DNA of 64,000 nt from Byssovorax sp. (GTDB taxonomy: Bacteria; Myxococcota_A; Polyangia; Polyangiales; Polyangiaceae): assembly GCA_040006075.1 (NCBI GenBank), contig JBDTXR010000002.1, positions 1,556 through 65,555 on the forward strand, given 5' to 3'. Under the pieces are notes generated by a model. That model was not told where the DNA came from, ran no database searches, and was given only the letters and a program-made list of their open reading frames with translations. A program made the translations under genes and the position numbers. Positions 1 through 64,000 of this stretch are shown here, in pieces (within the stretch, counting starts at the first letter, position 1; the number at the start of each line of letters is the position of its first letter).

Positions 1-184
1 ATTGCTCGACCCGGGTCTCGGAGAGGGTGCCAAAGACGGTGTGCTGAGCGAGGCGGCGGAGCAGCGCGAGTTTGTCGGAGGTTTGGGGCTCGCGAGCGAG
101 GCGGCGGGCGCGCAGCGCGTGGAGGGCGCTGAAGTCGACGAGGCTGCGGAGCGCGGGGAGCGTGATCGCGGGGCGCGGCGTCAT
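1..184 (-). CDS. hypothetical protein, 5' part only (gene runs off the left edge); third gene of the AlbA_2/NACHT operon
   Basis: My own minus-strand translation starts at ATG 184-182, 5 nt after the TGA (192-190) of the NACHT gene. It reads MTPRPAITLPALRSLVDFSALHALRARRLAREPQTSDKLALLRRLAQHTVFGTLSETRVEQ, with G/C at nearly every third codon position. It is absent from the ORF track because no stop lies in the window. No family recognised. Confidence 0.5.
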   Translation of the reverse strand, partial: MTPRPAITLPALRSLVDFSALHALRARRLAREPQTSDKLALLRRLAQHTVFGTLSETRVEQ

Positions 185-189
185 CGGGA

Positions 190-3100
190 TCAGCCGGCGG
201 GCTCGGAGGGGCCGCTGGCTTCGCGGGTGGCGATGGTCCAAAGGGCGGTGAAGATATGGTCGGAGTAGGCGCTGGGCTGCTCGTGGCCAGCCATGTAGCC
301 AGCGAGACGTCCGGCTTCTTTGTTGGATGCGAGCTGGCCGATAGCGGTGCAGATCGCGTTCAATTGCTTCTCCTGCGGATTTTGGGCTGCTGCCATCATG
401 GGTTCCAGCGCCTCCTTTGCTCCGAGTTCGCCGAGTGCGTGGATGGCATCGGCTCTTAGTACTCCGTCGTCATGGAGAAATACATCGAGCAACGGGCCTA
501 TGGCGGCGTCCTGTTTATGATGTGCGAGAGCAATTGCGGCGGCGGTTTTGACGCGAACATCCGTGTCGCTAAGCGCCGCTCTGTACGCCTTCATGGCGCG
601 CTCCGACGACATCCTAGAAATGGCCTTGATAGCGCTCGCGCGCACCATCGCAGAAAAGTCGCCAGTCAACGCTAGCAGCGGTTCGAGCGCGGCTTCGACT
701 CCGATTAATGCGTTGACCGCCCCCAAGCGCACGTGTTTGTCTTGGCTGCGAAGGATGTTGATTCGGTCCTTCTCGGTATGCCATCGGGGGGTTATTAGCT
801 TTCCCATGAACGAAATGAAATTGTCGTCGGATACATCGAAGACGCCGACGATCGGCTCGCTTGACACGGCGATAGCCAGAGCGGTGCAAAATCGAACGTC
901 AGATTTTTCGTCGGAAATCAAGATCTTCAGCCAGTCCGCATCCCTGAAGTGTACGAATGTCGCAGCGAGCGCCATTTGCACCATACAAGATTTGTTCTGC
1001 TGAAGGATGTGAGCTGCCGTCGTAGCCTCCGCATGTGACAGATACTTCAGCGCACCCGCCGCAGCTGCTCGAACACCCTCGTCTCCATCTCGCAATATGT
1101 TCTTTAGCTGAGATTCAGAGAGATCTCGTGCGCGCGGAGACAGCGCATTAATGGCGGCGGAGCGAACCTCGGGGCGCGGATCGGATAGGCTTAGCGCGAT
1201 GCTTTGAGTGATGTCTTTTGACAGGAAACTGTGCAGCGCGATCGCTGCCGCCTTACTCACCGTAGTGCTCCCATCCGACAGCGCGCCAACCAGCGCTTCT
1301 TCTACGCCAGCGGCTCGCAAGTGTCCGAGTGCTGACGCGATGCGAGCGCGCGCGTTATCGTTTCCCTTCCCAATCCGACGCACGCAAGCCATCGCAACGC
1401 GCGGCGCAAAGTCCGTCAGAGCAAGCTCCTTTAGAAATGGCTCCACCAGGTCACGCGGCATCACGGCGACCCATGTAGCCATATCCTCCGCAACCCGCAG
1501 TTGGAGCGCCTCTGGCGGCGCATCTCCGGCCTCCGCAGCAAGAAGCGCCGCGAGCGGCACCTGCTTCTTCAAGAGCTTGGTAACCCACGCCCGCGGCTCC
1601 GGCTCCTCGTGCTCCAGCACCTTCTTCACGAAGATCTGCGCTGCCTTCGGACGCTTCTGCACAAGCGCCAGATAACCAACGCCTAGCCGGATTACCTCTT
1701 CCCAGCGAGGATCGAAGAGATGCTGAAGCGCGACGCTCTCGAATTCTTCCTTCGCGTGCAGCCCTGCCGCCACGAAGAACTCTTGAAACGTGAGATGGAG
1801 AAACCCCCACTCCCGGGCGCCGCGCTCCAGGAGGATCTGAACGTCGTCCCCGGCGCGCTTCAGGAACTCGCGCGCGGCTCGCTTGGCGACGGAGGGAGTC
1901 ACGCTCTTCTGCTGGCCTAATGCTTCCTCAATCTTGCGGAGCACGAACTCTTCCGGCGCGATGCCGGTTGGGTACTGCTCGTGCATCGCCAGCGCCAGTT
2001 CGCCCAGGATGGGCAGCGCCTCTTCCTCGTACTCGATAACAGCCGCATTGACCTTGTCAAACACGAGCCGACGTGTTTCGGTCCACGTCTCGCACAGCGC
2101 TCGCGCAAAGACCTCATAAGCCTGCACGCGGTGACGCGGCAGCTTCCCCTCCGCGCGATGAATCAGCGCCAGCGCGGAGAGCATGAAAGGATTCCGCGCC
2201 AGACTCAAGAGCCTCGGGCTGGCCCGCAGCGCTTCGAGGAGCCGATTCGCTTCCCCCTCGTCGGTCGGCTCCGCGTCCGTCTCCCAGCGCACGTAAGCCC
2301 GATGAAATACGCGGACGTACAGGTCGACCTGCTCTTCGTTGAACGGACGCAGCACCACCTCTGCAACGTCCCCTGGGAGCTGGAACCCGGTGTACCCAAC
2401 GACGCGCGATGAGACGAGGAACCGGTTCTGCGCGTACACCGCTGCGAACGATTCGAGCCACTGATAGATCGCTTGCCGCTCGTCGCTCTTCACCTCGTCG
2501 AGGCCATCGAACAAGACGACGCAACGTCCGCCCTCCAGCTCAGCGGCGAGCAGCTCTCGCAGCTTCGCCTCGTCTTCGTAGATGTTGCGGTCGTGGAGAT
2601 AGCGAGCGAGCGCATCGAGAACCGAGACCGATTGGCCCCCGAGCCCGCGCCGCACCTCAGCGAGGCGCCCTACGCTGACGGGGAGCGGCAACAGGCGCTC
2701 GGAGACGCCAAGCTTCCCATCCAGCGCGAAGCTGCCCGCAGCAGAGACGACCGCGAGCCAGCGCAGCAGCGTCGTCTTCCCGGACCCCGGATCGCCGAGC
2801 ACGACGAGGCTCCGGTGCCGCGCGAACAGCTCGCGAAAGTCACGCGTCCCTTCCTCGTTCACGGCCGGGCTTCGCGCACTCCACGGCAGCGGGATCAATG
2901 CCTCTTCGAGCGCTCTCTCTTTGCGTAGATCCGCGTCGAGGCGGCGGCGCAGCTCGACCTCGGACAACACGAAGATGTCGCGGATATCGAGCCGAGGCGG
3001 CACCTTCTTCTGGAGCCGGAAGCCGACATAACGAACGAGCCGGACGTCGGTTCCGAGGGCATAGCCCCTGAGCCTGTCCCAGAGGCGCGCGGTCTCGCTG

Positions 3101-3699
3101 ACGACGAGTTCGGGCGCTGCCGACGCCGCTGCGCTTGGCGGGAAGGCATAGGTGCAACGCTCGGTGCCGGGGAGACCCCCCAGCTCGGCGAACTCGCGCT
3201 TGCTCTTCTCGACGAGCGGGAGCGCCAAGGCCAGCGCTTCGCTCAGCGCGATCGTCCCGACCTGCGCTTCCGCGGCGAGCTTCCGGCACACGTCGACGTC
3301 ACCGCTGCTCACCAGGCCCGGTTCCGCTCCGGGACGAACGCGCCCGACGTGGGCACCAATCTTTACCGACAGATTCAGCTCGGCTCGAACTCGATTCCAC
3401 AGATCCCTGGCAGCCTTGAACGTATGTCCGGGAAGATCCGCGGCCGGAACGCCGCCAAAGACCAGTAGCAGCGCGTCGCCGTCCCACGCGAGCGGCTCCA
3501 ACGCGCCGTGGTTGCTCGCAATGAGCTCGACCCCGGCCATGTACTGCGCCTGCTGCCGGAGGACTTGCTCGTCGTAGGTCCCGCGCCACGGGAGCGCATC
3601 CTGGGGCAGCTCGATTCGCACGAGTCCGGCAAACGCGCCTTCCGCCGGCGCGTCCGTCAGCCAGGCCGGAAGCACCACGTTCGAAGCAGACTCGGTCAC
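190..3699 (-). CDS. NLR-like STAND NTPase: class III nucleotide-cyclase-like N-terminal domain + NACHT P-loop NTPase + C-terminal HEAT-type repeats
   Basis: Part of ORF 190..4287(-). I take the start as GTG 3699-3697 (VTESASNVVLPAW...), which overlaps the TGA of the upstream gene (GTGA). Walker A is LVVLGDPGSGKTTLLRWL (~nt 2772-2796) and Walker B is CVVLFDGLDEV (~2491-2520). Cyclase-like motifs are GDALLLVFGG, KIGAHVGRV and GDVDVCRKLAAEAQVGTIALSEAL. The C-terminal part carries repeated D..VR.aA..AL units (PEVRSAAINAL, DEGVRAAAAGAL, HVRLGAVNAL, AMVRASAIKAI, DVRVKTAAAIAL). Confidence 0.85.
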   Translation of the reverse strand: MTESASNVVLPAWLTDAPAEGAFAGLVRIELPQDALPWRGTYDEQVLRQQAQYMAGVELIASNHGALEPLAWDGDALLLVFGGVPAADLPGHTFKAARDLWNRVRAELNLSVKIGAHVGRVRPGAEPGLVSSGDVDVCRKLAAEAQVGTIALSEALALALPLVEKSKREFAELGGLPGTERCTYAFPPSAAASAAPELVVSETARLWDRLRGYALGTDVRLVRYVGFRLQKKVPPRLDIRDIFVLSEVELRRRLDADLRKERALEEALIPLPWSARSPAVNEEGTRDFRELFARHRSLVVLGDPGSGKTTLLRWLAVVSAAGSFALDGKLGVSERLLPLPVSVGRLAEVRRGLGGQSVSVLDALARYLHDRNIYEDEAKLRELLAAELEGGRCVVLFDGLDEVKSDERQAIYQWLESFAAVYAQNRFLVSSRVVGYTGFQLPGDVAEVVLRPFNEEQVDLYVRVFHRAYVRWETDAEPTDEGEANRLLEALRASPRLLSLARNPFMLSALALIHRAEGKLPRHRVQAYEVFARALCETWTETRRLVFDKVNAAVIEYEEEALPILGELALAMHEQYPTGIAPEEFVLRKIEEALGQQKSVTPSVAKRAAREFLKRAGDDVQILLERGAREWGFLHLTFQEFFVAAGLHAKEEFESVALQHLFDPRWEEVIRLGVGYLALVQKRPKAAQIFVKKVLEHEEPEPRAWVTKLLKKQVPLAALLAAEAGDAPPEALQLRVAEDMATWVAVMPRDLVEPFLKELALTDFAPRVAMACVRRIGKGNDNARARIASALGHLRAAGVEEALVGALSDGSTTVSKAAAIALHSFLSKDITQSIALSLSDPRPEVRSAAINALSPRARDLSESQLKNILRDGDEGVRAAAAGALKYLSHAEATTAAHILQQNKSCMVQMALAATFVHFRDADWLKILISDEKSDVRFCTALAIAVSSEPIVGVFDVSDDNFISFMGKLITPRWHTEKDRINILRSQDKHVRLGAVNALIGVEAALEPLLALTGDFSAMVRASAIKAISRMSSERAMKAYRAALSDTDVRVKTAAAIALAHHKQDAAIGPLLDVFLHDDGVLRADAIHALGELGAKEALEPMMAAAQNPQEKQLNAICTAIGQLASNKEAGRLAGYMAGHEQPSAYSDHIFTALWTIATREASGPSEPAG

Positions 3700-4850
3700 G
3701 ACGCCTCCTGCGGCTTCGATCGGAGCACCACACGGAAGTGGCCTCCCTCCAGGTTGAACTCGGGCTCCGGGAACCCAAGCTCGCTCATCTTCGCGATCAT
3801 CTCCGGCACGCCGATACCCAGGCTCTCGCTCCGCCGCGCCCGCGACAGCAGCGCGGCGATCACCGGATTCCGCCGCACGCTGATCCCCCCGAGCCGCACA
3901 CTGTCGAGCGTGAGATGGTTCAGCAGCAGCCCTGGATTGATGATCTCGATCCGATCCGAGAAAACAAAGAGCCGCACCTGCGAAGCCGCCCGGTAATCCC
4001 GGTGCGCGAGCGCATTGACGAGCGCCTCGCGGAGCACCACCTCTGGAACCCCCCGCGCCGCGCGCTCGAAACCCGAAATCCCCTCCGGCGTCGGCAAGAA
4101 CATGCTCGCATGATCGAGCTGCTGCAGAAGCGTCCCGCCGATCTCCTTCCGGTCCGCGAACTCGCCCGACATCGCCGTCCCCGCGAAGCGAACCGCAGAG
4201 ATCCGCGCATCCGGGATCCACCGCTGCGGCTCCCGGCCAAACAGCAGCAGCCCCGCCACCGTCGGCACCCCCGCGGCATCCAGGCACTTGAACGAGCGAA
4301 GGTAATGCTCGCGTCGCGCGGTCGCGCTCGGCTCGTAGTGGGCTCGGAGATATCCATCAATCGCCTCGACGTCGAGATCGTCGATCTTCGCCCCGTCCAC
4401 CGTCGACTCGTCGTGATAGACGTTCTGCGATTGCAGCAAGCGGAGCATCTCTTCGCGTGACGCCTCGCGGGTCATGCTGGCGTCGCGGATGTAGAAGATA
4501 TGCTCGGCCCGATAAGGCCGGTCGGGGCTCGACGCGGGGACGTCGACGACGATCAGCAGCTTGCCCGCCACCTCGGCCTTGGTGATCGGGCACCAGATCG
4601 CCGGCCGGATCAGGCTCTGGCACACCTGCACGACCTGGAGCATCAGCGTGTCGGCCTGCTTCACCGTCCCGACGCCGCTGATCGTCCCGTCGTCCTCGAC
4701 CCCGACGAAAATCTGTCCCCCGCGGGCGTTCGCGAAGGCCGAGATCGCGCGGGCCAGAACCTTCCCATCGAGCCCCCGGGACGAGCTCTTGAACTCGGTC
4801 CGCGAGTCTTCTCCGAGCTGAATGCGCTGCGCGATCGTTGTAGCGTCCAC
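3696..4850 (-). CDS. Schlafen-like AlbA_2 domain + HATPase_c_4 domain protein (putative nucleic-acid-binding ATP-binding protein)
   Basis: C-terminal 384 aa of ORF 3696..5837(-). I take GTG 4850 (VDATTIAQRIQLGEDSRTEFK) as the start, because longer in-frame starts would overlap the divergent gene at 4977. The AlbA_2 motif is EDSRTEFKSS...ISAFANARGGQIFVGVEDDGTISGV. The HATPase_c_4 motif is REALVNALAHRDYRAASQVRLFVFSDRIEIINPG. Confidence 0.8.
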   Translation of the reverse strand: MDATTIAQRIQLGEDSRTEFKSSSRGLDGKVLARAISAFANARGGQIFVGVEDDGTISGVGTVKQADTLMLQVVQVCQSLIRPAIWCPITKAEVAGKLLIVVDVPASSPDRPYRAEHIFYIRDASMTREASREEMLRLLQSQNVYHDESTVDGAKIDDLDVEAIDGYLRAHYEPSATARREHYLRSFKCLDAAGVPTVAGLLLFGREPQRWIPDARISAVRFAGTAMSGEFADRKEIGGTLLQQLDHASMFLPTPEGISGFERAARGVPEVVLREALVNALAHRDYRAASQVRLFVFSDRIEIINPGLLLNHLTLDSVRLGGISVRRNPVIAALLSRARRSESLGIGVPEMIAKMSELGFPEPEFNLEGGHFRVVLRSKPQEAS

Positions 4851-4976
4851 GGCGCGGAGGGTACTCGCAGCCGGCGCCGATGGCGAGGCGCACGTCGGCA
4901 GCCGCAGAGCCCGCGCGCTCCAGCGGCGACGCAAGAGATATCTTGCGCTCCCGCCCGACCTGGATAGCCTCGCGGC

Positions 4977-5789
4977 ATGGGGAGCAAGGGAAAGAAAATG
5001 ACAACTCATCTCGATCGCTGGCACACCGACGCCGTCGCCCTCGTCGCCACCGAGAATCCGCTCCGCGTGCCCTACGACGTCTTCCTGAGCGAGGCCGGGC
5101 AAGTCGCGAAGTTCTTCGCCAGACACTGGGAGCCAACTCCGGGCCTCCCGGGCCTCTCGCGAGTGAAGGCGCGTTTGCCGAAGAGCACCGGAGACGACAT
5201 CCTCTCTCTCGTCCACGCAACGCAAGAGCAGCAGACCAGGCTCCTTCTCCTCGTCGATCCGGTGGTCGTGGACCAGGGTGAGCGCGCCCGTTTTCTCATC
5301 GATGAGCTGGAGTCCGCGCTGGAGTTCCTGCTCGACGACGACGTCACCGAAGAGGCTGATACCCAGCTCGCCGCCCTCCAGGCGTTTCACGCCCAGGCCG
5401 GGCAACGATCGAGCGTGCTGCACCAGGCGTTGAGCGATTATGCCGCTCTGGCCGGGTCGCTGCAAGCGCGGCTCGTCGCTGTGGACGAGGCGTTCGACGT
5501 GGCGCTCATCGCCGAGGCCAGGGCGCTCGGCACGAAGCTGGCCGCTGCGCCGGCCGCGCCGCCTCCGGCGCAAGAGGCGGTGAAGAGCGCGGTGCTCGCG
5601 CGCAATGGCCTGCTCACGCTGCTCGGCAACAAGATCGCGCTGGTGCGCAAGGGCGCGGCGCATGTGTTCCGGGCCTTCCCGGAGACGTATCGCGAGGTCA
5701 CGAGCACCTATGAGCGGCGGCGCCGGGCGGCGGCGCGGCGGGCGAAGGGGAAAGAGGCGGGCAAGGCGAAGGGCGAGGGCGGCGGATGA
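4977..5789 (+). CDS. hypothetical helical protein with a Lys/Arg-rich C-terminal tail
   Basis: ORF 4977..5789 with an ATG start. Its composition is balanced and Leu/Ala/Glu-rich, unlike the Arg/Pro/Gly-rich overlapping shadow ORFs. It is divergent from the AlbA_2 gene. No family recognised. Confidence 0.6.
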   Translation: MGSKGKKMTTHLDRWHTDAVALVATENPLRVPYDVFLSEAGQVAKFFARHWEPTPGLPGLSRVKARLPKSTGDDILSLVHATQEQQTRLLLLVDPVVVDQGERARFLIDELESALEFLLDDDVTEEADTQLAALQAFHAQAGQRSSVLHQALSDYAALAGSLQARLVAVDEAFDVALIAEARALGTKLAAAPAAPPPAQEAVKSAVLARNGLLTLLGNKIALVRKGAAHVFRAFPETYREVTSTYERRRRAAARRAKGKEAGKAKGEGGG

Positions 5790-5848
5790 GGGCCAATCGC
5801 CTTGGTATTGCTCGTCTCCGCACCTACCTTTGCGCATAGGCTTTCTTT

Positions 5849-7153
5849 GTGCGCCGCACCCTCACCCTGATCCTCCTGCTCTCGAGCGGCATCGGCTGCT
5901 CACCCTTCGTGGCCGACGCGCCGGACCTGCCCGCAGCGCTGATCTCGACGGTCGCCCGCGCGACGATCACGCTCTCTGCGATCTCGCGCGCGCCCGAGAA
6001 CGCCCCTCCGATCGTCGTCGCCGCGACGAACCTGGATGCCGACCACTGGCGCGTCCGATTCACCGCGGCGCAAGCGCCGGCCCTCGCGCGCGAGCTCGAA
6101 GGCCTGCTCGGCGCGCCGGTCCTCGCGAGCGACCTCGACCTCTCGGGAGCCGCGGATCAGTGGACGCTTCGCGTGAAGGGCGACTCGCCGCAATCGGCGC
6201 TCGCGCGCTGCTCGACGCTGGTGCGGATCCTCGCGAAGCCGCTCGAGACCGAGCGCGGCGCGGCGCGAGCGTGGCTCGACGCCGAGCGCGCGCGGACGCT
6301 CGGATCGTTGAGGGATCTCGAGCGCTCGCTCCAGGTGTTGCCGCCGGAAGCGGGCGGGCGCGAGCTGCCTCGAAGCTGGGACGAGGCGCTGACCGAAGCG
6401 CAGGTTCATGTCCTCGAAGCGCGCGCCGAGACCGCGATGTTGCCCTCTCTGCCGCAGCCCGCGGCGCTCCGGCGCCTGGAGATCAACGCCATGGCCGAGG
6501 CCGCTCCGCTCGCGGTCGAGCTCGGGGCGGCCCACCCCGCGCGGCAGCGCGCAGCGGCCCTCGTCGAGGCCTTGCACGCGCGGATCGAGGCCCAGCTCGG
6601 GATCGAGCGCCGCGTCGCCGAGGAGTGGCGTTCGAAGATCGAAGCGCGGGCGAGGGATCGCCGCGGCGACGTCCGCCGCGCGCTGCGCGAGATCCTGCGC
6701 GATCGCCTCGGCTCCCGCGACCTCGGCCCCGGCGCGGTGGCGAGCTCGGATCCGCTTTCTCTACGGCGGATCGCGATCGAGCGCGCCGCGGAAGAGGCGG
6801 AGATCGCCGCCCTCGGCGCGCGCTACGGCGCCCGTCATCCGCAGCGCTTGCTCGCCGCGGAGCGCCTGGCGCAGCTCGACGCGAGCTTCGAGATCGAGCG
6901 CAAATCCCTGCTGTCGGCGATCGATCAAGAGCTCCAGGTGCAGGACGCGATCGGCCGCGTCGCCGGGCGATCGGTCGCGGTCGCAGCCGGCCCGCGCGCT
7001 GTCGATCCCGGCGGATCCGATCGTCGCGCGCAGGCGCTCTCGGACGAGCGACTCGCCCTCGCCGCGACGCTCGAGCGCCTCGCGAGGTGGGACGACGCGC
7101 TCGGCGCTGCGAGTCCTGCGCCGATCGTCTCGACGTGCGCGCTCGCGCGTTGA
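5849..7153 (+). CDS. coiled-coil lipoprotein (weak Wzz/GumC GNVR-type motif)
   Basis: GTG start. Signal peptide plus lipobox MRRTLTLILLLSSGIGC. Ala/Leu/Arg/Glu-rich. LGARYGARHPQRLLAAERLAQL resembles the LG.kHP motif of chain-length-determinant proteins, but this is a weak match by eye. Confidence 0.6.
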   Translation: MRRTLTLILLLSSGIGCSPFVADAPDLPAALISTVARATITLSAISRAPENAPPIVVAATNLDADHWRVRFTAAQAPALARELEGLLGAPVLASDLDLSGAADQWTLRVKGDSPQSALARCSTLVRILAKPLETERGAARAWLDAERARTLGSLRDLERSLQVLPPEAGGRELPRSWDEALTEAQVHVLEARAETAMLPSLPQPAALRRLEINAMAEAAPLAVELGAAHPARQRAAALVEALHARIEAQLGIERRVAEEWRSKIEARARDRRGDVRRALREILRDRLGSRDLGPGAVASSDPLSLRRIAIERAAEEAEIAALGARYGARHPQRLLAAERLAQLDASFEIERKSLLSAIDQELQVQDAIGRVAGRSVAVAAGPRAVDPGGSDRRAQALSDERLALAATLERLARWDDALGAASPAPIVSTCALAR

Positions 7154-7253
7154 GCCGCGGTCCGCGCCAGTGCCGTGCAAGCCGCCGCCTCGGAGGCGGG
7201 CGTATATTCTGGCCGCCCACGAAAAAAAGCCGCAGAACAACCCCGAGGACGTG

Positions 7254-7517
7254 ATGGCGCAATTGATCGAAGCTGCGGGCGAAGAGGCGAAAGAGGAGCT
7301 CGTGTCCCTGGCCGACTGGCTGCGCGAGCAGGGGCGCGAGCAGGGGCGCGAGCAAGGTGAGCAAATCATCTTGCTGAAGCAGCTCCGCTTGCGGTTCGGC
7401 GAGCTCTCGGAGGCCGTCAGGGTGCGCGTCCAGGCCGCCGGATCGGCGCAGATCGAGCGCTGGGCCGAGCTCGTCCTCACGGCCCGCACGCTCGACGAAG
7501 TGTTGAGCGAGCGCTGA
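7254..7517 (+). CDS. DUF4351-like small protein (isolated C-terminal module of Rpn/YhgA-type PD-(D/E)XK putative transposases; possible remnant)
   Basis: ATG 7254 is preceded by GAGGA. The sequence ...IILLKQLRLRFGELSEAVRVRVQAAGSAQIERWAELVLTARTLDEVL matches the DUF4351 pattern as I remember it. No nuclease domain lies upstream. A 12-nt tandem repeat (cgcgagcagggg, two perfect copies plus one imperfect, 7323-7358) encodes REQGREQGREQG. Confidence 0.55.
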   Translation: MAQLIEAAGEEAKEELVSLADWLREQGREQGREQGEQIILLKQLRLRFGELSEAVRVRVQAAGSAQIERWAELVLTARTLDEVLSER

Positions 7518-7651
7518 AGGTCTGACCGTTTTTCGGTCAGACCTGATGCGGGGTGGGGTGGGGCCCCGCGGAAGGAACTTCCGTGGGGCGGGGAGGCAAG
7601 TTGCCTCCCCGTACGAGACGGAAGAGTCTGGCCGAATTCCGGCCGGACTCT
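7518..7651. other. array of four different stem-loops in one intergenic region
   Basis: Read directly from the sequence. 7518-7544: aggtctgaccg-ttttt-cggtcagacct, 11-bp perfect stem. 7564-7588: ccccgcggaag-gaa-cttccgtgggg, 11 bp with one G-T. 7590-7610: ggggaggcaa-g-ttgcctcccc. 7623-7651: agagtctggccg-aattc-cggccggactct, 12 bp with one G-T. Confidence 0.7.
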
Positions 7652-7728
7652 GAGCCGACGGGTTGCAGAGCGTCGTCGCGAGCGTGCTGTGAGCGCTCGG
7701 GCAATGGGCGCTCGTGAGGAGGATGCAA

Positions 7729-8136
7729 ATGCCGCATAGCGGTCTCCGGGAAGCGATGCGCGCCGCGGCGATGCGGTATCCAGGCGCGGAAGAGGGCATT
7801 GCCTGTCCGGGAACGGCGCTGGAGAGCAGCGCCTTCAAGGCCCGCAAGAAGACCTTTCTGTTCGTCAGCGCAGCGCACGCGAGGCTCAAGCTGCGGCAGG
7901 CGATCCCGGAGGCGGTCAATCTCGCAGCGAACGAGCCGGCGCGCTACCAGGTCGGCGCGCTCGGGTGGATCAAGGTCACCTTCGAGCCCGCGCCCGGTCC
8001 GCCGCTGGAGCTGCTCTATCGCTGGATCGCCGAGAGCTATCGAGTCGTCGTCGCCGGCGACAGCCCCGCGAAGGCGGTTGTGAAGACGCCGGTGAGCAAG
8101 GCGACCGCGAAGAAGAAGACTCCCTCGCGCGGGTAA
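7729..8136 (+). CDS. MmcQ/YjbR-family protein
   Basis: Part of ORF 7714..8136. ATG 7729 lies 6 nt after AGGAGG (7717-7722). The pattern ...KARKKTFLFV...GALGWIKVTF...LLYRWIAESYRVV is typical of YjbR-like proteins. Confidence 0.6.
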   Translation: MPHSGLREAMRAAAMRYPGAEEGIACPGTALESSAFKARKKTFLFVSAAHARLKLRQAIPEAVNLAANEPARYQVGALGWIKVTFEPAPGPPLELLYRWIAESYRVVVAGDSPAKAVVKTPVSKATAKKKTPSRG

Positions 8137-8182
8137 CAGGCACTCTCGCCCGGCGGAGCTGGGCGCCAGTCGAGCGCGGCTG

Positions 8183-8578
8183 TCAGAAGGGATCCTTGTA
8201 AACCGCCTCTTCGATCCGATCGAGGAACGGCTGTCGGAGCTCGGCCAGCGTCAGCTTCGGGGCGATGCGGCTCACGTCGACGGCGGCGATGGGCTTCTGG
8301 ATCCGGCCGGTGATCGTGACCTCGGAGAGGGTGATCACCCCGCGCTGCGATTTGGTCTTCTCGGGCGTGGCCTTGTCGGGGGCGGCCAGCGCCGGGGGGG
8401 CCGCGGGCGTGGGCGCCGGGCTCTCTGTCGCCGTGGGCACCGCGGCGCCCTTTCGCGGCGGGCTCTTGTTGTTGGCGCAGAGCGGATCCGACGGCGGGCA
8501 CGTCTGCGCCCCGGCCGTGGCCGAGGCGAAGCAGAGCGCCACCGTGAGCAAGCCGAGGACCCTTCGCATCGGCGGCAT
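8183..8578 (-). CDS. secreted hypothetical protein
   Basis: C-terminal part of ORF 8183..11026(-). ATG at 8578 gives MPPMRRVLGLLTVALCFASATAGAQ (signal peptide), then a Pro/Ala-rich linker and a conserved-looking C-terminus, VITLSEVTITGRIQKPIAAVDVSR. The rest of the long ORF is an Arg-rich shadow of the kinase gene. Confidence 0.55.
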   Translation of the reverse strand: MPPMRRVLGLLTVALCFASATAGAQTCPPSDPLCANNKSPPRKGAAVPTATESPAPTPAAPPALAAPDKATPEKTKSQRGVITLSEVTITGRIQKPIAAVDVSRIAPKLTLAELRQPFLDRIEEAVYKDPF

Positions 8579-8674
8579 ACTAGAGCCTCTCGCGCGACGT
8601 GGGGGCGCAACCTGCGCGGGGCCGAACGGCGCTGCTTGGCGCGAGGATCGCGCGCCGGGGTATGCTCGCGCTCG

Positions 8675-11600
8675 ATGTCCGATTCGACGAGGCGCGCCGC
8701 GAAGGCACCGAGCACCGGCTCGGGCAGCGGGCGGCGGGAGCTCTTGCAGACGCTCCCGCTCCCGCTCGCGCAGCTCCTCCGCCGCGCGCTCAACGGCAAG
8801 AGCGCTGCCGAGCGCCACCACGGCGCCTTCTACCTCGCGGAGGGCACGCTGAAGATCGCCTCGGCGGCGCGCGTGGGCCTGTGGATGGATCGCGCCCTGG
8901 TCCCCGGCGGCGATCTCGCGCGCAAGCTCGAGGCGCTGGTGCTCCCGTCGCTCGGCCACTGGTGCGAGATGCTCCGCGAGCTCACCCTCGCGCTCTCGAA
9001 GCGCCCCGACGTAGCGCTGCTCCCGCCCCTCTGCGACGCGGCCGCGCTGGCGCGCAAGCGGCCCGAATGGGCCCACGTCGCGGCCCTCTGTCGCCGCGGC
9101 GTCGAGGTCGAGATCTTCGGCGAAGAGCCGGCAAAACAAGCCTTGCGACGCGGGACGCTCGGGTTCTTCGATCTGGTGGTCGCCTACCGCAACGTGGTCA
9201 TCGGCCACGGCGCCCAGCGCACCTCGGCGTTCTACGAAGAGCTCGCGCGCCTGCTCCTCGACGCGGTGGTGGAGGTGCTCGCCGATCCCGCGCTGCTCGG
9301 CGGCCTCGAGCTCGCGCAGGCGCGGCTCGAGCTCGACGGCGAGACCAGCCACACCACCTGGTACGCGCTCACCGGGCTCGCGGGCCTGCCCCGCGACGAC
9401 GACGCGGGCGACGCTGTGCCCGGGCATCTCTACCTGATCGGGCCGGGCGCGCGGGTGCCGCTGCACCCGCTGCTGGTGTACCGGCAGGAAGACGAGCTCG
9501 GCCGCGAGCAGGTCGGATTTCTCAACAAAGCGGCGCGCAAACGGCCCGATCGCGAGGGCGTCGCCGGCGCCGTGCAGCGCGCGGAGTACCTTGATTACGC
9601 CTCCGGGCAGACGCTCGACGACGTCGACGCGCGCGCCGCGCTCACGGCCCTGCTCGCGCGGCTCGAAGGGCGCGCGGTCACCCCGAGCGACGTCGACGCG
9701 AAGGCCCTCGCGACGCGCGCGGAGGCCGCCGCCGAGCCCGGTGACGACGCGGCGCCCGTGGGCGCGACCATCGGCGATTTCGAGCTGATGGGCGAGCTCG
9801 GGCGCGGATCGATGGGCGTGGTCTACAAGGCGCGGCAACGAAGCCTCGGGCGCGTCGTCGCCCTCAAGGTGCTGCCCCCCGCGCTCGCCGCCGACCGGGT
9901 CGCGCAGAAGCGCTTCAAGAACGAGATGCTCGCGCTGGCGCGCTGCGATCACCCCAACGTCGTGCGGATCCTCGCCACCGGCTCCGACGGCGACAGCGAC
10001 TACTACGCGATGGAGTACGTCGACGGCAGCGATCTCGCGCGCGCCGCGAGCCTGCCGGTCGATCGCCTGGCCGAGCTCTTCGCGGGCGCGGCCGACGGCC
10101 TCGCGCACCTCCACGAGAACGGGATCTTGCACCGGGATATCAAGCCCGGAAACCTCATGGTCACCGCCGACGGCCGGCGCGTGGTGATCATGGATCTCGG
10201 CCTCGCCAAGCTCGCCGACGCGTCGCAGGCGCTGACCTCGGCCGACGTGAAGATCCTCGGCACGCTCCGCTACATGGCGCCCGAGCAGCTCCAGCGTCGC
10301 CTCGTCGAGGTCGACGCGCGCGTCGACGTGTACGGCCTCGGCGCCGCCCTCTACGAGCTCGCGACCGGGCGTCCGATCCACGACGGCGAGACCGAGGTCC
10401 GCCTGATCCAGCAGGTGCTCAACGAAGAGCCGATGCCGCCTCGGCGCGCCAACCCCGCGCTTCGAAGCGATCTGGCGGCGGTGATCCAGGCCGCGACGGC
10501 GAAGCTCCCGGCGCAGCGCTACGCGTCCGCCGCGGCGTTCGCCGAGGATCTCCGCGCGGTGGCCCGCGACCAGCCGATCCGGGCGCGGCCCCCCGGCCTC
10601 GCGCGCACGGCGATGCGCTGGGCGAAGCGTCATCGACCTCTCTTCCTCGGCCTCGGCGCGGCGCTGCTCGCGATCGCCGCGGGCGGCGTCGCCCTCTGGG
10701 ATCATCAGCGCCTCAAGGCCGGCTACTACGCCTTCTACATCGATCGACGAGGCGCGTTCGAAGGCGTGGGCGAGGTTCCCGGGCCTGACGGGCGAAGCTT
10801 CACGTTCAAGGTGATCCGCCGCGGCGGCCGCATGGTGACGGTCGAGTGCGTCAATGGACGCGGCGCGCCCCACGCGTGCGGCGACTTCTCGTCCGTCGAG
10901 TTCCACTACGCCGACGACGGCGCGATCTCGCACCGCATCTTGCGCGGTCCGACCGGGAGATTCCTGGCGAAGTACGCGTACACCTACCAGGGTCAGAAGC
11001 TCCAGATCCTGCGGCTCGATCGCCACGATCTCCCGCTGCCCGAGCTCGGCGACGTGGCCATGTACCGCTTCGAGGTCGACGCGCAGGGGTTCCGTCGCAA
11101 GGTCACGTACTTCAACGATCGCGGCTCGCCGCGGCAGAGCTTCGGCGCCTACGGCTACGACCAGACCAACGACGAGTTCGGCGAGCCAACTACGCTGGTG
11201 TTCCTCGACGAAGCCGGCGCGCCGCTGGTGCGCAGCGACGGCGTCGCGCGCGCGACGATCACCTGGCTAGGGGCCGGCAACGAGGCCTCGCGCTCGTTCT
11301 TCGGGGTCGACGGGAAGCCGGTCCTCAACCCCGGGTTCGCTGCCGAGATCCGTCACCGGATCGACGCGCGCGGGAACCAGATCGAGCGCGCCTTCTACGG
11401 GGTCGACGGCAAGCTCGCGCTCCAGGCCGACGGCATCGCGCTCTGGCGCGCGCGCTTCGACGAGCACGGCTGTCTCGTCGAGAAGCGCTTCTTCGGGCCG
11501 GACGAGCGCCTGATCGTCAACAAGCTGGGCTTCGCCTCGATGGCCTCGAAATGCGACGAAAACGGCCGGGAAATCGAGCGGGCGCACTTCGGCGTGGCGG

Positions 11601-12604
11601 GCGAGCGGGTGGTGATGCGCGAGGGCTTCTCGATGTACCGATCGCGCTACGACGCCCAGGGCAACGAGGTCGAGCGGTCGTTCTTCGGCGCCGACGATCG
11701 GCCGCTGCCCAACGCCGGCGGCGCCGCGGTGGTCCGCACCACCTTCGACGAGCGCGGCAACGTGGTGGAGGTCGCGTCGTTCGGCGTCGACGGCCGGCCG
11801 GTGGTGGTGACCGCGGGCCGCGCGACCATTCGCTACCGTCACGACGATCGCGACAACGAGATCGAGCGCGCGACCTTCGGCGTCGACGGCGCCCGCGTCG
11901 TCCCGCGCGACGGCTGCGCGATCGAGCGCGCGAAATTCGACGAGCGCGGCAAGGAGATCGAGCGCGCTTGCCTGGGGATCGACGAGAAGCCGCGCTTGAC
12001 CAGGGAGGGCTGGGCCGTGGTCCGCTCCAGGGTGGACGAGCGCGGCAAATCGATCGAGAAGGCCTATTTCGGCGTGAACGACGCCCCCGCGCTCCTCCGC
12101 GACGGCTACGCGGGCCTGCGGATCGGCTACGACGATCGCGGCAACGAGAACGCGCGGACCTACCTCGGCAGCAACGGCGCGCCCGCGCTGAACGCCGACG
12201 GCTACGCGATCTGGCGAGGCAAATCCGACGAGCGTGGCCGGGTGATCGAGGAGACCCACTTCGGCCCCGACGGCGCCCCGGTGCTCCGCGCGCGCGGCTA
12301 TTCGATGCGCACGATCAGCTACGACGCGCACGGGAACGTCTTCGAGCGCGCCCACTTCGACGTCGGCGGCCGCCCGGTGCTCCGCGACGACGGCTACGCG
12401 ATCGAGCGCTCGCGCTACGACGCGCGCGACAACGAGATCCGGCGCGAATACCTGGGCGTCGGGGGAGAGCCGGTGCTCCGCAAAGGGGGCTATGCGGCGT
12501 TCCGCGCGAGCTACGACGAGGTGAGCCGGCTGGTCGAGAAGGTCTATCTCGATCTCGCCGGCAACCCGGTCGCGGCGCCTCCGCCCGACGCGCCGTCGCC
12601 CTGA
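8675..12604 (+). CDS. receptor-type Ser/Thr protein kinase with an unknown N-terminal domain, one TM helix and an extracytoplasmic YD-like repeat array
   Basis: Part of ORF 8636..12604 (start is TTG 8636 or, preferred, ATG 8675). Kinase motifs are GRGSMGVVYKA, VALKVL, HRDIKPGNLMV, DLGLAK and RYMAPE (~nt 9770-10560). The TM helix is LFLGLGAALLAIAAGGVALW. Tandem repeats follow. Confidence 0.85.
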   Translation: MSDSTRRAAKAPSTGSGSGRRELLQTLPLPLAQLLRRALNGKSAAERHHGAFYLAEGTLKIASAARVGLWMDRALVPGGDLARKLEALVLPSLGHWCEMLRELTLALSKRPDVALLPPLCDAAALARKRPEWAHVAALCRRGVEVEIFGEEPAKQALRRGTLGFFDLVVAYRNVVIGHGAQRTSAFYEELARLLLDAVVEVLADPALLGGLELAQARLELDGETSHTTWYALTGLAGLPRDDDAGDAVPGHLYLIGPGARVPLHPLLVYRQEDELGREQVGFLNKAARKRPDREGVAGAVQRAEYLDYASGQTLDDVDARAALTALLARLEGRAVTPSDVDAKALATRAEAAAEPGDDAAPVGATIGDFELMGELGRGSMGVVYKARQRSLGRVVALKVLPPALAADRVAQKRFKNEMLALARCDHPNVVRILATGSDGDSDYYAMEYVDGSDLARAASLPVDRLAELFAGAADGLAHLHENGILHRDIKPGNLMVTADGRRVVIMDLGLAKLADASQALTSADVKILGTLRYMAPEQLQRRLVEVDARVDVYGLGAALYELATGRPIHDGETEVRLIQQVLNEEPMPPRRANPALRSDLAAVIQAATAKLPAQRYASAAAFAEDLRAVARDQPIRARPPGLARTAMRWAKRHRPLFLGLGAALLAIAAGGVALWDHQRLKAGYYAFYIDRRGAFEGVGEVPGPDGRSFTFKVIRRGGRMVTVECVNGRGAPHACGDFSSVEFHYADDGAISHRILRGPTGRFLAKYAYTYQGQKLQILRLDRHDLPLPELGDVAMYRFEVDAQGFRRKVTYFNDRGSPRQSFGAYGYDQTNDEFGEPTTLVFLDEAGAPLVRSDGVARATITWLGAGNEASRSFFGVDGKPVLNPGFAAEIRHRIDARGNQIERAFYGVDGKLALQADGIALWRARFDEHGCLVEKRFFGPDERLIVNKLGFASMASKCDENGREIERAHFGVAGERVVMREGFSMYRSRYDAQGNEVERSFFGADDRPLPNAGGAAVVRTTFDERGNVVEVASFGVDGRPVVVTAGRATIRYRHDDRDNEIERATFGVDGARVVPRDGCAIERAKFDERGKEIERACLGIDEKPRLTREGWAVVRSRVDERGKSIEKAYFGVNDAPALLRDGYAGLRIGYDDRGNENARTYLGSNGAPALNADGYAIWRGKSDERGRVIEETHFGPDGAPVLRARGYSMRTISYDAHGNVFERAHFDVGGRPVLRDDGYAIERSRYDARDNEIRREYLGVGGEPVLRKGGYAAFRASYDEVSRLVEKVYLDLAGNPVAAPPPDAPSP
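11240..12585 (+). repeat. coding tandem repeat: about 14 consecutive 33-residue (99-nt) units
   Basis: Units such as GFAAEIRHRIDARGNQIERAFYGVDGKLALQAD, GFSMYRSRYDAQGNEVERSFFGADDRPLPNAG and GYAIERSRYDARDNEIRREYLGVGGEPVLRKG, with consensus G(Y/F)a..R..YDeRGN.IER.yFG.DG.Pv. More degenerate copies lie upstream from about 10850. Confidence 0.8.
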
Positions 12605-12631
12605 CGACGGTCGGCGGTGGTGCACTGCGGT

Positions 12632-12648
12632 TGCACAACCGTTGTGCA
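12632..12648. promoter_or_regulatory. 17-bp perfect palindrome TGCACAAC-C-GTTGTGCA upstream of the peroxidase gene
   Basis: Read directly from the sequence. An extra TGCAC half-site lies at 12621-12625. Nearby are the palindrome cctcgatcgagg (12664-12675) and a hairpin (12676-12683 pairing with 12691-12698). Function unknown. Confidence 0.35.
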
Positions 12649-12766
12649 TCCCGTCTGCGCAAGCCTCGATCGAGGCGCGTTTCTCAGCCTGAAACGCGTC
12701 GATCCGATCCTGGCCTCGCGCGTGCAATGACCGCGGCGACACCCCCTTCCCCCCGACGGAGGATTC

Positions 12767-14083
12767 ATGTTGACGCGTCTCTCTCACTCTCGATCACCGA
12801 CCCCGCTCTCCGGCCTGACCCTCGGTATCTCGCTCGCGGTCGCGCTCGCCGCGTGCACGCCCGATCTCGGCGCCTCGAGCGGCGACGGCGGGGCGGGCGG
12901 CGGCGCGACCAGCGCGACCTCGTCCAGCGCGGGTGGCACCGATCCCGGCGATCCGCTCGCCAACCTCCCCGCGCCGAAGCTGCCGACACCGATGCTGTCG
13001 TATGCCGCCAAGCTGCCGGCGAGCTTCGAGACGCCCCTCGTGCACGGCTACGACGACACGGCCGAAGGCAACCCCACCACCGACGCCGGCGCCACGCTGG
13101 GACGGGTGCTGTTCTACGATCGACGCTTGAGTGCCAACGGCAAGGTGGCCTGCGCGAGCTGCCACCAGCAAAAGCATGGCTTCTCCGACGATCGGGCGAA
13201 ATCGCTTGGGTTCGAGGGCAAGGAGACTGCGCGCCACTCGATGCCAGTCCTCGATACGCGCTTTTACCGGCGCGGCAAGTTCTTCTGGGACGAGCGGGCC
13301 GACTCGCTCGAAGCGCAGGTGCTCGGGCCGATCCAGAGCGACGTGGAGATGGGCATGAAGCTCGACGCGCTCGAGAGCCGCCTCGCGCAGACAGACTATT
13401 ACGCGCCGCTGTTCAAGGCGGCCTTCGGCGACGAGACCGTGAGCCGCGAGCGCATCGCCCGGGCGCTTTCGCAGTTCCTCCGCAGCATGGTCTCGTACCG
13501 GTCGCGCTGGGACGCCGCGATGGCCCAGGTCGACAGCATCGTAGGCGATCTGCCGGGCTTCTCGGAGGCCGAGAACCGCGGCAAGCAGATCTTCTTCGGC
13601 CAGCACGATCCGAGCACCCGCGGCCTCTGCGGCACCTGCCATCTCATGCAGAACGAGCTCTCGTTCACCCCGCCCGGAGCGCCGAAGCCGCCGGGGTCCA
13701 ACGCGGCGATCTTCTACATGGGGGCGCCGGCCAACAACGGTTTGCCGAACAACGCCGACAAGGGGGTCGGCGCGATCTCGGGCCTGGCGAAGGACGATGG
13801 GAAATTCAAGTCACCGTCGCTCCGCAACGTGGCGCTCCGGCCGCCCTACATGCACGACGGGCGCTTCAAGACCCTGGCCGAGGTGGTGGAGCACTACAAC
13901 AGCGGCATCGCCGCGGATCCGAACCTCGATCCGGCGCTGCGGCAGGGCGCGCCGAACGGGCCGCCGATGAAGCTCGGGTTGAGCGAGGACGACAAGGCCG
14001 CTCTCGTCGCCTTCCTGATGACGCTCAACGATGCCACGCTGGCCACCGATGTGCGCCTTTCGGATCCGTTCCCCGCGCCCTGA
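12767..14083 (+). CDS. di-haem cytochrome c peroxidase/MauG-family lipoprotein (paralogue 1)
   Basis: GGAGG lies 4 nt before ATG 12767. Lipobox is LAVALAAC. Two CxxCH motifs (CASCH, CGTCH). Also SPSLRNVALRPPYMHDG. Confidence 0.85.
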   Translation: MLTRLSHSRSPTPLSGLTLGISLAVALAACTPDLGASSGDGGAGGGATSATSSSAGGTDPGDPLANLPAPKLPTPMLSYAAKLPASFETPLVHGYDDTAEGNPTTDAGATLGRVLFYDRRLSANGKVACASCHQQKHGFSDDRAKSLGFEGKETARHSMPVLDTRFYRRGKFFWDERADSLEAQVLGPIQSDVEMGMKLDALESRLAQTDYYAPLFKAAFGDETVSRERIARALSQFLRSMVSYRSRWDAAMAQVDSIVGDLPGFSEAENRGKQIFFGQHDPSTRGLCGTCHLMQNELSFTPPGAPKPPGSNAAIFYMGAPANNGLPNNADKGVGAISGLAKDDGKFKSPSLRNVALRPPYMHDGRFKTLAEVVEHYNSGIAADPNLDPALRQGAPNGPPMKLGLSEDDKAALVAFLMTLNDATLATDVRLSDPFPAP

Positions 14084-14086
14084 TCG

Positions 14087-14944
14087 TCAGCCGCGCCAGC
14101 CGGGAGGGGGCTTGGCGAACGGGCCGGGCTCGGCCGGGAATGGATTGGCCGTCTCGCGCGTGGCGAGATCGTCAATCGGGATCCCGAGAGCCCGCAGCGC
14201 CTCGCGGTGCTCGTAACGAAGCGAGATCACCGTGGCCGGCGAGGTGGTCGCCCGCTCGAAGGTGGTGGAGGTGATCTTGGCCTCGCGCCGCTCGCCAAAG
14301 GCCGTTCCGAGCGACTGAGCAGCAGGCGCCACGCGCGGCGCGCCCGGCGTGGGGACGGGGGCTCGAGCGGCCACGGGAGACGGCGCTGCCATCGGCGCAG
14401 GCGGTGGCCCGCCAAACGCCGACGCGGCAAAGGGGGGAGGCGGCGCGCCACCCGCCATCGGAGGGCCAAACCCGGGAGGAGCCATGGGCGGGGGATAGCC
14501 GCCGGGCGGCCCGTGGATCACGGGGGGCGGCGGCGGAGGCGGCGGCGGGACCAGCTCCTCGAACAGGGCCGCGCCGATGACACCGATGTTGCGCGGCTTG
14601 CCCATCTGCGCCGCGTACGAGCCGCCGACGCCGCCGAACCGGAAGGTCGCCACGGCGTCCTTGTCGAGCCGATAGCCCTCGAAATCGTAGGTGCGCTGCG
14701 CGGTGAGCACCATGCCGCCGCACGAGAACGAGGCCTCCTCGCCGCTCGCCACGTCGAGGCCATCGACGCTCATCACCATCAGGACCCGCGCCCCGGTGAG
14801 GTTCTTGACCCGCAGCGCGTACCGCGATCCGTCGATCCCCTCGACGTACATCTGGCCCTGATGGAAGTACTCGTGGGCAGCCACCAGCGATCCATTGGTC
14901 TCGACCATCATGGTCAGCTCCATCAACCCCTTCGCGTCGCGCAT
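14087..14944 (-). CDS. hypothetical protein with a Pro-rich central linker
   Basis: C-terminal 285 aa of ORF 14087..15178(-), starting at ATG 14944 (MRDAKGLMELTMMVETNG...). It has an N-terminal globular region, then PPPPPPPPPVIHGPPGGYPPPMAPPGFGPP, then a C-terminal domain. No family recognised. Confidence 0.55.
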   Translation of the reverse strand: MRDAKGLMELTMMVETNGSLVAAHEYFHQGQMYVEGIDGSRYALRVKNLTGARVLMVMSVDGLDVASGEEASFSCGGMVLTAQRTYDFEGYRLDKDAVATFRFGGVGGSYAAQMGKPRNIGVIGAALFEELVPPPPPPPPPVIHGPPGGYPPPMAPPGFGPPMAGGAPPPPFAASAFGGPPPAPMAAPSPVAARAPVPTPGAPRVAPAAQSLGTAFGERREAKITSTTFERATTSPATVISLRYEHREALRALGIPIDDLATRETANPFPAEPGPFAKPPPGWRG

Positions 14945-15264
14945 ACGGGCAGGCCTTTCGTCAGGTGAGCAGCGGCTCGCGCCGCCGGAGCCGAGCCTAT
15001 CGCTTCCGCGCCCCGCGCAGATATGGATAAAAGATGATCCAGATTGATGGATCTTCGCCGCGTCGCTTCCCGGCCCGTAGCTCGCGCGCCCATCGCATGT
15101 CGCTGGAATTGAGCCGATTTGCTGGCGAATCTGTGGGTCGATGTAACCCCTCGGGCGCTCGTTCGGCGCTTGGCACACCAGGTGCTCAAGGGTCCATCAC
15201 CAGGCCGATAGACACCGACGGCACCTGCAAACCCGCCGCGGACTCGAGACGAAGGGCAACGACC

Positions 15265-16374
15265 ATGACGACGAGCATCCTCCCGACCAGCGCCACCGGC
15301 CTCACGCGACTCTGTGCCTTCTCGGCCGCGGCCCTCGTCGCCCTCTCCGCGGTGGGCTGCATGTCGCCGGTCGACTCGACCGACAATCCCGAGGAGGACG
15401 TCAACAGCTTCGATGACGCGCTGACCAACACCCAGAAGAAGGCCGTCAGCGATCACATCAAGAGCGTGGCCAAGAAGCACGGCATCACCAACGCCCTGCT
15501 CTTCGCGGGCGTGCCCAACCACGAGAGCGGCCTCGTGCAGTGCTGGAAGGACGCCACCTGGGCCTGCCAGGGTCCGCACTCGGACTACTGCGGTGGGCCG
15601 GTGATCGCCGGCTCCGGCGACGGCCCCTGCGGGAACAAGCAGGGCGGGCTCGGGATGTACCAGCTCGACGCAGGGACCTACTCGCAGACGCTGGCGTCGT
15701 ATGGCAGCGACGTCGTCGAGATCGATCCGCAGATCGACGAAGGCGTCAAGATCATCATCTCGAAGGTCTGGCACTGCCCCAACACGCCGCACTACGACAA
15801 CGAGGCCGCCGTCGTGACCTGGCTCAACGCGGCCAAGCCCGGCACCGCGAAATACGAGGTGTTCCTCTCGGCGATGGCCTATTGCTACAACGGCACTCCG
15901 CCGGGCTCGAGCAACTTCCAGAACATGCGCTCGAACTACCGCGCCGGCGTGCAGAAGCTCGAAGACGCCTTTGGCCACGACTACTGGTACGGCGCCGCGG
16001 CCCCGCCGCCGCCCCCGCCCAAGGCCCCCACCGGCTGTGGCTTCGTCGATCCGGGCGCGGGCCTGGCCTCGGGAGCCACGCACTCGTCGTGCAACAAGCA
16101 CTACGATCTCGCGATGCAGGCGGACGGTAACCTGGTGCTCTACCACGGCAGCAAGGCCATCTGGGCGACTGGCACCAACGGCAAGGGCGGCCACCGCGCC
16201 ACCATGCAGAAGGACGGCAACTTCGTCCTCTACACCGCCGCCGATAAGGCCCTCTGGGCCAGCGGCACCTCGGGCGACGAAGGGGCGTATCTCGCCGTGC
16301 AGGACGACGGCAACCTGGTCGTGTACTCGGCCTATGGCAAGGCGCTCTGGGACTCGCACACCAACGGCAAGTGA
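15265..16374 (+). CDS. lipoprotein: lysozyme/SLT-like domain fused to a bulb-type (B-) lectin domain
   Basis: ATG 15265 lies inside ORF 15034..16374. Lipobox is ALSAVGC. NHESG...GGLGMYQLD resembles the ES...GLMQ motifs of lytic transglycosylases. A PPPPPPKAP linker follows. There are three QxDxNxVxY motifs (MQADGNLVLY, MQKDGNFVLY, VQDDGNLVVY). Confidence 0.75.
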   Translation: MTTSILPTSATGLTRLCAFSAAALVALSAVGCMSPVDSTDNPEEDVNSFDDALTNTQKKAVSDHIKSVAKKHGITNALLFAGVPNHESGLVQCWKDATWACQGPHSDYCGGPVIAGSGDGPCGNKQGGLGMYQLDAGTYSQTLASYGSDVVEIDPQIDEGVKIIISKVWHCPNTPHYDNEAAVVTWLNAAKPGTAKYEVFLSAMAYCYNGTPPGSSNFQNMRSNYRAGVQKLEDAFGHDYWYGAAAPPPPPPKAPTGCGFVDPGAGLASGATHSSCNKHYDLAMQADGNLVLYHGSKAIWATGTNGKGGHRATMQKDGNFVLYTAADKALWASGTSGDEGAYLAVQDDGNLVVYSAYGKALWDSHTNGK

Positions 16375-16421
16375 TCGCTCGTTGACCTGATCGCGGGGAG
16401 TTGCGACTATCCGCCTCCCCG

Positions 16422-18038
16422 ATGACCACGCCTCCGCCGCAGCCAGGAAAATCGCCGAGGATCCGCCTCACCGACGCCGACAACGTGCGCCTCATGATGG
16501 TCGTCGAGGCGGTGGCGAGGCCGTACTACAGCCACATCAAGGACTGGCGGAAGGAGCGCACCATCGAGGCGGTGACCGCCCTCGTCTACGGCAGAGTCCA
16601 CAGCTGGACGGGTGACACTCGCGAAGCCACCTACGTCGCGTGCGACCTCTGCGGGGGCTCGCCGACGAGCGGGTGGTTCACCAATATCGTCCTCCCTCCT
16701 CTGCGCGACGGGCGGCCCACCTTCGAGGTGAGCATGGGCAAAATCGCCGCGAAATCCCCGGCGATTTGCGCCTTCTGTCTCCGGCGCGACTGGGTGGCGT
16801 GGGAGCCCGACGTCGTGGCCATCCTCGGCATCCTCGGCCGTGGATCTCCGGTCGAGCGAGACGCCGCGGGCGTGCTCGAGGACCGCTTCAACGCGTGTCA
16901 GGTCCGCATCGGCGTCGGCCGATGTACCTATTGCGGCGCCCACTCGAGCGGACTGCGCGGCCTCCGGGCCTTCGTGTGCGCGGAGTGCATGGCGACGGCC
17001 AAGGTCGAATTCGCGCGGGCCGAAGCGAAGCGGGAAGCGGAGGAGAAAGAGGCGGCGCGCCTCGACGAAGAGAGGAAGAATCGGCCCTTTCCAGCCGGGA
17101 TCCGGGCCAAGGCCAGGCGCGTGGCGGCGCACGTCGGGGTCCGTCGGGCCGAGGCGCTCGGGCCGCCGCCCGAACGGCCGCGCGACGAGGCCGCGGACGC
17201 CGCGTGGGAGGAGATGCGCCGGCGGCACGTGCGGACGTCGTCGTCCTACAGCTTCATGGAGTCCTATCTCCGGATGACCGAAACCTCGACTCCGCCTGCC
17301 GACGTCGTCGACAGCGTGGGAGCAGGCCTGGCTGCGATCCTCGAGTCCGTGGCCCTCGATGGCTATCGGCTCCGGCATCAGGGTCGCTTGACGGGGAACA
17401 AGGACGTCGTCGGCGAGTCGTGGGTCGTGCAGGACGCCGGGCGATTCCTCTGGAAAACGCCGCCGAGCCGCGCGGTGCGGGCGCGCATCGACGAGGCGAC
17501 GGTGCTGCTCCGCCGGGTGCTCTCGATGGGGATCAACTACCAGCGCTGGGACGAGGGTATGTACGACGACGTGACGATGCACTATCACCGCTTCGTCACT
17601 CACCTCTACGACTATCGCGACCCCTCCGCGAGCGCGCTGTACCAGGGGGCGCTGCTGCTCCACGGAGGTCGCGCCGAGGATCGCGAGGAGGTCGCGCGCG
17701 AGATCCACCACGCGCTGACGGGCGGGCTGGATCGACTCCTGGGCAGGCCTTTCGTGATCGTAGGCGGCGCCGAGAGCGAGGTCGTTCTCGGGGCGTTCCT
17801 GGGCGAAGCGACGGTGTACATCCCCGATCCGCTCGCGCTGTCGCGCGAGGATCAAGCGGTGCTCGCGCGCCGGCTCGCCCCCGACAACCCGGCGATGCCC
17901 ACCATCCTCGGCGCCGACGACGAGCCGAGCTTCCGCGAACAGGCCCAGTCCCGCCTGCTCGAGGAGCTCGTCCCGCGACTCTACACCTTCGAGCTCGACG
18001 TTCGACCCGAGCTCTCCCGGCGCGGCTCAGCCGGGTGA
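16422..18038 (+). CDS. hypothetical protein with two CxxC...CxxC zinc-ribbon-like motifs and a degenerate sigma-54-activator-type AAA+ region
   Basis: Part of ORF 16401..18038 (start TTG 16401 or ATG 16422). Zinc-ribbon-like motifs are CDLCGG...CAFC and CTYCGAHSSGLRGLRAFVCAEC (ClpX zinc-ribbon-like). The C-terminal ALLLHGGRAEDREEVAREIHHAL...RPFVIVGG...ATVYIPDPLALSREDQAVLARRL...LLEELVPRLYTFELDVRPELSRR parallels the bEBP central domain but lacks the GxxGxGK P-loop. Confidence 0.65.
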   Translation: MTTPPPQPGKSPRIRLTDADNVRLMMVVEAVARPYYSHIKDWRKERTIEAVTALVYGRVHSWTGDTREATYVACDLCGGSPTSGWFTNIVLPPLRDGRPTFEVSMGKIAAKSPAICAFCLRRDWVAWEPDVVAILGILGRGSPVERDAAGVLEDRFNACQVRIGVGRCTYCGAHSSGLRGLRAFVCAECMATAKVEFARAEAKREAEEKEAARLDEERKNRPFPAGIRAKARRVAAHVGVRRAEALGPPPERPRDEAADAAWEEMRRRHVRTSSSYSFMESYLRMTETSTPPADVVDSVGAGLAAILESVALDGYRLRHQGRLTGNKDVVGESWVVQDAGRFLWKTPPSRAVRARIDEATVLLRRVLSMGINYQRWDEGMYDDVTMHYHRFVTHLYDYRDPSASALYQGALLLHGGRAEDREEVAREIHHALTGGLDRLLGRPFVIVGGAESEVVLGAFLGEATVYIPDPLALSREDQAVLARRLAPDNPAMPTILGADDEPSFREQAQSRLLEELVPRLYTFELDVRPELSRRGSAG

Positions 18039-19145
18039 GAGGCCCTCGCGCAGCGCGCGGCCGATTTCGCGGGCGATCCTGGCGGTGGCCTCCTTCGCTC
18101 CACGCGACAACCCCGCGTTGAGGAAGCCGTGGATCATCCCGGCGACGCGGTCCTCGCGCACCGGGACGCCGGCCTCGCGCAGGCGCGCGGCGTAGGCGAT
18201 CGCCTCGTCCCGCAAAGGATCGAACGCGGCCGAGACGACGAGCGAAGGCGGCGCGCCGGCGAGATCGGGAGCGAAGAGCGGCGAGGCGTCGGGATCGAGC
18301 CGCCTGGCCGGATCGTTTCCGAGGTAATGATCGCGATACCACCGGATCGTCTTCTCGGTGAGATAATAGCCCTCGCCCAGCTCGCGGTGCGACGCCGAGG
18401 CGCAGGTGGCGTCGACCGAGGGATAGAGCAGCGCCGCGAGGGCCGGTCTCCGCGCGTCTCCTCGCGTCCGCAGGCCCACCACCGCCGAGAGGTTGCCCCC
18501 GGCGCTGTCGCCGCCGACGCCGATCTTCGCGGGATCGAGGCCCAGCGACTCGGCCTCTCGGGCGACCCACCGGAAGGCCGCGATCGCGTCGTCCACGGCG
18601 GCGGGGAAGCGGTGCTCGGGCGCGAGGCGGTAGTCGACGGCGATCACCCGGATGCCCCCTTGCAGCGCCAGGATCCGGCAGAGCACGTCGTGGGTGTCGA
18701 GATCTCCGGCCACCCACCCTCCGCCGTGGAAGAACACCAGACCAGGTGAGGGCGACGCGATCCCGACAGGCACGTAGCGCCGCGCGCGGAGGGCGCCCGC
18801 GGGGCCGGGGATCGGGTGATCATTGACCCTCACGGCGCCTGTCGGCGCGTCCTCGACGATCGCCGCGGACTCGGCCAGCATCCGCCGGGCGACCTCGGGT
18901 GAGCCCTTGCCCACGTCGGAGTCGTGCGTGAGATCGTCGATGGCGAGGAGGACGGCGAGCTCGGGATCGAGGCCGGCGGCGGCGCGCGATCGGCCGAGTC
19001 GGGCGGAGAGCGTGGGTGTCGCGAACAGCGCGCGGACGAGGGGACGGAGGAGCGCGACGCGGGCGCGGGACAGCGGGCTGAGCTTCACCCCGGCGAGGGT
19101 GCCCCGCCACGAGCGGCGCGTCCAGCGCAGTCTTCCGTCAGCCAC
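18027..19145 (-). CDS. alpha/beta hydrolase fold-3 (hormone-sensitive-lipase-type) esterase
   Basis: GTG start at 19145. HGGG oxyanion motif (VFFHGGGW), nucleophile elbow GGDSAGGN and a C-terminal ...DPLRDE...HGF pattern. Confidence 0.8.
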   Translation of the reverse strand: MADGRLRWTRRSWRGTLAGVKLSPLSRARVALLRPLVRALFATPTLSARLGRSRAAAGLDPELAVLLAIDDLTHDSDVGKGSPEVARRMLAESAAIVEDAPTGAVRVNDHPIPGPAGALRARRYVPVGIASPSPGLVFFHGGGWVAGDLDTHDVLCRILALQGGIRVIAVDYRLAPEHRFPAAVDDAIAAFRWVAREAESLGLDPAKIGVGGDSAGGNLSAVVGLRTRGDARRPALAALLYPSVDATCASASHRELGEGYYLTEKTIRWYRDHYLGNDPARRLDPDASPLFAPDLAGAPPSLVVSAAFDPLRDEAIAYAARLREAGVPVREDRVAGMIHGFLNAGLSRGAKEATARIAREIGRALREGLSPG

Positions 19146-19154
19146 CCACGCTGG

Positions 19155-19634
19155 TCACGAGTCGGCGAGCAGGGCGCGCCAGCCGTCGGACTCCGCAGCT
19201 CGCTTGATGACCTCGTTGCGCTCGACGAGGAAGCGGCGGAGATAGCCGGTGAGCACCAGCGCGTCGGCGATGCGGCCCAGAGGGCCGAGCGGCGACTCGA
19301 AGTCGAAGACGTCTCTCATCTCGGTCGCGTCGCCTTGCTCGTCGAAGAAGTGATCGTGATCGAAGCGCTGGAAGGCTCCTCGAACCATGGAGTCGCGAAA
19401 GTGGCGCGGGGGGTCGCAGGCGGTGATCCGGGTCGTGAGCCGCTGTCGCACCCCGAAGTGCCGCGCGCTCCACGTGACCTCTTGCCCGAGCGAGAGGAGC
19501 CCAGAGGTGATGTCGCCGACGGCGCGCTCGCCGGTCTTCGCCGTGGAGACCACGTGGAGATCGATGCTCCGCGAGAGGTCGAAGCAGCGCTGTCGCGGCG
19601 CGAGGATCCGGGTGAGGAGCTCGATGGTGGCCAT
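19155..19634 (-). CDS. SRPBCC-superfamily (START/polyketide-cyclase-like) protein
   Basis: Part of ORF 19155..19673(-). ATG 19634 (MATIELLTRILAPRQRCFDLSRSIDLH...) is the preferred start. The size and pattern are typical of SRPBCC proteins. It ends 9 nt upstream of the esterase gene start, so the two probably form an operon. Confidence 0.6.
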   Translation of the reverse strand: MATIELLTRILAPRQRCFDLSRSIDLHVVSTAKTGERAVGDITSGLLSLGQEVTWSARHFGVRQRLTTRITACDPPRHFRDSMVRGAFQRFDHDHFFDEQGDATEMRDVFDFESPLGPLGRIADALVLTGYLRRFLVERNEVIKRAAESDGWRALLADS

Positions 19635-19896
19635 GGCGGCGACGTTGTGAGCCGCACCGTGGCGCGCCGGCAAGCGAATTGACGGATCGTGCGATGAGCG
19701 TCACCAACCTCTGCGCCGCGCTTCTGCGCGACCCAGGGGATCAACCGATCCGGCACGCTTGCCCGGGCCGATGAAGCCCGGCGAGCGCCCCCGCCACGTG
19801 GGGCTGGAAGCCGCGCCGCCCTCCGGATAGTATCGGCTCTGATCCCCGAGACGCCGCCGACGGTGGCCGGCAGCTCGGGCGGATCGAGGGCCGACC

Positions 19897-22800
19897 ATGG
19901 GCGACGTGACCGCGGTGATGATGGACTGCATCACCGAAAAATCAGGGCATTCCGTGACGCCGATGGCGGTGAGCGTGTGCATCACGCCAGCGGCTCCGGC
20001 GCCGCTGCCGCTCCCGTACCCGGTGGTGGCGAGCTCGATCGAGGGCATCGGCGACGCGCCGATGCGGACCAAGATCAACGGCGCGCTGATCGGCACCGTG
20101 GGATCGGTCCTGAAGACCTGTCACGGGAACGAGCCCGGGACGCTGAAAGAGGTTGTGAGCCTCAACACCGCCGGCCCGTGCTTCATCCTCATGGGCGCGC
20201 CGGTGGTGCTCTGCGAGCTCGGGATGATGGGGATCACCGGCAGCCTGTGCATGCAGAACAAGGCCCCGACCCCCGGCGCCGGAGGCAGCGCCAGCGACGC
20301 GAGCGGAACCGGCGGCGCGGGCAGCGGCGGGGGCGAGGCGGGCGGCGGCGGGGGCTCGGGCCATGGTCCAGGCGGCCCGGCCGGCGGCGGCGGCGCGGGC
20401 GGCGGAGGGAGCAACAGCGGCGCGGCCGGGCCGGGGGCGTCGTCGGGAGCGGCGGCGGAGCATCAGTGTCAAGGCGGACACCCGATCGATCTCGTGACTG
20501 GATACGTCGTCGATGAAGCGACCGACATCTCGCTCCCCGGCGTCATCCCGCTCTATGTAAAGCGGGTCTACTCGTCGTCGCGCCGGAGCGACAAGACAGC
20601 CACGCTCGGCGCGGGCTGGGCGCACGGGTTCGAGCAGCGCCTCGTCGAGGCCGAGCGGACGATCACCCTGCGCGAGGCCGAGGGCCGCTCGATCTACTTC
20701 GCCAAGGTCAAGCCCGGTGAGAGCACGTTCCACCGGCGCGAGCGGATGACGCTGGAGCGGGATACCGACGGCGGGTATCGAGTCCACGATCACCGGACGC
20801 GGCTCACGCTCGTCTTCGCCGGTGACGGGGTCAACGCGCCGGCTCCCCTCTCCTCGATCCGCGACGCGTGGGGCAACGCGATCGTGCTCGAATACAGCGG
20901 CGCGCGGCTCCTGCGAATGATCGACACCGCGGGTCGCGAGGTGCGCGTCCTCTGGAAAGAGGCGAGGATTGCTCGGCTCGAGGTGCGCTCCGAAGACCGG
21001 TTAGAGCAATGGGTGGACTACACCTACTCGGGCTCGGGGTGCCTCACCGCCGTCACCGACGCGCTCGGGGCAACGGAGGAGTTCGAATACGACCGCTTCA
21101 ACCGCATGACCGCCGCCGTCCTCGCGACCGGCGCGCGCTTTCAGTACGAGTACGAGGCGGACACCGGGCGTTGCCGCAAGACCTGGGGCCCGAAGGGCCT
21201 CTACGCGATCGAGCTCGAGGCCGACAAGGCGACGAAGACGACGCACGTCGACGCGGAAGAGCCGCGGATCATCACCTGGAACGATCAAGGGCTCGCGACC
21301 CGCGAGGCGACCCCCGGCGGGACGATCCTCGAGGACCGCGCCTACGACGATGATGGCCTCTTGATCGCCAGGGTCAACGGCGCAGGCGAAGGCGAGCAGT
21401 ACTGGTACGACGAGCGCGGGAACCAGATCCGCAGCGTCGACGCCGCGGGAAACGTCACCGCGTGGGAGTACGACGCGCAGAGTCTGCCCGTCAGCATGGC
21501 CACGCCCGACGGGCTGGTCACCCACTATGGTCACGACGACAAGGGCGCGCTGACCAGCGTCACCTACCGCACCGGAGAGCGCTATTCCCTGGGCTACGAC
21601 GCCCGGGGCCGGCTCACCGCGGTCCACGGACCCGCCGGGCCCGTGTGGGGTTTCGAGTACGACGCGAAGCACGATCTGGTGGCCCAGGTCGACGCGCGGG
21701 GCGGCCGGACCACCTTCGAGCACGACGCGGTGGGGCGCCTCGTTCGCCGCACCGACGCGCTCGGGCGCACCTGGAACGCGACCTACGATCGGCTCGGGCG
21801 CGCCATCGGGGTGCGCTACCCGGACGGCGGCATGGTCCAGCGGGCGTACGACGCGATGGGGAAGGTCGTGCGCGAGACCGACGCGCTCGGGAACGTCACG
21901 TCGATGGAGTACGCCGGCATGGGCGTGCTCACGCGGCTGGTGCAGTGTGACGGCGGCGTCTGGACGCTCGCCTACACGAGCCACGAGCGCATCCGGGAGA
22001 TCAAGAATCCTCTCGGCGAGACCTATTCGTTCACCTACGACGACGCCGGCCGCCCGGTCGAGGAGAAGCGCTTCGACAAGAGCGAGCTCGCGTATCTGTG
22101 GTCCGACGGAGGGCGCCTGTCGCGGCTCACGTATCCCGACAAGAGCTCTCGCGCCTTCTCCCACGACCGCGTTGGCCGGCTGATCCGCGACGAGGGCAGC
22201 GACGGGAGCACCGTCGCGTACGCGCGCGATCGGATGGGCCGGATCCTCGGCGCCACGCTGGAGGAGCATGGGCGGCGGGTTCAAACGATCTTCGAGCGCG
22301 ACCCCGTCGGTCGCGTGCTGGTCGAGCGGCAGGGCGACCGGGCGATCCGCTATACCCACGAAGCGAGCGGACGGCGCACCAGCCGGGTGATGCCCGACGG
22401 CGCTACCACGCAGTATGCCTACGACGCAGGCGGCGCCCTCTCGGCGATCGATCACGACGGGCACAAGCTGGTGTTCGAGCGCGACGTCGCGGGTCGCGAG
22501 ACGCGCCGGGTGGCGGGCGGGCACGTCGCCATCCAGAGCACCCACGACGCGATGGATCAGCTGATCGAGCAGCGCGCCACCGTGCCTTCGCCGGGCGGCG
22601 GCGTCCCTGCGGTGCTGCTCCAGCGGCAATGGCAGTACGACAAGGCCGGTCGGATCACGAGGATCGACGACGCGCGGTGGGGAGCGACGGCCTACACCTA
22701 CGATCGGATGCACCGGCTCGTCGGCGCGGCGCAGGCGACGCAGCGAGAGGTGTTCGAGTACGATCCTTCGGGCTCCCTCGTCAGGATGCTCGAGGGGCTG

Positions 22801-23862
22801 GGCGGCGAGCCCCGCGGCGCAGAAGGCTGGGAGCTGAAGCCGGGCAATGTGCTCGTGCGCAGCGACAAGGCCAAGTTCGTCCACGACAAGCGAGGGCGTC
22901 GGACCGCCAGAGTCGAGCTCCCGGTCGGGGGCAACGCGCCCGCGGACGGTATCACCGAGTACGCGTGGGACATCCGCGACCGGCTGCGCGAAGTCAAGCT
23001 CCCCGGCGGCGCCCGCGTCGCGATTACCTACGACGCCTTCGGTCGGCGCGTGCGCAAAGAGGTGAGCACGAGCGCCACAACGGGCCTCCCGCGCGTCACC
23101 GAGCTCCTGTGGGACGGCGAGGTCCTCGCCGCGGATCTCGACAGCGAGCGGGGCACGCGGTGCTTCGTCCACGAGCCGGAGACGTTCATTCCGCTCCTCC
23201 AGCAAGAGCGCGGCAAGGTGCTCACCTACGTCAACGATCACCTGGGGACACCCAAAGCACTCCTCGATTCCGAGGGGCGCGTCGCCTGGTCGGCCAGGCA
23301 CTCTGCCTGGGGCCGAGTGGTCGAGACCTACGCTGATCCGCTCGCGGAGCTCGCCCGCGGCGGGTACAAGGTGGAGTCGCCCTTCCGGCTGCTCGGGCAG
23401 GTGGCGGACGACGATACTGGCCTTTGCTGGACGCGATACCGGTGCTTCGACCCGGAGGTCGGTCGCTGGTGCAGCCCGGATCCTTCGGGGCTCGTGGGCG
23501 AAGGCAACCTGTTCGGCTTCGAGGGGAGCCCGACGACGCACGTGGATCCGCTCGGACTCACCGGCGCGGCGCACCAGACAGGCGGCACGCGCGGACCCGT
23601 CGTTCCCGCGGGGAAGGCCGTCGCCGTCGAGCGCGGCCCCGGTGGGCTGACCGCGACTTCACGGCCAATGACCGTGGAGCAGGCGCGCAGGCACGTCGCC
23701 GCCGGCGGAGATGTCTACGCGGATCGGGCCACCGCCCAGGCCATCGCCGGTCGTCGCTCGACAGGGCCGGAGACGCACCCCAGAGAGGGAGAGACGCGCT
23801 TTCCCCACTATCACCAGGCGGACCATAAAGGCGGGCACATCTTCTTCGGCACCGGCGGCTGA
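19897..23862 (+). CDS. PAAR-like (DUF4150-type) - Rhs/YD-repeat polymorphic toxin with a short unclassified C-terminal domain
   Basis: The N-terminus VCITPAAPAPLPLPYPVVASS...HGNEPGTLKEVVS is DUF4150-like. A Gly-rich linker spans ~20266-20460. Many YD repeats follow (YDxxGR/N...). The Rhs core end is RYRCFDPEVGRWCSPDP...SPTTHVDPLGL, ending at 23559. A 100-aa tip follows. Confidence 0.9.
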   Translation: MGDVTAVMMDCITEKSGHSVTPMAVSVCITPAAPAPLPLPYPVVASSIEGIGDAPMRTKINGALIGTVGSVLKTCHGNEPGTLKEVVSLNTAGPCFILMGAPVVLCELGMMGITGSLCMQNKAPTPGAGGSASDASGTGGAGSGGGEAGGGGGSGHGPGGPAGGGGAGGGGSNSGAAGPGASSGAAAEHQCQGGHPIDLVTGYVVDEATDISLPGVIPLYVKRVYSSSRRSDKTATLGAGWAHGFEQRLVEAERTITLREAEGRSIYFAKVKPGESTFHRRERMTLERDTDGGYRVHDHRTRLTLVFAGDGVNAPAPLSSIRDAWGNAIVLEYSGARLLRMIDTAGREVRVLWKEARIARLEVRSEDRLEQWVDYTYSGSGCLTAVTDALGATEEFEYDRFNRMTAAVLATGARFQYEYEADTGRCRKTWGPKGLYAIELEADKATKTTHVDAEEPRIITWNDQGLATREATPGGTILEDRAYDDDGLLIARVNGAGEGEQYWYDERGNQIRSVDAAGNVTAWEYDAQSLPVSMATPDGLVTHYGHDDKGALTSVTYRTGERYSLGYDARGRLTAVHGPAGPVWGFEYDAKHDLVAQVDARGGRTTFEHDAVGRLVRRTDALGRTWNATYDRLGRAIGVRYPDGGMVQRAYDAMGKVVRETDALGNVTSMEYAGMGVLTRLVQCDGGVWTLAYTSHERIREIKNPLGETYSFTYDDAGRPVEEKRFDKSELAYLWSDGGRLSRLTYPDKSSRAFSHDRVGRLIRDEGSDGSTVAYARDRMGRILGATLEEHGRRVQTIFERDPVGRVLVERQGDRAIRYTHEASGRRTSRVMPDGATTQYAYDAGGALSAIDHDGHKLVFERDVAGRETRRVAGGHVAIQSTHDAMDQLIEQRATVPSPGGGVPAVLLQRQWQYDKAGRITRIDDARWGATAYTYDRMHRLVGAAQATQREVFEYDPSGSLVRMLEGLGGEPRGAEGWELKPGNVLVRSDKAKFVHDKRGRRTARVELPVGGNAPADGITEYAWDIRDRLREVKLPGGARVAITYDAFGRRVRKEVSTSATTGLPRVTELLWDGEVLAADLDSERGTRCFVHEPETFIPLLQQERGKVLTYVNDHLGTPKALLDSEGRVAWSARHSAWGRVVETYADPLAELARGGYKVESPFRLLGQVADDDTGLCWTRYRCFDPEVGRWCSPDPSGLVGEGNLFGFEGSPTTHVDPLGLTGAAHQTGGTRGPVVPAGKAVAVERGPGGLTATSRPMTVEQARRHVAAGGDVYADRATAQAIAGRRSTGPETHPREGETRFPHYHQADHKGGHIFFGTGG

Positions 23863-24518
23863 TGTCCGCGACACTGCACCTCTGGGGTCGCGCCCCGCGC
23901 TCGCCGGACGTCGATCCCGCAACGATCGCCGACGCGGTCGTCGCGCGAGCGCGGGCGGCCCGGCCGACGCTGCGGCTCGTCGCTCGTCATCACGACGGCG
24001 CGCTCTGCCTCGAGCCGTTCCTCGCCGGGGCCGCCTTCGACGCGCTCCGCCACATTCCGAAGAAGCGGCCTTCCGTCCTCGAAGCCCTCCGCGCGGTGGT
24101 CGAAGAGCTGTTCCTGCGCTACCGGCAGGTCGATATCGAGCTCAGCGATGCCAGGCGCTCCGCGCCGCTCGTCGATCAACGGGTGTCGCTCGCCGAGGCG
24201 CTCGACGCGGTGATCTCCGCCGACCACGCCCGGCTCTCCATCACACCGCCTCTCCTCGCCTTCCATGTCCACGAGGCCAGGGCGCGCCTCTTCGCGCCTC
24301 TCCCCGTCGAAGGCGGCGATGTCGCCACAGGCTATCTCCGCGACTTCGACGTGCTCGCGATCGACGAGCGGGAGGTGCGGTCTCTCCTGACCAGCGACCT
24401 CGCGGAGGACGGAGCGAGCCTGGTTCAATGGTCGTCCGTGGAGCTCCAGACGACCGAAGACGCTGGCCCGCCCCGGGTGCTCGGTCGAAGCGGGAGAGTC
24501 TTCTTCGGCGGCGAGTGA
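23862..24518 (+). CDS. putative cognate immunity protein of the Rhs toxin (hypothetical)
   Basis: ATG 23862-23864 overlaps the Rhs stop TGA 23860-23862 by 1 nt (TGATG). 218 aa with plausible composition and no recognised family. The role is inferred from position only. Confidence 0.55.
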   Translation: MSATLHLWGRAPRSPDVDPATIADAVVARARAARPTLRLVARHHDGALCLEPFLAGAAFDALRHIPKKRPSVLEALRAVVEELFLRYRQVDIELSDARRSAPLVDQRVSLAEALDAVISADHARLSITPPLLAFHVHEARARLFAPLPVEGGDVATGYLRDFDVLAIDEREVRSLLTSDLAEDGASLVQWSSVELQTTEDAGPPRVLGRSGRVFFGGE

Positions 24519-24772
24519 TCCGGCTCGACGCGGCGGCGACCAGCGAAACCGACGCACCCAAGCGTCGTAGACGGACCCAGATCCGAGCCATCTCCAGCGG
24601 CCCTCCGCCGCAAACCCGAGCTCGGAGCGCCTCGCAAAACGTCCCGTCGCCGGCCCGCGGATCCGCGGTGCTCGCCTTGGCCGGCTCGATCCCGGCTCGA
24701 GCCCGTTTTGTGAGGCGCTCCTCTCCGCGGCATGGACTACCGTGGCGGCCGGACCATGCAGGGAGGAACCAC

Positions 24773-26848
24773 GTGAGCGAGCTCGAGCCGGGGTCGATAT
24801 TCGGGCGGGATTTCCGGATCGTGAAGGCTCTTCGCGCCGGCGGCATGGGCGCGGTCTACGTCGCGTTCCAGATCAGCACCGGCAAGGAGCGCGCGCTCAA
24901 GGTCATGGCGCCCGAGCTGGCGTCGGATCCGGCGACGCGCGAGCGCTTCGTCCTGGAAGCGCAGGCCGCCGGGCGGATCGAGAGCGATCACGTGGTGGAG
25001 ATCGTCACCGCCGGCGTCGACGAGGCCAGCGGCGCTCCGTACATCGTGATGGAGCTGCTCAAGGGCGAGGAGCTCGGCGACTACATCGAGCGCGTCCACC
25101 TCTTGCCGCTCGGCGACGTGGCCGAGATCCTCCAGCAAATCGGGCACGCGCTCGAGCAGGCGCACCACCAGGGGCTCGTCCACCGCGACCTCAAGCTCGA
25201 GAACATTTTCCTCTGCGCCTCGCGCCGCCGCGACGTGGCCTTCACGGCGAAAGTGCTCGATTTCGGCATCGCCAAGCTCGTCGCCGAGAACCACCAAACC
25301 GGGACCCAGCCGCTCGGAACCCCGCTGTTCATGGCGCCCGAGCAGACCGATCGCCGCGGCCGGATCTGCCCCGCGACCGACGTGTGGGCGCTCGGCCTGA
25401 TCGCGTTCCGGCTGCTCACCGGCCAGTATTTCTGGATCGACGTCGAGACGATCACGATGTTGCTCCGGCAGATCTGCATCGATCCGATCCCCTTCGCCGG
25501 CGAGCGCGCGCGCGAGCTCGGGGTCACGGCGACGCTCCCGCCCGGCTTCGACGCCTGGTTCGCGCGCTGCGTGAGCCGCGACATCGACGCTCGCTTTCAG
25601 GACGCCGGCGAGGCCGTGCGCGCCTTCGCCGAGCTGGTGACGGAGGGCGCGCCGCGCGGCGTGCTGGTGATCGGCGGCGGCGCGACCCGGGCCTCGACCG
25701 GCGGCTCGTCCTCGAGCGGAGTCGTGGCCGCGTCGGGGCCGCTGGCCGACGCCGCGACCGCGCCCGTGCCGCTCGCGCTCGCGGCGACGGGCGCGGTGGC
25801 CGGCGCCTCCACTGTCGCGGTGACCGGCGCGCCGCTCGTGGCGCGCACCGGCAGCGAGAGCGCGGCGCTCGCGAAGGCGGGTGGCTCCTCGAAGGGATGG
25901 ATCCTCGGCGTCGTGGCGGCGGTCCTCGGCATCGGCGCCGTGGCGGTAACCCTCGGCCGCGGCCACGACGATCCGGGCAAGCCCGCGATGACGACCACGC
26001 CGACGAGCGCGAGCAGCTCGGCGGTCGCGCCGCCCCCCGCCGTGGCGAAGACCACCTGTCCCGAGGGCAGCGTGCTCATCCCCGGAGGATCGATGTTCAT
26101 GGGCGCGCGCGATCTCAACGACGACGCCAAGCCTCCTCACGAGGTCACGATCACCGGCTTCTGCCTCGATCGCACCGAGGTGACCACCCGCGCCTACGGC
26201 TCCTGCGTCGAGAAGGGCAGGTGCGAGCGCGCGCTGGAGCAGGTGAGCTGGCCCGGCGTCAGCCCCGACGCGAAGAAGCGCTACAGCCCCTTTTGCAACG
26301 CGGGTAAGCCGGATCGAGCTGAGCACCCCGTCAACTGCGTGGCCTGGCCCATGGCCGACAACTACTGCAAGAAGATCGGTCGCCGCCTCCCCACCGAGGC
26401 CGAGTGGGAGTACGCCGCGCGCGGCTCGAACCAGCGTAAATTCCCCTGGGGCGACGAGCCGCCCAGCGCCAGGCTCCTCAATGCCTGTGGCAAGGAGTGC
26501 GCGCTCTGGGGCGACAAGCACGCTGAGAAGCACTCGACCATGTACGACGAGGACGACGGCTTCTCGGCCACCGCGCCGGTCGGCTCGTTCCCCGCGGGCG
26601 CCGCGGCGCACGGCGTGATGGACCTCGCCGGCAACGTGTGGGAGTGGACGGCCGACTACTACGCTCCGTACTCGGACGAAAAGCAGCAAGATCCCAAGGG
26701 GCCCGCGACCGGCGACAAGCGCGTCGTCCGCGGCGGGGATTACTTTGCGTTCCACGCCGACTGGGCCCGTCCCGCCTACCGGTGGAAGACCGAGCCCGAG
26801 AGCTACAATCACGCCATCGGGTTTCGCTGCGCCGCCGATCCCGGCTGA
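24773..26848 (+). CDS. Ser/Thr protein kinase fused through a TM helix to a formylglycine-generating-enzyme (FGE/SUMF1-type) domain
   Basis: GTG 24773 lies 5 nt after GGGAGGA, inside ORF 23711..26848. Kinase motifs are GGMGAVYVA, HRDLKLENIFL, DFGIAK and FMAPEQ. The TM helix is WILGVVAAVLGIGAVAV. FGE motifs are PVNCVAW, RLPTEAEWEYAARG, GNVWEWT and RVVRGG. Confidence 0.85.
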   Translation: MSELEPGSIFGRDFRIVKALRAGGMGAVYVAFQISTGKERALKVMAPELASDPATRERFVLEAQAAGRIESDHVVEIVTAGVDEASGAPYIVMELLKGEELGDYIERVHLLPLGDVAEILQQIGHALEQAHHQGLVHRDLKLENIFLCASRRRDVAFTAKVLDFGIAKLVAENHQTGTQPLGTPLFMAPEQTDRRGRICPATDVWALGLIAFRLLTGQYFWIDVETITMLLRQICIDPIPFAGERARELGVTATLPPGFDAWFARCVSRDIDARFQDAGEAVRAFAELVTEGAPRGVLVIGGGATRASTGGSSSSGVVAASGPLADAATAPVPLALAATGAVAGASTVAVTGAPLVARTGSESAALAKAGGSSKGWILGVVAAVLGIGAVAVTLGRGHDDPGKPAMTTTPTSASSSAVAPPPAVAKTTCPEGSVLIPGGSMFMGARDLNDDAKPPHEVTITGFCLDRTEVTTRAYGSCVEKGRCERALEQVSWPGVSPDAKKRYSPFCNAGKPDRAEHPVNCVAWPMADNYCKKIGRRLPTEAEWEYAARGSNQRKFPWGDEPPSARLLNACGKECALWGDKHAEKHSTMYDEDDGFSATAPVGSFPAGAAAHGVMDLAGNVWEWTADYYAPYSDEKQQDPKGPATGDKRVVRGGDYFAFHADWARPAYRWKTEPESYNHAIGFRCAADPG

Positions 26849-26862
26849 GCGGTTTCGCTCCT

Positions 26863-27777
26863 TCAGCCCCGCTTGCGCTTCGTCGATCGCGGCAGGCGGG
26901 GCACCAGCTCGAAGAAGGCCTTCACCGCGCGGAGACGCCTCCGCTCTTCCAGGCAGGCCACGTACTCGATGTGCTCGATCGTCGCGTCGAGCAGAGGCAG
27001 CGCCACCACGCGATCATCGTGGCCGCGCTCGGCGGCGATGACGACGCCGAGGCCGATGCCCGCCGCGACGGCCTCGTGCACGGCCTCGCGGCTGCCGAGC
27101 TCCATCACCACCTCGGGCTTCACCGAGGCGCGATCGAGCGCGGCCTCGATCGCGCGCCGGGTCACGCTGCCCTCCTCGCGCATCACCATCGGCGCGCCGT
27201 GGAGATCGCGGAGGCGGACGCCGCGACGCGCGGCCCACGGGTGGGCGCTCGCCACGATCACCACCTGCGCGCTCTTCGCCGCGGGCACCGCGAAGAGGCG
27301 GGGATCCTCGACGCGATCCGAGAACGCCGCGACGTCGGTGCGGCCGTCGAGCAGATCGCGCAGCACGGTGGCGGAGTTGCCGAGCGCGAGCGAGAGCGCC
27401 ACCTGCGGGTGCTCGCGCCGGAACGCCGCGAGCACGGGGACGACCAGGAACGGCCCGTCGGCGCCCACGCGCAGGCGCCCGCGGAGCAGCGCCGTCGCCC
27501 GCGAGAGCAGCTCGGCGGCCGCGGCCTCGAGCGAGAACATCGGCAGCGTCGTGTCGAGGAGCGCGCGGCCGAGCTCGGTCGCCTCGACCCCGGGGCGGCC
27601 GCGCGTGAGCAGCTCGACGCCGTAGGCCTCCTCGAGCGCGCGCACGTGCATGCTCACCGCGGGCTGGCTCACCCCGAGCGTGTGCGCGGCCTCGGTGAAG
27701 CTCCGGGCCACCGCGACGGCGTGGAAGGCGCGGAGCTGAGCGTGCGTCGGCGCGGGCGGGAGGGCGTGGCTCGTCAT
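26863..27777 (-). CDS. LysR-family transcriptional regulator
   Basis: N-terminal HTH LRAFHAVAVARSFTEAAHTLGVSQPAVSMHVRALEEAYGVELL plus a LysR substrate-binding-type C-terminus. Divergent from phnX. Confidence 0.85.
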   Translation of the reverse strand: MTSHALPPAPTHAQLRAFHAVAVARSFTEAAHTLGVSQPAVSMHVRALEEAYGVELLTRGRPGVEATELGRALLDTTLPMFSLEAAAAELLSRATALLRGRLRVGADGPFLVVPVLAAFRREHPQVALSLALGNSATVLRDLLDGRTDVAAFSDRVEDPRLFAVPAAKSAQVVIVASAHPWAARRGVRLRDLHGAPMVMREEGSVTRRAIEAALDRASVKPEVVMELGSREAVHEAVAAGIGLGVVIAAERGHDDRVVALPLLDATIEHIEYVACLEERRRLRAVKAFFELVPRLPRSTKRKRG

Positions 27778-27848
27778 CAGCCCAGCTTATAGCGGGCGTC
27801 AGAACAACTGCCTGGAACTATGCCGTGGCGCGCATCAGAGTGCCGCGC

Positions 27849-28655
27849 ATGACGGTACGCATCGAGGCGATCCTCTTCGACTGGGCGGGTACGACGGTCG
27901 ATCACGGGTGCATGGCCCCGATCGCGGCCTTCCTGGAGGTGTTCCGTCGCCGCGGGGTCGTCGTCTCCGCCGCGGACGCGCGCGGGCCGATGGGGACGCA
28001 CAAGCGAACGCACATCCAGACGCTCTGCGCGCTGCCCGGCGTCGCCGAGCAGTGGCGCGCGCGCTTCGGGCGCGCGCCCTCCGCCGCCGACGTCGACGCC
28101 ATGTTCGCCGAGTTCATCCCGCTCCAGCTCGCGGTGCTGCCCGATCACGCCGAGCCGATCGCCGGCTGCGTCGAGGTCGTCGCCGGCCTGCGCGCGCGGG
28201 GAATTCGCATCGGATCGACCACCGGCTTCACCCGCGCGATGATGGATGTGCTCGCGCCCGAGGCGGCGAAGCGCGGCTTCTCGCCCGACGTGATCGTGAC
28301 GGCCGACGAGGTCCGCCACGCGCGCCCGTGGCCGGACATGTGCCTCCGCAATGTGATGGAGCTCGGCGTCTCGGCCGTCGACGCGTGCGTGAAGGTCGAC
28401 GACACCGTGGCCGGGATCGAAGAGGGCTTGCGCGCCGGGATGTGGACGGTCGGCGTGGTGATGACCGGCAACGAGGTCGGCTGCACCGCGGCCGATCTCG
28501 CGGCGATGAGCCCCGCCTCCCGCGCGCGCCTCCGCGCCGCCGGGTACGCGCGATTGCGCGCGGCGGGCGCTCACGCGGTCATCGACGGGATCGCCGATCT
28601 GCCCGCGGTGATCGCCTCGTTCGAGGCGCGGCTCAGCGCCCCGCACGCCGCCTGA
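27849..28655 (+). CDS. phnX: phosphonoacetaldehyde hydrolase (phosphonatase, HAD superfamily)
   Basis: Part of ORF 27825..28655. ATG 27849 gives MTVRIEAILFDWAGTTVDHGCMAPIAAFLEVF...ARGPMGTHKRTHI, which closely matches the PhnX N-terminal signature as I remember it. The HAD motif VKVDDTVAGIEEG is also present. Confidence 0.75.
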   Translation: MTVRIEAILFDWAGTTVDHGCMAPIAAFLEVFRRRGVVVSAADARGPMGTHKRTHIQTLCALPGVAEQWRARFGRAPSAADVDAMFAEFIPLQLAVLPDHAEPIAGCVEVVAGLRARGIRIGSTTGFTRAMMDVLAPEAAKRGFSPDVIVTADEVRHARPWPDMCLRNVMELGVSAVDACVKVDDTVAGIEEGLRAGMWTVGVVMTGNEVGCTAADLAAMSPASRARLRAAGYARLRAAGAHAVIDGIADLPAVIASFEARLSAPHAA

Positions 28656-29873
28656 TCAGCGCTCCGCCTGGGCGCCCAGGAAGCGCGTGACCTCCTCGAT
28701 CAGCGCGGGCGCGAGATCGTGGCCGATGTCTTCGGGCTTGATTTGCCGAGGATCCGGCTGCGTGATCCGGTTCAACGCGTGGGTCATGCCGTCGAGGATC
28801 CGCACCCGGTGCGACGCGCGCGGCGAGCCGTCGAGCCAGCGCGCCCAGGCTTCGATCTCCGAGGGCGCGACGTTGTAATCGTAGCTCCCGCCCAGCACGA
28901 GCAGCGGGCGATCGAGGTCGCGCGCCAGCGCGGGCGCGGCCTTGGCGAGATCGATCCACGAGGCCCACATCGCGGGCGGCTGGCCGAGGATCGGATCGCC
29001 GAGGTGGGTGCCCGCCTCGATCTGCCCGAGCGCGTGCGCGGCGTCGTGGAGCTGCTTTCCATCGGCAAAGGCGCGCTCGATCTGGCCCGCGAGGGTGAAC
29101 GACCAGCGCACCCGCTCGCTCTGCTGCTCGAGGACCACGCTCATGGTGTGGAACGGCGGCGCGAGCAGCACGCCCGCGCGCACCGCGGGCCGCTCGGTCA
29201 GCAGCACCGGCACGAGCTGTCCGCCTTCGCTGTGGCCGACGAAGAACGTGCGCGCGGGATCGATGGCCGGATGCGCGAGCACGGCGTCGAGCGCGGCCTC
29301 GGCGTCGCCCACGTACTCCGAGGTGGAGAAGGCCTCGGCGAGCATGCTGTACGGGATCGAGCTCGGCCCGTTGTCGGCGCAGTCGTTGAAGGCGCCGCAG
29401 GTGCGCTTGTCGTAGCGATAGACCGCGAATCCATGGCTCGCGAGCGCCGCGGCGAGGCGCTGGTACACCGGCAGCTCGAAGCCGAAACCAAGGCCAATCT
29501 GGCCGCGCATCACCCCTTCGCGCGACATTGGCCCGCTGCCGTGGACGATGACCACCACCGGCACGCGCGCCCCGGCGTCGCGCGCGGGCAGCGTCAGCGT
29601 GCCTTGCAGGTGCCAGAGGCCGCGATCGAAGGCGAGCGGGACGTCTTGCTGCGCGAGGCGCGCGCGGGGCGGGGCGAGCTCGTGGGGAGGCGGAGCGGGC
29701 CGCGGAGGCGGCGTCGGGACGATCGCGTGAGGCGCGCAGCCCGCCAGGGCGACGAGCACGACGGCGAAGCGCTGGGCGACGAGGCTCAAGGAGTCAGTAT
29801 GCCTGCTCAGCGCGGCTACCGGATCGCTGTCGCGCGCGGGATTCAGATTGCGCACGACGACGTCGATCTCCAT
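28656..29873 (-). CDS. alpha/beta hydrolase lipoprotein
   Basis: Lipobox is VVLVALAGC. Also VVVIVHGSGPMSREG and the nucleophile elbow FFVGHSEGG. The start is uncertain. ATG 29873 leaves only 17 bp to the divergent gene. TTG 29789 would give a cleaner signal peptide, MSLVAQRFAVVLVALAGC. Confidence 0.7.
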   Translation of the reverse strand: MEIDVVVRNLNPARDSDPVAALSRHTDSLSLVAQRFAVVLVALAGCAPHAIVPTPPPRPAPPPHELAPPRARLAQQDVPLAFDRGLWHLQGTLTLPARDAGARVPVVVIVHGSGPMSREGVMRGQIGLGFGFELPVYQRLAAALASHGFAVYRYDKRTCGAFNDCADNGPSSIPYSMLAEAFSTSEYVGDAEAALDAVLAHPAIDPARTFFVGHSEGGQLVPVLLTERPAVRAGVLLAPPFHTMSVVLEQQSERVRWSFTLAGQIERAFADGKQLHDAAHALGQIEAGTHLGDPILGQPPAMWASWIDLAKAAPALARDLDRPLLVLGGSYDYNVAPSEIEAWARWLDGSPRASHRVRILDGMTHALNRITQPDPRQIKPEDIGHDLAPALIEEVTRFLGAQAER

Positions 29874-29890
29874 CGTGGTACTCTCGCGGT

Positions 29891-30523
29891 ATGAGCCAGA
29901 ACGCCGTCGCTGAAGCCTGGGCAGACCGGTTCGTCTCGCTGGAAGAGTGGGCGGCGCTGGACGAGGACGAGCCGGGCGAGGTCGTGGATGGGCGACTCGT
30001 CGAGGAGGAGATCGTGGGGTATGCGCACGAGGTCATCGTCGGCTGGCTCATCCACGTGCTGCGGACGTGGATCATTCCCCGAGGCGGCTTCGTCGGCGGC
30101 TCGGACGCGAGGTTCGCCGTGCGGCCGACGCGAGGACGGAAGCCGGATATCACGGTCTATCTCCCCGGTGGCCGGAAGCCTCCCGCGCAAGGTCTGATCC
30201 GCGTGCCGCCGTACCTCGCGATCGAGGTCGTCTCTCCCACTCCGCGTGACGGTCGGCGCGACCGTGTCGACAAGGTGAAAGAATATGCGGCGTTCGGCGT
30301 CAAGTGGTACTGGATCGTCGATCCCCAGTTCCGCAGCCTGGAGATCTTCGAGCTCGGCGCCGATGGACGCTATGCGCACGCCCTCGCGGTGACCGAGGGT
30401 AGGCTCGACAGCGTGCCAGGATGCGATGGTCTGGCGCTCGACGTCGGTGCGCTGTGGAGCGAGCTTGATCGGCTCATGGATGACAACGGCGACAGCGCCG
30501 ATGCGGAAGACTCCGAAGAGTAG
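29891..30523 (+). CDS. Uma2-family (DUF820) restriction-endonuclease-like protein
   Basis: The pattern ...GSDARFAV....RKPDITVYL.......PPYLAIEVVSPTPRD.DRV.K...YA.FGVKWYWIVDP is the Uma2 PD-(D/E)XK-type signature. Confidence 0.75.
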   Translation: MSQNAVAEAWADRFVSLEEWAALDEDEPGEVVDGRLVEEEIVGYAHEVIVGWLIHVLRTWIIPRGGFVGGSDARFAVRPTRGRKPDITVYLPGGRKPPAQGLIRVPPYLAIEVVSPTPRDGRRDRVDKVKEYAAFGVKWYWIVDPQFRSLEIFELGADGRYAHALAVTEGRLDSVPGCDGLALDVGALWSELDRLMDDNGDSADAEDSEE

Positions 30524-30548
30524 CTACCACGCTCCGCCGGCCTGCCAA

Positions 30549-33500
30549 TCAGAACAGGCCAATCGAGAAGTGGAACGCTCCGAAATCCTCCCACTGGCGT
30601 CGGTTCAGGTTGATGCCGTAATCGAGGGCGATCGGCCCGATCGGCGTCGCGATCCGGATCCCCGCCCCGCCGGCGTAGCGCAGCACCAGCACGTTCACGG
30701 TGCCGGTGCCGGTCCAGACGTTGCCCGCGTCGACGAAGACGCCGGCCTGGAAGGTCTCGGTGATCGGGATCCGCAGCTCGGCGCGCGGGTTGACCATCAC
30801 GTCGCCGCCGCGGACCTGGACATCGCAGATCGAGAGTGGGCGATTGGGGGTGGCCACGAACCCCGGCTCGGTGCAGCGCGCCGGATCACCGTCGACGATG
30901 CGATTGGCCACGTCTTGCGGGACGACCGAGTCGGCGAGGAACGAGCGGATGGAGTCGACGCCGCCGAGGAAGAACGCGCGATCGGGGTAGGTCTTGCTGA
31001 CGTGCTCCGGGCTGATGTAGAGCTGGAGGTTGTAGCCGGCGGCCACGCTCATCGCGAGGACCAGCTTGCGCGGGAGGCTGATGTAGGCCGCGACGCGCCC
31101 CGTGAAGCGGAGGAAATGGCTGAAGACCGTCGCCTGGTTGTCGTCGACCAGGAGCGGGAACGCATTGACGTGCTCCACGCTGGTGGAGAAGAGTCCGCCG
31201 CGGGTGGCGTTGAAGGGGTTGTCGCGGAGATCCAGGGTGAAATTGGCGCGCTGCGAGAGCGCGAGGGTGGTGCCCTCGGGCGCGCGGAGGGACAGGAGCG
31301 TGCCAGTCTGCACGGCAGTCTGCGAGGCCGGGTTGAAGATCTTCACCGAGTTGCGCTCGGCCGACACGCTGAATTGCGTCGTGAGCCCGCGGAAGGGCCG
31401 GTAGGACAGCGTGGGGACGACCGCGTCTTTCGTGAGGCCGAAGTCGCGCTGGTTGTGGCGGACGTCGATGCCCTCGATCGCCAGGCCGAACGCCGGCGGG
31501 AGGCCGATCTCGGGGAAGGTGAGGGAGATGGTGTTGCGTCGCTCCAGGCGGTCGAGGATCGGCAGCGGCGTGCACACGGTGCAGCCCACCACGGGATCGA
31601 TCCCGAAGTTCTGCCGCACCGCCTCGTCGAGGATCAGGAAGTCGGGCACGTAGCCGAGCTGGAGGTGGAGGCCGAAGGTGATCGCCAGCCCGCCGATGTT
31701 GCGGCCCTCGAGGTCGACGCCGAAGCGCACGCCCTCGCCGGTGGAGAAGCCGAGGTGGGCGCCGAGCGAGAAGGTGCCCGACTCGGCCACGGTGACCACC
31801 ACGCGCTTGCGCTTCTGCGGGACCTCGGGATCTTCGAGGGCCACCGAGACGCTGGCGAAGACCCCGAGCGTGGCCAGGCGCTCCTCGCTCTGGCGCACCA
31901 GATCTTGCTGGTAGTAGCCGTTGCGACGGAGCAGGAGGCGCCGCAAAATCACGCTGGTCACCGTGTGCTTGTTGCCCTTGATCACGAAGCCGGAGACCAC
32001 GACGCGATCGCGCTCGGTGACGGTGAAGCGCACCCGGGCGCGGGTCCGATCCGGCGAGGGCTCGAGCGCGGCGCGGACGTCGGCGTAGGCGTAGCCGCGG
32101 AGGCGGTACTCGTCGAGCACGCGGATCCGCGCCGCCTCGAGGTCGACGTTGGAGAGCGGATCGCCGAGCGGGAGCGCGGCGATCTTGCCGAGGTCGTGCT
32201 CGGTGAGCGAGCGGTTCCCCTCGAAGGCCAGATCGTAGAGCGTCATCTGCGGGCCGAGGGCGATGGGGATCCGCAGGGTGATCTCCGGCGAGCACTCGAC
32301 GTTGTGCGCGGGATCGGGCCGGCAGGTGAAGGCGTCGGCGACGGCGGGCTCGGGGAGCGGGAGCCCGAGCGAGTCCTTCAGGCAGCGCGCGCGGAGGCCC
32401 GCGGGCGCGGGCTCGGGGAGGCACAGGCCGGCCGGGGACGAGCCCTTGCACGTCGCGCGCAGCGGCGTGATCGGCCCGATCACCGCGTTGAGGTAGCCCT
32501 TGCTGTGGTAGAGGTCGCGCAGGTGCTTGAGCGCGCGCTCGTAGGTCTCGGGAGCGTAGGTCACCAGGGGGTTGAGATCGGCCGGTAGGCCGCGGCCGCC
32601 GGTGCCGACCGTGGGGCCGAAGATCCGCGCGATCGCCCGCGGATCGCCCGAGGAGAACGTCGCCGAGCCGGGGAGCTCCTCGTCGAGGAAGCTGTCGATT
32701 TCACTGCCCACGTCGTCGGGCAGGACCTCCTTGCCGAGGCACGGGTACACGCGCCTGATCACCCGCACCTGGCGGTTCTCGCGCACGGTGAAGACCAGGT
32801 AGTGCACGGGATCGGTCGGAGCGCCGCGCTCGACACCGACGACCTCGGCGTCGAAGAAGCCGCGCGCCACGTAGAAGGCGCGGAGGCGATCGGTGAGCTC
32901 GGCGAGGCGGCCGTCGGGCTGCTTTTCCAGGTCCAGCGCCTCGGTGAGCTGGTCGCCGTCGAAGGCCCGGTTGCCGTCGAACGCCGGGACGAGCCGCGGC
33001 CCGGCGTCGACGTGGATCTCGAGCGAGCTGTTGACGCCGACGCGGACCACGTTGTGGTGGATCTCGGCGCGGAGGAAGCCTTTTTGCCGCAGCAGCTCGC
33101 CGAGCTCGCGATCGGCGTCGGCCAGCGTGGGCTCGTCGAGGCGCGCGCCGGGCGTGATCCGGTACTTCGATTTGAGATCGCCGACCTCGCGATCGACGCG
33201 AGGATCGATGACGAAGATCCGCTGCGCCAGCGTCTGCGGCAGGCCGGGGGTGATCTGGATCGCGAGCACCACGCTCGTGGGATCGTCGGTGTCGGTGGTG
33301 TCGGCGGTGGCGTCGGCGAAGGGGAAGCCGTGCTGATCGTAGTAGCGGCGGATCCGCGCGCGGATCAGGCCGAGCAGCGGCGCGGTGATCTCGCCGCCGT
33401 CGCTGACCTCGGCGGCCTCGAGCGTGGCGGCGGTGTCGAGCGCGCCGCCGTTGAGCTGGATCCGCGCGATCAGGCGGCGCGGGAGCACGTGGACGCGGAG

Positions 33501-33869
33501 CGCGGCGCCGTCGCCCTCGGCGAAGGCCTCGACGTTGGCGCGGGCGATCTGCCCGCCGGCGAGGACCTCGCGCATCGCGCGGCGCGCGACCTCGGTGCTG
33601 AGCGGCTCGCCCAGGCGCACGCTCTGGATCGCCGGCGGCGTCGTCCAGCGGCCGCCGGTGACCACGACCTCGACGCGGCGGATCGGCTTGCCCACCAGGG
33701 CGCGAGCCGGCGGCTCGGTCAGCTCGGGTACCGCGCCGCCGAGCGAGGGCTCCTCGGGCGCGGCGATGGCGCGGTCGCCCGGCGAGCCGTCGGCGCGCGC
33801 TCGCGCCGGCGCCGCGAGCAGCGACACGGCGAGGCTCAGGGCCGTCAGCGCAGCGCGAAGAGACACCAT
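30549..33869 (-). CDS. Omp85-family outer-membrane protein (BamA/TamA-like) with multiple POTRA-like repeats, 1106 aa
   Basis: Signal peptide MVSLRAALTALSLAVSLLAAPARA. Repeated POTRA-like segments. C-terminal beta-barrel ending ...YAGGAGIRIATPIGPIALDYGINLN....FHFSIGLF (terminal Phe). Confidence 0.85.
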   Translation of the reverse strand: MVSLRAALTALSLAVSLLAAPARARADGSPGDRAIAAPEEPSLGGAVPELTEPPARALVGKPIRRVEVVVTGGRWTTPPAIQSVRLGEPLSTEVARRAMREVLAGGQIARANVEAFAEGDGAALRVHVLPRRLIARIQLNGGALDTAATLEAAEVSDGGEITAPLLGLIRARIRRYYDQHGFPFADATADTTDTDDPTSVVLAIQITPGLPQTLAQRIFVIDPRVDREVGDLKSKYRITPGARLDEPTLADADRELGELLRQKGFLRAEIHHNVVRVGVNSSLEIHVDAGPRLVPAFDGNRAFDGDQLTEALDLEKQPDGRLAELTDRLRAFYVARGFFDAEVVGVERGAPTDPVHYLVFTVRENRQVRVIRRVYPCLGKEVLPDDVGSEIDSFLDEELPGSATFSSGDPRAIARIFGPTVGTGGRGLPADLNPLVTYAPETYERALKHLRDLYHSKGYLNAVIGPITPLRATCKGSSPAGLCLPEPAPAGLRARCLKDSLGLPLPEPAVADAFTCRPDPAHNVECSPEITLRIPIALGPQMTLYDLAFEGNRSLTEHDLGKIAALPLGDPLSNVDLEAARIRVLDEYRLRGYAYADVRAALEPSPDRTRARVRFTVTERDRVVVSGFVIKGNKHTVTSVILRRLLLRRNGYYQQDLVRQSEERLATLGVFASVSVALEDPEVPQKRKRVVVTVAESGTFSLGAHLGFSTGEGVRFGVDLEGRNIGGLAITFGLHLQLGYVPDFLILDEAVRQNFGIDPVVGCTVCTPLPILDRLERRNTISLTFPEIGLPPAFGLAIEGIDVRHNQRDFGLTKDAVVPTLSYRPFRGLTTQFSVSAERNSVKIFNPASQTAVQTGTLLSLRAPEGTTLALSQRANFTLDLRDNPFNATRGGLFSTSVEHVNAFPLLVDDNQATVFSHFLRFTGRVAAYISLPRKLVLAMSVAAGYNLQLYISPEHVSKTYPDRAFFLGGVDSIRSFLADSVVPQDVANRIVDGDPARCTEPGFVATPNRPLSICDVQVRGGDVMVNPRAELRIPITETFQAGVFVDAGNVWTGTGTVNVLVLRYAGGAGIRIATPIGPIALDYGINLNRRQWEDFGAFHFSIGLF

Positions 33870-33876
33870 TTCGCGG

Positions 33877-35550
33877 TCACGCGGCCCCGGTGTCTTCGAG
33901 CCTGGCGATGTCCTCGCGCTTGCCGATCACCACCAGCACGTCGCCCTCGGAGAACTCCTCGGGGGGCGCGGGCGTAACCCGCGAGGTGCCGCCCTTGAGC
34001 AGCAAGATCGGCGTGATTTTGAGGCTCCCCGGGAGATCGAGCAGCTCGAGCGTGATGCTCGGCGAGCCGACCGGGTGCTTGAACTCGACGACGGCGTCGG
34101 CGAGCGGATCGCCGAGGTGCTCGAGCAGCGAGGCCAGCTCGAGCGCCACCGGCGCCTCGGGCGCGATCGCCCGCAGCAGCGACTCGGCCTCGTTCAACGC
34201 GCGCGCCGAGACGCTGCCGTAGAGGACCTCGGTCAGGCCCGCGAGATCGACCGGGAGCGCCGCTTGCTGGGCGATCCGCAGCGCCATCTCTTCCTCGACG
34301 GCGTGCGCGAGCTGCCCGTCGTCGGCGCGTGGGTGGAGGCCCACGCCGTTGGGCCCGTGAAACTTGAGCATGCGCAGGCCGAGCAGGTTGCCGCGCAGGC
34401 GATCGATCGCCGAGCGCTCGGCCTCCATCCCCACCGCGTCGAGCTGCCGCGCGAGGTTGATGAAGATGTTGTCGACCGAGGCGAAGCGACCCTCGGGCGT
34501 CTCGGCCATGATCTGCTGCAAATGCGCCAGGGTGCGCTGTCGCCACGGCGCCTCGATCGGCTGCACGCTCCCGCGGCGCAGGATCAGCTCGTAGGCCTGC
34601 CCGGTGCGCGAGCGGCAGAGCCGATCGCTCTCGCGCGAGGCCGGCGGCAGCGGGATCGGCAGGCGCGGGCCGGTGCCCGAGGGCCGCGCCGCGGGCGCGA
34701 ACGGGGCGAACGCACCGAGATCGGCGGCGGCGGCGCGGGCCGCTGGATCGCCTTCGATTGAAGGGGATCCCGCGCGCGCGAGCGGGGGCACGCGCTCGCG
34801 CACCAGGCCGCCCGACTCGTTGCGCACGTGCTCGAGATCGTCGGGGAAGGCCTCGACGAAATCGCTGAACGAGGCGAAGCCGAAGCGGGTCTCGTCGAAC
34901 GAGGGATCGAGCCGCCGCATCACGATCTTCAGCGTGGCCTTGGGCACGAGATCGTCGCCGCGGGCCAGACGCGCCGAGCGCAGCGCGCGGAGCAAGAGGC
35001 CGCGGACCTCGGCGCGATCGTCGGCGCGGCCGATCGGCGCCGACTCGAGCATGTCGTAGAACTTGAACTCGTTGCAGCAGCGGACCCAGAACTGGTTGGT
35101 CGTCTCGCGCACGCCGATGCCGATGATCGTGCGCCCCGTCTTCTGGACCTTCTGCGCCAGGCTGATGAAGTCGCTGTCGCCGCCGACCACGATGATGTGC
35201 GAGAGGTGCGGGAAGAACTGGATGTCTTCCATCACGTCGAGCACCAGGCGGATGTCGGCGCCGTTCTTCATCCCCCGCGGGAAGAGCTGCACGAGGTCGA
35301 TGGAGTGCTCGTGAAAATCGTGGCGATACGCCGCGAAATACTGCCAGTTGTTGTACGCGCGGTTGATGGCCACCGTGCCGATCGAGGCCACAAAGCTCAT
35401 CACCGCCTTCACGTCGACGACCCACTCCGCCTTCATGTTGCGCTGGTCGCGCCAGGTGTCGCGGCCATGCGCGCGCTCGAAGAGCGAGGCGTGGATGTTC
35501 TCGAAATCCCAGTAGACCCCGACCATGCTCGTTGCGTTTTCGGAGCCCAT
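33877..35550 (-). CDS. NYN (LabA-like PIN-type) nuclease domain + OST-HTH/LOTUS domain + C-terminal TrkA_C (RCK_C)-like domain protein
   Basis: NYN motifs are VGVYWDFENI, GADIRLVLDVMEDI and IIVVGGDSDFISLAQKVQKTGRTIIGIGV. The LOTUS-like segment is ATLKIVMRRLDPSFDETRFGFASFSDFVEAFPD. The TrkA_C-like end is VVEFKHPVGSPSITLELLDLP...EFSEGDVLVVIGKREDIARL. The stop at 33877 lies 7 nt before the Omp85 ATG at 33869. Confidence 0.75.
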   Translation of the reverse strand: MGSENATSMVGVYWDFENIHASLFERAHGRDTWRDQRNMKAEWVVDVKAVMSFVASIGTVAINRAYNNWQYFAAYRHDFHEHSIDLVQLFPRGMKNGADIRLVLDVMEDIQFFPHLSHIIVVGGDSDFISLAQKVQKTGRTIIGIGVRETTNQFWVRCCNEFKFYDMLESAPIGRADDRAEVRGLLLRALRSARLARGDDLVPKATLKIVMRRLDPSFDETRFGFASFSDFVEAFPDDLEHVRNESGGLVRERVPPLARAGSPSIEGDPAARAAAADLGAFAPFAPAARPSGTGPRLPIPLPPASRESDRLCRSRTGQAYELILRRGSVQPIEAPWRQRTLAHLQQIMAETPEGRFASVDNIFINLARQLDAVGMEAERSAIDRLRGNLLGLRMLKFHGPNGVGLHPRADDGQLAHAVEEEMALRIAQQAALPVDLAGLTEVLYGSVSARALNEAESLLRAIAPEAPVALELASLLEHLGDPLADAVVEFKHPVGSPSITLELLDLPGSLKITPILLLKGGTSRVTPAPPEEFSEGDVLVVIGKREDIARLEDTGAA

Positions 35551-35687
35551 TGCGCGCCGGCATCCTAGGTTGCGGGCCGCCGATGTCTACCGGCACGACG
35601 CGCCGGCCGCGGCGGTAGGGGTTCCCCGGGCTCGGGGGCGCGTGGTAGGGTCGGCCTCCCGGGCGCGAGCCGCCTGTTTTCGAGCCC

Positions 35688-36497
35688 ATGAGCGACGCAA
35701 CCATCCTCCTCGGCGCAGTCGCGCACGATCCGAAGGTCCTCCCGTACTGGGAGGCGATGCGCGAGCACCTCAAGGCGGCCGGCGTCGGGATCGATTTCGT
35801 GCTCTACGGGAGCTACGAGCGTCAGGTCGAGGCCCTGCTCGGCGGCCACATCGATCTCGCCTGGAACGGGCCGCTCGCCCACGTCCGCGTCAAGCGCCGC
35901 GCCGAGGGCCGCCTCACGCTCATCGCCCAGCGCGACGTCGATCGCGAGTTCACCACCAAGATCCTGGTCCGCCGCGACGCGGGCATCGGCGCGCTCTCCG
36001 AGCTCCACGGCAAGACGTTCGCCGTCGGCAGCAAAGACTCGCCGCAGGCCCGGATCCTCCCGCTCTTCTTCCTCAAGCGCGCCGGGGTCGACCTCGCGAA
36101 GATGACGGTGCTCCCGTTCGAAGGCGACGCGGGCAAGCACGGCGATCCGCCGCAAAGCGAGCTCGACGTCCTCGCCGCCGTGCAAGACGGCCGCGCCCAC
36201 GCCGGCGTCGTCGGCGGCCTGGTCTTCGCGACCGAGCTCGCCGCCGGCCGCGTCGATCCCCACCGCGTCGAGACGCTGTGGACCACGCCCTCGTACGATC
36301 ACCACGTGCTCGAAGCCCTCCCGAGCTTCCCCGAGGCCCGCGCCCAGGCCCTCCAGCGCGTGCTCCTCGATCTGCGCTGGAACAACCCCAAGCACCGTCG
36401 TTTGCTCGAGGTCGAGGGCGCACGGCAGTGGATTTCCCCCCGCGAAGACGGCCACATGCACCTCGAAGCAGCGCTCGACGATCAGCGCGGCTGGTAA
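35688..36497 (+). CDS. PhnD/phosphonate-binding-type periplasmic-binding-fold protein without a signal peptide
   Basis: The pattern LLGAVAHDPKVLPYWEAMREHL......FVLYGSYERQVEALLGGHIDLAWNGPLAHV...GKTFAVGSKDSPQARILP is typical of the Phosphonate-bd family. The N-terminus MSDATILLG has no hydrophobic leader. Confidence 0.65.
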   Translation: MSDATILLGAVAHDPKVLPYWEAMREHLKAAGVGIDFVLYGSYERQVEALLGGHIDLAWNGPLAHVRVKRRAEGRLTLIAQRDVDREFTTKILVRRDAGIGALSELHGKTFAVGSKDSPQARILPLFFLKRAGVDLAKMTVLPFEGDAGKHGDPPQSELDVLAAVQDGRAHAGVVGGLVFATELAAGRVDPHRVETLWTTPSYDHHVLEALPSFPEARAQALQRVLLDLRWNNPKHRRLLEVEGARQWISPREDGHMHLEAALDDQRGW

Positions 36498-36541
36498 AGC
36501 GTCCTTTGCCGCGGGGAGGAGCGGCCCCCATCCCTCCCGCG

Positions 36542-36595
36542 ATGATCGATCTCCACTACCGGCCCACGCCGGATGGCTGGAAAGTCTCGAAATAG
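36542..36595 (+). pseudogene. 17-codon remnant of a glutathione S-transferase N-terminus
   Basis: ATG ATC GAT CTC CAC TAC CGG CCC ACG CCG GAT GGC TGG AAA GTC TCG AAA TAG encodes MIDLHYRPTPDGWKVSK*. It resembles the MIDLY..PTPNG.K... start of YfcG/YghU-type GSTs. A lower-GC stretch with no similarity follows. Confidence 0.35.
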
Positions 36596-36755
36596 CCACT
36601 CTGAAACGGGGTTTTTGGCAACAGGGCACCATCCCGGAGACCAGATTGGCTTTCTCCAGATAGCGTGCAATGGCCGATGGACTGGTCAATTCATCTGGTG
36701 CAGGGTGCCGCCACCGCCTCTCCGGCGGGTGTGAACCTCCGAAAGGATTCTCCCC

Positions 36756-37346
36756 ATGTCGCGCTCCTCGCTCCTGATCCTCCTCACCGCTCCTGCGGCG
36801 CTGCTCGTGGCCTGTGGCTCCGACGCCACCTCGGGCGCCGGCGCCACCGGTGCGGGCGGGTCCACGTCGGCGACCGGCAGCTCGTCTGTCGCCAGCACCG
36901 TCGGCGCAGGCGGCGACTCCACCTCGGCCAGCACCGCCGGTGCGGGTGGCAACGCCTCCACCTCCACCTCCACCTCCACCTCGACCACCGGCGCCGCGAG
37001 CAGCACCACCGGCGCGACGGGCTCCACCAGCACCGGCGCGATGATGATGGGCGCGTGCACCAACGCGGCCGACCTCGCCATCATCATGTCGAAGGACATC
37101 GGCAAGATCGTCGGCGACTGCGCCTCGAGCGGCTTCGGGATGGAGCCAGGGACGAAGAACTGCATCAAGATGGGCACGGGCTTCTCGGATCCGTGCGTCG
37201 TCTGCTTCGACGACACCGTCTCTTGCGTCTTCAAGAATTGCCTCGGCGAGTGCATCGGGGGCTCGAGCAGCCCGGCTTGCAAGGACTGCCGCGCTGCCAA
37301 GTGCGATCCGGCGTTCACCGCCTGCAGCGGCGTCCCGGCGAACTGA
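36756..37346 (+). CDS. lipoprotein with a Ser/Thr/Gly-rich linker and a Cys-rich C-terminal domain
   Basis: AAGGA lies 8 nt before ATG 36756. Lipobox is ALLVAC. The linker is GAGATGAGGSTSATGSS...TSTSTSTSTT. The C-terminal ~100 aa contain 10 Cys. No family recognised. Confidence 0.7.
   Translation: MSRSSLLILLTAPAALLVACGSDATSGAGATGAGGSTSATGSSSVASTVGAGGDSTSASTAGAGGNASTSTSTSTSTTGAASSTTGATGSTSTGAMMMGACTNAADLAIIMSKDIGKIVGDCASSGFGMEPGTKNCIKMGTGFSDPCVVCFDDTVSCVFKNCLGECIGGSSSPACKDCRAAKCDPAFTACSGVPAN
36955..36984 (+). repeat. in-frame hexanucleotide microsatellite (CCTCCA) x4 plus one imperfect copy
   Basis: Read directly: cctcca cctcca cctcca cctcca cctcga. It encodes the (ST)n run of the lipoprotein linker. 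Confidence 0.8.
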
Positions 37347-37366
37347 CTGTCTGCGTCGCCGGGCGG

Positions 37367-37420
37367 CCCGGAGGGGGCGGCCCGGCGAAGCAGGGTGCGG
37401 GGCTCGGAGCCCCCTCCGGG
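37367..37420. terminator. long inverted repeat between convergent genes (possible bidirectional terminator)
   Basis: cccggaggggg (37367-37377) is the exact reverse complement of ccccctccggg (37410-37420), with a 32-nt GC-rich spacer. It lies between the stops at 37346 (+) and 37422 (-). There is no clear T-tract. Confidence 0.35.
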
Positions 37421-37421
37421 C

Positions 37422-38597
37422 TCAAGGCAGCTTCGGTGGCGGGCCCAGCTCCTCGATCGGGATATCGGCGCCGTTCAAGGCCTTGATGAAGGCGACGACG
37501 TCCTCCACCTCCGCCCCGGTCAGGTCGGTCAGGGAGTCCAGACGGCCATCGTGATCCGGGTCCAGCGCCCGGGTCGACGCGGCGGTCTTGCGGGCGATCA
37601 CCTTCGAGATGCTCACCTCCGATCCGTCGTGCAAATACGGGCTGGTCTGCGACGCGGAGCGGAGCGTGGGAGTCAGGAAGGCGCCGTGATCCTCCGCCTT
37701 CTGCGTCACGAGAAATCGCCCCTCGTCAGCGCGGCTACCGTCGGGGCCCGGCGGCGACGTGGCGATGTTGTGAAACTGAAAGTCCGAGAACAGCGGCCCG
37801 GAATGGCACGACGCGCACCCCGCCTTCCCGCGGAACAGCGAGAGCCCACGGATGGCGGCGGCGCTCATGGCCGCATCGTCGCCCGCGTTCCACCGATCGA
37901 AGGCCGAGTCGCGCGACACCGCGAGGCGGATGTACACCGCGAGCGCCTTGCCGGAGAGGCGCCAGATCTCCTGGGCAGATAGCCCCTTGATGTCCTGGCC
38001 AAACGCCGCATCGAAGAGGGGAACGTACCCGGGGATCTCCACCGTGAGCTTCGCCTGAAGCGCCGCTTGCGCGCCCGGAACGTCGATCACGCCCACCTCT
38101 GCGGCCGGGTGGCCCGGGGCGAGGTTCATGTTGGCCTCGGCCAGCGGGAGCACCATCGCGTCGTAGAGATCGGTGAAATGCGCGCCGTCCCACCGCAGCA
38201 TCGGCGCGTAGACGATGTTGAGCAGCGAGGGCGTGTTGCGCGGCAACGTGGGTGTGATCCCGGGATACGACCGATCGGGCGCGTCTTTCGGCCCGCTCGA
38301 CTGGAACTCGACGAGCGGAAAGTGGCAGTTCCCGCAGACGGTCTTGCCGCTGCCGGAGAGCCGCGGATCGCCGAACAGGGCCCGCCCCAGAGCGCTCTTC
38401 TCGGTGGTGGCGGGGTTGTCGGCCCACTCGGGCAGCGCCGGGACAGGGCCGCTGTCGTCGACCCGGAGCCCGGTCCCGGGGTGCACCGGCCAGGGGTCCG
38501 CCCCCGCGCCGCCGACGCCCGAGCTGCCCGAGCCCCCGCCGCAGGCCACGAGCGCGACGAGCGACCACGTCACACCACCGAGGATCTGGACGCGCAT
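37422..38597 (-). CDS. di-haem cytochrome c peroxidase/MauG-family lipoprotein (paralogue 2)
   Basis: ATG 38597 lies inside ORF 37422..39311(-). Lipobox is LVALVAC. CxxCH motifs are CGNCH and CASCH. Also TPTLRSASQTSPYLHDG. It starts 8 nt after the stop of the upstream lipoprotein gene. Confidence 0.8.
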   Translation of the reverse strand: MRVQILGGVTWSLVALVACGGGSGSSGVGGAGADPWPVHPGTGLRVDDSGPVPALPEWADNPATTEKSALGRALFGDPRLSGSGKTVCGNCHFPLVEFQSSGPKDAPDRSYPGITPTLPRNTPSLLNIVYAPMLRWDGAHFTDLYDAMVLPLAEANMNLAPGHPAAEVGVIDVPGAQAALQAKLTVEIPGYVPLFDAAFGQDIKGLSAQEIWRLSGKALAVYIRLAVSRDSAFDRWNAGDDAAMSAAAIRGLSLFRGKAGCASCHSGPLFSDFQFHNIATSPPGPDGSRADEGRFLVTQKAEDHGAFLTPTLRSASQTSPYLHDGSEVSISKVIARKTAASTRALDPDHDGRLDSLTDLTGAEVEDVVAFIKALNGADIPIEELGPPPKLP

Positions 38598-38605
38598 GGG
38601 ATACC

Positions 38606-39238
38606 TCAGGGGATTTCGAGCACGGTATTCGTGAACGCGGCGGTCACCTGATCCCCGTTCTTGGGATCCATCGGAGTCCGGTTGGCGATCGACGCCTCGG
38701 CGTCGGCGCCCTCGACATTGAGACGCAGCGTCCCGAGCGGGTTCTTCGGATCGCCCATGTGAATGTCCTTCGTGCTCAGGGTGAACGAGGCGATGTCTCC
38801 CCCCTTCGCCGCGGGCGCCTCCTGGGGCGCTCCAGCCTTGATCTCCGCGGTGATCGGCGTCGCCGTGTAGCAGACGAACACGATGTCGTAGGGGCCGTCT
38901 TCGTAGGGGTTCTTCGACGTGAACTTCACGGTCAGGTCGTCGGGCATCTGGCCCCAGGCGTATTCGAGGGGCGGATCGTTTCCCGGCGCGAAGCCCGCCG
39001 GAAACGCCGCGATCAGGTAGGGCTTCCCCACGATGCTGGTGGCCGCCTGCTCGGCGATCGTGTTTGAAGGGGTCAAGAACGAGAGCTTCCCGCTCTTCGG
39101 CGTCAAGGCGACGTTCATTCCGAGGGCGTGGCCCGTCACCGCGCCTCCGGTGGTGCCCGACCCGCCCGTGGGCTCCGAGCCTCCACACCCGACCAGCACA
39201 ACGGCGAGCGCGACCGCTCCGGCGAATCTCTCGAACAT
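38606..39238 (-). CDS. hypothetical lipoprotein, operon partner of peroxidase paralogue 2
   Basis: ATG 39238 is preceded by GGAGGA at 7-nt spacing, inside ORF 38606..39505(-). Lipobox is AVVLVGC. 210 aa, predicted beta-rich. No family recognised. Confidence 0.7.
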   Translation of the reverse strand: MFERFAGAVALAVVLVGCGGSEPTGGSGTTGGAVTGHALGMNVALTPKSGKLSFLTPSNTIAEQAATSIVGKPYLIAAFPAGFAPGNDPPLEYAWGQMPDDLTVKFTSKNPYEDGPYDIVFVCYTATPITAEIKAGAPQEAPAAKGGDIASFTLSTKDIHMGDPKNPLGTLRLNVEGADAEASIANRTPMDPKNGDQVTAAFTNTVLEIP

Positions 39239-39387
39239 GGTGACGTCCTCCACGAGGTGAGCGCTGGGCGCGCCGATGGCGCGACCGGCCGTCGTGTATC
39301 GAGGGCGGCATCTGGTGTCAACACGAACATTTCGTGTACGAATCTTCTCGACGCGGAACGATCGGCGGCGTGCGCCGCGTCGAGGAG

Positions 39388-42300
39388 CTATTCGAACTCG
39401 AGGCGCAGGCGGAAATCCGCGCCGACGTTGCCGAAGGCCGAGCTCGACACGTCGTTGACGTTGTCGTACGAGCCTTGCACGCTCATCTTGCGGTTGAGGC
39501 GCCACTCCACGCTCGAGCGCACCTCGCGGTTCTCGGTGATCCCGGTGGTCACCGTGGCGCGGACGTTGTCGGTGATGCGTTTGCCGACGGTGACCGTCGG
39601 CTCGGTGCGCCCCGTCTTCGACGAGTAGCCGGTGCCGAAGTGGAACTCGTCGATGATGGGCACGATCTTCTTCACCGCCTTGTCGGCGCCGGTGAGGGCC
39701 GACAAGGCCTCTAGCCCCACGGTCTCGCCGAGCGACGACACGGCCTCTCCGCGATCGATCTCGGCGCGGGTCATGCCGATGGTCAAGAGCAACACGATGT
39801 CTTCTTGCCGGAGCGGCGGATCGCTCGCGAGCGTCATCTTCAGATCGTCGGCGTCGCCGTGCACGTTGAGGGTGATCCGCCAGACGCCGCTGCCGCTCTG
39901 CGTGCTGCCCGACGAGGCGCCGCTGCTGCTGTCGGCGCCCGACACCGACTGCTCGGCCGCGGCGCTGGCGTAGCGGCGATATTCAGTCTGGGCGCGGACG
40001 TCGACCTGCGGGGCGATCTTCAGCGGATCGTCGAAGCGCACCGAACCCTCGCGCACCAGAAACTCGTTGTTGCGGAGCTGGAGCTTGGAGTCGGGGAGGA
40101 TCTTCAAGAGGCCGCGCGCGCCGAAGCGCTGGTTGGTCCCCGAGAGCACCAGGCCTGGATCGACGACCGAGAGCTCCATGTCGATGAGGTTGTTGGTGAA
40201 GCGGAGCGGGCGCGGCGAGACGATGGTGATCGCGAAGCGGACCACGTCGTCGGCCGGATCGTAGGTGTTGACGGCGGTGCGCGGCGGCCGGGCGAGCTGG
40301 CTCGCGTTCAGCGTCATCGGCTTGGTGTAGCTGAACGAGGTGAGCGAGACGTTGCCCTTCACGTCGGGCAGGCTGCGCGCCGCATTGGTGCTGCTCGACG
40401 TGGGCCGGTACGAGGCCTCGAGATCGGCGTCGGCCGTGAAGGTCACGCCCTCGGCCGCGGGGACCTTGACCCCGCGCGCGGTGATCGTCGCCGACACCGC
40501 GCCGGCGTCGGGACCGCGGAGCGGCATGCGCCCCGCGACCTCGACCGTGCCGCCGCCGATCCGCGCCGAGGCGTGCTTGATCCGCGCGTCGCCGCCGGCG
40601 ATGTCGATGTCGATGTCGATGTCCTGGATCGGGAGCGGGACGCCCTTCAGGTTGAGGTCGCCCTTGCGCAGGTGCCCGGCGCCCGAGTACCGGAGCGCGC
40701 TCGGCGAGCCCAGGATCCGCAGGTTGGCGTCGACCGTTCCGGCTGCGCGCTCGACGCCGTCGAGATCGGCGCTGAGCTTGGCGAGGTTGATTGGCTCCAC
40801 GCGGGCCACGATGTCAACATCGGGCGACGTCGTGACCCGATGGACCTTGCCGCCGGCCACGAAGGTCGCGCTGAGGCCGGCCTTGGCCCGGGCGGTCACG
40901 CGGAGCTCGGGGACCGTGAGCTCGTCGCCGGCGAGGACGATCGGCCCGCTCGCCGCCGCGAGGGCCACGCGGTTGCCGTCGCGCTCGAGCTCGAAGCGCT
41001 GGATTTGAAGGGTCATCTCGCCGCGCTGCGGGGCGCCGAGCGGCAGGCTCTTCACGTCGAGCGACGCGGTGAGCTTGCCCGTCGGCGACGCGCTCGCGAA
41101 GGCCACGCCGGGGATCAGGTTCGACAGCGTGCCGAGATCGAGCTCGGTTACCCGGACGCGACCGTCGAGGACCATGCGCTTTTGCCGGGTGATCCGCACG
41201 TCGTCCAGGGCGACCTGCCCCTCGAAGAGCGAGCCGTTGATCTTGAAATAGCCGCCCGAGAGATCGCGCTCGTACTCGGCGAGATCGAAGGCGCTGCTCC
41301 GCTCGTTGCCGCAGCGGGTCCGCGCGACCGGCGCGCTCGCCTTGCCGGTGCCGGCCATCGCGATCCGCAGGCGCGAGGGCGGCAGACTCGACGGGCCGAT
41401 GCGCAGGCGCGAGATATCGACGTCGGCCACCGTCTCGAAGTCGGTGAGGGTCCCGCCGAGGTTGGCCACGAGCGAGACCGAGCCGTCGAAGAGCTTGCCC
41501 GTAGCGCCGAAGACGTCGAGCTTGGAGATCGGGATCCCGCTCCCGATCACCGTGCCTCGCACCACGCCGCCGTGACGCACCGTCGCCGTCGCCAGCACGC
41601 TGCCCGAGCCCTTGCGCAGCGTCGCCGAGCGCACGTCGATCCGCATCCCCGACGAGCCGGCGGCCTGATCGTCCCAGGAGAGATCGACCGCGGCCACGCC
41701 GTCTTCCCAGTGCTCGCCGAACATCGCGACGGCGGAGAGATCCATCGCGGTCTTGATCTCGAGCACGCCGCCGCCGCAGAGATCGTCCTTGCCGCCGAGC
41801 ACGTAGTGGAACCGGGCCTTGCCGCTCGCGGTGGCGTCGATGTCGGTGAAGCGAGGGTCCTTGTCGAAATGGAAGATCTCGAAGAGATCGCGTACCCGCA
41901 CGTGGGGCGCGTCGCGGGTGTCGAGGTCGCCGTCGACGAGCACGTCGGGCCCTTTATCGAAGGCGATCCGCGTCATCGCCGAGCGCATCTTGCTGCCCCC
42001 GTGCTTGATGTGCGCGTCGATCAAGTCGAGCACCAGCGGCTCGAAGACCACGTGCGACGACTCGATGTCTCCGACGGGCATGCCGGCGAACACGAAGTCT
42101 TTCACCGAGAGATCGCCGGTGAACTTCGGGTGGGTGAACGGCCCGCGCCCGGTGGCCTTGATGCTCGCCACGCCCGCGACCGGGATGTCGATCAGCGGCG
42201 AGATCTCGGCGAAGTCGATCTTCGTGTCGTCGTAGAGCTCGATGTCGAGCAGCGTGGCGAAGCCCAGCGTCACGTTGGTGTGCACGTGGGACTTCGGGGT

Positions 42301-43851
42301 ATCGATCGCGAAGTTCGAGAACACCACGCCGGGGAGCTTGTAGAGCGAGGAGTGCTCCAGGCCGTTGATGATGAAATCGCCGTGGATCACCGCCTCTTTC
42401 ACGCCCATGCGGTGCGCCTTGCGGGGATCCGACACCGGGTGATCGAAGATCTCGAACCCATGAGTGGAGACGCTCATCGGCCCTTCCAGCAAGAGCGGGC
42501 TCAGCGTCCCCCGGAGGTGCTCGAAGCGCCCGTGGTCGAAGCTCCAGCTCACGTACGCCTGCGGGTGAACGCCGAGATCGCGCAGCAACGCCGGGAACTC
42601 CAGGCCTTCGAGGATCACCGGCCCGACCGCGAGCGGCACGCCCTTCACGAACGGCTCGAGCTTCACCTCGGGGATCGAGACCTTCCCGTCGGCCCAGAGC
42701 GCGACCATCTTCGACACCAGCACCGTGCCGCCCGCCGTGGTGGTGAGATCGAGATCGAGGTGCTTGGCGAAGACCTTCCCGTCGGCGCCGACGCCGTCGC
42801 CCGCGATGTGCCCGGTGAGGATCGGCAGCTTCGAAACGCCGTCGAAGTCGGCCTCGAGGTCGAGCGTGAGCGAGCCGGTGGCGTGCGGGATGCTCGCGAA
42901 GCGATGGGCGATCGACGCGGGGACCCGGGCGTGAATGCGCCCGCGCGCCTGGATCGGCCCGTCCTTCGGGAGCTCGACGTGCACGGCGCCGAGGCGGAGC
43001 TCGACCGCGCGAGGATCGGACTCCGCGAGCTGGCACGAGGGCGTGGTCCCGGGATCGGGATCGAAGTCGGCCGACCCCAGGAGCAGCAAGCGGCGCACGA
43101 CGACGCTGGTCCCCTGCACGCGGACGCGGGCGTCGAGGCGGCAGACCACGTCGTCGTCGACGGCGTCTTCCCAGCCCTCGCGACCCGGGAATTTGTAGGT
43201 CCGCGTCACCTGCGTCGTCCCGGCGCGCACCGCGATCTCGTAGGCCCCCTGATCCTCGACCGAGACGTCGAGATCGACCTCCTGGGTGTCGACGCGGAGA
43301 TCGTCGATGGTGGCGTCGATGCGCGCGTCGGTGATCGCGATCGACGCGAGCGGCGGCCGCGCGGGCCCGCTGGTCGGCGCCGCGGGAGCCGCCGCGTCGC
43401 CGCTCGAAGGGATCCGGTAGTGCAGGTTGGTGAGCTTGCCGTGCTCGATCACCGCGCGGATCCGCGGCCCGATGATCTCCACGTCGCCGACGTCGAGCTC
43501 GCCCGCGAGGAGCGAGAACGGCCGCGGCCGGATCGCCGCGCGCTCGACCTGCAGAAACGGCGTGCCCCCGTCCGACGCTTCGATCACCAGATCGTCGAGC
43601 GCGATCAGCATCGGCCAGGCCTGCACCGAGACCTGGTAGTGCGCGTTGAGCCCGAGCTCCGACGCCAGCAACGTCGAGGTCTTGCGCGCCGCCCAGGCCC
43701 GCACCGGCTCGGTCCGCACCAGGAACCCCAGCGCGAGCGGCACCGCCCCGATCAGCCCGAACAGCGCGCAGAGCACGAGCGCGAAGAAGCGGCCCCAGTC
43801 CCGTCGGGGGCGCCACCGCTGCGGTCGTTTCTTCGGCGGCGCCGGGGCCAT
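39388..43851 (-). CDS. tamB: TamB-like translocation and assembly module protein (AsmA/DUF490 family)
   Basis: ATG 43851 gives MAPAPPKKRPQRWRPRRDWGRFFALVLCALFGLIGAVPLALGFLV, an N-terminal anchor, inside ORF 39388..44046(-). It is a very long beta-rich protein. The C-terminus ...TVGKRITDNVRATVTTGITENREVRSSVEWRLNRKMSVQGSYDN...FRLRLEFE is typical of the TamB C-terminal domain. Confidence 0.8.
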   Translation of the reverse strand: MAPAPPKKRPQRWRPRRDWGRFFALVLCALFGLIGAVPLALGFLVRTEPVRAWAARKTSTLLASELGLNAHYQVSVQAWPMLIALDDLVIEASDGGTPFLQVERAAIRPRPFSLLAGELDVGDVEIIGPRIRAVIEHGKLTNLHYRIPSSGDAAAPAAPTSGPARPPLASIAITDARIDATIDDLRVDTQEVDLDVSVEDQGAYEIAVRAGTTQVTRTYKFPGREGWEDAVDDDVVCRLDARVRVQGTSVVVRRLLLLGSADFDPDPGTTPSCQLAESDPRAVELRLGAVHVELPKDGPIQARGRIHARVPASIAHRFASIPHATGSLTLDLEADFDGVSKLPILTGHIAGDGVGADGKVFAKHLDLDLTTTAGGTVLVSKMVALWADGKVSIPEVKLEPFVKGVPLAVGPVILEGLEFPALLRDLGVHPQAYVSWSFDHGRFEHLRGTLSPLLLEGPMSVSTHGFEIFDHPVSDPRKAHRMGVKEAVIHGDFIINGLEHSSLYKLPGVVFSNFAIDTPKSHVHTNVTLGFATLLDIELYDDTKIDFAEISPLIDIPVAGVASIKATGRGPFTHPKFTGDLSVKDFVFAGMPVGDIESSHVVFEPLVLDLIDAHIKHGGSKMRSAMTRIAFDKGPDVLVDGDLDTRDAPHVRVRDLFEIFHFDKDPRFTDIDATASGKARFHYVLGGKDDLCGGGVLEIKTAMDLSAVAMFGEHWEDGVAAVDLSWDDQAAGSSGMRIDVRSATLRKGSGSVLATATVRHGGVVRGTVIGSGIPISKLDVFGATGKLFDGSVSLVANLGGTLTDFETVADVDISRLRIGPSSLPPSRLRIAMAGTGKASAPVARTRCGNERSSAFDLAEYERDLSGGYFKINGSLFEGQVALDDVRITRQKRMVLDGRVRVTELDLGTLSNLIPGVAFASASPTGKLTASLDVKSLPLGAPQRGEMTLQIQRFELERDGNRVALAAASGPIVLAGDELTVPELRVTARAKAGLSATFVAGGKVHRVTTSPDVDIVARVEPINLAKLSADLDGVERAAGTVDANLRILGSPSALRYSGAGHLRKGDLNLKGVPLPIQDIDIDIDIAGGDARIKHASARIGGGTVEVAGRMPLRGPDAGAVSATITARGVKVPAAEGVTFTADADLEASYRPTSSSTNAARSLPDVKGNVSLTSFSYTKPMTLNASQLARPPRTAVNTYDPADDVVRFAITIVSPRPLRFTNNLIDMELSVVDPGLVLSGTNQRFGARGLLKILPDSKLQLRNNEFLVREGSVRFDDPLKIAPQVDVRAQTEYRRYASAAAEQSVSGADSSSGASSGSTQSGSGVWRITLNVHGDADDLKMTLASDPPLRQEDIVLLLTIGMTRAEIDRGEAVSSLGETVGLEALSALTGADKAVKKIVPIIDEFHFGTGYSSKTGRTEPTVTVGKRITDNVRATVTTGITENREVRSSVEWRLNRKMSVQGSYDNVNDVSSSAFGNVGADFRLRLEFE

Positions 43852-43990
43852 CCCGCGCAGCTTAGCCCACCGCGTCAGACAAGCGAATTGCGTGCGCCCC
43901 GGGGCGACGAGGAGGCGGACGTAGACGGGTTCGCGAACGTGGACGCGGACGACCTCCGGATCCGTCCGATTGCCTGTTTCGGCTCCTGGC

Positions 43991-45211
43991 TCAAAGAGGC
44001 GAGTCGGCCCCGGTCCCGAGAGGGGCCTTGGTATCCACGTAGCCACCCCAGATCAGGATCGATGAGCCGGTGTACACGCCAGTCGCGTTGCGCCGCGCCG
44101 ACAGGGCCGCTTGCGCGCCGACGGCGGTCCATTTCCCTCCACCGCTGGCCGGCGTGTAGCGCCCGCCGTCGGCGAGCAGCGTCGCGCAGCTATCGCCGCC
44201 GCACCCGCCCCAGACCACCAGCTCGTGGCCGGCCCAGACGCCCACGTGCTCGCCGCGAGGGGAGGGCGCGTTGGTGGTCGACATCGCGGTCCAGACGCCG
44301 CCTTGCCCCGGTGCAGCGCTGGAGAGCAGGCCTCCGGTGTTCTCGTAGGGGCCGCCGGTCCAGCCGCCCCACACCAGCAGCTCGGAGCCGGTCCACGCGC
44401 CGGTGGCGCCTTCGCGCGCGGACGGCGCGCCCTGGAGCGACGTGGCTCCCGTCCACGTTTTCGCGGTCGGATCGAAGATCGCGCCGCTGCTCTGCCAGTC
44501 GGTGAAGTTCGATCCACCCCAGAGGATCATCGCCTTGCCGCTCCACGCCGAGGCGGTCGAGAAGCGGGGTGACGGCGCGCCCGGCGCGGCGATGGCGGTC
44601 CAGGAGTCGCTCGCGGGATCGTAGATGCCGCCGGAGCCGACCGGCGTCGCGTCGGCGAGGCCGCCCCAGATCAGCATCTGGCTGCCGGTCCACAGCGCGG
44701 CGTGCGAGGTGCGCGGCGGAGGCTGATTGGCCGCGGCGATCGGCGTCCAGGTGTCGGCCTCTGGATCGTACGCCGCGCCGCCCGCCGCGAGCGTCGCGTC
44801 GCCGTAGCCGCCCCACACCAGCATCTTCGAGCCGGTCCACACCGCGCTGTGGAGGTAGCGGGGCGAGGGCGCGCCGACGGTCGACGTGGGCTTCCAGGTC
44901 TTGCTCGCGGGATCGTAGACGCCACCGGTGGCCGTCGTCGCGGGCTTCCCTGCGACGCGCCCGCCCCACACGATCATCGCCTTGCCGGTCCACACCGCCG
45001 AGTGAAAATAGCGCCCTGCGGGGGCGTTTTCGGTGGGGAGCGCCGTCCAGGCGATCGGCGTCTCGACCACGCTGCCGCCGGTGCCGCCGGTGGCGCCCGT
45101 GCTGCCATTGCTCCCGCCGCCGCTGCCGGTCGTCGTCGTCGTGCCTCCGCTGCTGCACGCGGCGAGCGCGGCGCCGAGGGCCAGCGCCGTGGTCACGAGG
45201 GCTCGCTTCAT
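43991..45211 (-). CDS. Kelch-repeat beta-propeller lipoprotein
   Basis: ATG 45211 (GGAG 7 nt upstream) inside ORF 43991..46504(-). Lipobox is GAALAAC. Seven blades are marked by (I/L/V)(V/L/I)WGG: MIVWGG, MLVWGG, MLIWGG, MILWGG, LLVWGG, LVVWGG and ILIWGG. Confidence 0.8.
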   Translation of the reverse strand: MKRALVTTALALGAALAACSSGGTTTTTGSGGGSNGSTGATGGTGGSVVETPIAWTALPTENAPAGRYFHSAVWTGKAMIVWGGRVAGKPATTATGGVYDPASKTWKPTSTVGAPSPRYLHSAVWTGSKMLVWGGYGDATLAAGGAAYDPEADTWTPIAAANQPPPRTSHAALWTGSQMLIWGGLADATPVGSGGIYDPASDSWTAIAAPGAPSPRFSTASAWSGKAMILWGGSNFTDWQSSGAIFDPTAKTWTGATSLQGAPSAREGATGAWTGSELLVWGGWTGGPYENTGGLLSSAAPGQGGVWTAMSTTNAPSPRGEHVGVWAGHELVVWGGCGGDSCATLLADGGRYTPASGGGKWTAVGAQAALSARRNATGVYTGSSILIWGGYVDTKAPLGTGADSPL

Positions 45212-45222
45212 GGCTCGTCTCC

Positions 45223-46599
45223 TCACTGGTCTGCGGGCAATCCCGTGACGATCGTCGTCGTCGCCGCGAAGCCGGGCCCGAGCAGCAGCGCGGGCGACTG
45301 CCCGCGCTTGTCGCGCTTCGCCTCGCGCGTCACCCGCGGGCCGGCCCACGTGGCCAGCTCTTGCAGCGTGATCTGGCCGTCGCCGTCGAGATCGGCGCGC
45401 GCGGTGCCCAGCCCGTAGGCGAGCCACCGCGTCAGCAGACCGCCGCCGTCGCGCGTGGATCCCGCGACCTCGGCGCTGGTCACGGCCGAGAGCAGCGCCA
45501 CGCGCGGCCCGAGCTCGGGATCGCTGATCACCCGCGGCGCGACGGCGTCGGCCGGCTGCGCCGATCGCTCGCCGGGGCCGGAGAACCCCGCGTCGACGAA
45601 GGCCACGACCTCGCGCGCGCGGGTCTGCGCCAGGGCCTGGAGCAGCGCGGGGAGCGAGACGCTGGTCTTCTCGAGCGCCGCGGGATCGCCGTCCTTCGGG
45701 AGCAAATACTCGGTGACGGTCTGGCGTCGCAGCGCGCCGCGACCGCTGAAATAAAGGTAAATGCGCCCCTCGCGGCGCACGTTGAGCTTGAGCCACTCCA
45801 CGTTGAGGTCGAACGCGAGCTTGTCGGCCTTGTCGCCGACGACGAGCTTGATGTGCTCCCGCGGGACGCCGAGCGTCCGCTGCGCGAGCGCGGCGAAGCG
45901 CTGCGCGTCGGCCACGGCCCCGGGGACGCGGCCCGCGTGATCGTAGGCCTCGACGCCGATCACCAGCGCGTACGCGTCCGGCTGCGGCGCGCCCACGACG
46001 AGCGCGCTCTCGACCGGCGCCGCGGCGATCGGCGGCGCGATCGTGACCGCGATCGCCGCGGGCGGCGGCGCGATCACCGCGGGCGGCGGCGCCTGCGCGG
46101 CGCGGAGCGCGCTCGACGCCAGGTGCTGCTTCGACTTCGGCTTGCGCAGCTCGCGGGTGAACGCCGCGAGATCCGCCGAGCGAAACGCCGCGTCGACGAG
46201 CTGATCGGCGATGGCCCCGTCGTAGTCCTTGCCGTCTTGCGGCGCGCTGGCGTCGAGCGTCGCCACGATCTTTCCGCCCGATTCCAGCGCGATCCTGGTC
46301 TGCACGCGCGCGTTGGTCTCGAGGCGCGAGCCGGGCACCGTGGTGATCCGCGCCACGAGATCGTGCGGCTGCGAGGGGTCTTCGAGGACGTTGAACCCCG
46401 CGCCGACCAGCGCGGTCTCGGTGGTGGCGCGCACCGCGCTCTGCACGTCGCGATCGTAGGCATCGGCGCGGACGCCCTCTTCCTGCACGACGAACGTCAG
46501 GCACGCCGAGATCGGCGCCGGCGCCACCGCCGGCAGCACCTCACGCTGGCACCCGGTCAGGGCGACGACCACGAGACACAGGACGGCGTTGCGGTTCAT
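45223..46599 (-). CDS. caspase-fold (peptidase C14-like) lipoprotein lacking the catalytic His/Cys dyad; C-terminal EF-hand-type loop
   Basis: ATG 46599 inside ORF 45223..47628(-). Lipobox is VVALTGC. YALVIGVEAYD starts the caspase-like domain. The expected YFSGHG is YFSGRG (R287, nt 45741-45739). The expected DACHSG is DAGFSG (G338, nt 45588-45586). DLDGDGQITLQE is a canonical DxDxDG loop. Confidence 0.7.
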   Translation of the reverse strand: MNRNAVLCLVVVALTGCQREVLPAVAPAPISACLTFVVQEEGVRADAYDRDVQSAVRATTETALVGAGFNVLEDPSQPHDLVARITTVPGSRLETNARVQTRIALESGGKIVATLDASAPQDGKDYDGAIADQLVDAAFRSADLAAFTRELRKPKSKQHLASSALRAAQAPPPAVIAPPPAAIAVTIAPPIAAAPVESALVVGAPQPDAYALVIGVEAYDHAGRVPGAVADAQRFAALAQRTLGVPREHIKLVVGDKADKLAFDLNVEWLKLNVRREGRIYLYFSGRGALRRQTVTEYLLPKDGDPAALEKTSVSLPALLQALAQTRAREVVAFVDAGFSGPGERSAQPADAVAPRVISDPELGPRVALLSAVTSAEVAGSTRDGGGLLTRWLAYGLGTARADLDGDGQITLQELATWAGPRVTREAKRDKRGQSPALLLGPGFAATTTIVTGLPADQ

Positions 46600-46679
46600 G
46601 GGCCTCGAGTCTCCTCCCGTCGCCCCCCGGGAGCGTCGCGAGGACGATACGCCGCGGAGCCCGGCGCCGACACCGGCAA

Positions 46680-47708
46680 TCAGTGCACCTGGTAAGTGGC
46701 CTTGAGCGGGGTGTGATCGCTCGCGTACTTGCTGGCGTCGTCGACGTTCTTCGCGTGCTGCAGCACCACCGACGCGGGGTCGAGCATCGCGTGGAGCGCG
46801 GGATTGGCCATCTGATGATCGATGAGCTCGAGCTTGCCCGAGAAATTGTAGCTGTAGCGCTCGGCCACGGCGACGGCGTCGGCGGAGTCGACGAAGAGCT
46901 GCGGCGCGGCGCCGGCCACCGCGAGGTAGGGCTTCGAGCCCGGCGTGTCGTTGAAATCGCCGGTGATGAGGATGCCCGCGCTGGGCTCCTTGACCAGGAG
47001 ATCGTCGGCGATCTTCCGCGTGTGCTGGGCCTCGGCGAGGCGCTTGTCCGGATCGTCGGGGGCGGCCTTGGCCTTGAAATGAACCCCGAGGACGATGATC
47101 TTGCGCTGGTTGAACGTGAAGTGAAGCTCGATGCAGTCGCGCGAGTAGCGGTATTGCGGCCCGTTGGTCCCGCTCTTCACGAAGAGATCGTCCTTGTGGC
47201 TGACGATGCTGTCGGGCGCGATCTTGCTGAGCACGCCCACGTCGATGCCGCGCGGATCGTTGCCCTGGACCAGGTACGTGGTCCCGTAGGCCGAGCCCAG
47301 CTCCGAGGTGTTGAGATCGTCGAGGATCGCCTTGTTTTCCACCTCGGCGAGCACCACGATGTCGCCGTTCAGGGCCTTCAGCTCCGCGCCGATGGTGACC
47401 CGCTTCTTCGCGTAATCGGCCGCGCTGAGGACGATCTCCCCCGTCAGCGTGGGGTCCTTCTTCGCGTCGAAATAGTTGTGGGTGTTCCAGTCGACGATGG
47501 TCAGGGGGACCGCGGGAACCGGGTTCCCGCCGGTGCCGCCCGCGCCGCCGCTCGCGCTCGTGGCCGTCGAGCTCGGCTCGCCCCCGGCGCCGGTCGTCGA
47601 CTGGCTCGTCGTTTCGCCCGATCCACACGCCGCGGCGAGCAGGAGCGAGGGCGCGAGAAAGAGGGCGGCGAGCGTCCCGCGTGAGCCGAAGGAAGACGAA
47701 CGGATCAT
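46680..47708 (-). CDS. endonuclease/exonuclease/phosphatase (EEP) family lipoprotein
   Basis: ATG 47708 inside ORF 46680..47912(-). Lipobox is LLLAAAC. Motifs are TIVDWNTHNYF, DIVVLAEVEN, VLGVHFKA, ITGDFND and the C-terminal SDHTPL. Confidence 0.75.
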   Translation of the reverse strand: MIRSSSFGSRGTLAALFLAPSLLLAAACGSGETTSQSTTGAGGEPSSTATSASGGAGGTGGNPVPAVPLTIVDWNTHNYFDAKKDPTLTGEIVLSAADYAKKRVTIGAELKALNGDIVVLAEVENKAILDDLNTSELGSAYGTTYLVQGNDPRGIDVGVLSKIAPDSIVSHKDDLFVKSGTNGPQYRYSRDCIELHFTFNQRKIIVLGVHFKAKAAPDDPDKRLAEAQHTRKIADDLLVKEPSAGILITGDFNDTPGSKPYLAVAGAAPQLFVDSADAVAVAERYSYNFSGKLELIDHQMANPALHAMLDPASVVLQHAKNVDDASKYASDHTPLKATYQVH

Positions 47709-47773
47709 CCTCGACAGGTACTCGTTTTCCCGCGCGCCAGGTAGCCCCGCCGCGCGATCTCCGTCGATTCGCG

Positions 47774-48208
47774 TCAGCGCAGCGGTCGCGCTCGATCCTT
47801 CGCTCGGTACGCTTGCCGGTGCTGATCGTGGCAGGACTTGCAGGCCAGGCGACACCCCTCGACGTCGCCGGCGCGGGCCGAGGCGGCGCCCTCGCCCGCG
47901 ATCGATTTCCACCCGGGATATCCCGGTGGATCGAGGCCCTCGATCCGATCGAAGAGCCGCGCGAGGACCTCGGGCGATCCCGAGATCAGCGCCGGCGTCG
48001 CGGTGCCCTTCATCCAGCTCTGGAGGGGACTCTCGCTCTCGCTCTTGATCGCGACGTCGGACGAGGCCGCGGTCGGCGAGCTCTGGGTCTCCGGGGAGGG
48101 CGAGCCGGATCGATCGGCGCAGCCGCAGGGCCCCGAGAGCAGCGCGAGCGCGCCGATCGTCGCGAGCGGCGCCCGGAGAAGGATCGCAGCGGATCGGTGA
48201 ATCATCAT
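47774..48208 (-). CDS. exported cytochrome c-prime-like (class II) haem protein
   Basis: Hydrophobic leader ...ATIGALALLSGPCGC. A single CxxCH lies close to the C-terminus (CKSCHDQHRQAYR), as in cytochromes c-prime. Its ATG lies 1 nt after the stop of the peroxidase gene (TGAGATGATG). Confidence 0.55.
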   Translation of the reverse strand: MMIHRSAAILLRAPLATIGALALLSGPCGCADRSGSPSPETQSSPTAASSDVAIKSESESPLQSWMKGTATPALISGSPEVLARLFDRIEGLDPPGYPGWKSIAGEGAASARAGDVEGCRLACKSCHDQHRQAYRAKDRARPLR

Positions 48209-48209
48209 C

Positions 48210-49295
48210 TCACCTCGTGGCCGACCCGGTCGCAGCGACGGGGTCTTGCGCGGCGTACGCGCTCGGCACCTCGCCGGTCAGCGACCGCAGCCAGACCACG
48301 ATTGATCCCACCTCGGCGCTCGTGAGGTCGAGCCCGAGCTGGTGCTTCCCCATCGCGTGAACGGCCCCCTCGAGCGTGGCCACCGATCCGTCGTGGAAAT
48401 AGGGGCCGGTGTTCGCCACGTTCCGCAGCGTGGGCACCTTGAACATCATCCGATCGGCGCCGGCGTGGGTGACCATCATCCGCCCGGTGTCGGCCTGGTT
48501 CGGCCACGGCTCCACCACCCCGACGCGCTCGAACATCGATCCTCCGAGCAGCGGCCCGGTGTGGCAGACCATGCAGCCCGAGTTGAGGAAGATCTTGAGT
48601 CCTTCTTTCTCGGGCGCCGACAGGGCACCTCGGTCGCCGGCGAGGAACCGGTCCCAGCGACCCGGCGTCATCAGCCCTCGTTCGAAGGCGCCAATCGCCC
48701 GCGCGACGTTGTCGAAGCGGATCGGCTCCGCCTCGCCGGGGAAGGCCTCGTGGAAGGCGCCTTCGTAGCCCGGCAGGGCCTTGAGCCGCGCCACCACCTC
48801 GTCGCCGCTGCTCATCCTCATCTCGCGCGGGTTCAGCAGCGGCCCTTTGGCCTGCTCCTCGACGTCGGCCGCTCGACCGTCCCAGAACTGCGTGAACGAG
48901 GCCGCGGCGTTGTACACGGTGGGCGAGTTGCGGCTCCCCCGCTGCCCGTCGAAGCCAATCGAGGTGGCCTGTCCGTCGACCCCGAACTGCTGGAGATCGT
49001 GGCAGCTGTTGCAGGAGAGATCGCTCTTCTTCGAGATCCGATTCTCGTGGAACAGCCGCCTTCCCAGGGCGATCTTCGCCGGCGTCCGCGGGTTCTGCGC
49101 CGACTCTAGGGCGGCGTCGATCGGCTGGAAACGCCGCAGCAAGCGGGGGTTGATCTCGCTCGACGCGTCGCCGGTCGCGCCGGGCGGCGGGGTCGGAGCT
49201 GGAGGAGGATCCTTGTCGGCGACCGACGCGCGGGCGCACCCCGCGAGGATCAGCGTGACGCCGACGATACCGAGTCCGAGTCTTCGTGAGAGCAT
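48210..49295 (-). CDS. di-haem cytochrome c peroxidase lipoprotein (canonical bacterial CCP type, paralogue 3)
   Basis: Part of ORF 48210..49319(-). ATG 49295 (MLSRRLGLGIVGVTLILAGC) is preferred, 4 nt after the kinase stop. CxxCH motifs are CNSCH and CMVCH. Also FWDGRA, VPTLRNVANTGPYFHDGSVATLEGAVHAMGKHQLG. Confidence 0.85.
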   Translation of the reverse strand: MLSRRLGLGIVGVTLILAGCARASVADKDPPPAPTPPPGATGDASSEINPRLLRRFQPIDAALESAQNPRTPAKIALGRRLFHENRISKKSDLSCNSCHDLQQFGVDGQATSIGFDGQRGSRNSPTVYNAAASFTQFWDGRAADVEEQAKGPLLNPREMRMSSGDEVVARLKALPGYEGAFHEAFPGEAEPIRFDNVARAIGAFERGLMTPGRWDRFLAGDRGALSAPEKEGLKIFLNSGCMVCHTGPLLGGSMFERVGVVEPWPNQADTGRMMVTHAGADRMMFKVPTLRNVANTGPYFHDGSVATLEGAVHAMGKHQLGLDLTSAEVGSIVVWLRSLTGEVPSAYAAQDPVAATGSATR

Positions 49296-49299
49296 GAGA

Positions 49300-51591
49300 T
49301 CACCTGATTGAAGCGTCATGGGTCCTCGACGCGGAGGCGCTCCTCGCGCGCGGCGGCGGGGGCCGGCTGAGGAGGGACGGGTAGGCCCGCGTCGCGCCCG
49401 GGCTCGCGGCCGGGATCCGGAATCGCCACGTGGTCCCCCGGCCGCGGACCGTCTCGAGCTCCACCGAGCCCCCGAGATCGCGGCACGCGCCGCGGACGGC
49501 GCCGAGCCCCACGCCTCGCCCCGAGTACTCGGTGACGTCGCTCCTGGTCGACATCCCGTCGTGGAACAGCGCGGCCTCGAGGTCCTCGCGGCGATCGACC
49601 GGGAGCCCCGCCGAGCGCGCGCGCGCCGCCACCGCGCTCCAGTCGATCCCGCCGCCGTCGTCGCTGATCTCCAGCACCACGTCGGGGCCCTCGCGGAGCG
49701 TCGTCATCGCCAGCGAGCCCGCCGCGGGCTTGCCGGCGCGCGCGCGATCCGCGGGCGACTCCAGCCCGTGGTCGACCGCGTTGCGCACCAGGTGCACCAG
49801 CGTCGACCAGAACGGCGCCCAGCGCGCGGCGTCGAGGCGCACGCCGTTGGCCGCGACGCGAACGCTGGGCGTGGGCTTGTCGAGGCGCACCGCGAGGCTC
49901 CGCGCGTGCTCGGCGAGCCGGGTGAGGCGCCGCTCGGCGGGCTCGAAATCCAGGGATCCGAGCAGATCCAGGATCTCCCCGCGCGGGCTCCCGGCCAGGA
50001 GCAGATCGCGGATCGGCGTGAGACCGGTGACGCGGGGCGGGAGGGGGTCCGCGGGCGCGTCGCTGCTCATCGAGCACGCGGTCCTCGCGATCCACTCCCA
50101 GAGCAGCCGCAGCCGGAGCCGCTCGGGCGCAGGCGGCGCCTCGCCGCTCTCGGCGATCCCGCCCTCGAGCTCGTGGCAGAGCCGCGTCAGCCGGGGGAAT
50201 CCGAACATCCCGCTGGTGCCTTTGAGGGTGTGGATCTCCCTGGAAATCAAGCTCAATTCGTCGCCCGGGCCGCACTCGAGCACGTGCTTCACCAGCGGAT
50301 CGGTGTCGGCGAGGAAGGCGGCGAGGCCCTCGCTGTCGCGCCGCGTGCGCTGGAAGATGTTGAGCAGATCGTGCGCCTCTTCCTCGGCGCGCGTGCGCTC
50401 CAGCTCGTGGGTCACGTCCGACACCACCAGCATCAGCTTCACCAGCGCGTCGCCGCTCCGGATCGGCGTGTACGCGACGCGGAAGGTGTGGGCGCCGTGG
50501 TGGATCTCCTTCGGCATCTGATCGAGCGTGAGCTCGAGCGGGAGAAAATCGTCGACGATCGCCTCGAAACCAAGCTGGAACGACGCCGCGGCCTGCGCGT
50601 CGGTGGGCGCCAGGTAGCTCCAGAACGTGACCTCGCCGTCGGCCGGGCCGAACCACGTCGTCAGCGTCGCCGAGCGCTCGCGCGACATCACGCCGTCGAG
50701 ATCGACGGTGACGAAGCCTTCGCCGACGTGGTCGAGGACGACGCGCAGATCGTCGTTGCGCGCGCGGAGCTCCTCGGTGCGCGCCGCGACGAGCTGGCCG
50801 AGCCGCGCTTGCTCCTCGGCGGCGCTCCGCGAAATCCGGGCGAGCAGCCGCTGGATCTCCGCCATCATGTCGTTGAACGAGCGCGCGAGCTGGCCGACCT
50901 CGTCGGCCGAGGCGTCGGTGAGCCGGGGCTGCGAGAGATCGCCCGCGGCAACCGCCACGGCGACGCGCGCGACGGCGCGGACCCGCCCGCCGATCGATCG
51001 CGCGACGATCCACGCCGCGAGGAGGCCGAGCGCGAGCGCCGGGAGCGCGGCGAGCACCGCGGCGCGCCGGACCCGCTCGCGCTCGACGTCGATCGACGCC
51101 GTCGAGAGCTCGATCACCAGCGCGCCGCGCGGGCCCTCGCGCGAGACCACGGCCACGGTGGCGCGGAGGCGCGTCGGCAGCCGCTCGATCCGCGGCGTCA
51201 CGGGCGGCGTCACGGGCGCCGGCGCCGTCAGCTCGCCGACCACGTGGAGCGGCCTCCCTGCGGCCGTGTACAGCCCCATCGACAGCACGTCGTCGTCGGC
51301 CGTCGTCGCTTCGAACACCTCGCGCACCGTCTCTTGATCTTCGAACGCGATCGCCGACTCGACCTGCCGCGAGACCAGGCGCGCGTAGGTGTCGGCCTTG
51401 CGCTCGAGATCGCGGCTCGCCGCGGCGACGTGCTGCGCGGGGAAGTACGTCGCCAGGAAGGCCACGAGGGCCAGCATCAGGGCGCAGATCACCCCGAACA
51501 TCTTGAGCTGGATCGACTGGAGGGCGCACCGGAGAGCGCTCGTCGCGCGCGCGCCGGGCTTCGGGGTCGATCGGGACATTGGCATTTGCAT
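49300..51591 (-). CDS. membrane-bound CheA-type histidine kinase (2 TM + HAMP + PAS-like + HPt + CheA-type HATPase) without a CheW-like P5 domain
   Basis: ATG 51591 (GGAG 6 nt upstream) inside ORF 49300..51966(-). TM helices are MFGVICALMLALVAFLATYF and AAVLAALPALALGLLAAWIV. HAMP is ...AGDLSQPRLTDASADEVGQLARSFNDMMAEI. HPt is REIHTLKGTSGMFGF. The N-box is HLVRNAVDHGLE, G1 is DDGGGID and G2 is SGRGVGLG. The protein ends about 45 aa after the ATPase domain. Confidence 0.8.
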   Translation of the reverse strand: MQMPMSRSTPKPGARATSALRCALQSIQLKMFGVICALMLALVAFLATYFPAQHVAAASRDLERKADTYARLVSRQVESAIAFEDQETVREVFEATTADDDVLSMGLYTAAGRPLHVVGELTAPAPVTPPVTPRIERLPTRLRATVAVVSREGPRGALVIELSTASIDVERERVRRAAVLAALPALALGLLAAWIVARSIGGRVRAVARVAVAVAAGDLSQPRLTDASADEVGQLARSFNDMMAEIQRLLARISRSAAEEQARLGQLVAARTEELRARNDDLRVVLDHVGEGFVTVDLDGVMSRERSATLTTWFGPADGEVTFWSYLAPTDAQAAASFQLGFEAIVDDFLPLELTLDQMPKEIHHGAHTFRVAYTPIRSGDALVKLMLVVSDVTHELERTRAEEEAHDLLNIFQRTRRDSEGLAAFLADTDPLVKHVLECGPGDELSLISREIHTLKGTSGMFGFPRLTRLCHELEGGIAESGEAPPAPERLRLRLLWEWIARTACSMSSDAPADPLPPRVTGLTPIRDLLLAGSPRGEILDLLGSLDFEPAERRLTRLAEHARSLAVRLDKPTPSVRVAANGVRLDAARWAPFWSTLVHLVRNAVDHGLESPADRARAGKPAAGSLAMTTLREGPDVVLEISDDGGGIDWSAVAARARSAGLPVDRREDLEAALFHDGMSTRSDVTEYSGRGVGLGAVRGACRDLGGSVELETVRGRGTTWRFRIPAASPGATRAYPSLLSRPPPPRARSASASRTHDASIR

Positions 51592-51709
51592 CGAGGGCTC
51601 CACGCCTGAAGCGGCCCCCCGCTGCTCGACTTGAGCCCCAACGGGCCTCGCGGGCTGCGAATTCAAAGAATTCACGGCCGCCCCGCGGGCTGCGTGAGAA
51701 CATCGATCG

Positions 51710-53047
51710 ATGAGCTCTGGCCTCTCGATCCCCTCCGCCGCGACGCTCGCGTTGATCCTGACGGCGCTCCCGGGGTGCGGCGGGGGAGCCGCTACCACCT
51801 CGCAGGCGAGCGGCGCGGGCGGGGCGAGCACCGGGAGCAGCGTCAGCGCGGGCGACTCGTCCGCGGCGGCGGGCACCGGCGGATCGAGCAGCACGGGCAG
51901 CGCTGGCAGCGGCGGCGTCAACGTCGTCCCCGATCCCGGCCCCTCCACGTTCGCGGTCGCCGACATCGATCAGAACCGCAACCGCACCCTCGACACCTAC
52001 GCTCGCCACCGCGGCGCGCTGGATCGGTGCACCTTCTGGGCGGCGATGACCATCGTGGAGAAGGGGATCTTCCTGACCCACACCGACATGCTCGGTCACC
52101 GCTCTTGCCTCGAGAACGCCGACGTCCCGGCCGCGCAGATGGGCAACGGCGCCTGCACCCCGGGCTCGTGCAGCTGCCTCGACGCGGAGCCGTGCAGCTG
52201 CGCCGTCGGCTCGGCCATGGCGCTCGATCACGTGTTCTCGATCTGGGCCATCAACGGGAGCGACACCTCGTGCTGCGCGGGGGTCAACTGCTGCAACGGC
52301 GGGGGCGAGTGGCACCGGACCTTCTTCTCGGCCGACGACCGGCTGATTGCCTATTACCGGGACATCAACGCCGGTCTCCCCGAGTGGGCCCAGAGCAACG
52401 ATTTCAAGGGCCCTCACGCCCCGTTCACCCAGAGCAGCGAGACGGTCCCGGGCTCGCCGCGCGGGCAGACCCACTTCTGGAAGGCCGACGGCGACGCCAG
52501 CACCCTCCAGCGCAACGGCGTCGTCGGCGTGGTGGATCCGCACGTCGTGGAGATCGACAACGACTACAACTTCATCCACGACTCGAGCCCCGAGGGCTAT
52601 TACAGCTCGACGTACGGCCGCGCCGAGTACAAGCGCAACTGGAGCTGGCCGAGCGACGCCGGCAAGAACCGCGGCGATGGACTGCCCACCACCTTTGGCG
52701 GGAACGGCGCACCCAGCAACATCTCGGAGCTCGCCGGCGACGACACCTGGTCTCCGAGCTGCGCCGCGCCGGTGGTCACCGCGGTCACGGGGTCCGCCGG
52801 GATCCACCCCGGCGGAGCGATCGTGATCGCCGGATCCGGCTTCCTCGCGGCAGGAAACCGCATCTTCGTCCGGACCCGGAGCATGGCAGTCGCCCTCGAC
52901 GCCAAGACCTCGAAGCTGGTGCTGGCCGAGGCGACAGACCACCTCGACGTCCAGCTCCCGAAGGACATCGGGACCGGCGAAGGGTTCGTGTACGTACAGA
53001 TCGCCGGGGTGATCACCAACGTGCTCCCGGTGACGATCGCGCCCTGA
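51710..53047 (+). CDS. lipoprotein with a Cys-rich central domain and a C-terminal IPT/TIG-like domain
   Basis: Lipobox is LTALPGC. A Gly/Ser-rich linker follows. The central region is Cys-rich (CSCLDAEPCSC, SCCAGVNCCNGG). The C-terminal ...PVVTAVTGSAGIHPGGAIVIAGSGF...GFVYVQIAGVITNVLPVTI resembles IPT/TIG. No enzymatic family recognised. Confidence 0.65.
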   Translation: MSSGLSIPSAATLALILTALPGCGGGAATTSQASGAGGASTGSSVSAGDSSAAAGTGGSSSTGSAGSGGVNVVPDPGPSTFAVADIDQNRNRTLDTYARHRGALDRCTFWAAMTIVEKGIFLTHTDMLGHRSCLENADVPAAQMGNGACTPGSCSCLDAEPCSCAVGSAMALDHVFSIWAINGSDTSCCAGVNCCNGGGEWHRTFFSADDRLIAYYRDINAGLPEWAQSNDFKGPHAPFTQSSETVPGSPRGQTHFWKADGDASTLQRNGVVGVVDPHVVEIDNDYNFIHDSSPEGYYSSTYGRAEYKRNWSWPSDAGKNRGDGLPTTFGGNGAPSNISELAGDDTWSPSCAAPVVTAVTGSAGIHPGGAIVIAGSGFLAAGNRIFVRTRSMAVALDAKTSKLVLAEATDHLDVQLPKDIGTGEGFVYVQIAGVITNVLPVTIAP

Positions 53048-53056
53048 AGCGGGCAA

Positions 53057-53084
53057 GAAAAAGCCCCGTTTCCCGCAGGAAACG
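53057..53084 (-). terminator. probable intrinsic terminator of ettA
   Basis: The stem is cgtttcc (53067-53073) pairing with ggaaacg (53078-53084), with loop cgca. On the minus strand it is followed by GGGC and TTTTT (complement of aaaaa at 53057-53061). It lies 30 nt after the ettA stop. Confidence 0.45.
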
Positions 53085-53113
53085 AGGCCTCTCCCGTTCT
53101 CGTTGCCTCTCGC

Positions 53114-54784
<1,671 letters not shown>

Positions 54785-54915
54785 GGTTCCCTGCCTTTTC
54801 ACCGGCGCCCGGCCGAGATCGCCCGCCTCCATACGGCGAGCGCGCCCGCGGTCATGCGATTGAATGGCGCGACGGTCAAGCTCTTGGTCCCGAGCGCAGC
54901 TCGGCGACCCGACGA

Positions 54916-56334
54916 TCAAAGCTCGGTCGAGCCCTCGGCCTCGTGCGCGGTCGTCGCGATGGAGCCGTCGACCGGCACCGGCGGCAGGAGGAATCGTCCG
55001 GCGATCAGCGCGCTCACCCCGGAGATCGCCGAGGCGATCAGCACTCCGATCTTGGCCGCGCCCAGCATCGGGCCCGCAGGAAACGCGAGGTTGGCGATGA
55101 AGATCGCCATGGTGAAGCCGATCCCGGCCACCACGCCGACCAGGGTGACACCGCGCCAGGTGACCCCGCGCGGCCGCGCAGCGAGCCCGAGGCGAACGGT
55201 GATCGCGCTCGCGGCGACCACGCCAATCAGCTTGCCGAAGACCAGGCCGAGGACGACGCCGACGATCACGCCGGCCGACGCCGAGTCGGTCCAATCGACG
55301 CCTCGGAGATCGACCCCGGCGTTGGCCAGCGCGAAGATCGGCATGATGCCATAGGCGACCCAGGGGTGGAGCGCGGCCTCGAGCCGGACGACCGGCGGCA
55401 CCGCCTCGCGCTGCGCCTGCTCGATCCGCGCGAGCGCGTCGAGGAGATCGCGCGCGTCGTGGCCTGCGACGTGGCGGCGGCGGACCTCGTCGATCGCGTC
55501 GTCCACCGTCGCGAGGAAGCCGCGCTCGCCGAACCAGGCTTTCGCTGGCGTGAGCAGCCCGAGGATCACCCCGGCGATGGTGGGGTGAACGCCGGTGACC
55601 AGGATGCCCGCCCAGAGCACGACGCCCGGGATCACGTAGGCCGCGGTGCTGCGCACCCCGACGCTGCGGAGGAGGCCCACGCCGCCGAGGCCGAGCCCGG
55701 CGATCGCCACGCCGGTCCACGAGAAGCTCGATGAATAGAAGACGGCGATGACGATGATCGCGCCGATGTCGTCGATGATCGCCAGCGCGAGCAGGAGCAC
55801 GCGCACCGCCGCGGGGACGCGCTTGCCGAGGAGCGCGAGGACGCCGACGGCGAACGCGATGTCGGTGGCCATGGGCACGCCCCAGCCGCGCTTCGCGGGC
55901 GCGCCGTGGTTGACCGCGAAGAAGATCGCCGCCGGCACCAGCATCCCGCCGAGCGCCGCGGCGATCGGGAGCGTCGCGCGCTTCACGTCCGAGAGCTCGC
56001 CGTCGTGCATCTCCCGCCGGATCTCGAGGCCGACCACGAAGAAGAAGACGACCATCAGCGCGTCGTTGATCCAGAAATGAAGGGGCTTGCTCGCGCTGAA
56101 GCCGCCGGCCCCGATCGAGATCGGCGTGTGCCAGAGGTGCTCGTACGACGAGCGAAGCGGGGAGTTGGCCCAGACCAGCGCGACCAGCGCGGCGGTGAGC
56201 AGGAGGATGCCGCTGGCCGCCTCGACGTGGAGGAAGCGCTCGATCGGGCCCGTCACTCGCTGCAGCGCGCGCCGCGCGGGCGACAAGGCGCCGGGGGGCG
56301 CGTCGAGAACAGGAGGAGTCGCGGGCCTGGACAT
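54916..56334 (-). CDS. nhaA: Na+/H+ antiporter NhaA
   Basis: [29 protein letters not shown] and [25 protein letters not shown] are the NhaA signature. The protein is polytopic. Confidence 0.9.
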
Positions 56335-56482
56335 GAGTTGACCGTGAGCGGGAAAGGGGACGGCGCCAGATCGCTCGGCGAATTCTGAAAGACTTTTTCG
56401 AGCCGTAGCATGGGTTCAGCGCCGGGCGCGAGAGGTCGCGCGCCAGGCCGCCGACGCCCCGCGGAGCAGCGAATCGGCATCT

Positions 56483-56496
56483 GTTTGACCTCAAAC
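56483..56496. promoter_or_regulatory. palindrome copy 1: GTTTGA-cc-TCAAAC (candidate operator)
   Basis: Read directly from the sequence. It lies in the nhaA / Cys-rich-lipoprotein divergent intergenic region, inside a local AT-rich patch. Confidence 0.5.
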
Positions 56497-56577
56497 GATC
56501 TCGACGCCGGCGGCGAGCGGGCGGAGCCTCAGCGCCGCGGCTGGCGCCGGGGGTTCCGCTCCCTGGCGGAAAAAATC

Positions 56578-56591
56578 GTTTGAGCTCAAAC
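56578..56591. promoter_or_regulatory. palindrome copy 2: GTTTGA-gc-TCAAAC (candidate operator)
   Basis: Read directly from the sequence. It is preceded by aaaaaatc, lies 95 bp centre-to-centre from copy 1 and 76 bp upstream of ATG 56667. Confidence 0.5.
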
Positions 56592-56666
56592 AATCGCGCG
56601 AGCAGTCGCGCCGCTCGCGTGTTAGGAAAGCAGACGATCGCCCTCAAAATATCGGGAGTCAGAGCA

Positions 56667-56939
56667 ATGAGAACCTGGGTTGCATGGGTCGTGACGGCGC
56701 TGTTCCTGGTGATCGCCGGGTGCTCGCCCGCGCCGAAGAACGTGGCGTGCTCCAACGACGGCGAGTGCCAGAAGGACGACGCGCGCTTCCACTACTGCCT
56801 CGAGTCGCGCTGCGTGGAGTGCGTCGGCAGCGCGAGCTGCGGCGAGGGGCGCACCTGCACCGACGGCGCCTGCACCTGCTCGTCCGACGTGGGCTGCCCC
56901 GGCCAGCGCTGCGACCAGGGCGTGTGCAAGGCGCGCTAG
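56667..56939 (+). CDS. small Cys-rich lipoprotein
   Basis: GGGAG lies 8 nt before ATG 56667, inside ORF 56580..56939. Lipobox is LFLVIAGC. The mature ~70 aa carry 12 Cys in repeats of the type C.....C....C ([39 protein letters not shown]). Confidence 0.65.
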
Positions 56940-57066
56940 GGGCACTGATTCACGATGTCACGACGGATCCCTTCGCAGCGCCAGGCGGCCGCGTGCGCGC
57001 CTGGACTTGATCGGCGGACCCGTCTAGGCTCGACGGATTGGGGCCCGCTCGCGTGAAGAAGATCTG

Positions 57067-57465
57067 ATGCCGGCGAGCGGAATCGACGAGCAGGTGCGGC
57101 GCTTCCTCGCGACCCACGTCAGCTCCATCGAGCAGCTCGAGGTGCTCCTGCTCCTCCGCGCGAACGAGGGCCGGGAATGGAGCGCGGAAGAGTGCAGCCG
57201 CGAGCTCCGGTCGGACCGTCGCTGGATCGAGGAGCGTCTCGGCGATCTCGCGGCGAGAGGCTTCCTGGTCGCGCACGAGATCGAGGCCGTCTTGAAGTAC
57301 CGTTATGCGCCGACGCCCAGCGACGCCCGCGCGCTCGTTGATGCAGTGGCGAAAGCCTACAAAGAGCGGCGCCACGGCGTGATCAACCTCATCTACGGAA
57401 AGATCGAGAGCGACGCCGTGTCCTTCTCCGACGCGTTCGCGTTCATCAAGAAGAAGGGAGGATGA
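57067..57465 (+). CDS. hypothetical cytoplasmic protein, possible winged-helix DNA-binding fold
   Basis: 132 aa. SIEQLEVLLLLRANEGREWSAEECSRELRSDRRWIEERLGDLAARGFLV reads like a MarR/wHTH-type segment, but this is a by-eye call. Its stop lies 4 nt before the next ATG. Confidence 0.55.
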   Translation: MPASGIDEQVRRFLATHVSSIEQLEVLLLLRANEGREWSAEECSRELRSDRRWIEERLGDLAARGFLVAHEIEAVLKYRYAPTPSDARALVDAVAKAYKERRHGVINLIYGKIESDAVSFSDAFAFIKKKGG

Positions 57466-57469
57466 AGGG

Positions 57470-57730
57470 ATGGCCGAGGCCGTGTACATCCTCTGCGCGC
57501 TGACCAGCGCGCTCTGCATGGTGCTGCTGCTCCGCGGCTACTTCGAAAAAAAGGTCCGTCTGCTCCTCTGGGCCGGCCTCTGCTTCGCGGGCCTCACGGT
57601 CAACAACGTCCTCCTGTTCGTCGATCTCGTCGTGCTGCCGAACGTCGATCTCTCGCTGCCCCGGAACCTCTCGGCGCTCGTGGGCGTATCCCTGCTGGTC
57701 TATGGGCTCGTCTGGGACACGCGAGAATGA
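57470..57730 (+). CDS. small three-helix membrane protein (paralogue A)
   Basis: 86 aa, very hydrophobic. It shares LLLRGYFEKKVRLLLWAGLCFAGL with FFLRFWRKTGDRLLAAFSLAFGL of the next gene. It may belong to a DUF family of small membrane proteins, but I am unsure which one. Confidence 0.6.
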   Translation: MAEAVYILCALTSALCMVLLLRGYFEKKVRLLLWAGLCFAGLTVNNVLLFVDLVVLPNVDLSLPRNLSALVGVSLLVYGLVWDTRE

Positions 57731-57773
57731 GCAGACCCGAGCGAAACCCGTCGCCGTCGCGCGCGAGGAACCC

Positions 57774-58052
57774 ATGAGCCATTTCGTCGAAGGTGCGATC
57801 ATGATGGGCCACGCCATCGTGGCGCTGTTCTTCCTCCGCTTCTGGAGGAAGACCGGCGACCGCCTCCTGGCGGCCTTCTCGCTCGCGTTCGGGCTGATGG
57901 CGGTCGTCCGCGTCCTGCCCAGGATCGTGCCTGTCTCGGGCGAGCACACCCACTACATGTACGTGCTCCGGCTCCTCGCCTACGTGCTGATCCTCGCCGC
58001 GATCATCGACAAGAATCGATCGGCGGTGCAACTGGCACGCTCCGGCGAGTGA
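57774..58052 (+). CDS. small three-helix membrane protein (paralogue B)
   Basis: ATG 57774 is preceded by GAGGAA, inside ORF 57702..58052. 92 aa, paralogous to 57470..57730. Confidence 0.6.
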   Translation: MSHFVEGAIMMGHAIVALFFLRFWRKTGDRLLAAFSLAFGLMAVVRVLPRIVPVSGEHTHYMYVLRLLAYVLILAAIIDKNRSAVQLARSGE

Positions 58053-58084
58053 GCCGGGACTCCGGCCCGGACCGGAGGAAATTA

Positions 58085-58098
58085 GTTTGAGGTCAAAC
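58085..58098. promoter_or_regulatory. palindrome copy 3: GTTTGA-gg-TCAAAC
   Basis: Read directly from the sequence. It is flanked by aaatta and gaatag, in the 91-bp convergent gap between 58052 (+) and the MscS gene stop at 58144 (-). Confidence 0.45.
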
Positions 58099-58143
58099 GA
58101 ATAGCGCCTCACCGGAGCGCCGCTCCCGCGGCCGCCCCCGCGA

Positions 58144-59004
58144 TCAGGCCGGGGCAGGCACGCCCACGGACGCGCCGAGCGCGGCCGCCGCGACCCGGCG
58201 GTGGAGCACCGCGGGGGGCAGCACGCCGTGCTCGCGGAAGGCCTCGATCACCCGCTCGGTCACGTCGGTCTCGAAGGCCTTCTCGTACTGCACGTCGAGC
58301 ACGTAGGCCTTGGCGCGGAGGCGCACCGCGAAATACTCGCCCTGGATCACCTGGTTCACCAGCACCACCCAGGGCTTCTGGAGGTACACGTAGCGGTTCG
58401 AGATCAGGCACTCTTCGACGAGGCGCTTCGCCGAGGCGACGTCCTGATCGACGCCGACGAAGAAGTCCATCTGGATGAGCATGTCGAGCGCGCCCCAGTT
58501 CCCCGAGGACACCATGTCGGTGAGGAACTTGTTGTTGGGGATGGTGACGACGTTGTCGTCGAGCGTGACGAGGCGGACGCTGCGCAGCCCGATGGCGCTG
58601 ATCTCTCCGTAGGTGCCGCCGAAGGTGACGCGGTCGCCGACCTGGAACGGCCGGTCGATGATGATGATGATCCCGGCGAGCACGCTGGCGGCGAGATCCT
58701 TGAGCGCGAAGCCGATGGTGACGGCCGCGGTGCCGGTCAGCGCGAGCACGACCTCCTTGGAGAGGTTCACCGCGAGCCCGGCGGCGACCGCGATGCCGCC
58801 GAGGTACATGACGAAGCGGGTCAGCGTCGCGACCTGGTTCAATGCCAGGCGCCGGTGGGCGAACTGGTTACCAAGGCGGGTGAAGACGCCGGTGAGAAGG
58901 CGGACGACGAACCACGTGACGAACAGCGCCACGGCCCCGGAGATGACGCCGGAGACGCGGATCATGTCGACGACGTTGAGGTCCTTGACGGCGGTGGGAT
59001 CCAT
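58144..59004 (-). CDS. small-conductance mechanosensitive channel (MscS family)
   Basis: Three TM helices, then IIIIIDRPFQVGDRVTFGGTYGEISAIGLRSVRLVTLDDNVVTIPNNKF, the MscS beta-domain signature. It starts 24 nt downstream of the preceding gene's stop. Confidence 0.85.
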   Translation of the reverse strand: MDPTAVKDLNVVDMIRVSGVISGAVALFVTWFVVRLLTGVFTRLGNQFAHRRLALNQVATLTRFVMYLGGIAVAAGLAVNLSKEVVLALTGTAAVTIGFALKDLAASVLAGIIIIIDRPFQVGDRVTFGGTYGEISAIGLRSVRLVTLDDNVVTIPNNKFLTDMVSSGNWGALDMLIQMDFFVGVDQDVASAKRLVEECLISNRYVYLQKPWVVLVNQVIQGEYFAVRLRAKAYVLDVQYEKAFETDVTERVIEAFREHGVLPPAVLHRRVAAAALGASVGVPAPA

Positions 59005-59028
59005 CGGTTGTGCGTCTTCCGGCGGGCG

Positions 59029-62000
59029 TCAGGTTTCGATGAGGTGCTTGCGGCGCAGGTAGCGGATCACCGCGGGCCACCAGTGCACGGTGATGCGGTA
59101 GCGTTCGCCTTGCTCGCGCACGACCCCGCGCTCGCGCAGCCTCGCGATGGTGTCGTCGCAGCGCGCACGTGGGAAGCGCAGCGCTCCGACCATCTCCTCC
59201 GCGGTCACGTTCTCGTGCCAGATGACGCCGGCGAGGATGAACTTCTGGACGTCGTCGAGCTTCTCGAGGAAGCCCGCCTCGGGGCGACGGAAGAGGCGGA
59301 CGCGGAGTCGTCTCCCTTCCTCCGGGACGAGGGAGCTGGCCCAGCAGTGGAGGGCGACGCGGGGCGAGCCTTCGGCGTAGTCCCAGATCAAACGCATGTA
59401 GTCCTGACTGGTGCTCAAGAGCTGCGTCGCGTCGACGCCCTCGATGCGATCGACGATGAGATCTTCGTAGATCGGCTCCCACCCGGTCTGCTGCGTGCGC
59501 GAGACGAGGAGCGCGGCGATCTCGCGCTCGGTCCACGCCGGCAGATGGACGACGTCGCGAAACACGTCCTCGCCTCGGCGCGCCCACGTGAGGTACTCGA
59601 AGGGGTGGTGAGCGATCGCCGCGAGCCAGAAGACGCGATCCCCGGTGGCGGTCACGAGCTCGGTGAACGCCTTCCAGGTCTCGAGCGTCCCGACGCCGCG
59701 CTGGAAGAAGTTCTGGATGTCATCGAGCAGGAGGAGGCGGCGTGGGCCGGCGCGAAGAGCCTCGGCGAGGCCGGCGAGATCTGCCGCGCCGTCGCACCCG
59801 AGAGGCCCGGCGAGGGTCGCGGCGAGGGTGGCCGCGGTGGGGCGTGAGTCGAGGTTGATCCGCGTGATCGGGATCTCGCCGGCGTGGGTCGCGGCGGCGT
59901 TGAGCCACGAGGTCTTGCCGTAGCCCGTCCTGCCGACCACGAGGAGCGCGCCGAGCCCGCCGCGCTCGATCCAGGTGGCGAGCGCCGCTTCGAAGCGATC
60001 CATCCCTGGGAATCGATCGAGCGCGTAGGACTCCCCGACGACGGGGGCGTCGGCGAGCAGATCGCGCACCTCGGCGGGGAGCACGGCCGCGACGTGGGGC
60101 GCGGCCTGATCGTCGGCGCGGCGCTCGAGGCGCCACCGGAACAGGTACGCGAGCGCCTTGCGCGACTGCTCGAAGCTCAGCACGAAGCGCCGCGCGCTCC
60201 CGGCGACGAAGCTCGCGAGCACCACGAGGAACGCGGCCACGGCGACGAAGAACCCGTACCAGCGCTCGCGCGTTCGGCGCACGGCGTCCGCGAGCAGCCC
60301 GGTGTCGCGGGTGCGGAGGTAGCGCGCCGAGATGTCGTCGCGCCACCCGCGGATCAGGACCGCCGCGATCGGGATCGCGCCGAGCCACGCGAAGCGCGAC
60401 GCCAGATGGTAGAGGTAGCCGCGACCCAGCACGGCGCGCGAGAGGACGAGGAAGACGGTGACGGCCAGCGCGTAGCGGCCCACCACGCGGACCGATCGGA
60501 GGATCTTCTCGCTGCTCGCCTCGTCGAGCTTGGCGACGCCCGCGGAGGCCGCGCGCGCGATCCCGCGGTGCGCGGCGGCGATCGCCAGCCGGTAGACCGC
60601 GTAGGCGACGAGCACGCCGTGGAGGGTGGCGAGCACCGGTGAGCTCGAGAGCGATCCAACGAGCGTGGGCAACGCGAGCACGACAGCGAGGAACAGCAGC
60701 TCGCCGAGGAGCGCCGCGACGATCGCCAGGATCGTCGAGAGCGGGGTGACGAGCACGCGGCGGCGGAGGATCCGGGTCAGCAGAGCGCGCGCCGCGGTGA
60801 TCGTGGCCGGGCCGCGTCGCCTGACGGTGCGCGCCAGCACGATCAGGGCGATGAGCGCGAGGACGCGGGTGAGCATCGTGCCGAGCACGAGTGGATCGGT
60901 GAGCGCTGCGCGCGCTCGCCCCAGCGTCCGCATCCGCGAGACCCAGGCCCAGCGCGTCACGAGGCGTACTTGATCGACCTCGCGCCCGAACTGCCGACGT
61001 CCCTCGTCGCCGACGCCGAGGACCTCGTCCCGCTTGTCGGCGCCGAGGCGCTCGATCAGGGCGAGACGCTCGGCGTTGATCGTGCTCACGCGCTCGACGG
61101 CCGCGTCGAGCCGATCCCACCCGAGGTTCCGTCGATCGGTGTCGAGCTCGTCGGCGTCGTGATCGAGCGACCTCGCGAGATCGGACCGCGCGTCGTGGCC
61201 TGCTGGAGGCGCGTCGGGGTCGGGCACGTAGCGCGGCGCGGGCGGCACCGAGGCGTAGGTGGCGAGCTCGCCCGCGAGATCGTGCCGCGCCACGCCGAGC
61301 GCGGCGACGATCTTTTCGTAGAGCGCGTCCGCCTCTGCGCTCCCCGTGCCCGCTGCTCGCGCGGCATCGGCGAGCTCGAACAGCGTGCGCGCGTGGTCGC
61401 GCTCCGCGCCGGTGAGCGCCTCGCGCGCGTCGGCGAGCTCGCGTCGCAAGGTCGCCTGCGCACCCCGGATGCCCTCGGCCCGCGCGCGCTCGTTCGCGAG
61501 CGCCCGCTGGCTCGCCTCGCGCGAGCTCTCCGCCTCGTCCAGGGCCTTCTTTCGCGCCTCCTCGGCCGCGCGCTCCTGCCCCGCCGCGCGCGTCCGCGCC
61601 TCTCCGGCGGCCTCCTTTTCTGCGGCGAGCCGCCGATGCCGCGCTTCGGCGTCGAGGACGGCGGCGCGCTGCTCCTTCGACTCGCGCAGGAACGTGAGGC
61701 GCGCCCCCGCGAGATCGAGCGCGAGCCCGGCGATCGCCCGATCGAGCTCCGCCTTCGTCTCGGCCAGGCCCGCGTCGTCGGCGTCGCCCGCGTCCGCGCG
61801 CGTGCGACGGAGATCATTCTTTCCCGCGGCGATCTCGCGCTCCAGCTCCCGGCGGCGCGCCTCGACGGCCGGCTCGTCGAGGAGCGCGACCCGGAAGAGC
61901 TCGGTCGTGTAGAGCTCTTCCGGGAGCGAGCCGGCGATCAAGGTGCGGACGGCGTCGAGCTCGCGGCGGAGCGTGCCGGCCCGGGCCCGAAGAGCCTCCA

Positions 62001-62244
62001 GATCCTCGCCGCCCGCGGCGTCGCGTCGGTCGATCTCGGCGTCGCTCGCGTCGAATGCGCCGGCGTCGGCTGACGGCTTGCCGCCGCCCCCTGCCGCCAT
62101 GGCGACGGACGACGAGCCGGCGCCCGCCCAGGCGAAGACCGCACCGATCGACAGCAGAAGCGCGACCGTCCGCTCCCGCGCCGAGCGCGCCCCGCCGGGC
62201 AGAGCAGGGCGCGAGCTTCGCGCGACGGGCCGACGAGAGGGCAT
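59029..62244 (-). CDS. large membrane protein: signal peptide + long coiled-coil region + about seven TM helices + C-terminal P-loop (AAA/ORC-like) ATPase and wHTH-like end
   Basis: N-terminal leader ...VALLLSIGAVFAWAGAGSSSVAMA. About 370 aa are Ala/Arg/Glu-rich (RELEREIAAGKNDLRR..., EARKKALDEAESSREASQRALANERARAEG). A hydrophobic block follows (LALIALIVLA..., ILAIVAALLGELLFLAVVLALPTLV, WYGFFVAVAAFLVVLASFVAG). Walker A is LLVVGRTGYGKTSWL and Walker B is RRLLLLDDIQNFF. Confidence 0.75.
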   Translation of the reverse strand: MPSRRPVARSSRPALPGGARSARERTVALLLSIGAVFAWAGAGSSSVAMAAGGGGKPSADAGAFDASDAEIDRRDAAGGEDLEALRARAGTLRRELDAVRTLIAGSLPEELYTTELFRVALLDEPAVEARRRELEREIAAGKNDLRRTRADAGDADDAGLAETKAELDRAIAGLALDLAGARLTFLRESKEQRAAVLDAEARHRRLAAEKEAAGEARTRAAGQERAAEEARKKALDEAESSREASQRALANERARAEGIRGAQATLRRELADAREALTGAERDHARTLFELADAARAAGTGSAEADALYEKIVAALGVARHDLAGELATYASVPPAPRYVPDPDAPPAGHDARSDLARSLDHDADELDTDRRNLGWDRLDAAVERVSTINAERLALIERLGADKRDEVLGVGDEGRRQFGREVDQVRLVTRWAWVSRMRTLGRARAALTDPLVLGTMLTRVLALIALIVLARTVRRRGPATITAARALLTRILRRRVLVTPLSTILAIVAALLGELLFLAVVLALPTLVGSLSSSPVLATLHGVLVAYAVYRLAIAAAHRGIARAASAGVAKLDEASSEKILRSVRVVGRYALAVTVFLVLSRAVLGRGYLYHLASRFAWLGAIPIAAVLIRGWRDDISARYLRTRDTGLLADAVRRTRERWYGFFVAVAAFLVVLASFVAGSARRFVLSFEQSRKALAYLFRWRLERRADDQAAPHVAAVLPAEVRDLLADAPVVGESYALDRFPGMDRFEAALATWIERGGLGALLVVGRTGYGKTSWLNAAATHAGEIPITRINLDSRPTAATLAATLAGPLGCDGAADLAGLAEALRAGPRRLLLLDDIQNFFQRGVGTLETWKAFTELVTATGDRVFWLAAIAHHPFEYLTWARRGEDVFRDVVHLPAWTEREIAALLVSRTQQTGWEPIYEDLIVDRIEGVDATQLLSTSQDYMRLIWDYAEGSPRVALHCWASSLVPEEGRRLRVRLFRRPEAGFLEKLDDVQKFILAGVIWHENVTAEEMVGALRFPRARCDDTIARLRERGVVREQGERYRITVHWWPAVIRYLRRKHLIET

Positions 62245-62479
62245 CGGGCGCGAGCTTAGTGATCCCGAAATGAGAGGGCCAACTCTCGCCGGGAGGGGTG
62301 GTGACGACCGTCACCCGTTCGCGAGGGCTTCGTGAGTCCCTCTCGAACCCGCGCAGGCGCGGTGGCTGACGGCGCCGATGACGGCAGGCGCCTCCGAGCG
62401 TGCCGAAATCTTCGCGTCCCTCCTTGCGGCGATCATTCGATATCGGAGCAGTCGCCGAGAGGGCCTGTTCGACGCGCGG

Positions 62480-64000
62480 CTACGCCTTGTGTACGTGGCC
62501 TTCACCCGGAGCCGAGTTAGGGCGCTTCACGCGCAGGTAGGCCTTGGCCACGGCCGCCTCGTCGATGAAGCCCACGAAGCGACCGTCGGGATCGATGACC
62601 GGGACCTGCCGCACTCCGTGCTCGACCATCGCCGCGAGCGCGGAGTGCACGTCGTCGTCGAGCCCCACGGACACCCCCGGGCGCATCAGGTCCGACGCGG
62701 TGAAGAGCAGCAGCAGCTGCGGATCCGAGGCCAGGATCTTCAGCTCGTCCGTGGTGATGATCCCGCAGAGCCGCCGCGCGCCGTCGATGACCGGGTAGAC
62801 GTCGAGGCCGGGGTTTCCGCCCGTGGCCTTCGAGACCGCGTCGCCGCCCTGCGCTGGCGAGAACGTGGAGAAAGGCCCCACCAGATCGACGATCTCGCTG
62901 ACGCGCAGGCCTTCGAGCGCATCCATGACCGAGCGATCGTTGAGGTGAATGCCGTCCTGCTCGAGCAGCGCCTCGTAGATCGGGAGCGGGCGAAAGCGAC
63001 GCGCCAGGATGTACGAGGTCATGTTGGCGATCATCAGCGGGAGGATCAGCGAGTAGCTGCCCGTCATCTCGATGATGATCAGCACCGAGGTCATCGGCGC
63101 GCGGATGATCCCGGCGAACACCGCGCCCATGCCGACCAGCGCGAACGCGCCCACCGGCTCGCCGAGGTGACCGAGCAGCACGTGATCGAGCGCGCCGAGC
63201 GCGCCGCCGAGCATCCCGCCGATGAACAGCGCGGGCGCGAAGATCCCGCCGGCGCCGCCGCTGGAGTACGAGAACACCGTCGCGACGACCTTCATCAAGC
63301 ACAGCACCAGCATCACGCGGACGCCGATGTTGCCCGTCAGCGCCTGCCCGAGCATCCCGTAGCCGCCGCCGGTGACGCCCTGCACCTGCATCGTCCCGAG
63401 CGCGACGACCGCGAGCAACCCCGTGGCGGCGCCGCCGATCGCCGGGCGTCCCCAGCCGGGAATGCGCGATCGCTTGAACCAGCCGCGCAGGTTGATCAGG
63501 CTGTCGGTGAAGGCCACCGACACCACCGCCGAAGCGAGGCCGATCAGCGCGTAGATCAGCAGCGACGACGCGTGGTGGAGCCCGTAGTCCTGCGGGACGC
63601 TGAACACCGGGTGCTCGCCGAGCACGCTGCGCTCGATCACGGCGGCGAGCGCGGCGGCGATGATCACGCCGGTGAGGAGCGACTGATCGAGGTTGCCGAT
63701 CACCTCCTCGATCGTGAACGTCACCGCGGCGATCGGCGCGTTGAACGCCGCGGCGATGCCGGCTGCGACGCCGACGGGGAGCAGCCGCCGCAGCCCCTTC
63801 GGCGACACCCCGACGAGGCGCCCCAGCAAGCTGGAGACGCCAGCGCAGATCTGCACCGTGGGCCCTTCGCGGCCGAGCGACGCGCCCGATCCGAGCTGGA
63901 TCGAGCTGATGAAGAACTTGCCGATCGAGTCGCGCGCCCGCACCCGGCCGCTCTTGACGGCGAACGCGACCTTGACCTGGGGGACGCCGCTCCCGCGCGC
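62480..64000 (-). CDS. ClC-family chloride channel/H+-Cl- exchanger with a C-terminal CBS pair (5' end beyond the window)
   Basis: ORF 62480..63943(-) continues in frame to the window edge. My own translation of 64000-63944 is ARGSGVPQVKVAFAVKSGR, which contains the GSGIP-type motif. Also GREGPTVQ, GGIFAPALFIGG, and CBS-like segments (VSEIVDLV...VYPVIDGARRLCGIITTDEL; DLMRPGV...QVPVIDPDGRFVGFIDE). Confidence 0.85.
   Translation of the reverse strand, partial: ARGSGVPQVKVAFAVKSGRVRARDSIGKFFISSIQLGSGASLGREGPTVQICAGVSSLLGRLVGVSPKGLRRLLPVGVAAGIAAAFNAPIAAVTFTIEEVIGNLDQSLLTGVIIAAALAAVIERSVLGEHPVFSVPQDYGLHHASSLLIYALIGLASAVVSVAFTDSLINLRGWFKRSRIPGWGRPAIGGAATGLLAVVALGTMQVQGVTGGGYGMLGQALTGNIGVRVMLVLCLMKVVATVFSYSSGGAGGIFAPALFIGGMLGGALGALDHVLLGHLGEPVGAFALVGMGAVFAGIIRAPMTSVLIIIEMTGSYSLILPLMIANMTSYILARRFRPLPIYEALLEQDGIHLNDRSVMDALEGLRVSEIVDLVGPFSTFSPAQGGDAVSKATGGNPGLDVYPVIDGARRLCGIITTDELKILASDPQLLLLFTASDLMRPGVSVGLDDDVHSALAAMVEHGVRQVPVIDPDGRFVGFIDEAAVAKAYLRVKRPNSAPGEGHVHKA

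Follow-up and report, generated by a model that had tools for sequence, protein, structure and literature searches.

A Myxobacterial Schlafen-ATPase Paired With a Cyclase-Homology–NACHT–HEAT Protein Looks Like a Variant of Bacterial Antiviral NLR Systems

A pair of adjacent myxobacterial genes encodes a Schlafen-type protein with its own ATPase domain (gene 1) and an NLR-like STAND protein (gene 2). We read this pair, with middling confidence, as an NLR-type conflict module with a separately encoded effector and, most likely, an antiviral role. The pair is followed by a putative nuclease gene (gene 3) in the window, as we call the whole 64,000-nt stretch of a Byssovorax sp. contig that was analyzed. 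Sequence comparison across related loci indicates that the conserved unit is the pair of genes 1 and 2 and that gene 3 is an accessory of a close subclade.

All three genes lie on the minus strand (Table 1). A first-pass annotation of the window had described three co-directional genes, joined by a GTGA stop/start overlap and a 5-nt spacer and divergent from an open reading frame at 4977..5789, and the layout and its coordinates were reproduced. The start of gene 1 agrees with the 384-aa gene calls in two related loci (L002 and L003), and the spacing between genes 2 and 3 is tight elsewhere too (5 nt in L001 and L004, 3 nt in L003). The promoter of the module presumably lies in the intergenic region upstream of gene 1, in which no sigma-70-type consensus was found; the adjacency of the divergent frame is not conserved at other loci. 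The module is chromosomal and has a GC content of 0.59-0.68, compared with 0.70 for the window. Its neighbors in the window encode a Ser/Thr kinase, a cytochrome c peroxidase, a lectin and an esterase, and an Rhs toxin gene lies 15 kb off.

Table 1. Positions of the genes, domains and motifs of the module in window coordinates.
Feature	Position	Strand	Details
Gene 1	3696..4850	-	GTG 4850-4848 to TGA 3698-3696; 384 aa
SLFN_AlbA_2 domain, gene 1 aa 14-130	4461..4811	-	Pfam E=6.9e-20, ~72 bits, cut-off 25.3
EDSRTEFK, E(x)4ExK motif of gene 1 AlbA_2	4788-4811	-	
SAFAN box of gene 1 AlbA_2	4728-4742	-	
GVEDDG acidic motif of gene 1 AlbA_2	4686-4703	-	
EALVN, GHKL E-x-x-x-N	4014-4028	-	just upstream of HATPase_c_4 match
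HATPase_c_4 (GHKL ATPase), gene 1 aa 290-376	3723..3983	-	Pfam E=2.9e-21, 75.7 bits, cut-off 26
GTGA stop/start overlap of genes 1 and 2	3696..3699	-	couples both genes
Gene 2	190..3699	-	GTG 3699-3697 to TGA 192-190; 1169 aa
Class III cyclase-homology domain, gene 2 aa ~18-190	3130..3648	-	AF2 model, Foldseek and profile
NACHT module, gene 2 aa 297-468	2296..2811	-	Pfam E=6.8e-12, 46 bits, cut-off 26.7
Walker A GDPGSGKT, gene 2 aa 302-309	2773-2796	-	
Walker B VVLFDGLDE, gene 2 aa 394-402	2494-2520	-	
HEAT-repeat C-terminal region, gene 2 aa ~759-1156	232..1425	-	HEAT_2 E=1.2e-28
Spacer, gene 2 stop to gene 3 start	185..189	-	5 nt
Gene 3, first 61 codons	1..184	-	ATG 184-182; remainder left of window edge
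Intergenic region	4851..4976	.	bounded by gene 1 and divergent ORF 4977-5789

Gene 1 unites AlbA_2 (PF04326) and a GHKL ATPase (PF13749) in one polypeptide, both above gathering scores and both already recognized at first pass (72.2 and 75.7 bits in Pfam), and therewith has the make-up of a "Schlatpase." The PADLOC pAgo model aligned to almost the whole protein (aa 32-382, E=3.9e-16). Gene 1 shares these two domains and their nuclease and ATP-binding motifs with the Schlatpase/SLFN-pAgo protein RzAgo: the nuclease motifs mark active, tRNA-cleaving SLFN-pAgo, and residues E314 and N318 of RzAgo are ATP/Mg ligands equivalent to the GHKL E-x-x-x-N (bioRxiv 10.64898/2026.05.29.728809). All nine paired loci retain the E(x)4(D/E)xK, GVEDDG-type and E-x-x-x-N motifs of gene 1; three of them also have the SAFAN box unchanged, and the other six have (S/A/V)(F/L)AN variants. 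Prokaryotic Schlafens are antiphage tRNases by experiment (PMC13056530, PMC13462974), and the motifs make gene 1 an active-looking effector, a predicted Schlafen RNA nuclease. Unlike SLFN-pAgo, it has no pAgo part and, in Pfam, no C-terminal HTH tail, a fold that accounts for over 90% of the annotated C-terminal tails of Schlatpase proteins (bioRxiv 10.64898/2026.05.29.728809). The Schlatpases partnered with gene 2 homologues form a distinct tail-less clade, and this absence of the HTH tail is consistent with gene 2 providing the regulation in trans.

The product of gene 2 has the same sequence as P0001 (annotated "HEAT repeat domain-containing protein [Byssovorax sp.]") and is a tripartite NLR-like STAND protein with a cyclase-fold N-terminus, a central NACHT and C-terminal HEAT repeats. 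Pfam recovered the NACHT and HEAT assignments of the first-pass annotation, and both Walker motifs were located. No other part of the module diverges as fast or has as low a GC content (0.587 vs. 0.700 for the window) as the HEAT region, the presumed sensor: its identity to orthologues is 29-56%, compared with 77-81% for the NACHT part and 85-89% for gene 1. NCBIfam gave a weak match of gene 2 to the antiphage NACHT protein EruA (35 bits, with a cut-off of 1000), and PADLOC matched no NACHT, Avs or system model.

The cyclase-like N-terminus suggested at first pass is missed by Pfam, with no Guanylate_cyc match even at E<=10 among 13 family members scanned. It is supported by an AlphaFold2 model (pLDDT 80.6, pTM 0.80), for which every one of the top 50 Foldseek matches in the PDB was a class III cyclase domain (best E=4e-10, TM 0.63-0.77), and by a 25-sequence profile that matched the cyclases 3mr7 (E=2.3e-4, 155 positions) and CyaB (E=8.7e-4). 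By model and profile alike, the domain is real as a fold. It shares this fold with class III cyclases (Ma1120, Rv1900c, 3mr7) and keeps the second metal-binding Asp and the G-x-H core motif, but the window protein lacks the canonical catalytic set: it has E30 at Asp1, D75 at Asp2, A71 at the Lys, D136 at the Asn and K140 at the Arg position, and its phosphate loop reads Q-D-A instead of G-S-T. Loss of the phosphate loop and the change of Asp1 to Glu are traits of the window's subclade; the family consensus at the same positions is D, D, H/S, D and H, with G-S-T. Most family members have a near-canonical nucleotide and metal site (F-V-K-I-D-R-x-G-S-T and W-Q-G-D-G-V-M-L-F). Family-wide, the transition-state Asn/Arg are replaced by Asp/His (Asp/Lys in the window protein) and the substrate Lys is missing. 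Asp2 does not vary within the 25-sequence alignment A5; in the set of 108 homologues, 81 have D at this position. Mycobacterial cyclase-STAND-TPR proteins already show a cyclase placed ahead of a STAND NTPase and its helical repeats; here, by contrast, the STAND is a NACHT and is coupled to nucleases.

Gene 3, which the window edge cuts and which the first-pass annotation had left as an unknown, was completed from the sequence left of position 1. The full protein of 448 aa (P0123), encoded by Byssovorax on the same 75,363-bp contig, begins with exactly the 61 aa seen in the window, and its sequence identifies it as an MmeI-type PD-(D/E)xK putative DNA nuclease with a family-specific C-terminal domain. 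The Pfam MmeI_N model matched three orthologues just below its cut-off of 27 (E=1.8e-5 to 1.8e-4, 22-26 bits); bona fide Type IIG enzymes also scored low in the same scan (20-29 bits). Across 57 sequences, D100 and E118 never vary and K120 is kept in at least 90%, in the manner of D...(D/E)xK. In tblastn, gene 3 matched the N-terminal parts of proteins of 1040-1140 aa that carry Eco57I, N6_Mtase and TaqI_C domains (E=1e-6 to 1e-15) and also a phage protein annotated as "type II restriction enzyme, methylase subunit" (E=5e-11); Foldseek listed DrdV among the matches, at a non-significant probability of 0.54. The N-terminal domain with its D...ExK is homologous to that of MmeI-family Type IIL/IIG restriction-modification enzymes (MmeI, DrdV, Eco57I-like). 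Their helicase-spacer, methyltransferase and target-recognition domains are replaced in gene 3 by an orphan domain of ~220 aa, present in only ~80 representative clusters among 1.84 billion proteins, and Pfam found no methyltransferase or target-recognition domain in the orthologues. Gene 3 is not itself a restriction-modification enzyme. Its relatives with 36-40% identity occur by themselves, away from any NACHT or Schlafen gene, which suggests that gene 3 is able to function without the pair. Phage genomes, searched with gene 3 only, yielded no full-length relative.

The pair itself recurs at related loci. A tail-less Schlatpase of 380-398 aa lies directly upstream of the NACHT gene in nine of ten independent loci, over a range of 39-100% identity in gene 2. 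The 4-nt overlap is kept in five of eight related loci (L001, L003, L097, L098, and L102), or in six of nine paired loci once the window is counted. The arrangement is more than chance, because the same gene order is found in these related loci of other organisms together with the overlap. Across pairs of loci, the identity of gene 1 tracks that of gene 2 (r=0.96), a sign of co-divergence, and the flanks are unrelated at every locus compared, with nothing else conserved around the pair. More widely, the lists of gene 1 and gene 2 homologues share 27 exact contig size matches and three adjacent locus-tag pairs. These comparisons support the first-pass view that the Schlafen-like protein is a separate partner, and they show it to be dedicated to the STAND gene. 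The idea of the trio as a unit held for genes 1 and 2 but not for gene 3, which is restricted to the close subclade and has decayed in L004; L006 lacks gene 1. The genomic setting of the pair varies from locus to locus, and the window contains no recognizable defense island. The distribution of the module is patchy across lineages and reaches Planctomycetes and NC10 MAGs, several paralogues are present in Sorangium genomes, and no full-length relatives were found on plasmids. With significant NACHT and AlbA_2 matches, and with the pair upheld between unrelated flanks, the first-pass proposal stands in its main lines.

We propose that gene 2 would act as receptor and switch, its fast-evolving HEAT repeats binding the trigger. 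The NACHT NTPase may then oligomerize and cluster the N-terminal cyclase-homology domains; the clustered cyclase-fold heads would in turn license gene 1 through direct contact, leading to the shutdown of translation. Gene 1, the conserved effector partner, would serve as a Schlafen tRNA/RNA nuclease, and its GHKL domain would drive ATP-dependent oligomerization of this tail-less Schlatpase into the active form. In the window's subclade, the MmeI-type PD-(D/E)xK putative DNA nuclease of gene 3 may have been added downstream as a second effector. The domain identities, catalytic motifs, tight coupling, co-divergence and variable context of the module are observations, while the defense role, the direction of signaling and the communication between cyclase fold and nucleases are inferred. 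Several lines of evidence speak for this reading: the domain identities, the active-looking motifs of gene 1, the dedicated and tightly coupled pairing, wider co-occurrence and co-divergence, the missing tail, an immune-like pattern of evolution, the nuclease character of gene 3 and the precedent of antiphage bNACHT proteins (Kibby et al., bioRxiv 10.1101/2022.07.19.500537). We call the evolution immune-like because the HEAT region diverges, the flanks are unrelated, GC is lowered, and parts of the module are decayed (gene 3 in L004) or missing (gene 1 in L006). Counted against the antiviral reading are the missing defense island, PADLOC model and plasmid relatives, the weak EruA match and the stand-alone relatives of gene 3.

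The route from gene 2 to the nucleases could also be a chemical one, although we consider this unlikely. NACHT oligomerization would here dimerize the cyclase-homology domains, and the resulting nucleotide signal would switch on the Schlatpase and/or the gene 3 nuclease, possibly with the GHKL nucleotide pocket as receptor, in analogy to the activation of Cash by cA4 from Cas10, or to Pycsar. Class III cyclases require dimerization for activity, a need that matches an oligomerizing NLR, and the near-canonical members that make up most of the family are also paired with a Schlatpase (L098). Besides the Schlatpase, most loci have no toxic effector domain, so that some link from the cyclase to the Schlatpase is required. 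Cash (PMC13462974) is a known case of a Schlafen activated by a cyclic nucleotide, and cNMP cyclases on NACHT proteins are regarded as signal-generating effectors (Kibby et al., bioRxiv 10.1101/2022.07.19.500537). These points are opposed by the replaced Asn/Arg, the family-wide absence of the substrate Lys and the fact that Asp1 and Asp2 are not invariant over the 108 homologues, to which the window's subclade adds its lost G-S-T loop and its Glu at Asp1. Moreover, gene 1 and gene 3 contain no CAP_ED, CARF, SAVED or other known nucleotide-sensor domain, unlike the cA4-activated Cash, and the cyclase-like domain has neither PADLOC similarity to Pycsar/CBASS cyclases nor a Pfam Guanylate_cyc match, all of which sets the module apart from Pycsar, CBASS and type III CRISPR-like signaling.

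Cyclase-STAND-repeat regulators also occur in Actinobacteria, and a non-immune role is conceivable on this ground, if quite improbable: the genes would form a cyclase-STAND module for signal transduction in the physiology or development of myxobacteria, akin by analogy to mycobacterial cyclase-ATPase-TPR regulators or MalT-type STANDs, with the AlbA_2/GHKL protein as a nucleic-acid-binding regulator. The lack of a defense-island context in the window, the chromosomal location with several Sorangium paralogues and the names that source records give to relatives of gene 1 ("ATP-binding protein" or "RecG-like") would agree with such a role. It fits poorly with a gene 1 that retains the full nuclease motif set without any HTH, with unrelated genomic contexts and a patchy distribution as far as Planctomycetes and NC10 MAGs, and with a fast-evolving repeat region, a recruited restriction-type nuclease and components lost or decayed at individual loci. 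That a stand-alone Schlafen, a bNACHT and a nuclease are uncoupled and came together by chance or by defense-island co-location appears very improbable. Stand-alone Schlatpases are indeed very common (60,692 proteins reported), most tested bNACHT systems are single-gene (Kibby et al.) and relatives of gene 3 occur alone; yet gene order, orientation and adjacency are equal in 9/10 loci, the overlap is present in 6/9 paired loci, and co-divergence at r=0.96 coincides with otherwise non-conserved flanks and a distinct tail-less clade of partner Schlatpases. For genes 1 and 2, the conserved arrangement and the co-divergence already largely refute mere neighborhood.

The closest precedents for the NLR-type reading are the antiphage bNACHT proteins, whose N-terminal domains include cNMP cyclase, Schlafen and REase, whose sensor repeats include HEAT, and whose catalogued architectures comprise the Schlafen-NACHT fusion bNACHT34 as well as cNMP-cyclase-NACHT proteins (Kibby et al., bioRxiv 10.1101/2022.07.19.500537). 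Gene 2 resembles them in that its central NACHT, with intact Walker A/B, follows an N-terminal domain of enzymatic or adaptor type and precedes HEAT sensor repeats, and the module shares with them the domain vocabulary (Schlafen, REase, cNMP cyclase) and the enrichment in multicellular "deltaproteobacteria." Curated antiphage NACHT models match gene 2 only weakly. Here, in contrast to the bNACHT proteins, the Schlafen is a separate, translationally coupled gene with its own GHKL ATPase and not an N-terminal fusion, the N-terminal position is held by a non-canonical cyclase-fold domain, and the subclade has a third, nuclease gene. By analogy, the module likely shares with SLFN-pAgo the logic of a sensor that licenses an ATP-dependent oligomeric tRNase, but its sensor is a separate NLR-like protein instead of a fused Argonaute core, with no guide nucleic acid. 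With pSlfn, of which a Slfn-HisKinase-like architecture is the commonest class (PMC13056530), and with Cash (PMC13462974) it would have in common a Schlafen RNase as abortive-infection effector under the control of a sensor module; their sensors are fused (Ig-like, DUF262, and Csx15), whereas the STAND NTPase would act in trans.

The first-pass annotation did not recognize the combination as a described system, and none was found in PADLOC or in the literature. Nevertheless, the novelty is that of a variant and not of a new kind, because cyclase-NACHT and Schlafen-NACHT architectures had already been catalogued computationally by Kibby et al. Altogether, this myxobacterial pair, joined in the window by a restriction-type nuclease, looks like a variant of the known bacterial antiviral NLR systems.

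The left end of the window carries three co-directional minus-strand genes, whose positions, overlap and spacer all agree with the first-pass annotation. The GTG start of gene 2 and the TGA stop of gene 1 form a GTGA tetranucleotide (3699-3696) common to both, and a 5-base spacer (189-185) separates the gene 2 stop from the start of gene 3. Gene 2 encodes the same sequence as P0001, a 1169-aa protein listed from a Byssovorax sp. MAG (75,363-bp contig). A promoter and terminator scan gave no signal above chance.

Coordinates of the three genes at the left end of the window
Feature	Position	Strand	Basis
Gene 1	GTG 4850 to TGA 3698-3696	(-)	ORF reading of window
Gene 2	GTG 3699 to TGA 192-190	(-)	ORF reading of window
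Gene 3 start	ATG 184; window edge reached after 61 codons	(-)	ORF reading

In gene 1, the SLFN_AlbA_2 (E=6.9e-20) and HATPase_c_4 (E=2.9e-21) domains noticed earlier from motifs both score above the curated Pfam cut-offs. The pairing of AlbA_2 with PF13749 has been named the "Schlatpase" supradomain and is defined by an E(x)4(D/E)xK motif, a SAFAN box, an acidic triad and an E-x-x-x-N motif for ATP/Mg (bioRxiv 10.64898/2026.05.29.728809). Gene 1 contains EDSRTEFK, SAFAN, GVEDDG and EALVN; each of the nine partner genes examined retains the nuclease and GHKL motifs, and six of them carry (S/A/V)(F/L)AN variants of the SAFAN box. In SLFN-pAgo, the Schlafen domain cuts tRNA, and tetramerisation depends on ATP and is driven by the GHKL domain (bioRxiv 10.64898/2026.05.29.728809); the PADLOC pAgo model aligns to gene 1 residues 32-382. 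More than 90% of the annotated C-terminal tails on Schlatpase proteins are HTH domains (bioRxiv 10.64898/2026.05.29.728809). The gene 1 protein ends 8 residues past its GHKL match and therefore has no C-terminal HTH, and nearly all of its 120 closest relatives are tail-less as well, at 380-400 aa. Experiments have established prokaryotic Schlafens as antiphage tRNases (PMC13056530, PMC13462974), and Schlatpase-type proteins have been reported in the literature as auxiliary effectors in BREX loci.

The NACHT domain and HEAT repeats proposed for gene 2 are likewise upheld by Pfam above the curated cut-offs (NACHT E=6.8e-12; HEAT_2 E=1.2e-28) and by intact Walker A (GDPGSGKT) and Walker B (VVLFDGLDE) motifs. 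The domain-profile check suggested for the module thus succeeded for NACHT, AlbA_2, HATPase_c_4 and HEAT_2 and failed for the cyclase: the first ~280 residues of gene 2 have no Pfam match in the window protein or 12 homologues, and a cyclase match is absent from all 13 even at E<=10. The nucleotide-cyclase-like N-terminus is nevertheless corroborated by its predicted fold. Residues 1-197, modelled with AlphaFold2 on the basis of 13 homologues, give a confident structure (pLDDT 80.6, pTM 0.80), whose best 50 Foldseek PDB matches are without exception class III adenylyl/guanylyl cyclase catalytic domains, led by Ma1120 (E=4e-10; TM 0.63-0.77). An earlier 13-sequence profile of this head matched the PDB marginally (E=0.01); it was superseded by a 25-sequence profile with more distant relatives, which matches 3mr7 (E=2.3e-4, 155/174 positions) and CyaB (E=8.7e-4). 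As structural matches and a sequence profile by itself both reach significance, the assignment of the head to the class III cyclase fold is solid.

To map the catalytic positions we used the 25-sequence alignment together with 108 surveyed homologues. In a large subclade (40-50% identity to the window's gene 2 protein) the cyclase site is near-canonical, with the motifs F-V-K-I-D-R-x-G-S-T, W-Q-G-D-G-V-M-L-F and R-I-A-V-H; the transition-state Asn/Arg are replaced by Asp/His (I-D-x-C-G-H-L-E), and His or Ser occupies the substrate Lys position. The window's own subclade is further derived, with Glu30 at the first metal position, Q-D-A where the G-S-T phosphate loop is expected, and Ala71, Asp75, Asp136 and Lys140 among the other site residues. 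Judged by these alignments, the head is a cyclase homologue with non-canonical catalytic residues.

In order to establish which genes belong together, we compared the contexts of gene 2 homologues at 39-100% identity. The comparison covered the window, loci of a Polyangiaceae MAG (L001, L002, L005), L003, L004, Sorangium So ce341 (L096), S. cellulosum (L097), L098, L099, a Planctomycetes MAG (L100, L101), L102 and L103. A 380-398-aa AlbA_2/HATPase_c_4 gene lies immediately upstream of gene 2 on the same strand in nine of nine paired loci, and the 4-nt overlap is kept in six of the nine, window included. Pairwise identities of genes 1 and 2 across loci correlate closely (r=0.96, over 36 non-independent pairs). 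The top-120 homologue lists of the two genes have 27 identical contig sizes (rough chance expectation 2-3) and are linked by three adjacent locus-tag pairs. The upstream placement, the co-divergence and the common contig sizes all favour the earlier proposal that the Schlafen-like protein is a separate partner. The sole exception to the pairing is the locus of Sorangium sp. So ce134 (L006, CP150314.1, 5150-11359), where genes 2 and 3 occur without gene 1; the Schlatpase's place is taken by a 393-aa ORF whose start resembles a signal peptide.

Co-occurrence of the trio, suggested as a check, held for genes 1 and 2; gene 3 is limited to a close subclade (window, L001, L003, L006, and L004 with an internal deletion), which coincides with the subclade of the most degenerate cyclase site. 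Its distant relatives (36-40% identity) are solitary, with no NACHT or Schlafen gene nearby, and an invariable tie to a NACHT gene was rejected on this ground. Since gene 3 is confined in this way and solitary elsewhere, the core is a two-gene module and gene 3 a later accessory to it. In L004 (11441-12066) the gene 3 orthologue is a pseudogene, with residues 1-172 joined straight to 396-429, beside intact genes 1 and 2. No homology was detectable among the flanking genes of these loci (26 proteins), so that a conserved fourth gene or flank was also rejected. In the metagenomic locus L102 (1-4688), the upstream neighbours of the pair include a second STAND protein (BTAD-NACHT/AAA_16-TPR, >1000 aa), an ADP-ribosylglycohydrolase and a 583-aa protein without a family match. 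No other locus seen has surroundings that resemble a defence island as closely. Downstream of the pair in L098 (9954-14458) are two more HEAT-repeat proteins, one with PatA_N, adjoining ExbD genes.

The third gene had been cut by the window edge and called unknown. Completing it succeeded at the protein level: P0123, a 448-aa protein from the same Byssovorax contig, is identical over its first 61 residues to the window translation. Exact-sequence look-ups with genes 1 and 2, P0001 and P0123 did not recover the DNA left of position 1. Across 57 homologues D100 and E118 never vary and K120 hardly does, a PD-(D/E)xK signature, and Pfam MmeI_N matches three orthologues slightly below its cut-off (E=1.8e-5 to 1.8e-4). 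In a metagenome scan, residues ~30-220 were homologous to the N-termini of 1040-1140-aa proteins, which their MmeI_hel, Eco57I/N6_Mtase and TaqI_C domains mark as Type IIG/IIL restriction-modification enzymes; the same residues match a phage "type II restriction enzyme, methylase subunit" (E=5e-11). AlphaFold2 models the protein with very high confidence (pLDDT 92.3). Foldseek gave no significant match for the full-length model and none for its C-terminal half, with non-significant hints at DrdV of the MmeI family (probability 0.54) and Dna2 (E=0.011); a sequence profile against the PDB returned spurious short factor H-binding protein matches only, and PADLOC none. Searched against 1.84 billion proteins, the profile of the C-terminal ~220 residues found just 80 representatives, each belonging to the same two-domain family or being a fragment of it. 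From the MmeI-type homology and this C-terminal search, gene 3 is predicted to encode a restriction-type nuclease domain joined to an orphan domain. It would thereby define a small orphan family in which the MmeI nuclease domain is reused outside any methyltransferase context. Two distant gene-3-like proteins lie on contigs equal in size to those of other NACHT proteins (pairs P0134/P0094, contig size 3809, and P0177/P0105, 5020), and one of these NACHT proteins has a DUF4062 head and an FGE-sulfatase sensor instead of the cyclase head and HEAT repeats; this nuclease family may partner with several NACHT types, or the contig sizes may coincide.

Divergence is uneven along the module. Against three orthologous loci carrying all three genes, identity is 85-89% for gene 1, 77-81% for the NACHT part, 73-81% for gene 3, 64-71% for the cyclase-fold domain and 29-56% for the HEAT region. 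The HEAT-coding part has a GC content of 0.587, compared with 0.65-0.68 in the rest of the module and 0.700 in the window. A GC trough at 1-2000 (0.58-0.62 versus about 0.70-0.74 in adjacent genes) coincides with this region, and gene 2 has a GC3 of 0.74 versus 0.84-0.95 in surrounding genes. Homologues of gene 2 are patchily spread and reach beyond Myxococcota. It is typical of immune genes that a repeat sensor diverges quickly, that genomic surroundings are unrelated, that the distribution is patchy and that individual components are lost. The module's neighbours within the window form no defence island. Mobile-element carriage was rejected: plasmids yielded distant NACHT-region matches and no full-length relatives, and phage genomes, searched with gene 3, RM-enzyme N-domain matches and no full-length gene 3 relative. 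Elsewhere in the window, a 1321-aa PAAR-like/DUF6531/RHS-repeat polymorphic toxin gene (19897-24518, plus strand) is followed directly by a 218-aa ORF without a family match, which may be an immunity gene. A 1322-aa Ser/Thr protein kinase (8636-12604, plus strand) ends in ~600 Pfam-silent residues of tandem ~38-aa units ('ER..FG.DG.P......G.A..R..YD..GN.'); its PADLOC PD-T4-6 matches concern the generic kinase domain only.

The sequence data show the identity of the domains, the conservation of their motifs, and the coupling and co-divergence of the genes; a defence role for the module and its route of activation are inferred. In the best-supported mechanism, to which we give an even chance, the HEAT repeats would sense a trigger and the NACHT domain would oligomerise; the clustered cyclase-fold heads would then license the separately encoded Schlatpase, by contact, to assemble and cut tRNA or other RNA. 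The MmeI-type DNase could serve as a second, partly redundant effector in the window's subclade, and such redundancy fits the loss of gene 3 in L004 and of gene 1 in L006. The main rival, a nucleotide signal produced by the cyclase-fold domain and sensed by the nucleases, has its appeal for the near-canonical subclade; the missing transition-state Asn and Arg and substrate Lys, and the lack of a recognised nucleotide-sensor domain, speak against it, and we consider it unlikely. Slightly less probable still is a specific version in which the head is a trigger-activated nucleotide synthase whose product the partner Schlatpase senses, for example in its GHKL pocket, and answers with tRNA cleavage. 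On this view the window's subclade would be derived: its cyclase site would have decayed, signalling would have shifted to contact, and a second effector, a restriction-type DNase, would have been recruited. If true, a bacterial NLR would signal to a Schlafen effector via a diffusible second messenger, linking three immune modules common with animals. A non-immune regulatory role for the module seems about as improbable as that version. That the genes are merely neighbours is very improbable, given their strict pairing and co-divergence.

Several of these parts are known from other systems. The cNMP cyclase, Schlafen and REase domains have been described as N-terminal modules of bacterial NACHT proteins, in which HEAT repeats act as sensors (Kibby et al., bioRxiv 10.1101/2022.07.19.500537), and Kaur et al. 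point out that related STAND conflict systems contain cNMP cyclase domains. In bNACHT34 the Schlafen is fused to the NACHT (bioRxiv 10.1101/2022.07.19.500537), whereas the window module places it in a separate gene. Membership of Pycsar, CBASS or Avs was rejected, as PADLOC matches generic HEAT or P-loop segments of gene 2 only and nothing in gene 3; searching the literature for antiphage work on EruA returned no relevant report. In PADLOC v2, NCBIfam and the literature searched, we found no description of a translationally coupled pair of a tail-less Schlatpase and a cyclase-fold-NACHT-HEAT protein, nor of such a pair with an optional MmeI-type nuclease plus orphan domain, in line with the first-pass annotation, which had not recognised the combination.

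Animal innate-immune components have ancestral relatives in both bacterial NLR-like proteins and Schlafen nucleases, two groups that have so far been studied separately or as single-polypeptide fusions. Here the module is naturally split, with sensor and switch in one gene and the Schlafen-GHKL effector in the next, strictly coupled and co-evolving across at least about 30 contigs. This makes it tractable for asking how an oligomerising NLR passes activation to a separate Schlafen nuclease. The family also presents, on one scaffold, cyclase-fold heads that grade from near-canonical into degenerate, a series that could reveal whether bacterial NLRs ever signal via nucleotides.

Follow-up and report, generated by a model that had tools for sequence, protein, structure and literature searches.

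Three exact palindromes around a four-gene cluster

A 64-kb stretch of DNA (hereafter the window, meaning the whole stretch analysed) carries copies of the palindrome GTTTGA-NN-TCAAAC around a small gene cluster, which raises the question of whether these copies are operators and, if so, which protein reads them. We scanned the window for the motif, allowing up to two mismatches over the 12 specified bases, and found exactly the three perfect copies that had been claimed in a preliminary description of this DNA, starting at 56483, 56578 and 58085; no fourth copy was detected in the 64 kb, even at two mismatches, in line with the same description. The occurrence is non-random: base composition predicts 2.4e-4 copies per window, and none of 100 dinucleotide shuffles of the window contained an exact match. 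Single half-sites are present in small numbers (GTTTGA four times, TCAAAC six times), and the isolated TCAAAC noted previously at about 22281 is among them. The three sites are as follows.

56483..56496, no strand: site 1, GTTTGAccTCAAAC, spacer CC, 149 bp upstream of the nhaA start codon
56578..56591, no strand: site 2, aatcGTTTGAgcTCAAACaatc, spacer GC, 76 bp upstream of the lipoprotein ATG
58085..58098, no strand: site 3, attaGTTTGAggTCAAACgaat, spacer GG, in the 91-bp gap between the convergent second DUF5985 gene and the MscS gene

The core is an exact 6+2+6 arrangement, and across the sites collected here the symmetry often reaches 20–30 bp, as in GATCGTTTGAGCTCAAACGATC. Each copy had been described as lying in an AT-rich patch; this holds for site 2 (56568-56596) and site 3 (58076-58105), where GC content falls to 36% or less over 25 nt, while the surroundings of site 1 do not reach that threshold. 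The first two sites begin 95 bp from each other within the divergent nhaA/lipoprotein intergenic region, as had been stated. Site 3 is found 33 bp past the stop codon of the second DUF5985 gene, and hence just downstream of the four-gene cluster as originally stated. On its other side the MscS gene, which is convergent, ends 46 bp away, so that no gene start faces site 3; the flanks of this site resemble those of sites upstream of CLC channel genes in two related loci, L072 and L073. The genes around the sites are listed below.

54916..56334, minus strand: nhaA, Na+/H+ antiporter (PF06965, E 5e-142), putative regulon member
56667..56939, plus strand: small Cys-rich lipoprotein of 90 aa (lipobox VIAGC), first gene of the cluster
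57067..57465, plus strand: 132-aa MarR-like winged-helix protein (wHTH; predicted fold), putative regulon member and rival candidate binder
57470..57730, plus strand: first DUF5985 small membrane protein (PF19447, E 1e-30)
57774..58052, plus strand: second DUF5985 small membrane protein (PF19447, E 1e-23)
58144..59004, minus strand: MscS-type mechanosensitive channel (PF00924), convergent on site 3

The wHTH protein has no Pfam or NCBIfam match, and its closest relative, at 82%, is a protein from a Byssovorax MAG (P0002). The sequencing runs that contain the window are of soil-metagenome DNA only. Scans of the window's intergenic regions for sigma-70 and sigma-54 promoters gave no match; specifically, no GG-N10-GC element with four or fewer mismatches to TGGCAC-N5-TTGCW was present in 56335-56666 or 58040-58150. 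A sigma-54 enhancer, that is, an upstream activating sequence for a bEBP, was considered and set aside, there being no -24/-12 promoter match.

Conservation of the sites in related clusters

The motif is conserved upstream of orthologous clusters. In three loci whose wHTH protein is 66% identical to that of the window (L073–L075), the same site, aatcGTTTGAGCTCAAAC, stands at the equal distance of 76 bp upstream of the orthologous lipoprotein gene, and on this basis site 2 is probably the operator of the lipoprotein-wHTH-DUF5985-DUF5985 operon. These loci carry a second site 55–112 bp upstream of a CLC channel gene, and L072 likewise has a site upstream of its CLC gene. Elsewhere, a site lies between mscS and the wHTH gene (L211, which with L205 has the motif ahead of an MscS gene), upstream of otsAB-GH15-wHTH-DUF5985 (L212) or, in Minicystis rosea (L010), ahead of a wHTH gene at a distance of 211 bp, where it forms a perfect 26-bp palindrome, and GTTTG-N4-CAAAC variants precede wHTH genes in other Myxococcota (L026, L028, L029, L048, L069). 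For site 1, an independent locus (L157) in which the same motif lies between a divergent MarR gene and nhaA indicates a probable role as the nhaA operator.

Site 3 has no such counterpart. No site follows the DUF5985 genes in L208 and L211, the closest relatives, or in L073, and the site 3 region aligned with those of relatives shows no homology; where downstream sites exist in other loci, they lie close to the promoter of a different member of the recurring gene set described below (CLC in L073, DUF389 in L092). The earlier suggestion that the copies bracket the cluster and loop the DNA around it is therefore not borne out by conservation, and site 3 is a candidate orphan or auxiliary operator.

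A motif-anchored scan of metagenomes

An exact-pattern scan of metagenomes returned 120 loci, 52 on contigs of at least 60% GC and 68 on low-GC contigs. In the high-GC loci, genes were called crudely on the basis of GC3, and 54 sites were scored; only one fell inside a called ORF, nearly all of them being intergenic, and 37 had a gene start facing them within 400 bp. A set of gene families recurs around these sites, comprising MarR, a Pal-like OmpA lipoprotein, trehalose-phosphate phosphatase, a GH15 trehalase-like protein, CLC, NhaA, MscS, DUF389 and DUF5985. At least one of these families was present within 2 kb in 20 of the 52 high-GC loci versus 0 of 68 low-GC loci. Canonical MarR genes (PF01047/PF12802) were neighbours within 2 kb at 11 of the 52 loci, typically 24–116 bp away, followed by the Pal-like lipoprotein (9), DUF5985 (7) and trehalose-phosphate phosphatase (3); GH15 trehalase-like, CLC, NhaA, MscS and DUF389 genes also recur. 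The MarR subfamily and the Pal-like targets bear Myxococcales, Polyangia or Archangium names. Of 12 matches from a scan of viral contigs, only two were on contigs reaching 60% GC, a result that chance could explain.

The genes adjoining sites include otsA, otsB, trehalose-phosphate phosphatase, the GH15 trehalase-like gene, NhaA, NhaP, CLC and MscS, together with many others unrelated to osmoprotection. The label ‘osmotic’ covers only part of the set, because about 60% of the high-GC motif loci have no recurring family within 2 kb; their neighbours include an FAD-linked oxidase, a secretin, an outer-membrane efflux protein, a multicopper oxidase and rpmH-rnpA.

A canonical MarR protein as the likeliest reader

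Taken together, the conserved, intergenic and promoter-proximal placement of the motif ahead of a coherent Myxococcota gene set supports the earlier view that the palindrome suits a dimeric DNA-binding protein. We think it reasonably probable that the three copies are operators of a dimeric MarR-family factor governing a Myxococcota osmotic and envelope regulon, and that the likeliest binder is a canonical MarR orthologue, not the local wHTH protein. Three features expected of a MarR operator are present: a dyad inverted repeat of about 14–20 bp suited to a winged-helix dimer, an intergenic promoter location (including window sites 1 and 2), and, in part of the lineage though not in the window itself, an adjacent cognate MarR gene.

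This linkage takes several forms. A site precedes MarR-wHTH-DUF5985-DUF5985 in L145, MarR-DUF5985-DUF5985 without the wHTH gene in L126 and L187, and otsA-otsB-MarR-NhaP-NhaP in L214; MarR and nhaA diverge from one shared site in L157; the gene order is wHTH-DUF5985-DUF5985-MarR in L029 and L164; and a MarR gene is also found within 2 kb of a site in L026, L029, L048, L069 and L214. Across 17 loci, the MarR recognition helix, HPSTLTG(I/V)L-RLE, and the wing (DP-D-RRA) are nearly invariant. A tblastn search at 1e-6 found no MarR orthologue in the 64-kb window, and none lies within 10–20 kb in the closest relatives L072 and L073, so the presence of the gene in the window's genome is assumed. Around one Archangium MarR paralogue (L216), no site is present within a distance of 10 kb.

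In the proposed scheme, a MarR dimer would place its two recognition helices on the GTTTGA and TCAAAC half-sites, for which the full consensus is about (A)TC/TA-GTTTGA-SS-TCAAAC-GA/TA(T). Bound near a promoter or 5′ leader, it would block RNA polymerase, and an osmotic or ionic signal would release the dimer and derepress the genes; the identity of the protein, its acting by repression as opposed to activation and the osmotic nature of the signal are what we infer here. Applied to the window, this scheme would assign site 1 to nhaA and site 2 to the lipoprotein-wHTH-DUF5985-DUF5985 operon, leaving site 3 as an orphan or auxiliary site.

Alternative readers and alternative functions

The preliminary description had put forward the product of 57067..57465 as the binder, and it could in principle bind the palindrome as a dimer, autoregulate its own operon and control nhaA. 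A confident AlphaFold2 model (pLDDT 88.5) has the full MarR topology a1-a2-b-a3-a4-wing-a5-a6, with MepR, AdcR, PecS and MarR as best PDB matches, and the surroundings of the sites in the window, L072 and L073 contain no further regulator gene; in the window's Polyangiaceae clade, the gene for the 132-aa protein is the only one of wHTH type seen near sites. The motif or a close variant stands upstream of wHTH operons in the window and in L010, L026, L028, L029, L073–L075, L145, L164, L211 and L212, a sample that is biased, since these loci were mostly fetched via the wHTH protein itself. In the motif-anchored sample, by contrast, the wHTH gene is near 2–3 of the 52 sites, compared with 11 for MarR. 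Its putative recognition helix, a4, conserves L58 alone and differs strongly among the window, L010, L145, L164 and L092 despite an identical motif, and its conserved polar residues fall in a5 (Y98, E100, R101, R102) and a6 (A123, F124). Moreover, L126 and L187 keep the motif while lacking the wHTH gene, and the wHTH-DUF5985-DUF5985 module occurs without the motif in Gemmatimonadales, Sorangium and Pseudobdellovibrionaceae, about 15 bp behind histidine-kinase/response-regulator genes; no perfect 6-bp inverted repeat (spacer 0–6 bp, AT-containing half-sites) recurs upstream of non-myxobacterial wHTH genes. Binding by the local wHTH protein is accordingly unlikely in our estimation, and canonical MarR is most likely the better candidate of the two.

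It is more doubtful still that another global DNA-binding protein, nucleoid-associated or a different transcription factor, reads the motif, with MarR and wHTH genes as mere frequent targets. The targets are certainly heterogeneous (FAD-linked oxidase, secretin, outer-membrane efflux protein, multicopper oxidase, GST, rpmH-rnpA), some sites lie in convergent 3′ regions, and the perfect 26–30-bp palindromes of L010 and L153 exceed a typical MarR core. Against this, no second regulator family recurs beside the motif, a MarR gene accompanies 21% of sites, usually at the short distance given above, which is a classic sign of an autoregulated cognate factor, and the core agrees with the MarR-type CosR consensus (PMC8070244). 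A structural or RNA element, such as a REP-like repeat, a bidirectional terminator hairpin or a parS-like site, is highly improbable. Three sites (window site 3, L089 and L135) do lie between convergent gene ends, and these count against repression as well, because convergent ends leave no promoter to act on; a simple scan also flags GC-rich minus-strand hairpins with a T-rich tail from the flanks of sites 2 and 3. As RNA, however, the window copies fold weakly (-3.7 to -8.6 kcal/mol), with site 1 alone departing from shuffles, which bears out the earlier remark that they are too short for a terminator hairpin; 14 sites examined showed no T-tract and no consistent adjacent hairpin. An intrinsic terminator was rejected on these energies, the lack of a U-tract and the marginal nature of the adjacent hairpin matches. 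Gene starts, not ends, face most sites. Copies gather at a specific gene set, and the remaining 62 kb of the window holds none, which does not fit a dispersed REP-like repeat. The parS sequence is TGTTTCACGTGAAACA; its outer bases, GTTT...AAAC, are like those of the motif, yet it differs at 4 of 14 core bases, and no ParB-like gene is nearby.

A more speculative and rather improbable extension concerns the wHTH-DUF5985-DUF5985 trio, which may be an unrecognised membrane-associated signalling module working with other regulators in other phyla. The DUF5985 pair would act as a sensor of tension in the membrane or of ionic stress, the MarR-fold protein would relay this to, or compete with, canonical MarR at the palindrome, and site 3, as an auxiliary operator, would loop with sites 1 and 2, about 1.5 kb off. 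The regulator partner would be MarR in the present case, and in Gemmatimonadales, Sorangium and Bdellovibrionota that role would fall to hybrid histidine kinases or response regulators.

Implications

The palindromes thus appear, from sequence comparison, to be operators, most likely read by MarR, that in many soil myxobacteria recur ahead of genes concerned with trehalose, ion channels, the envelope and regulation; a literature search, including one by sequence, found no description of the motif. Apart from those of Myxococcus xanthus development, few transcription-factor regulons of Myxococcota have been charted, and a 14–20-bp operator that has next to no background in genomes of 70% GC would be a sharp, testable handle for mapping a stress regulon phylum-wide, spanning trehalose synthesis, Na+/H+ antiport, chloride and mechanosensitive channels and the Pal-like lipoprotein. 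DUF5985 and its MarR-fold partner would gain a first physiological context.

Comparison with known systems

REP/BIME elements are likewise intergenic palindromes, and a few copies here share their position at convergent gene ends; the present sites differ in being AT-rich, few, tied to a gene set, mostly 5′ of genes and free of tandem mosaic structure. Closer are the operators of classical MarR-family proteins (MarR, MexR, OhrR, SlyA), which are also short AT-rich intergenic inverted repeats, often in divergent regions, frequently duplicated, overlapping promoters and next to an autoregulated regulator gene. MexR sites read GTTGA-N5-TCAAC, whereas the motif here has a 2-bp spacer and a 6-bp half-site, and it is spread over many unlinked loci of a lineage-wide regulon, not confined to one efflux or detoxification operon. 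In Pseudomonas aeruginosa, the MarR-type regulator PA3458 is linked to osmoprotectant synthesis and has numerous sites across the genome, AT-rich at their ends and variable in the centre (PMC8070244); its motif, TTTCAG//TTGGAA, differs from ours and is palindromic in part only.

The nearest likeness is to CosR and EctR (Vibrio parahaemolyticus, V. cholerae, Methylomicrobium alcaliphilum), MarR-type dimers that repress the synthesis and transport of compatible solutes, as the putative regulon here would be repressed. The V. parahaemolyticus CosR consensus, TTTGA-NN-TCTAA, known to us through a citing paper (PMC8070244) that attributes it to Gregory et al. 2020, matches the core TTTGA-NN-TCAAA in half-site and 2-bp spacer and, written as TTTGA-NN-TC(T/A)AA, includes it. 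The gene for such a regulator commonly forms a cluster with those that it controls (bioRxiv 10.1101/845297), as MarR does here; CosR of V. parahaemolyticus reportedly does not control its own gene, whereas the motif here usually precedes the MarR gene. The solute system also differs, with trehalose (otsA, otsB, GH15) in place of ectoine or betaine, and NhaA, CLC, MscS, the Pal-like lipoprotein and the DUF5985 module go beyond CosR/EctR-type targets. NCBIfam profiles include no CosR/EctR model, the best matches being HpaR and OhrR far below their cut-offs, and searches of the PDB and of plasmids for CosR/EctR gave generic MarR matches only. The hosts here are high-GC Myxococcota; should the regulator prove orthologous to CosR/EctR, this osmoregulator family would reach beyond Gammaproteobacteria into Myxococcota, and its operator with it.

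The palindrome in the window and at related loci

A pattern search of the 64-kb window found exact copies of GTTTGA-NN-TCAAAC only at 56483, 56578 and 58085 (sites 1, 2 and 3), the positions named in the preliminary description, and no further copy in the rest of the window with up to two mismatches. Base composition predicts 2.4e-4 copies, and shuffled sequences contained none. Sites 1 and 2, spaced 95 bp apart, are located in the divergent region between nhaA and a lipoprotein gene, and the previously described gene surroundings agree with the annotation of the window.

Genes around the three motif copies
54916-56334, minus strand, nhaA
56667-56939, Cys-rich lipoprotein
57067-57465, 132-aa winged-helix (wHTH) protein, without family match
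57470-57730 and 57774-58052, two DUF5985 membrane proteins
58144-59004, MscS gene, convergent

At the window edge, a CLC-type channel homologue (62501-63967, minus strand) has 35% identity to a motif-preceded CLC in locus L072, and its upstream region runs past the window end at 64000. Positions 1-2000 have a markedly lower GC content (0.61 versus ~0.70), with several AT-rich patches at 791-1228, and may be foreign or regulatory DNA.

At related loci, Myxococcota were the only group in which the 250 bp preceding the wHTH gene contained the motif or a GTTTG-N4-CAAAC variant; Minicystis rosea (L010) has a perfect 26-bp palindrome there, and L026, L028, L029, L048 and L069 carry the motif or variant. 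In three loci closely related to the window (L073-L075), an exact copy precedes the orthologous lipoprotein gene by 76 bp, just as site 2 does in the window; L073 has another exact copy directly upstream of a CLC channel gene, and the CLC gene of L072 is likewise preceded by a copy. The motif also lies between the wHTH gene and a divergent mscS (L211) and precedes an otsA/otsB fusion-GH15-wHTH-DUF5985 operon (L212). Perfect palindromes of 26-30 bp (L010 5784-5809 and L153 ~155-184; GCGATCGTTTGAGCTCAAACGATCGC, GAAAGATCGTTTGAGGTCAAACGATCTTTC) exceed the 14-bp core and often include GATC. In L026, a Myxococcaceae MAG, variant sites at 8942 and 9042 lie between a Pal-like OmpA gene and a divergent CLC gene; their 100-bp separation recalls the 95-bp pair of the window, with different helical phasing.

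Genes near the motif in metagenomes

Scanning metagenome contigs for TNGTTTGAGSTCAAACNA returned at least 120 loci, and 52 of the 120 matches listed were on contigs of at least 60% GC, where an AT-rich 18-mer of this kind would be most unlikely to arise by chance. By crude, GC3-based gene calls, just 1 of 54 high-GC sites among the matches listed fell inside an ORF, and 37 of 54 had a facing gene start within 400 bp. Facing genes were clustered and Pfam-annotated, supplemented by tblastn.

Motif neighbours among the matches listed
Canonical MarR regulator (PF01047/PF12802): 11 of 52 high-GC loci, distance to the site usually 24-116 bp
Pal-like OmpA lipoprotein: 9 high-GC loci
DUF5985 pair: 7 high-GC loci
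Trehalose-phosphate phosphatase: 3 high-GC loci
GH15/TREH_N trehalase-like enzyme, CLC, NhaA, MscS, DUF389: recurrent
Further neighbours: FAD-linked oxidase (3 loci), GspD secretin, outer-membrane efflux protein, multicopper oxidase, GST, MFS transporter, rpmH-rnpA

At least one recurrent family lay within 2 kb of the site in 20 of 52 high-GC loci, compared with 0 of 68 low-GC loci, among the matches listed; taxon names on the MarR and Pal families were Myxococcales, Polyangia or Archangium. In L103 (2773), the motif is upstream of rnpA (PF00825) and of an apparent rpmH that was assigned from its position alone; in many bacteria these two genes adjoin dnaA and the origin region.

The motif is a conserved putative MarR-type operator of a lineage-wide regulon. 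The earlier proposal of operator sites is supported, the motif being conserved, intergenic and associated with a recurrent gene set, whereas looping around a bracketed cluster is not supported: L208 and L211 have no site after the DUF5985 genes, in a region that does not align with the window, so the bracket is not conserved. An RNA terminator, already discounted in the preliminary description, does not fit the motif, nor does a sigma-54 enhancer, a parS-like site or a REP-like repeat, the last given the lack of copies elsewhere in the window and the proximity of copies to a recurrent gene set.

Candidate binding proteins

The canonical MarR is our first-ranked candidate, and we consider it the probable binder. 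Its gene is repeatedly joined to the same operons as the motif-linked modules: the site precedes MarR-wHTH-DUF5985-DUF5985 (L145), MarR-DUF5985-DUF5985 without wHTH (L126, L187) and otsA-otsB-MarR-NhaP-NhaP (L214), the order wHTH-DUF5985-DUF5985-MarR occurs in L029 and L164, and in L157 MarR and nhaA diverge from a single site, paralleling the nhaA arrangement of the window. Across 17 loci there is hardly any variation in its recognition helix, HPSTLTG(I/V)L-RLE, or in its wing, DP-D-RRA. A tblastn search found no MarR orthologue in the window, and in L072 and L073 none within 10-20 kb; its presence in the source genome is therefore assumed.

The local 132-aa wHTH protein, previously suggested as the binder, ranks second and is an unlikely one, even with a confidently predicted MarR-like fold (pLDDT 88.5; best PDB matches MepR, AdcR, PecS and MarR). 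No part of the family is less conserved than helix alpha-4, which diverges widely across loci with identical motifs; the wHTH-DUF5985 module occurs without the motif in Gemmatimonadales, Sorangium and Pseudobdellovibrionaceae; and the protein is close to just 2-3 of 52 motif-anchored sites among the matches listed. These three points, together with the operon linkage and helix invariance of MarR, place the canonical MarR ahead, and the earlier assignment is not supported.

Among Polyangiaceae, homologues of the 132-aa protein are encoded by a Byssovorax MAG (82%), followed by Sorangium and Polyangium; more remote ones occur in many phyla. The trio of this MarR-fold protein and two following DUF5985 genes (window 57067-58052) is kept in 65 of 71 genome loci (L001-L071), spanning Myxococcota, Gemmatimonadales, Verrucomicrobiota, Bdellovibrionota, Planctomycetota, Actinomycetota and others. 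In Sorangium, Gemmatimonadales and Pseudobdellovibrionaceae, the gene directly 5' of the trio usually encodes a hybrid histidine kinase or a response regulator, and the motif-less modules there follow with a gap of ~15 bp; the trio suggests a so far uncharacterised module with a signalling or effector role.

Site 3 and copies between convergent genes

Site 3 lies in a 91-bp gap between convergent gene ends, faces no gene start and is not conserved in position. In its flanks (ttaGTTTGAGGTCAAACgaat) it is similar to the sites that precede the CLC genes of L072 and L073, and a CLC gene stands at the corresponding position behind the DUF5985 genes in L073; for these reasons, site 3 may be an operator that was orphaned when a gene was lost or the locus rearranged, or else an auxiliary site. 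Such convergent gaps hold a minority of the motif copies (L089 12768, L135 598 and window 58085), 3-46 bp from stop codons; a repressor there has no promoter to act on, and a roadblock or orphan role is possible. On the minus strand, GC-rich hairpins directly right of site 2 (56597-56619) and of site 3 (58103-58121, after the MscS stop codon) appear terminator-like in a simple scan, their T-rich tails on that strand coming from the motif flank.

Comparison with known systems

The consensus of CosR, a MarR-type osmoregulator of Vibrio parahaemolyticus, as quoted by Kotecka et al. from Gregory et al. 2020 (TTTGA-NN-TCTAA; PMC8070244), shares its half-site and spacer with the motif described here. 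CosR/EctR proteins are low-salinity repressors of compatible-solute synthesis and transport, and their genes are frequently clustered with their targets (bioRxiv 10.1101/845297). By analogy, we infer that the putative myxobacterial regulator would work like CosR/EctR.
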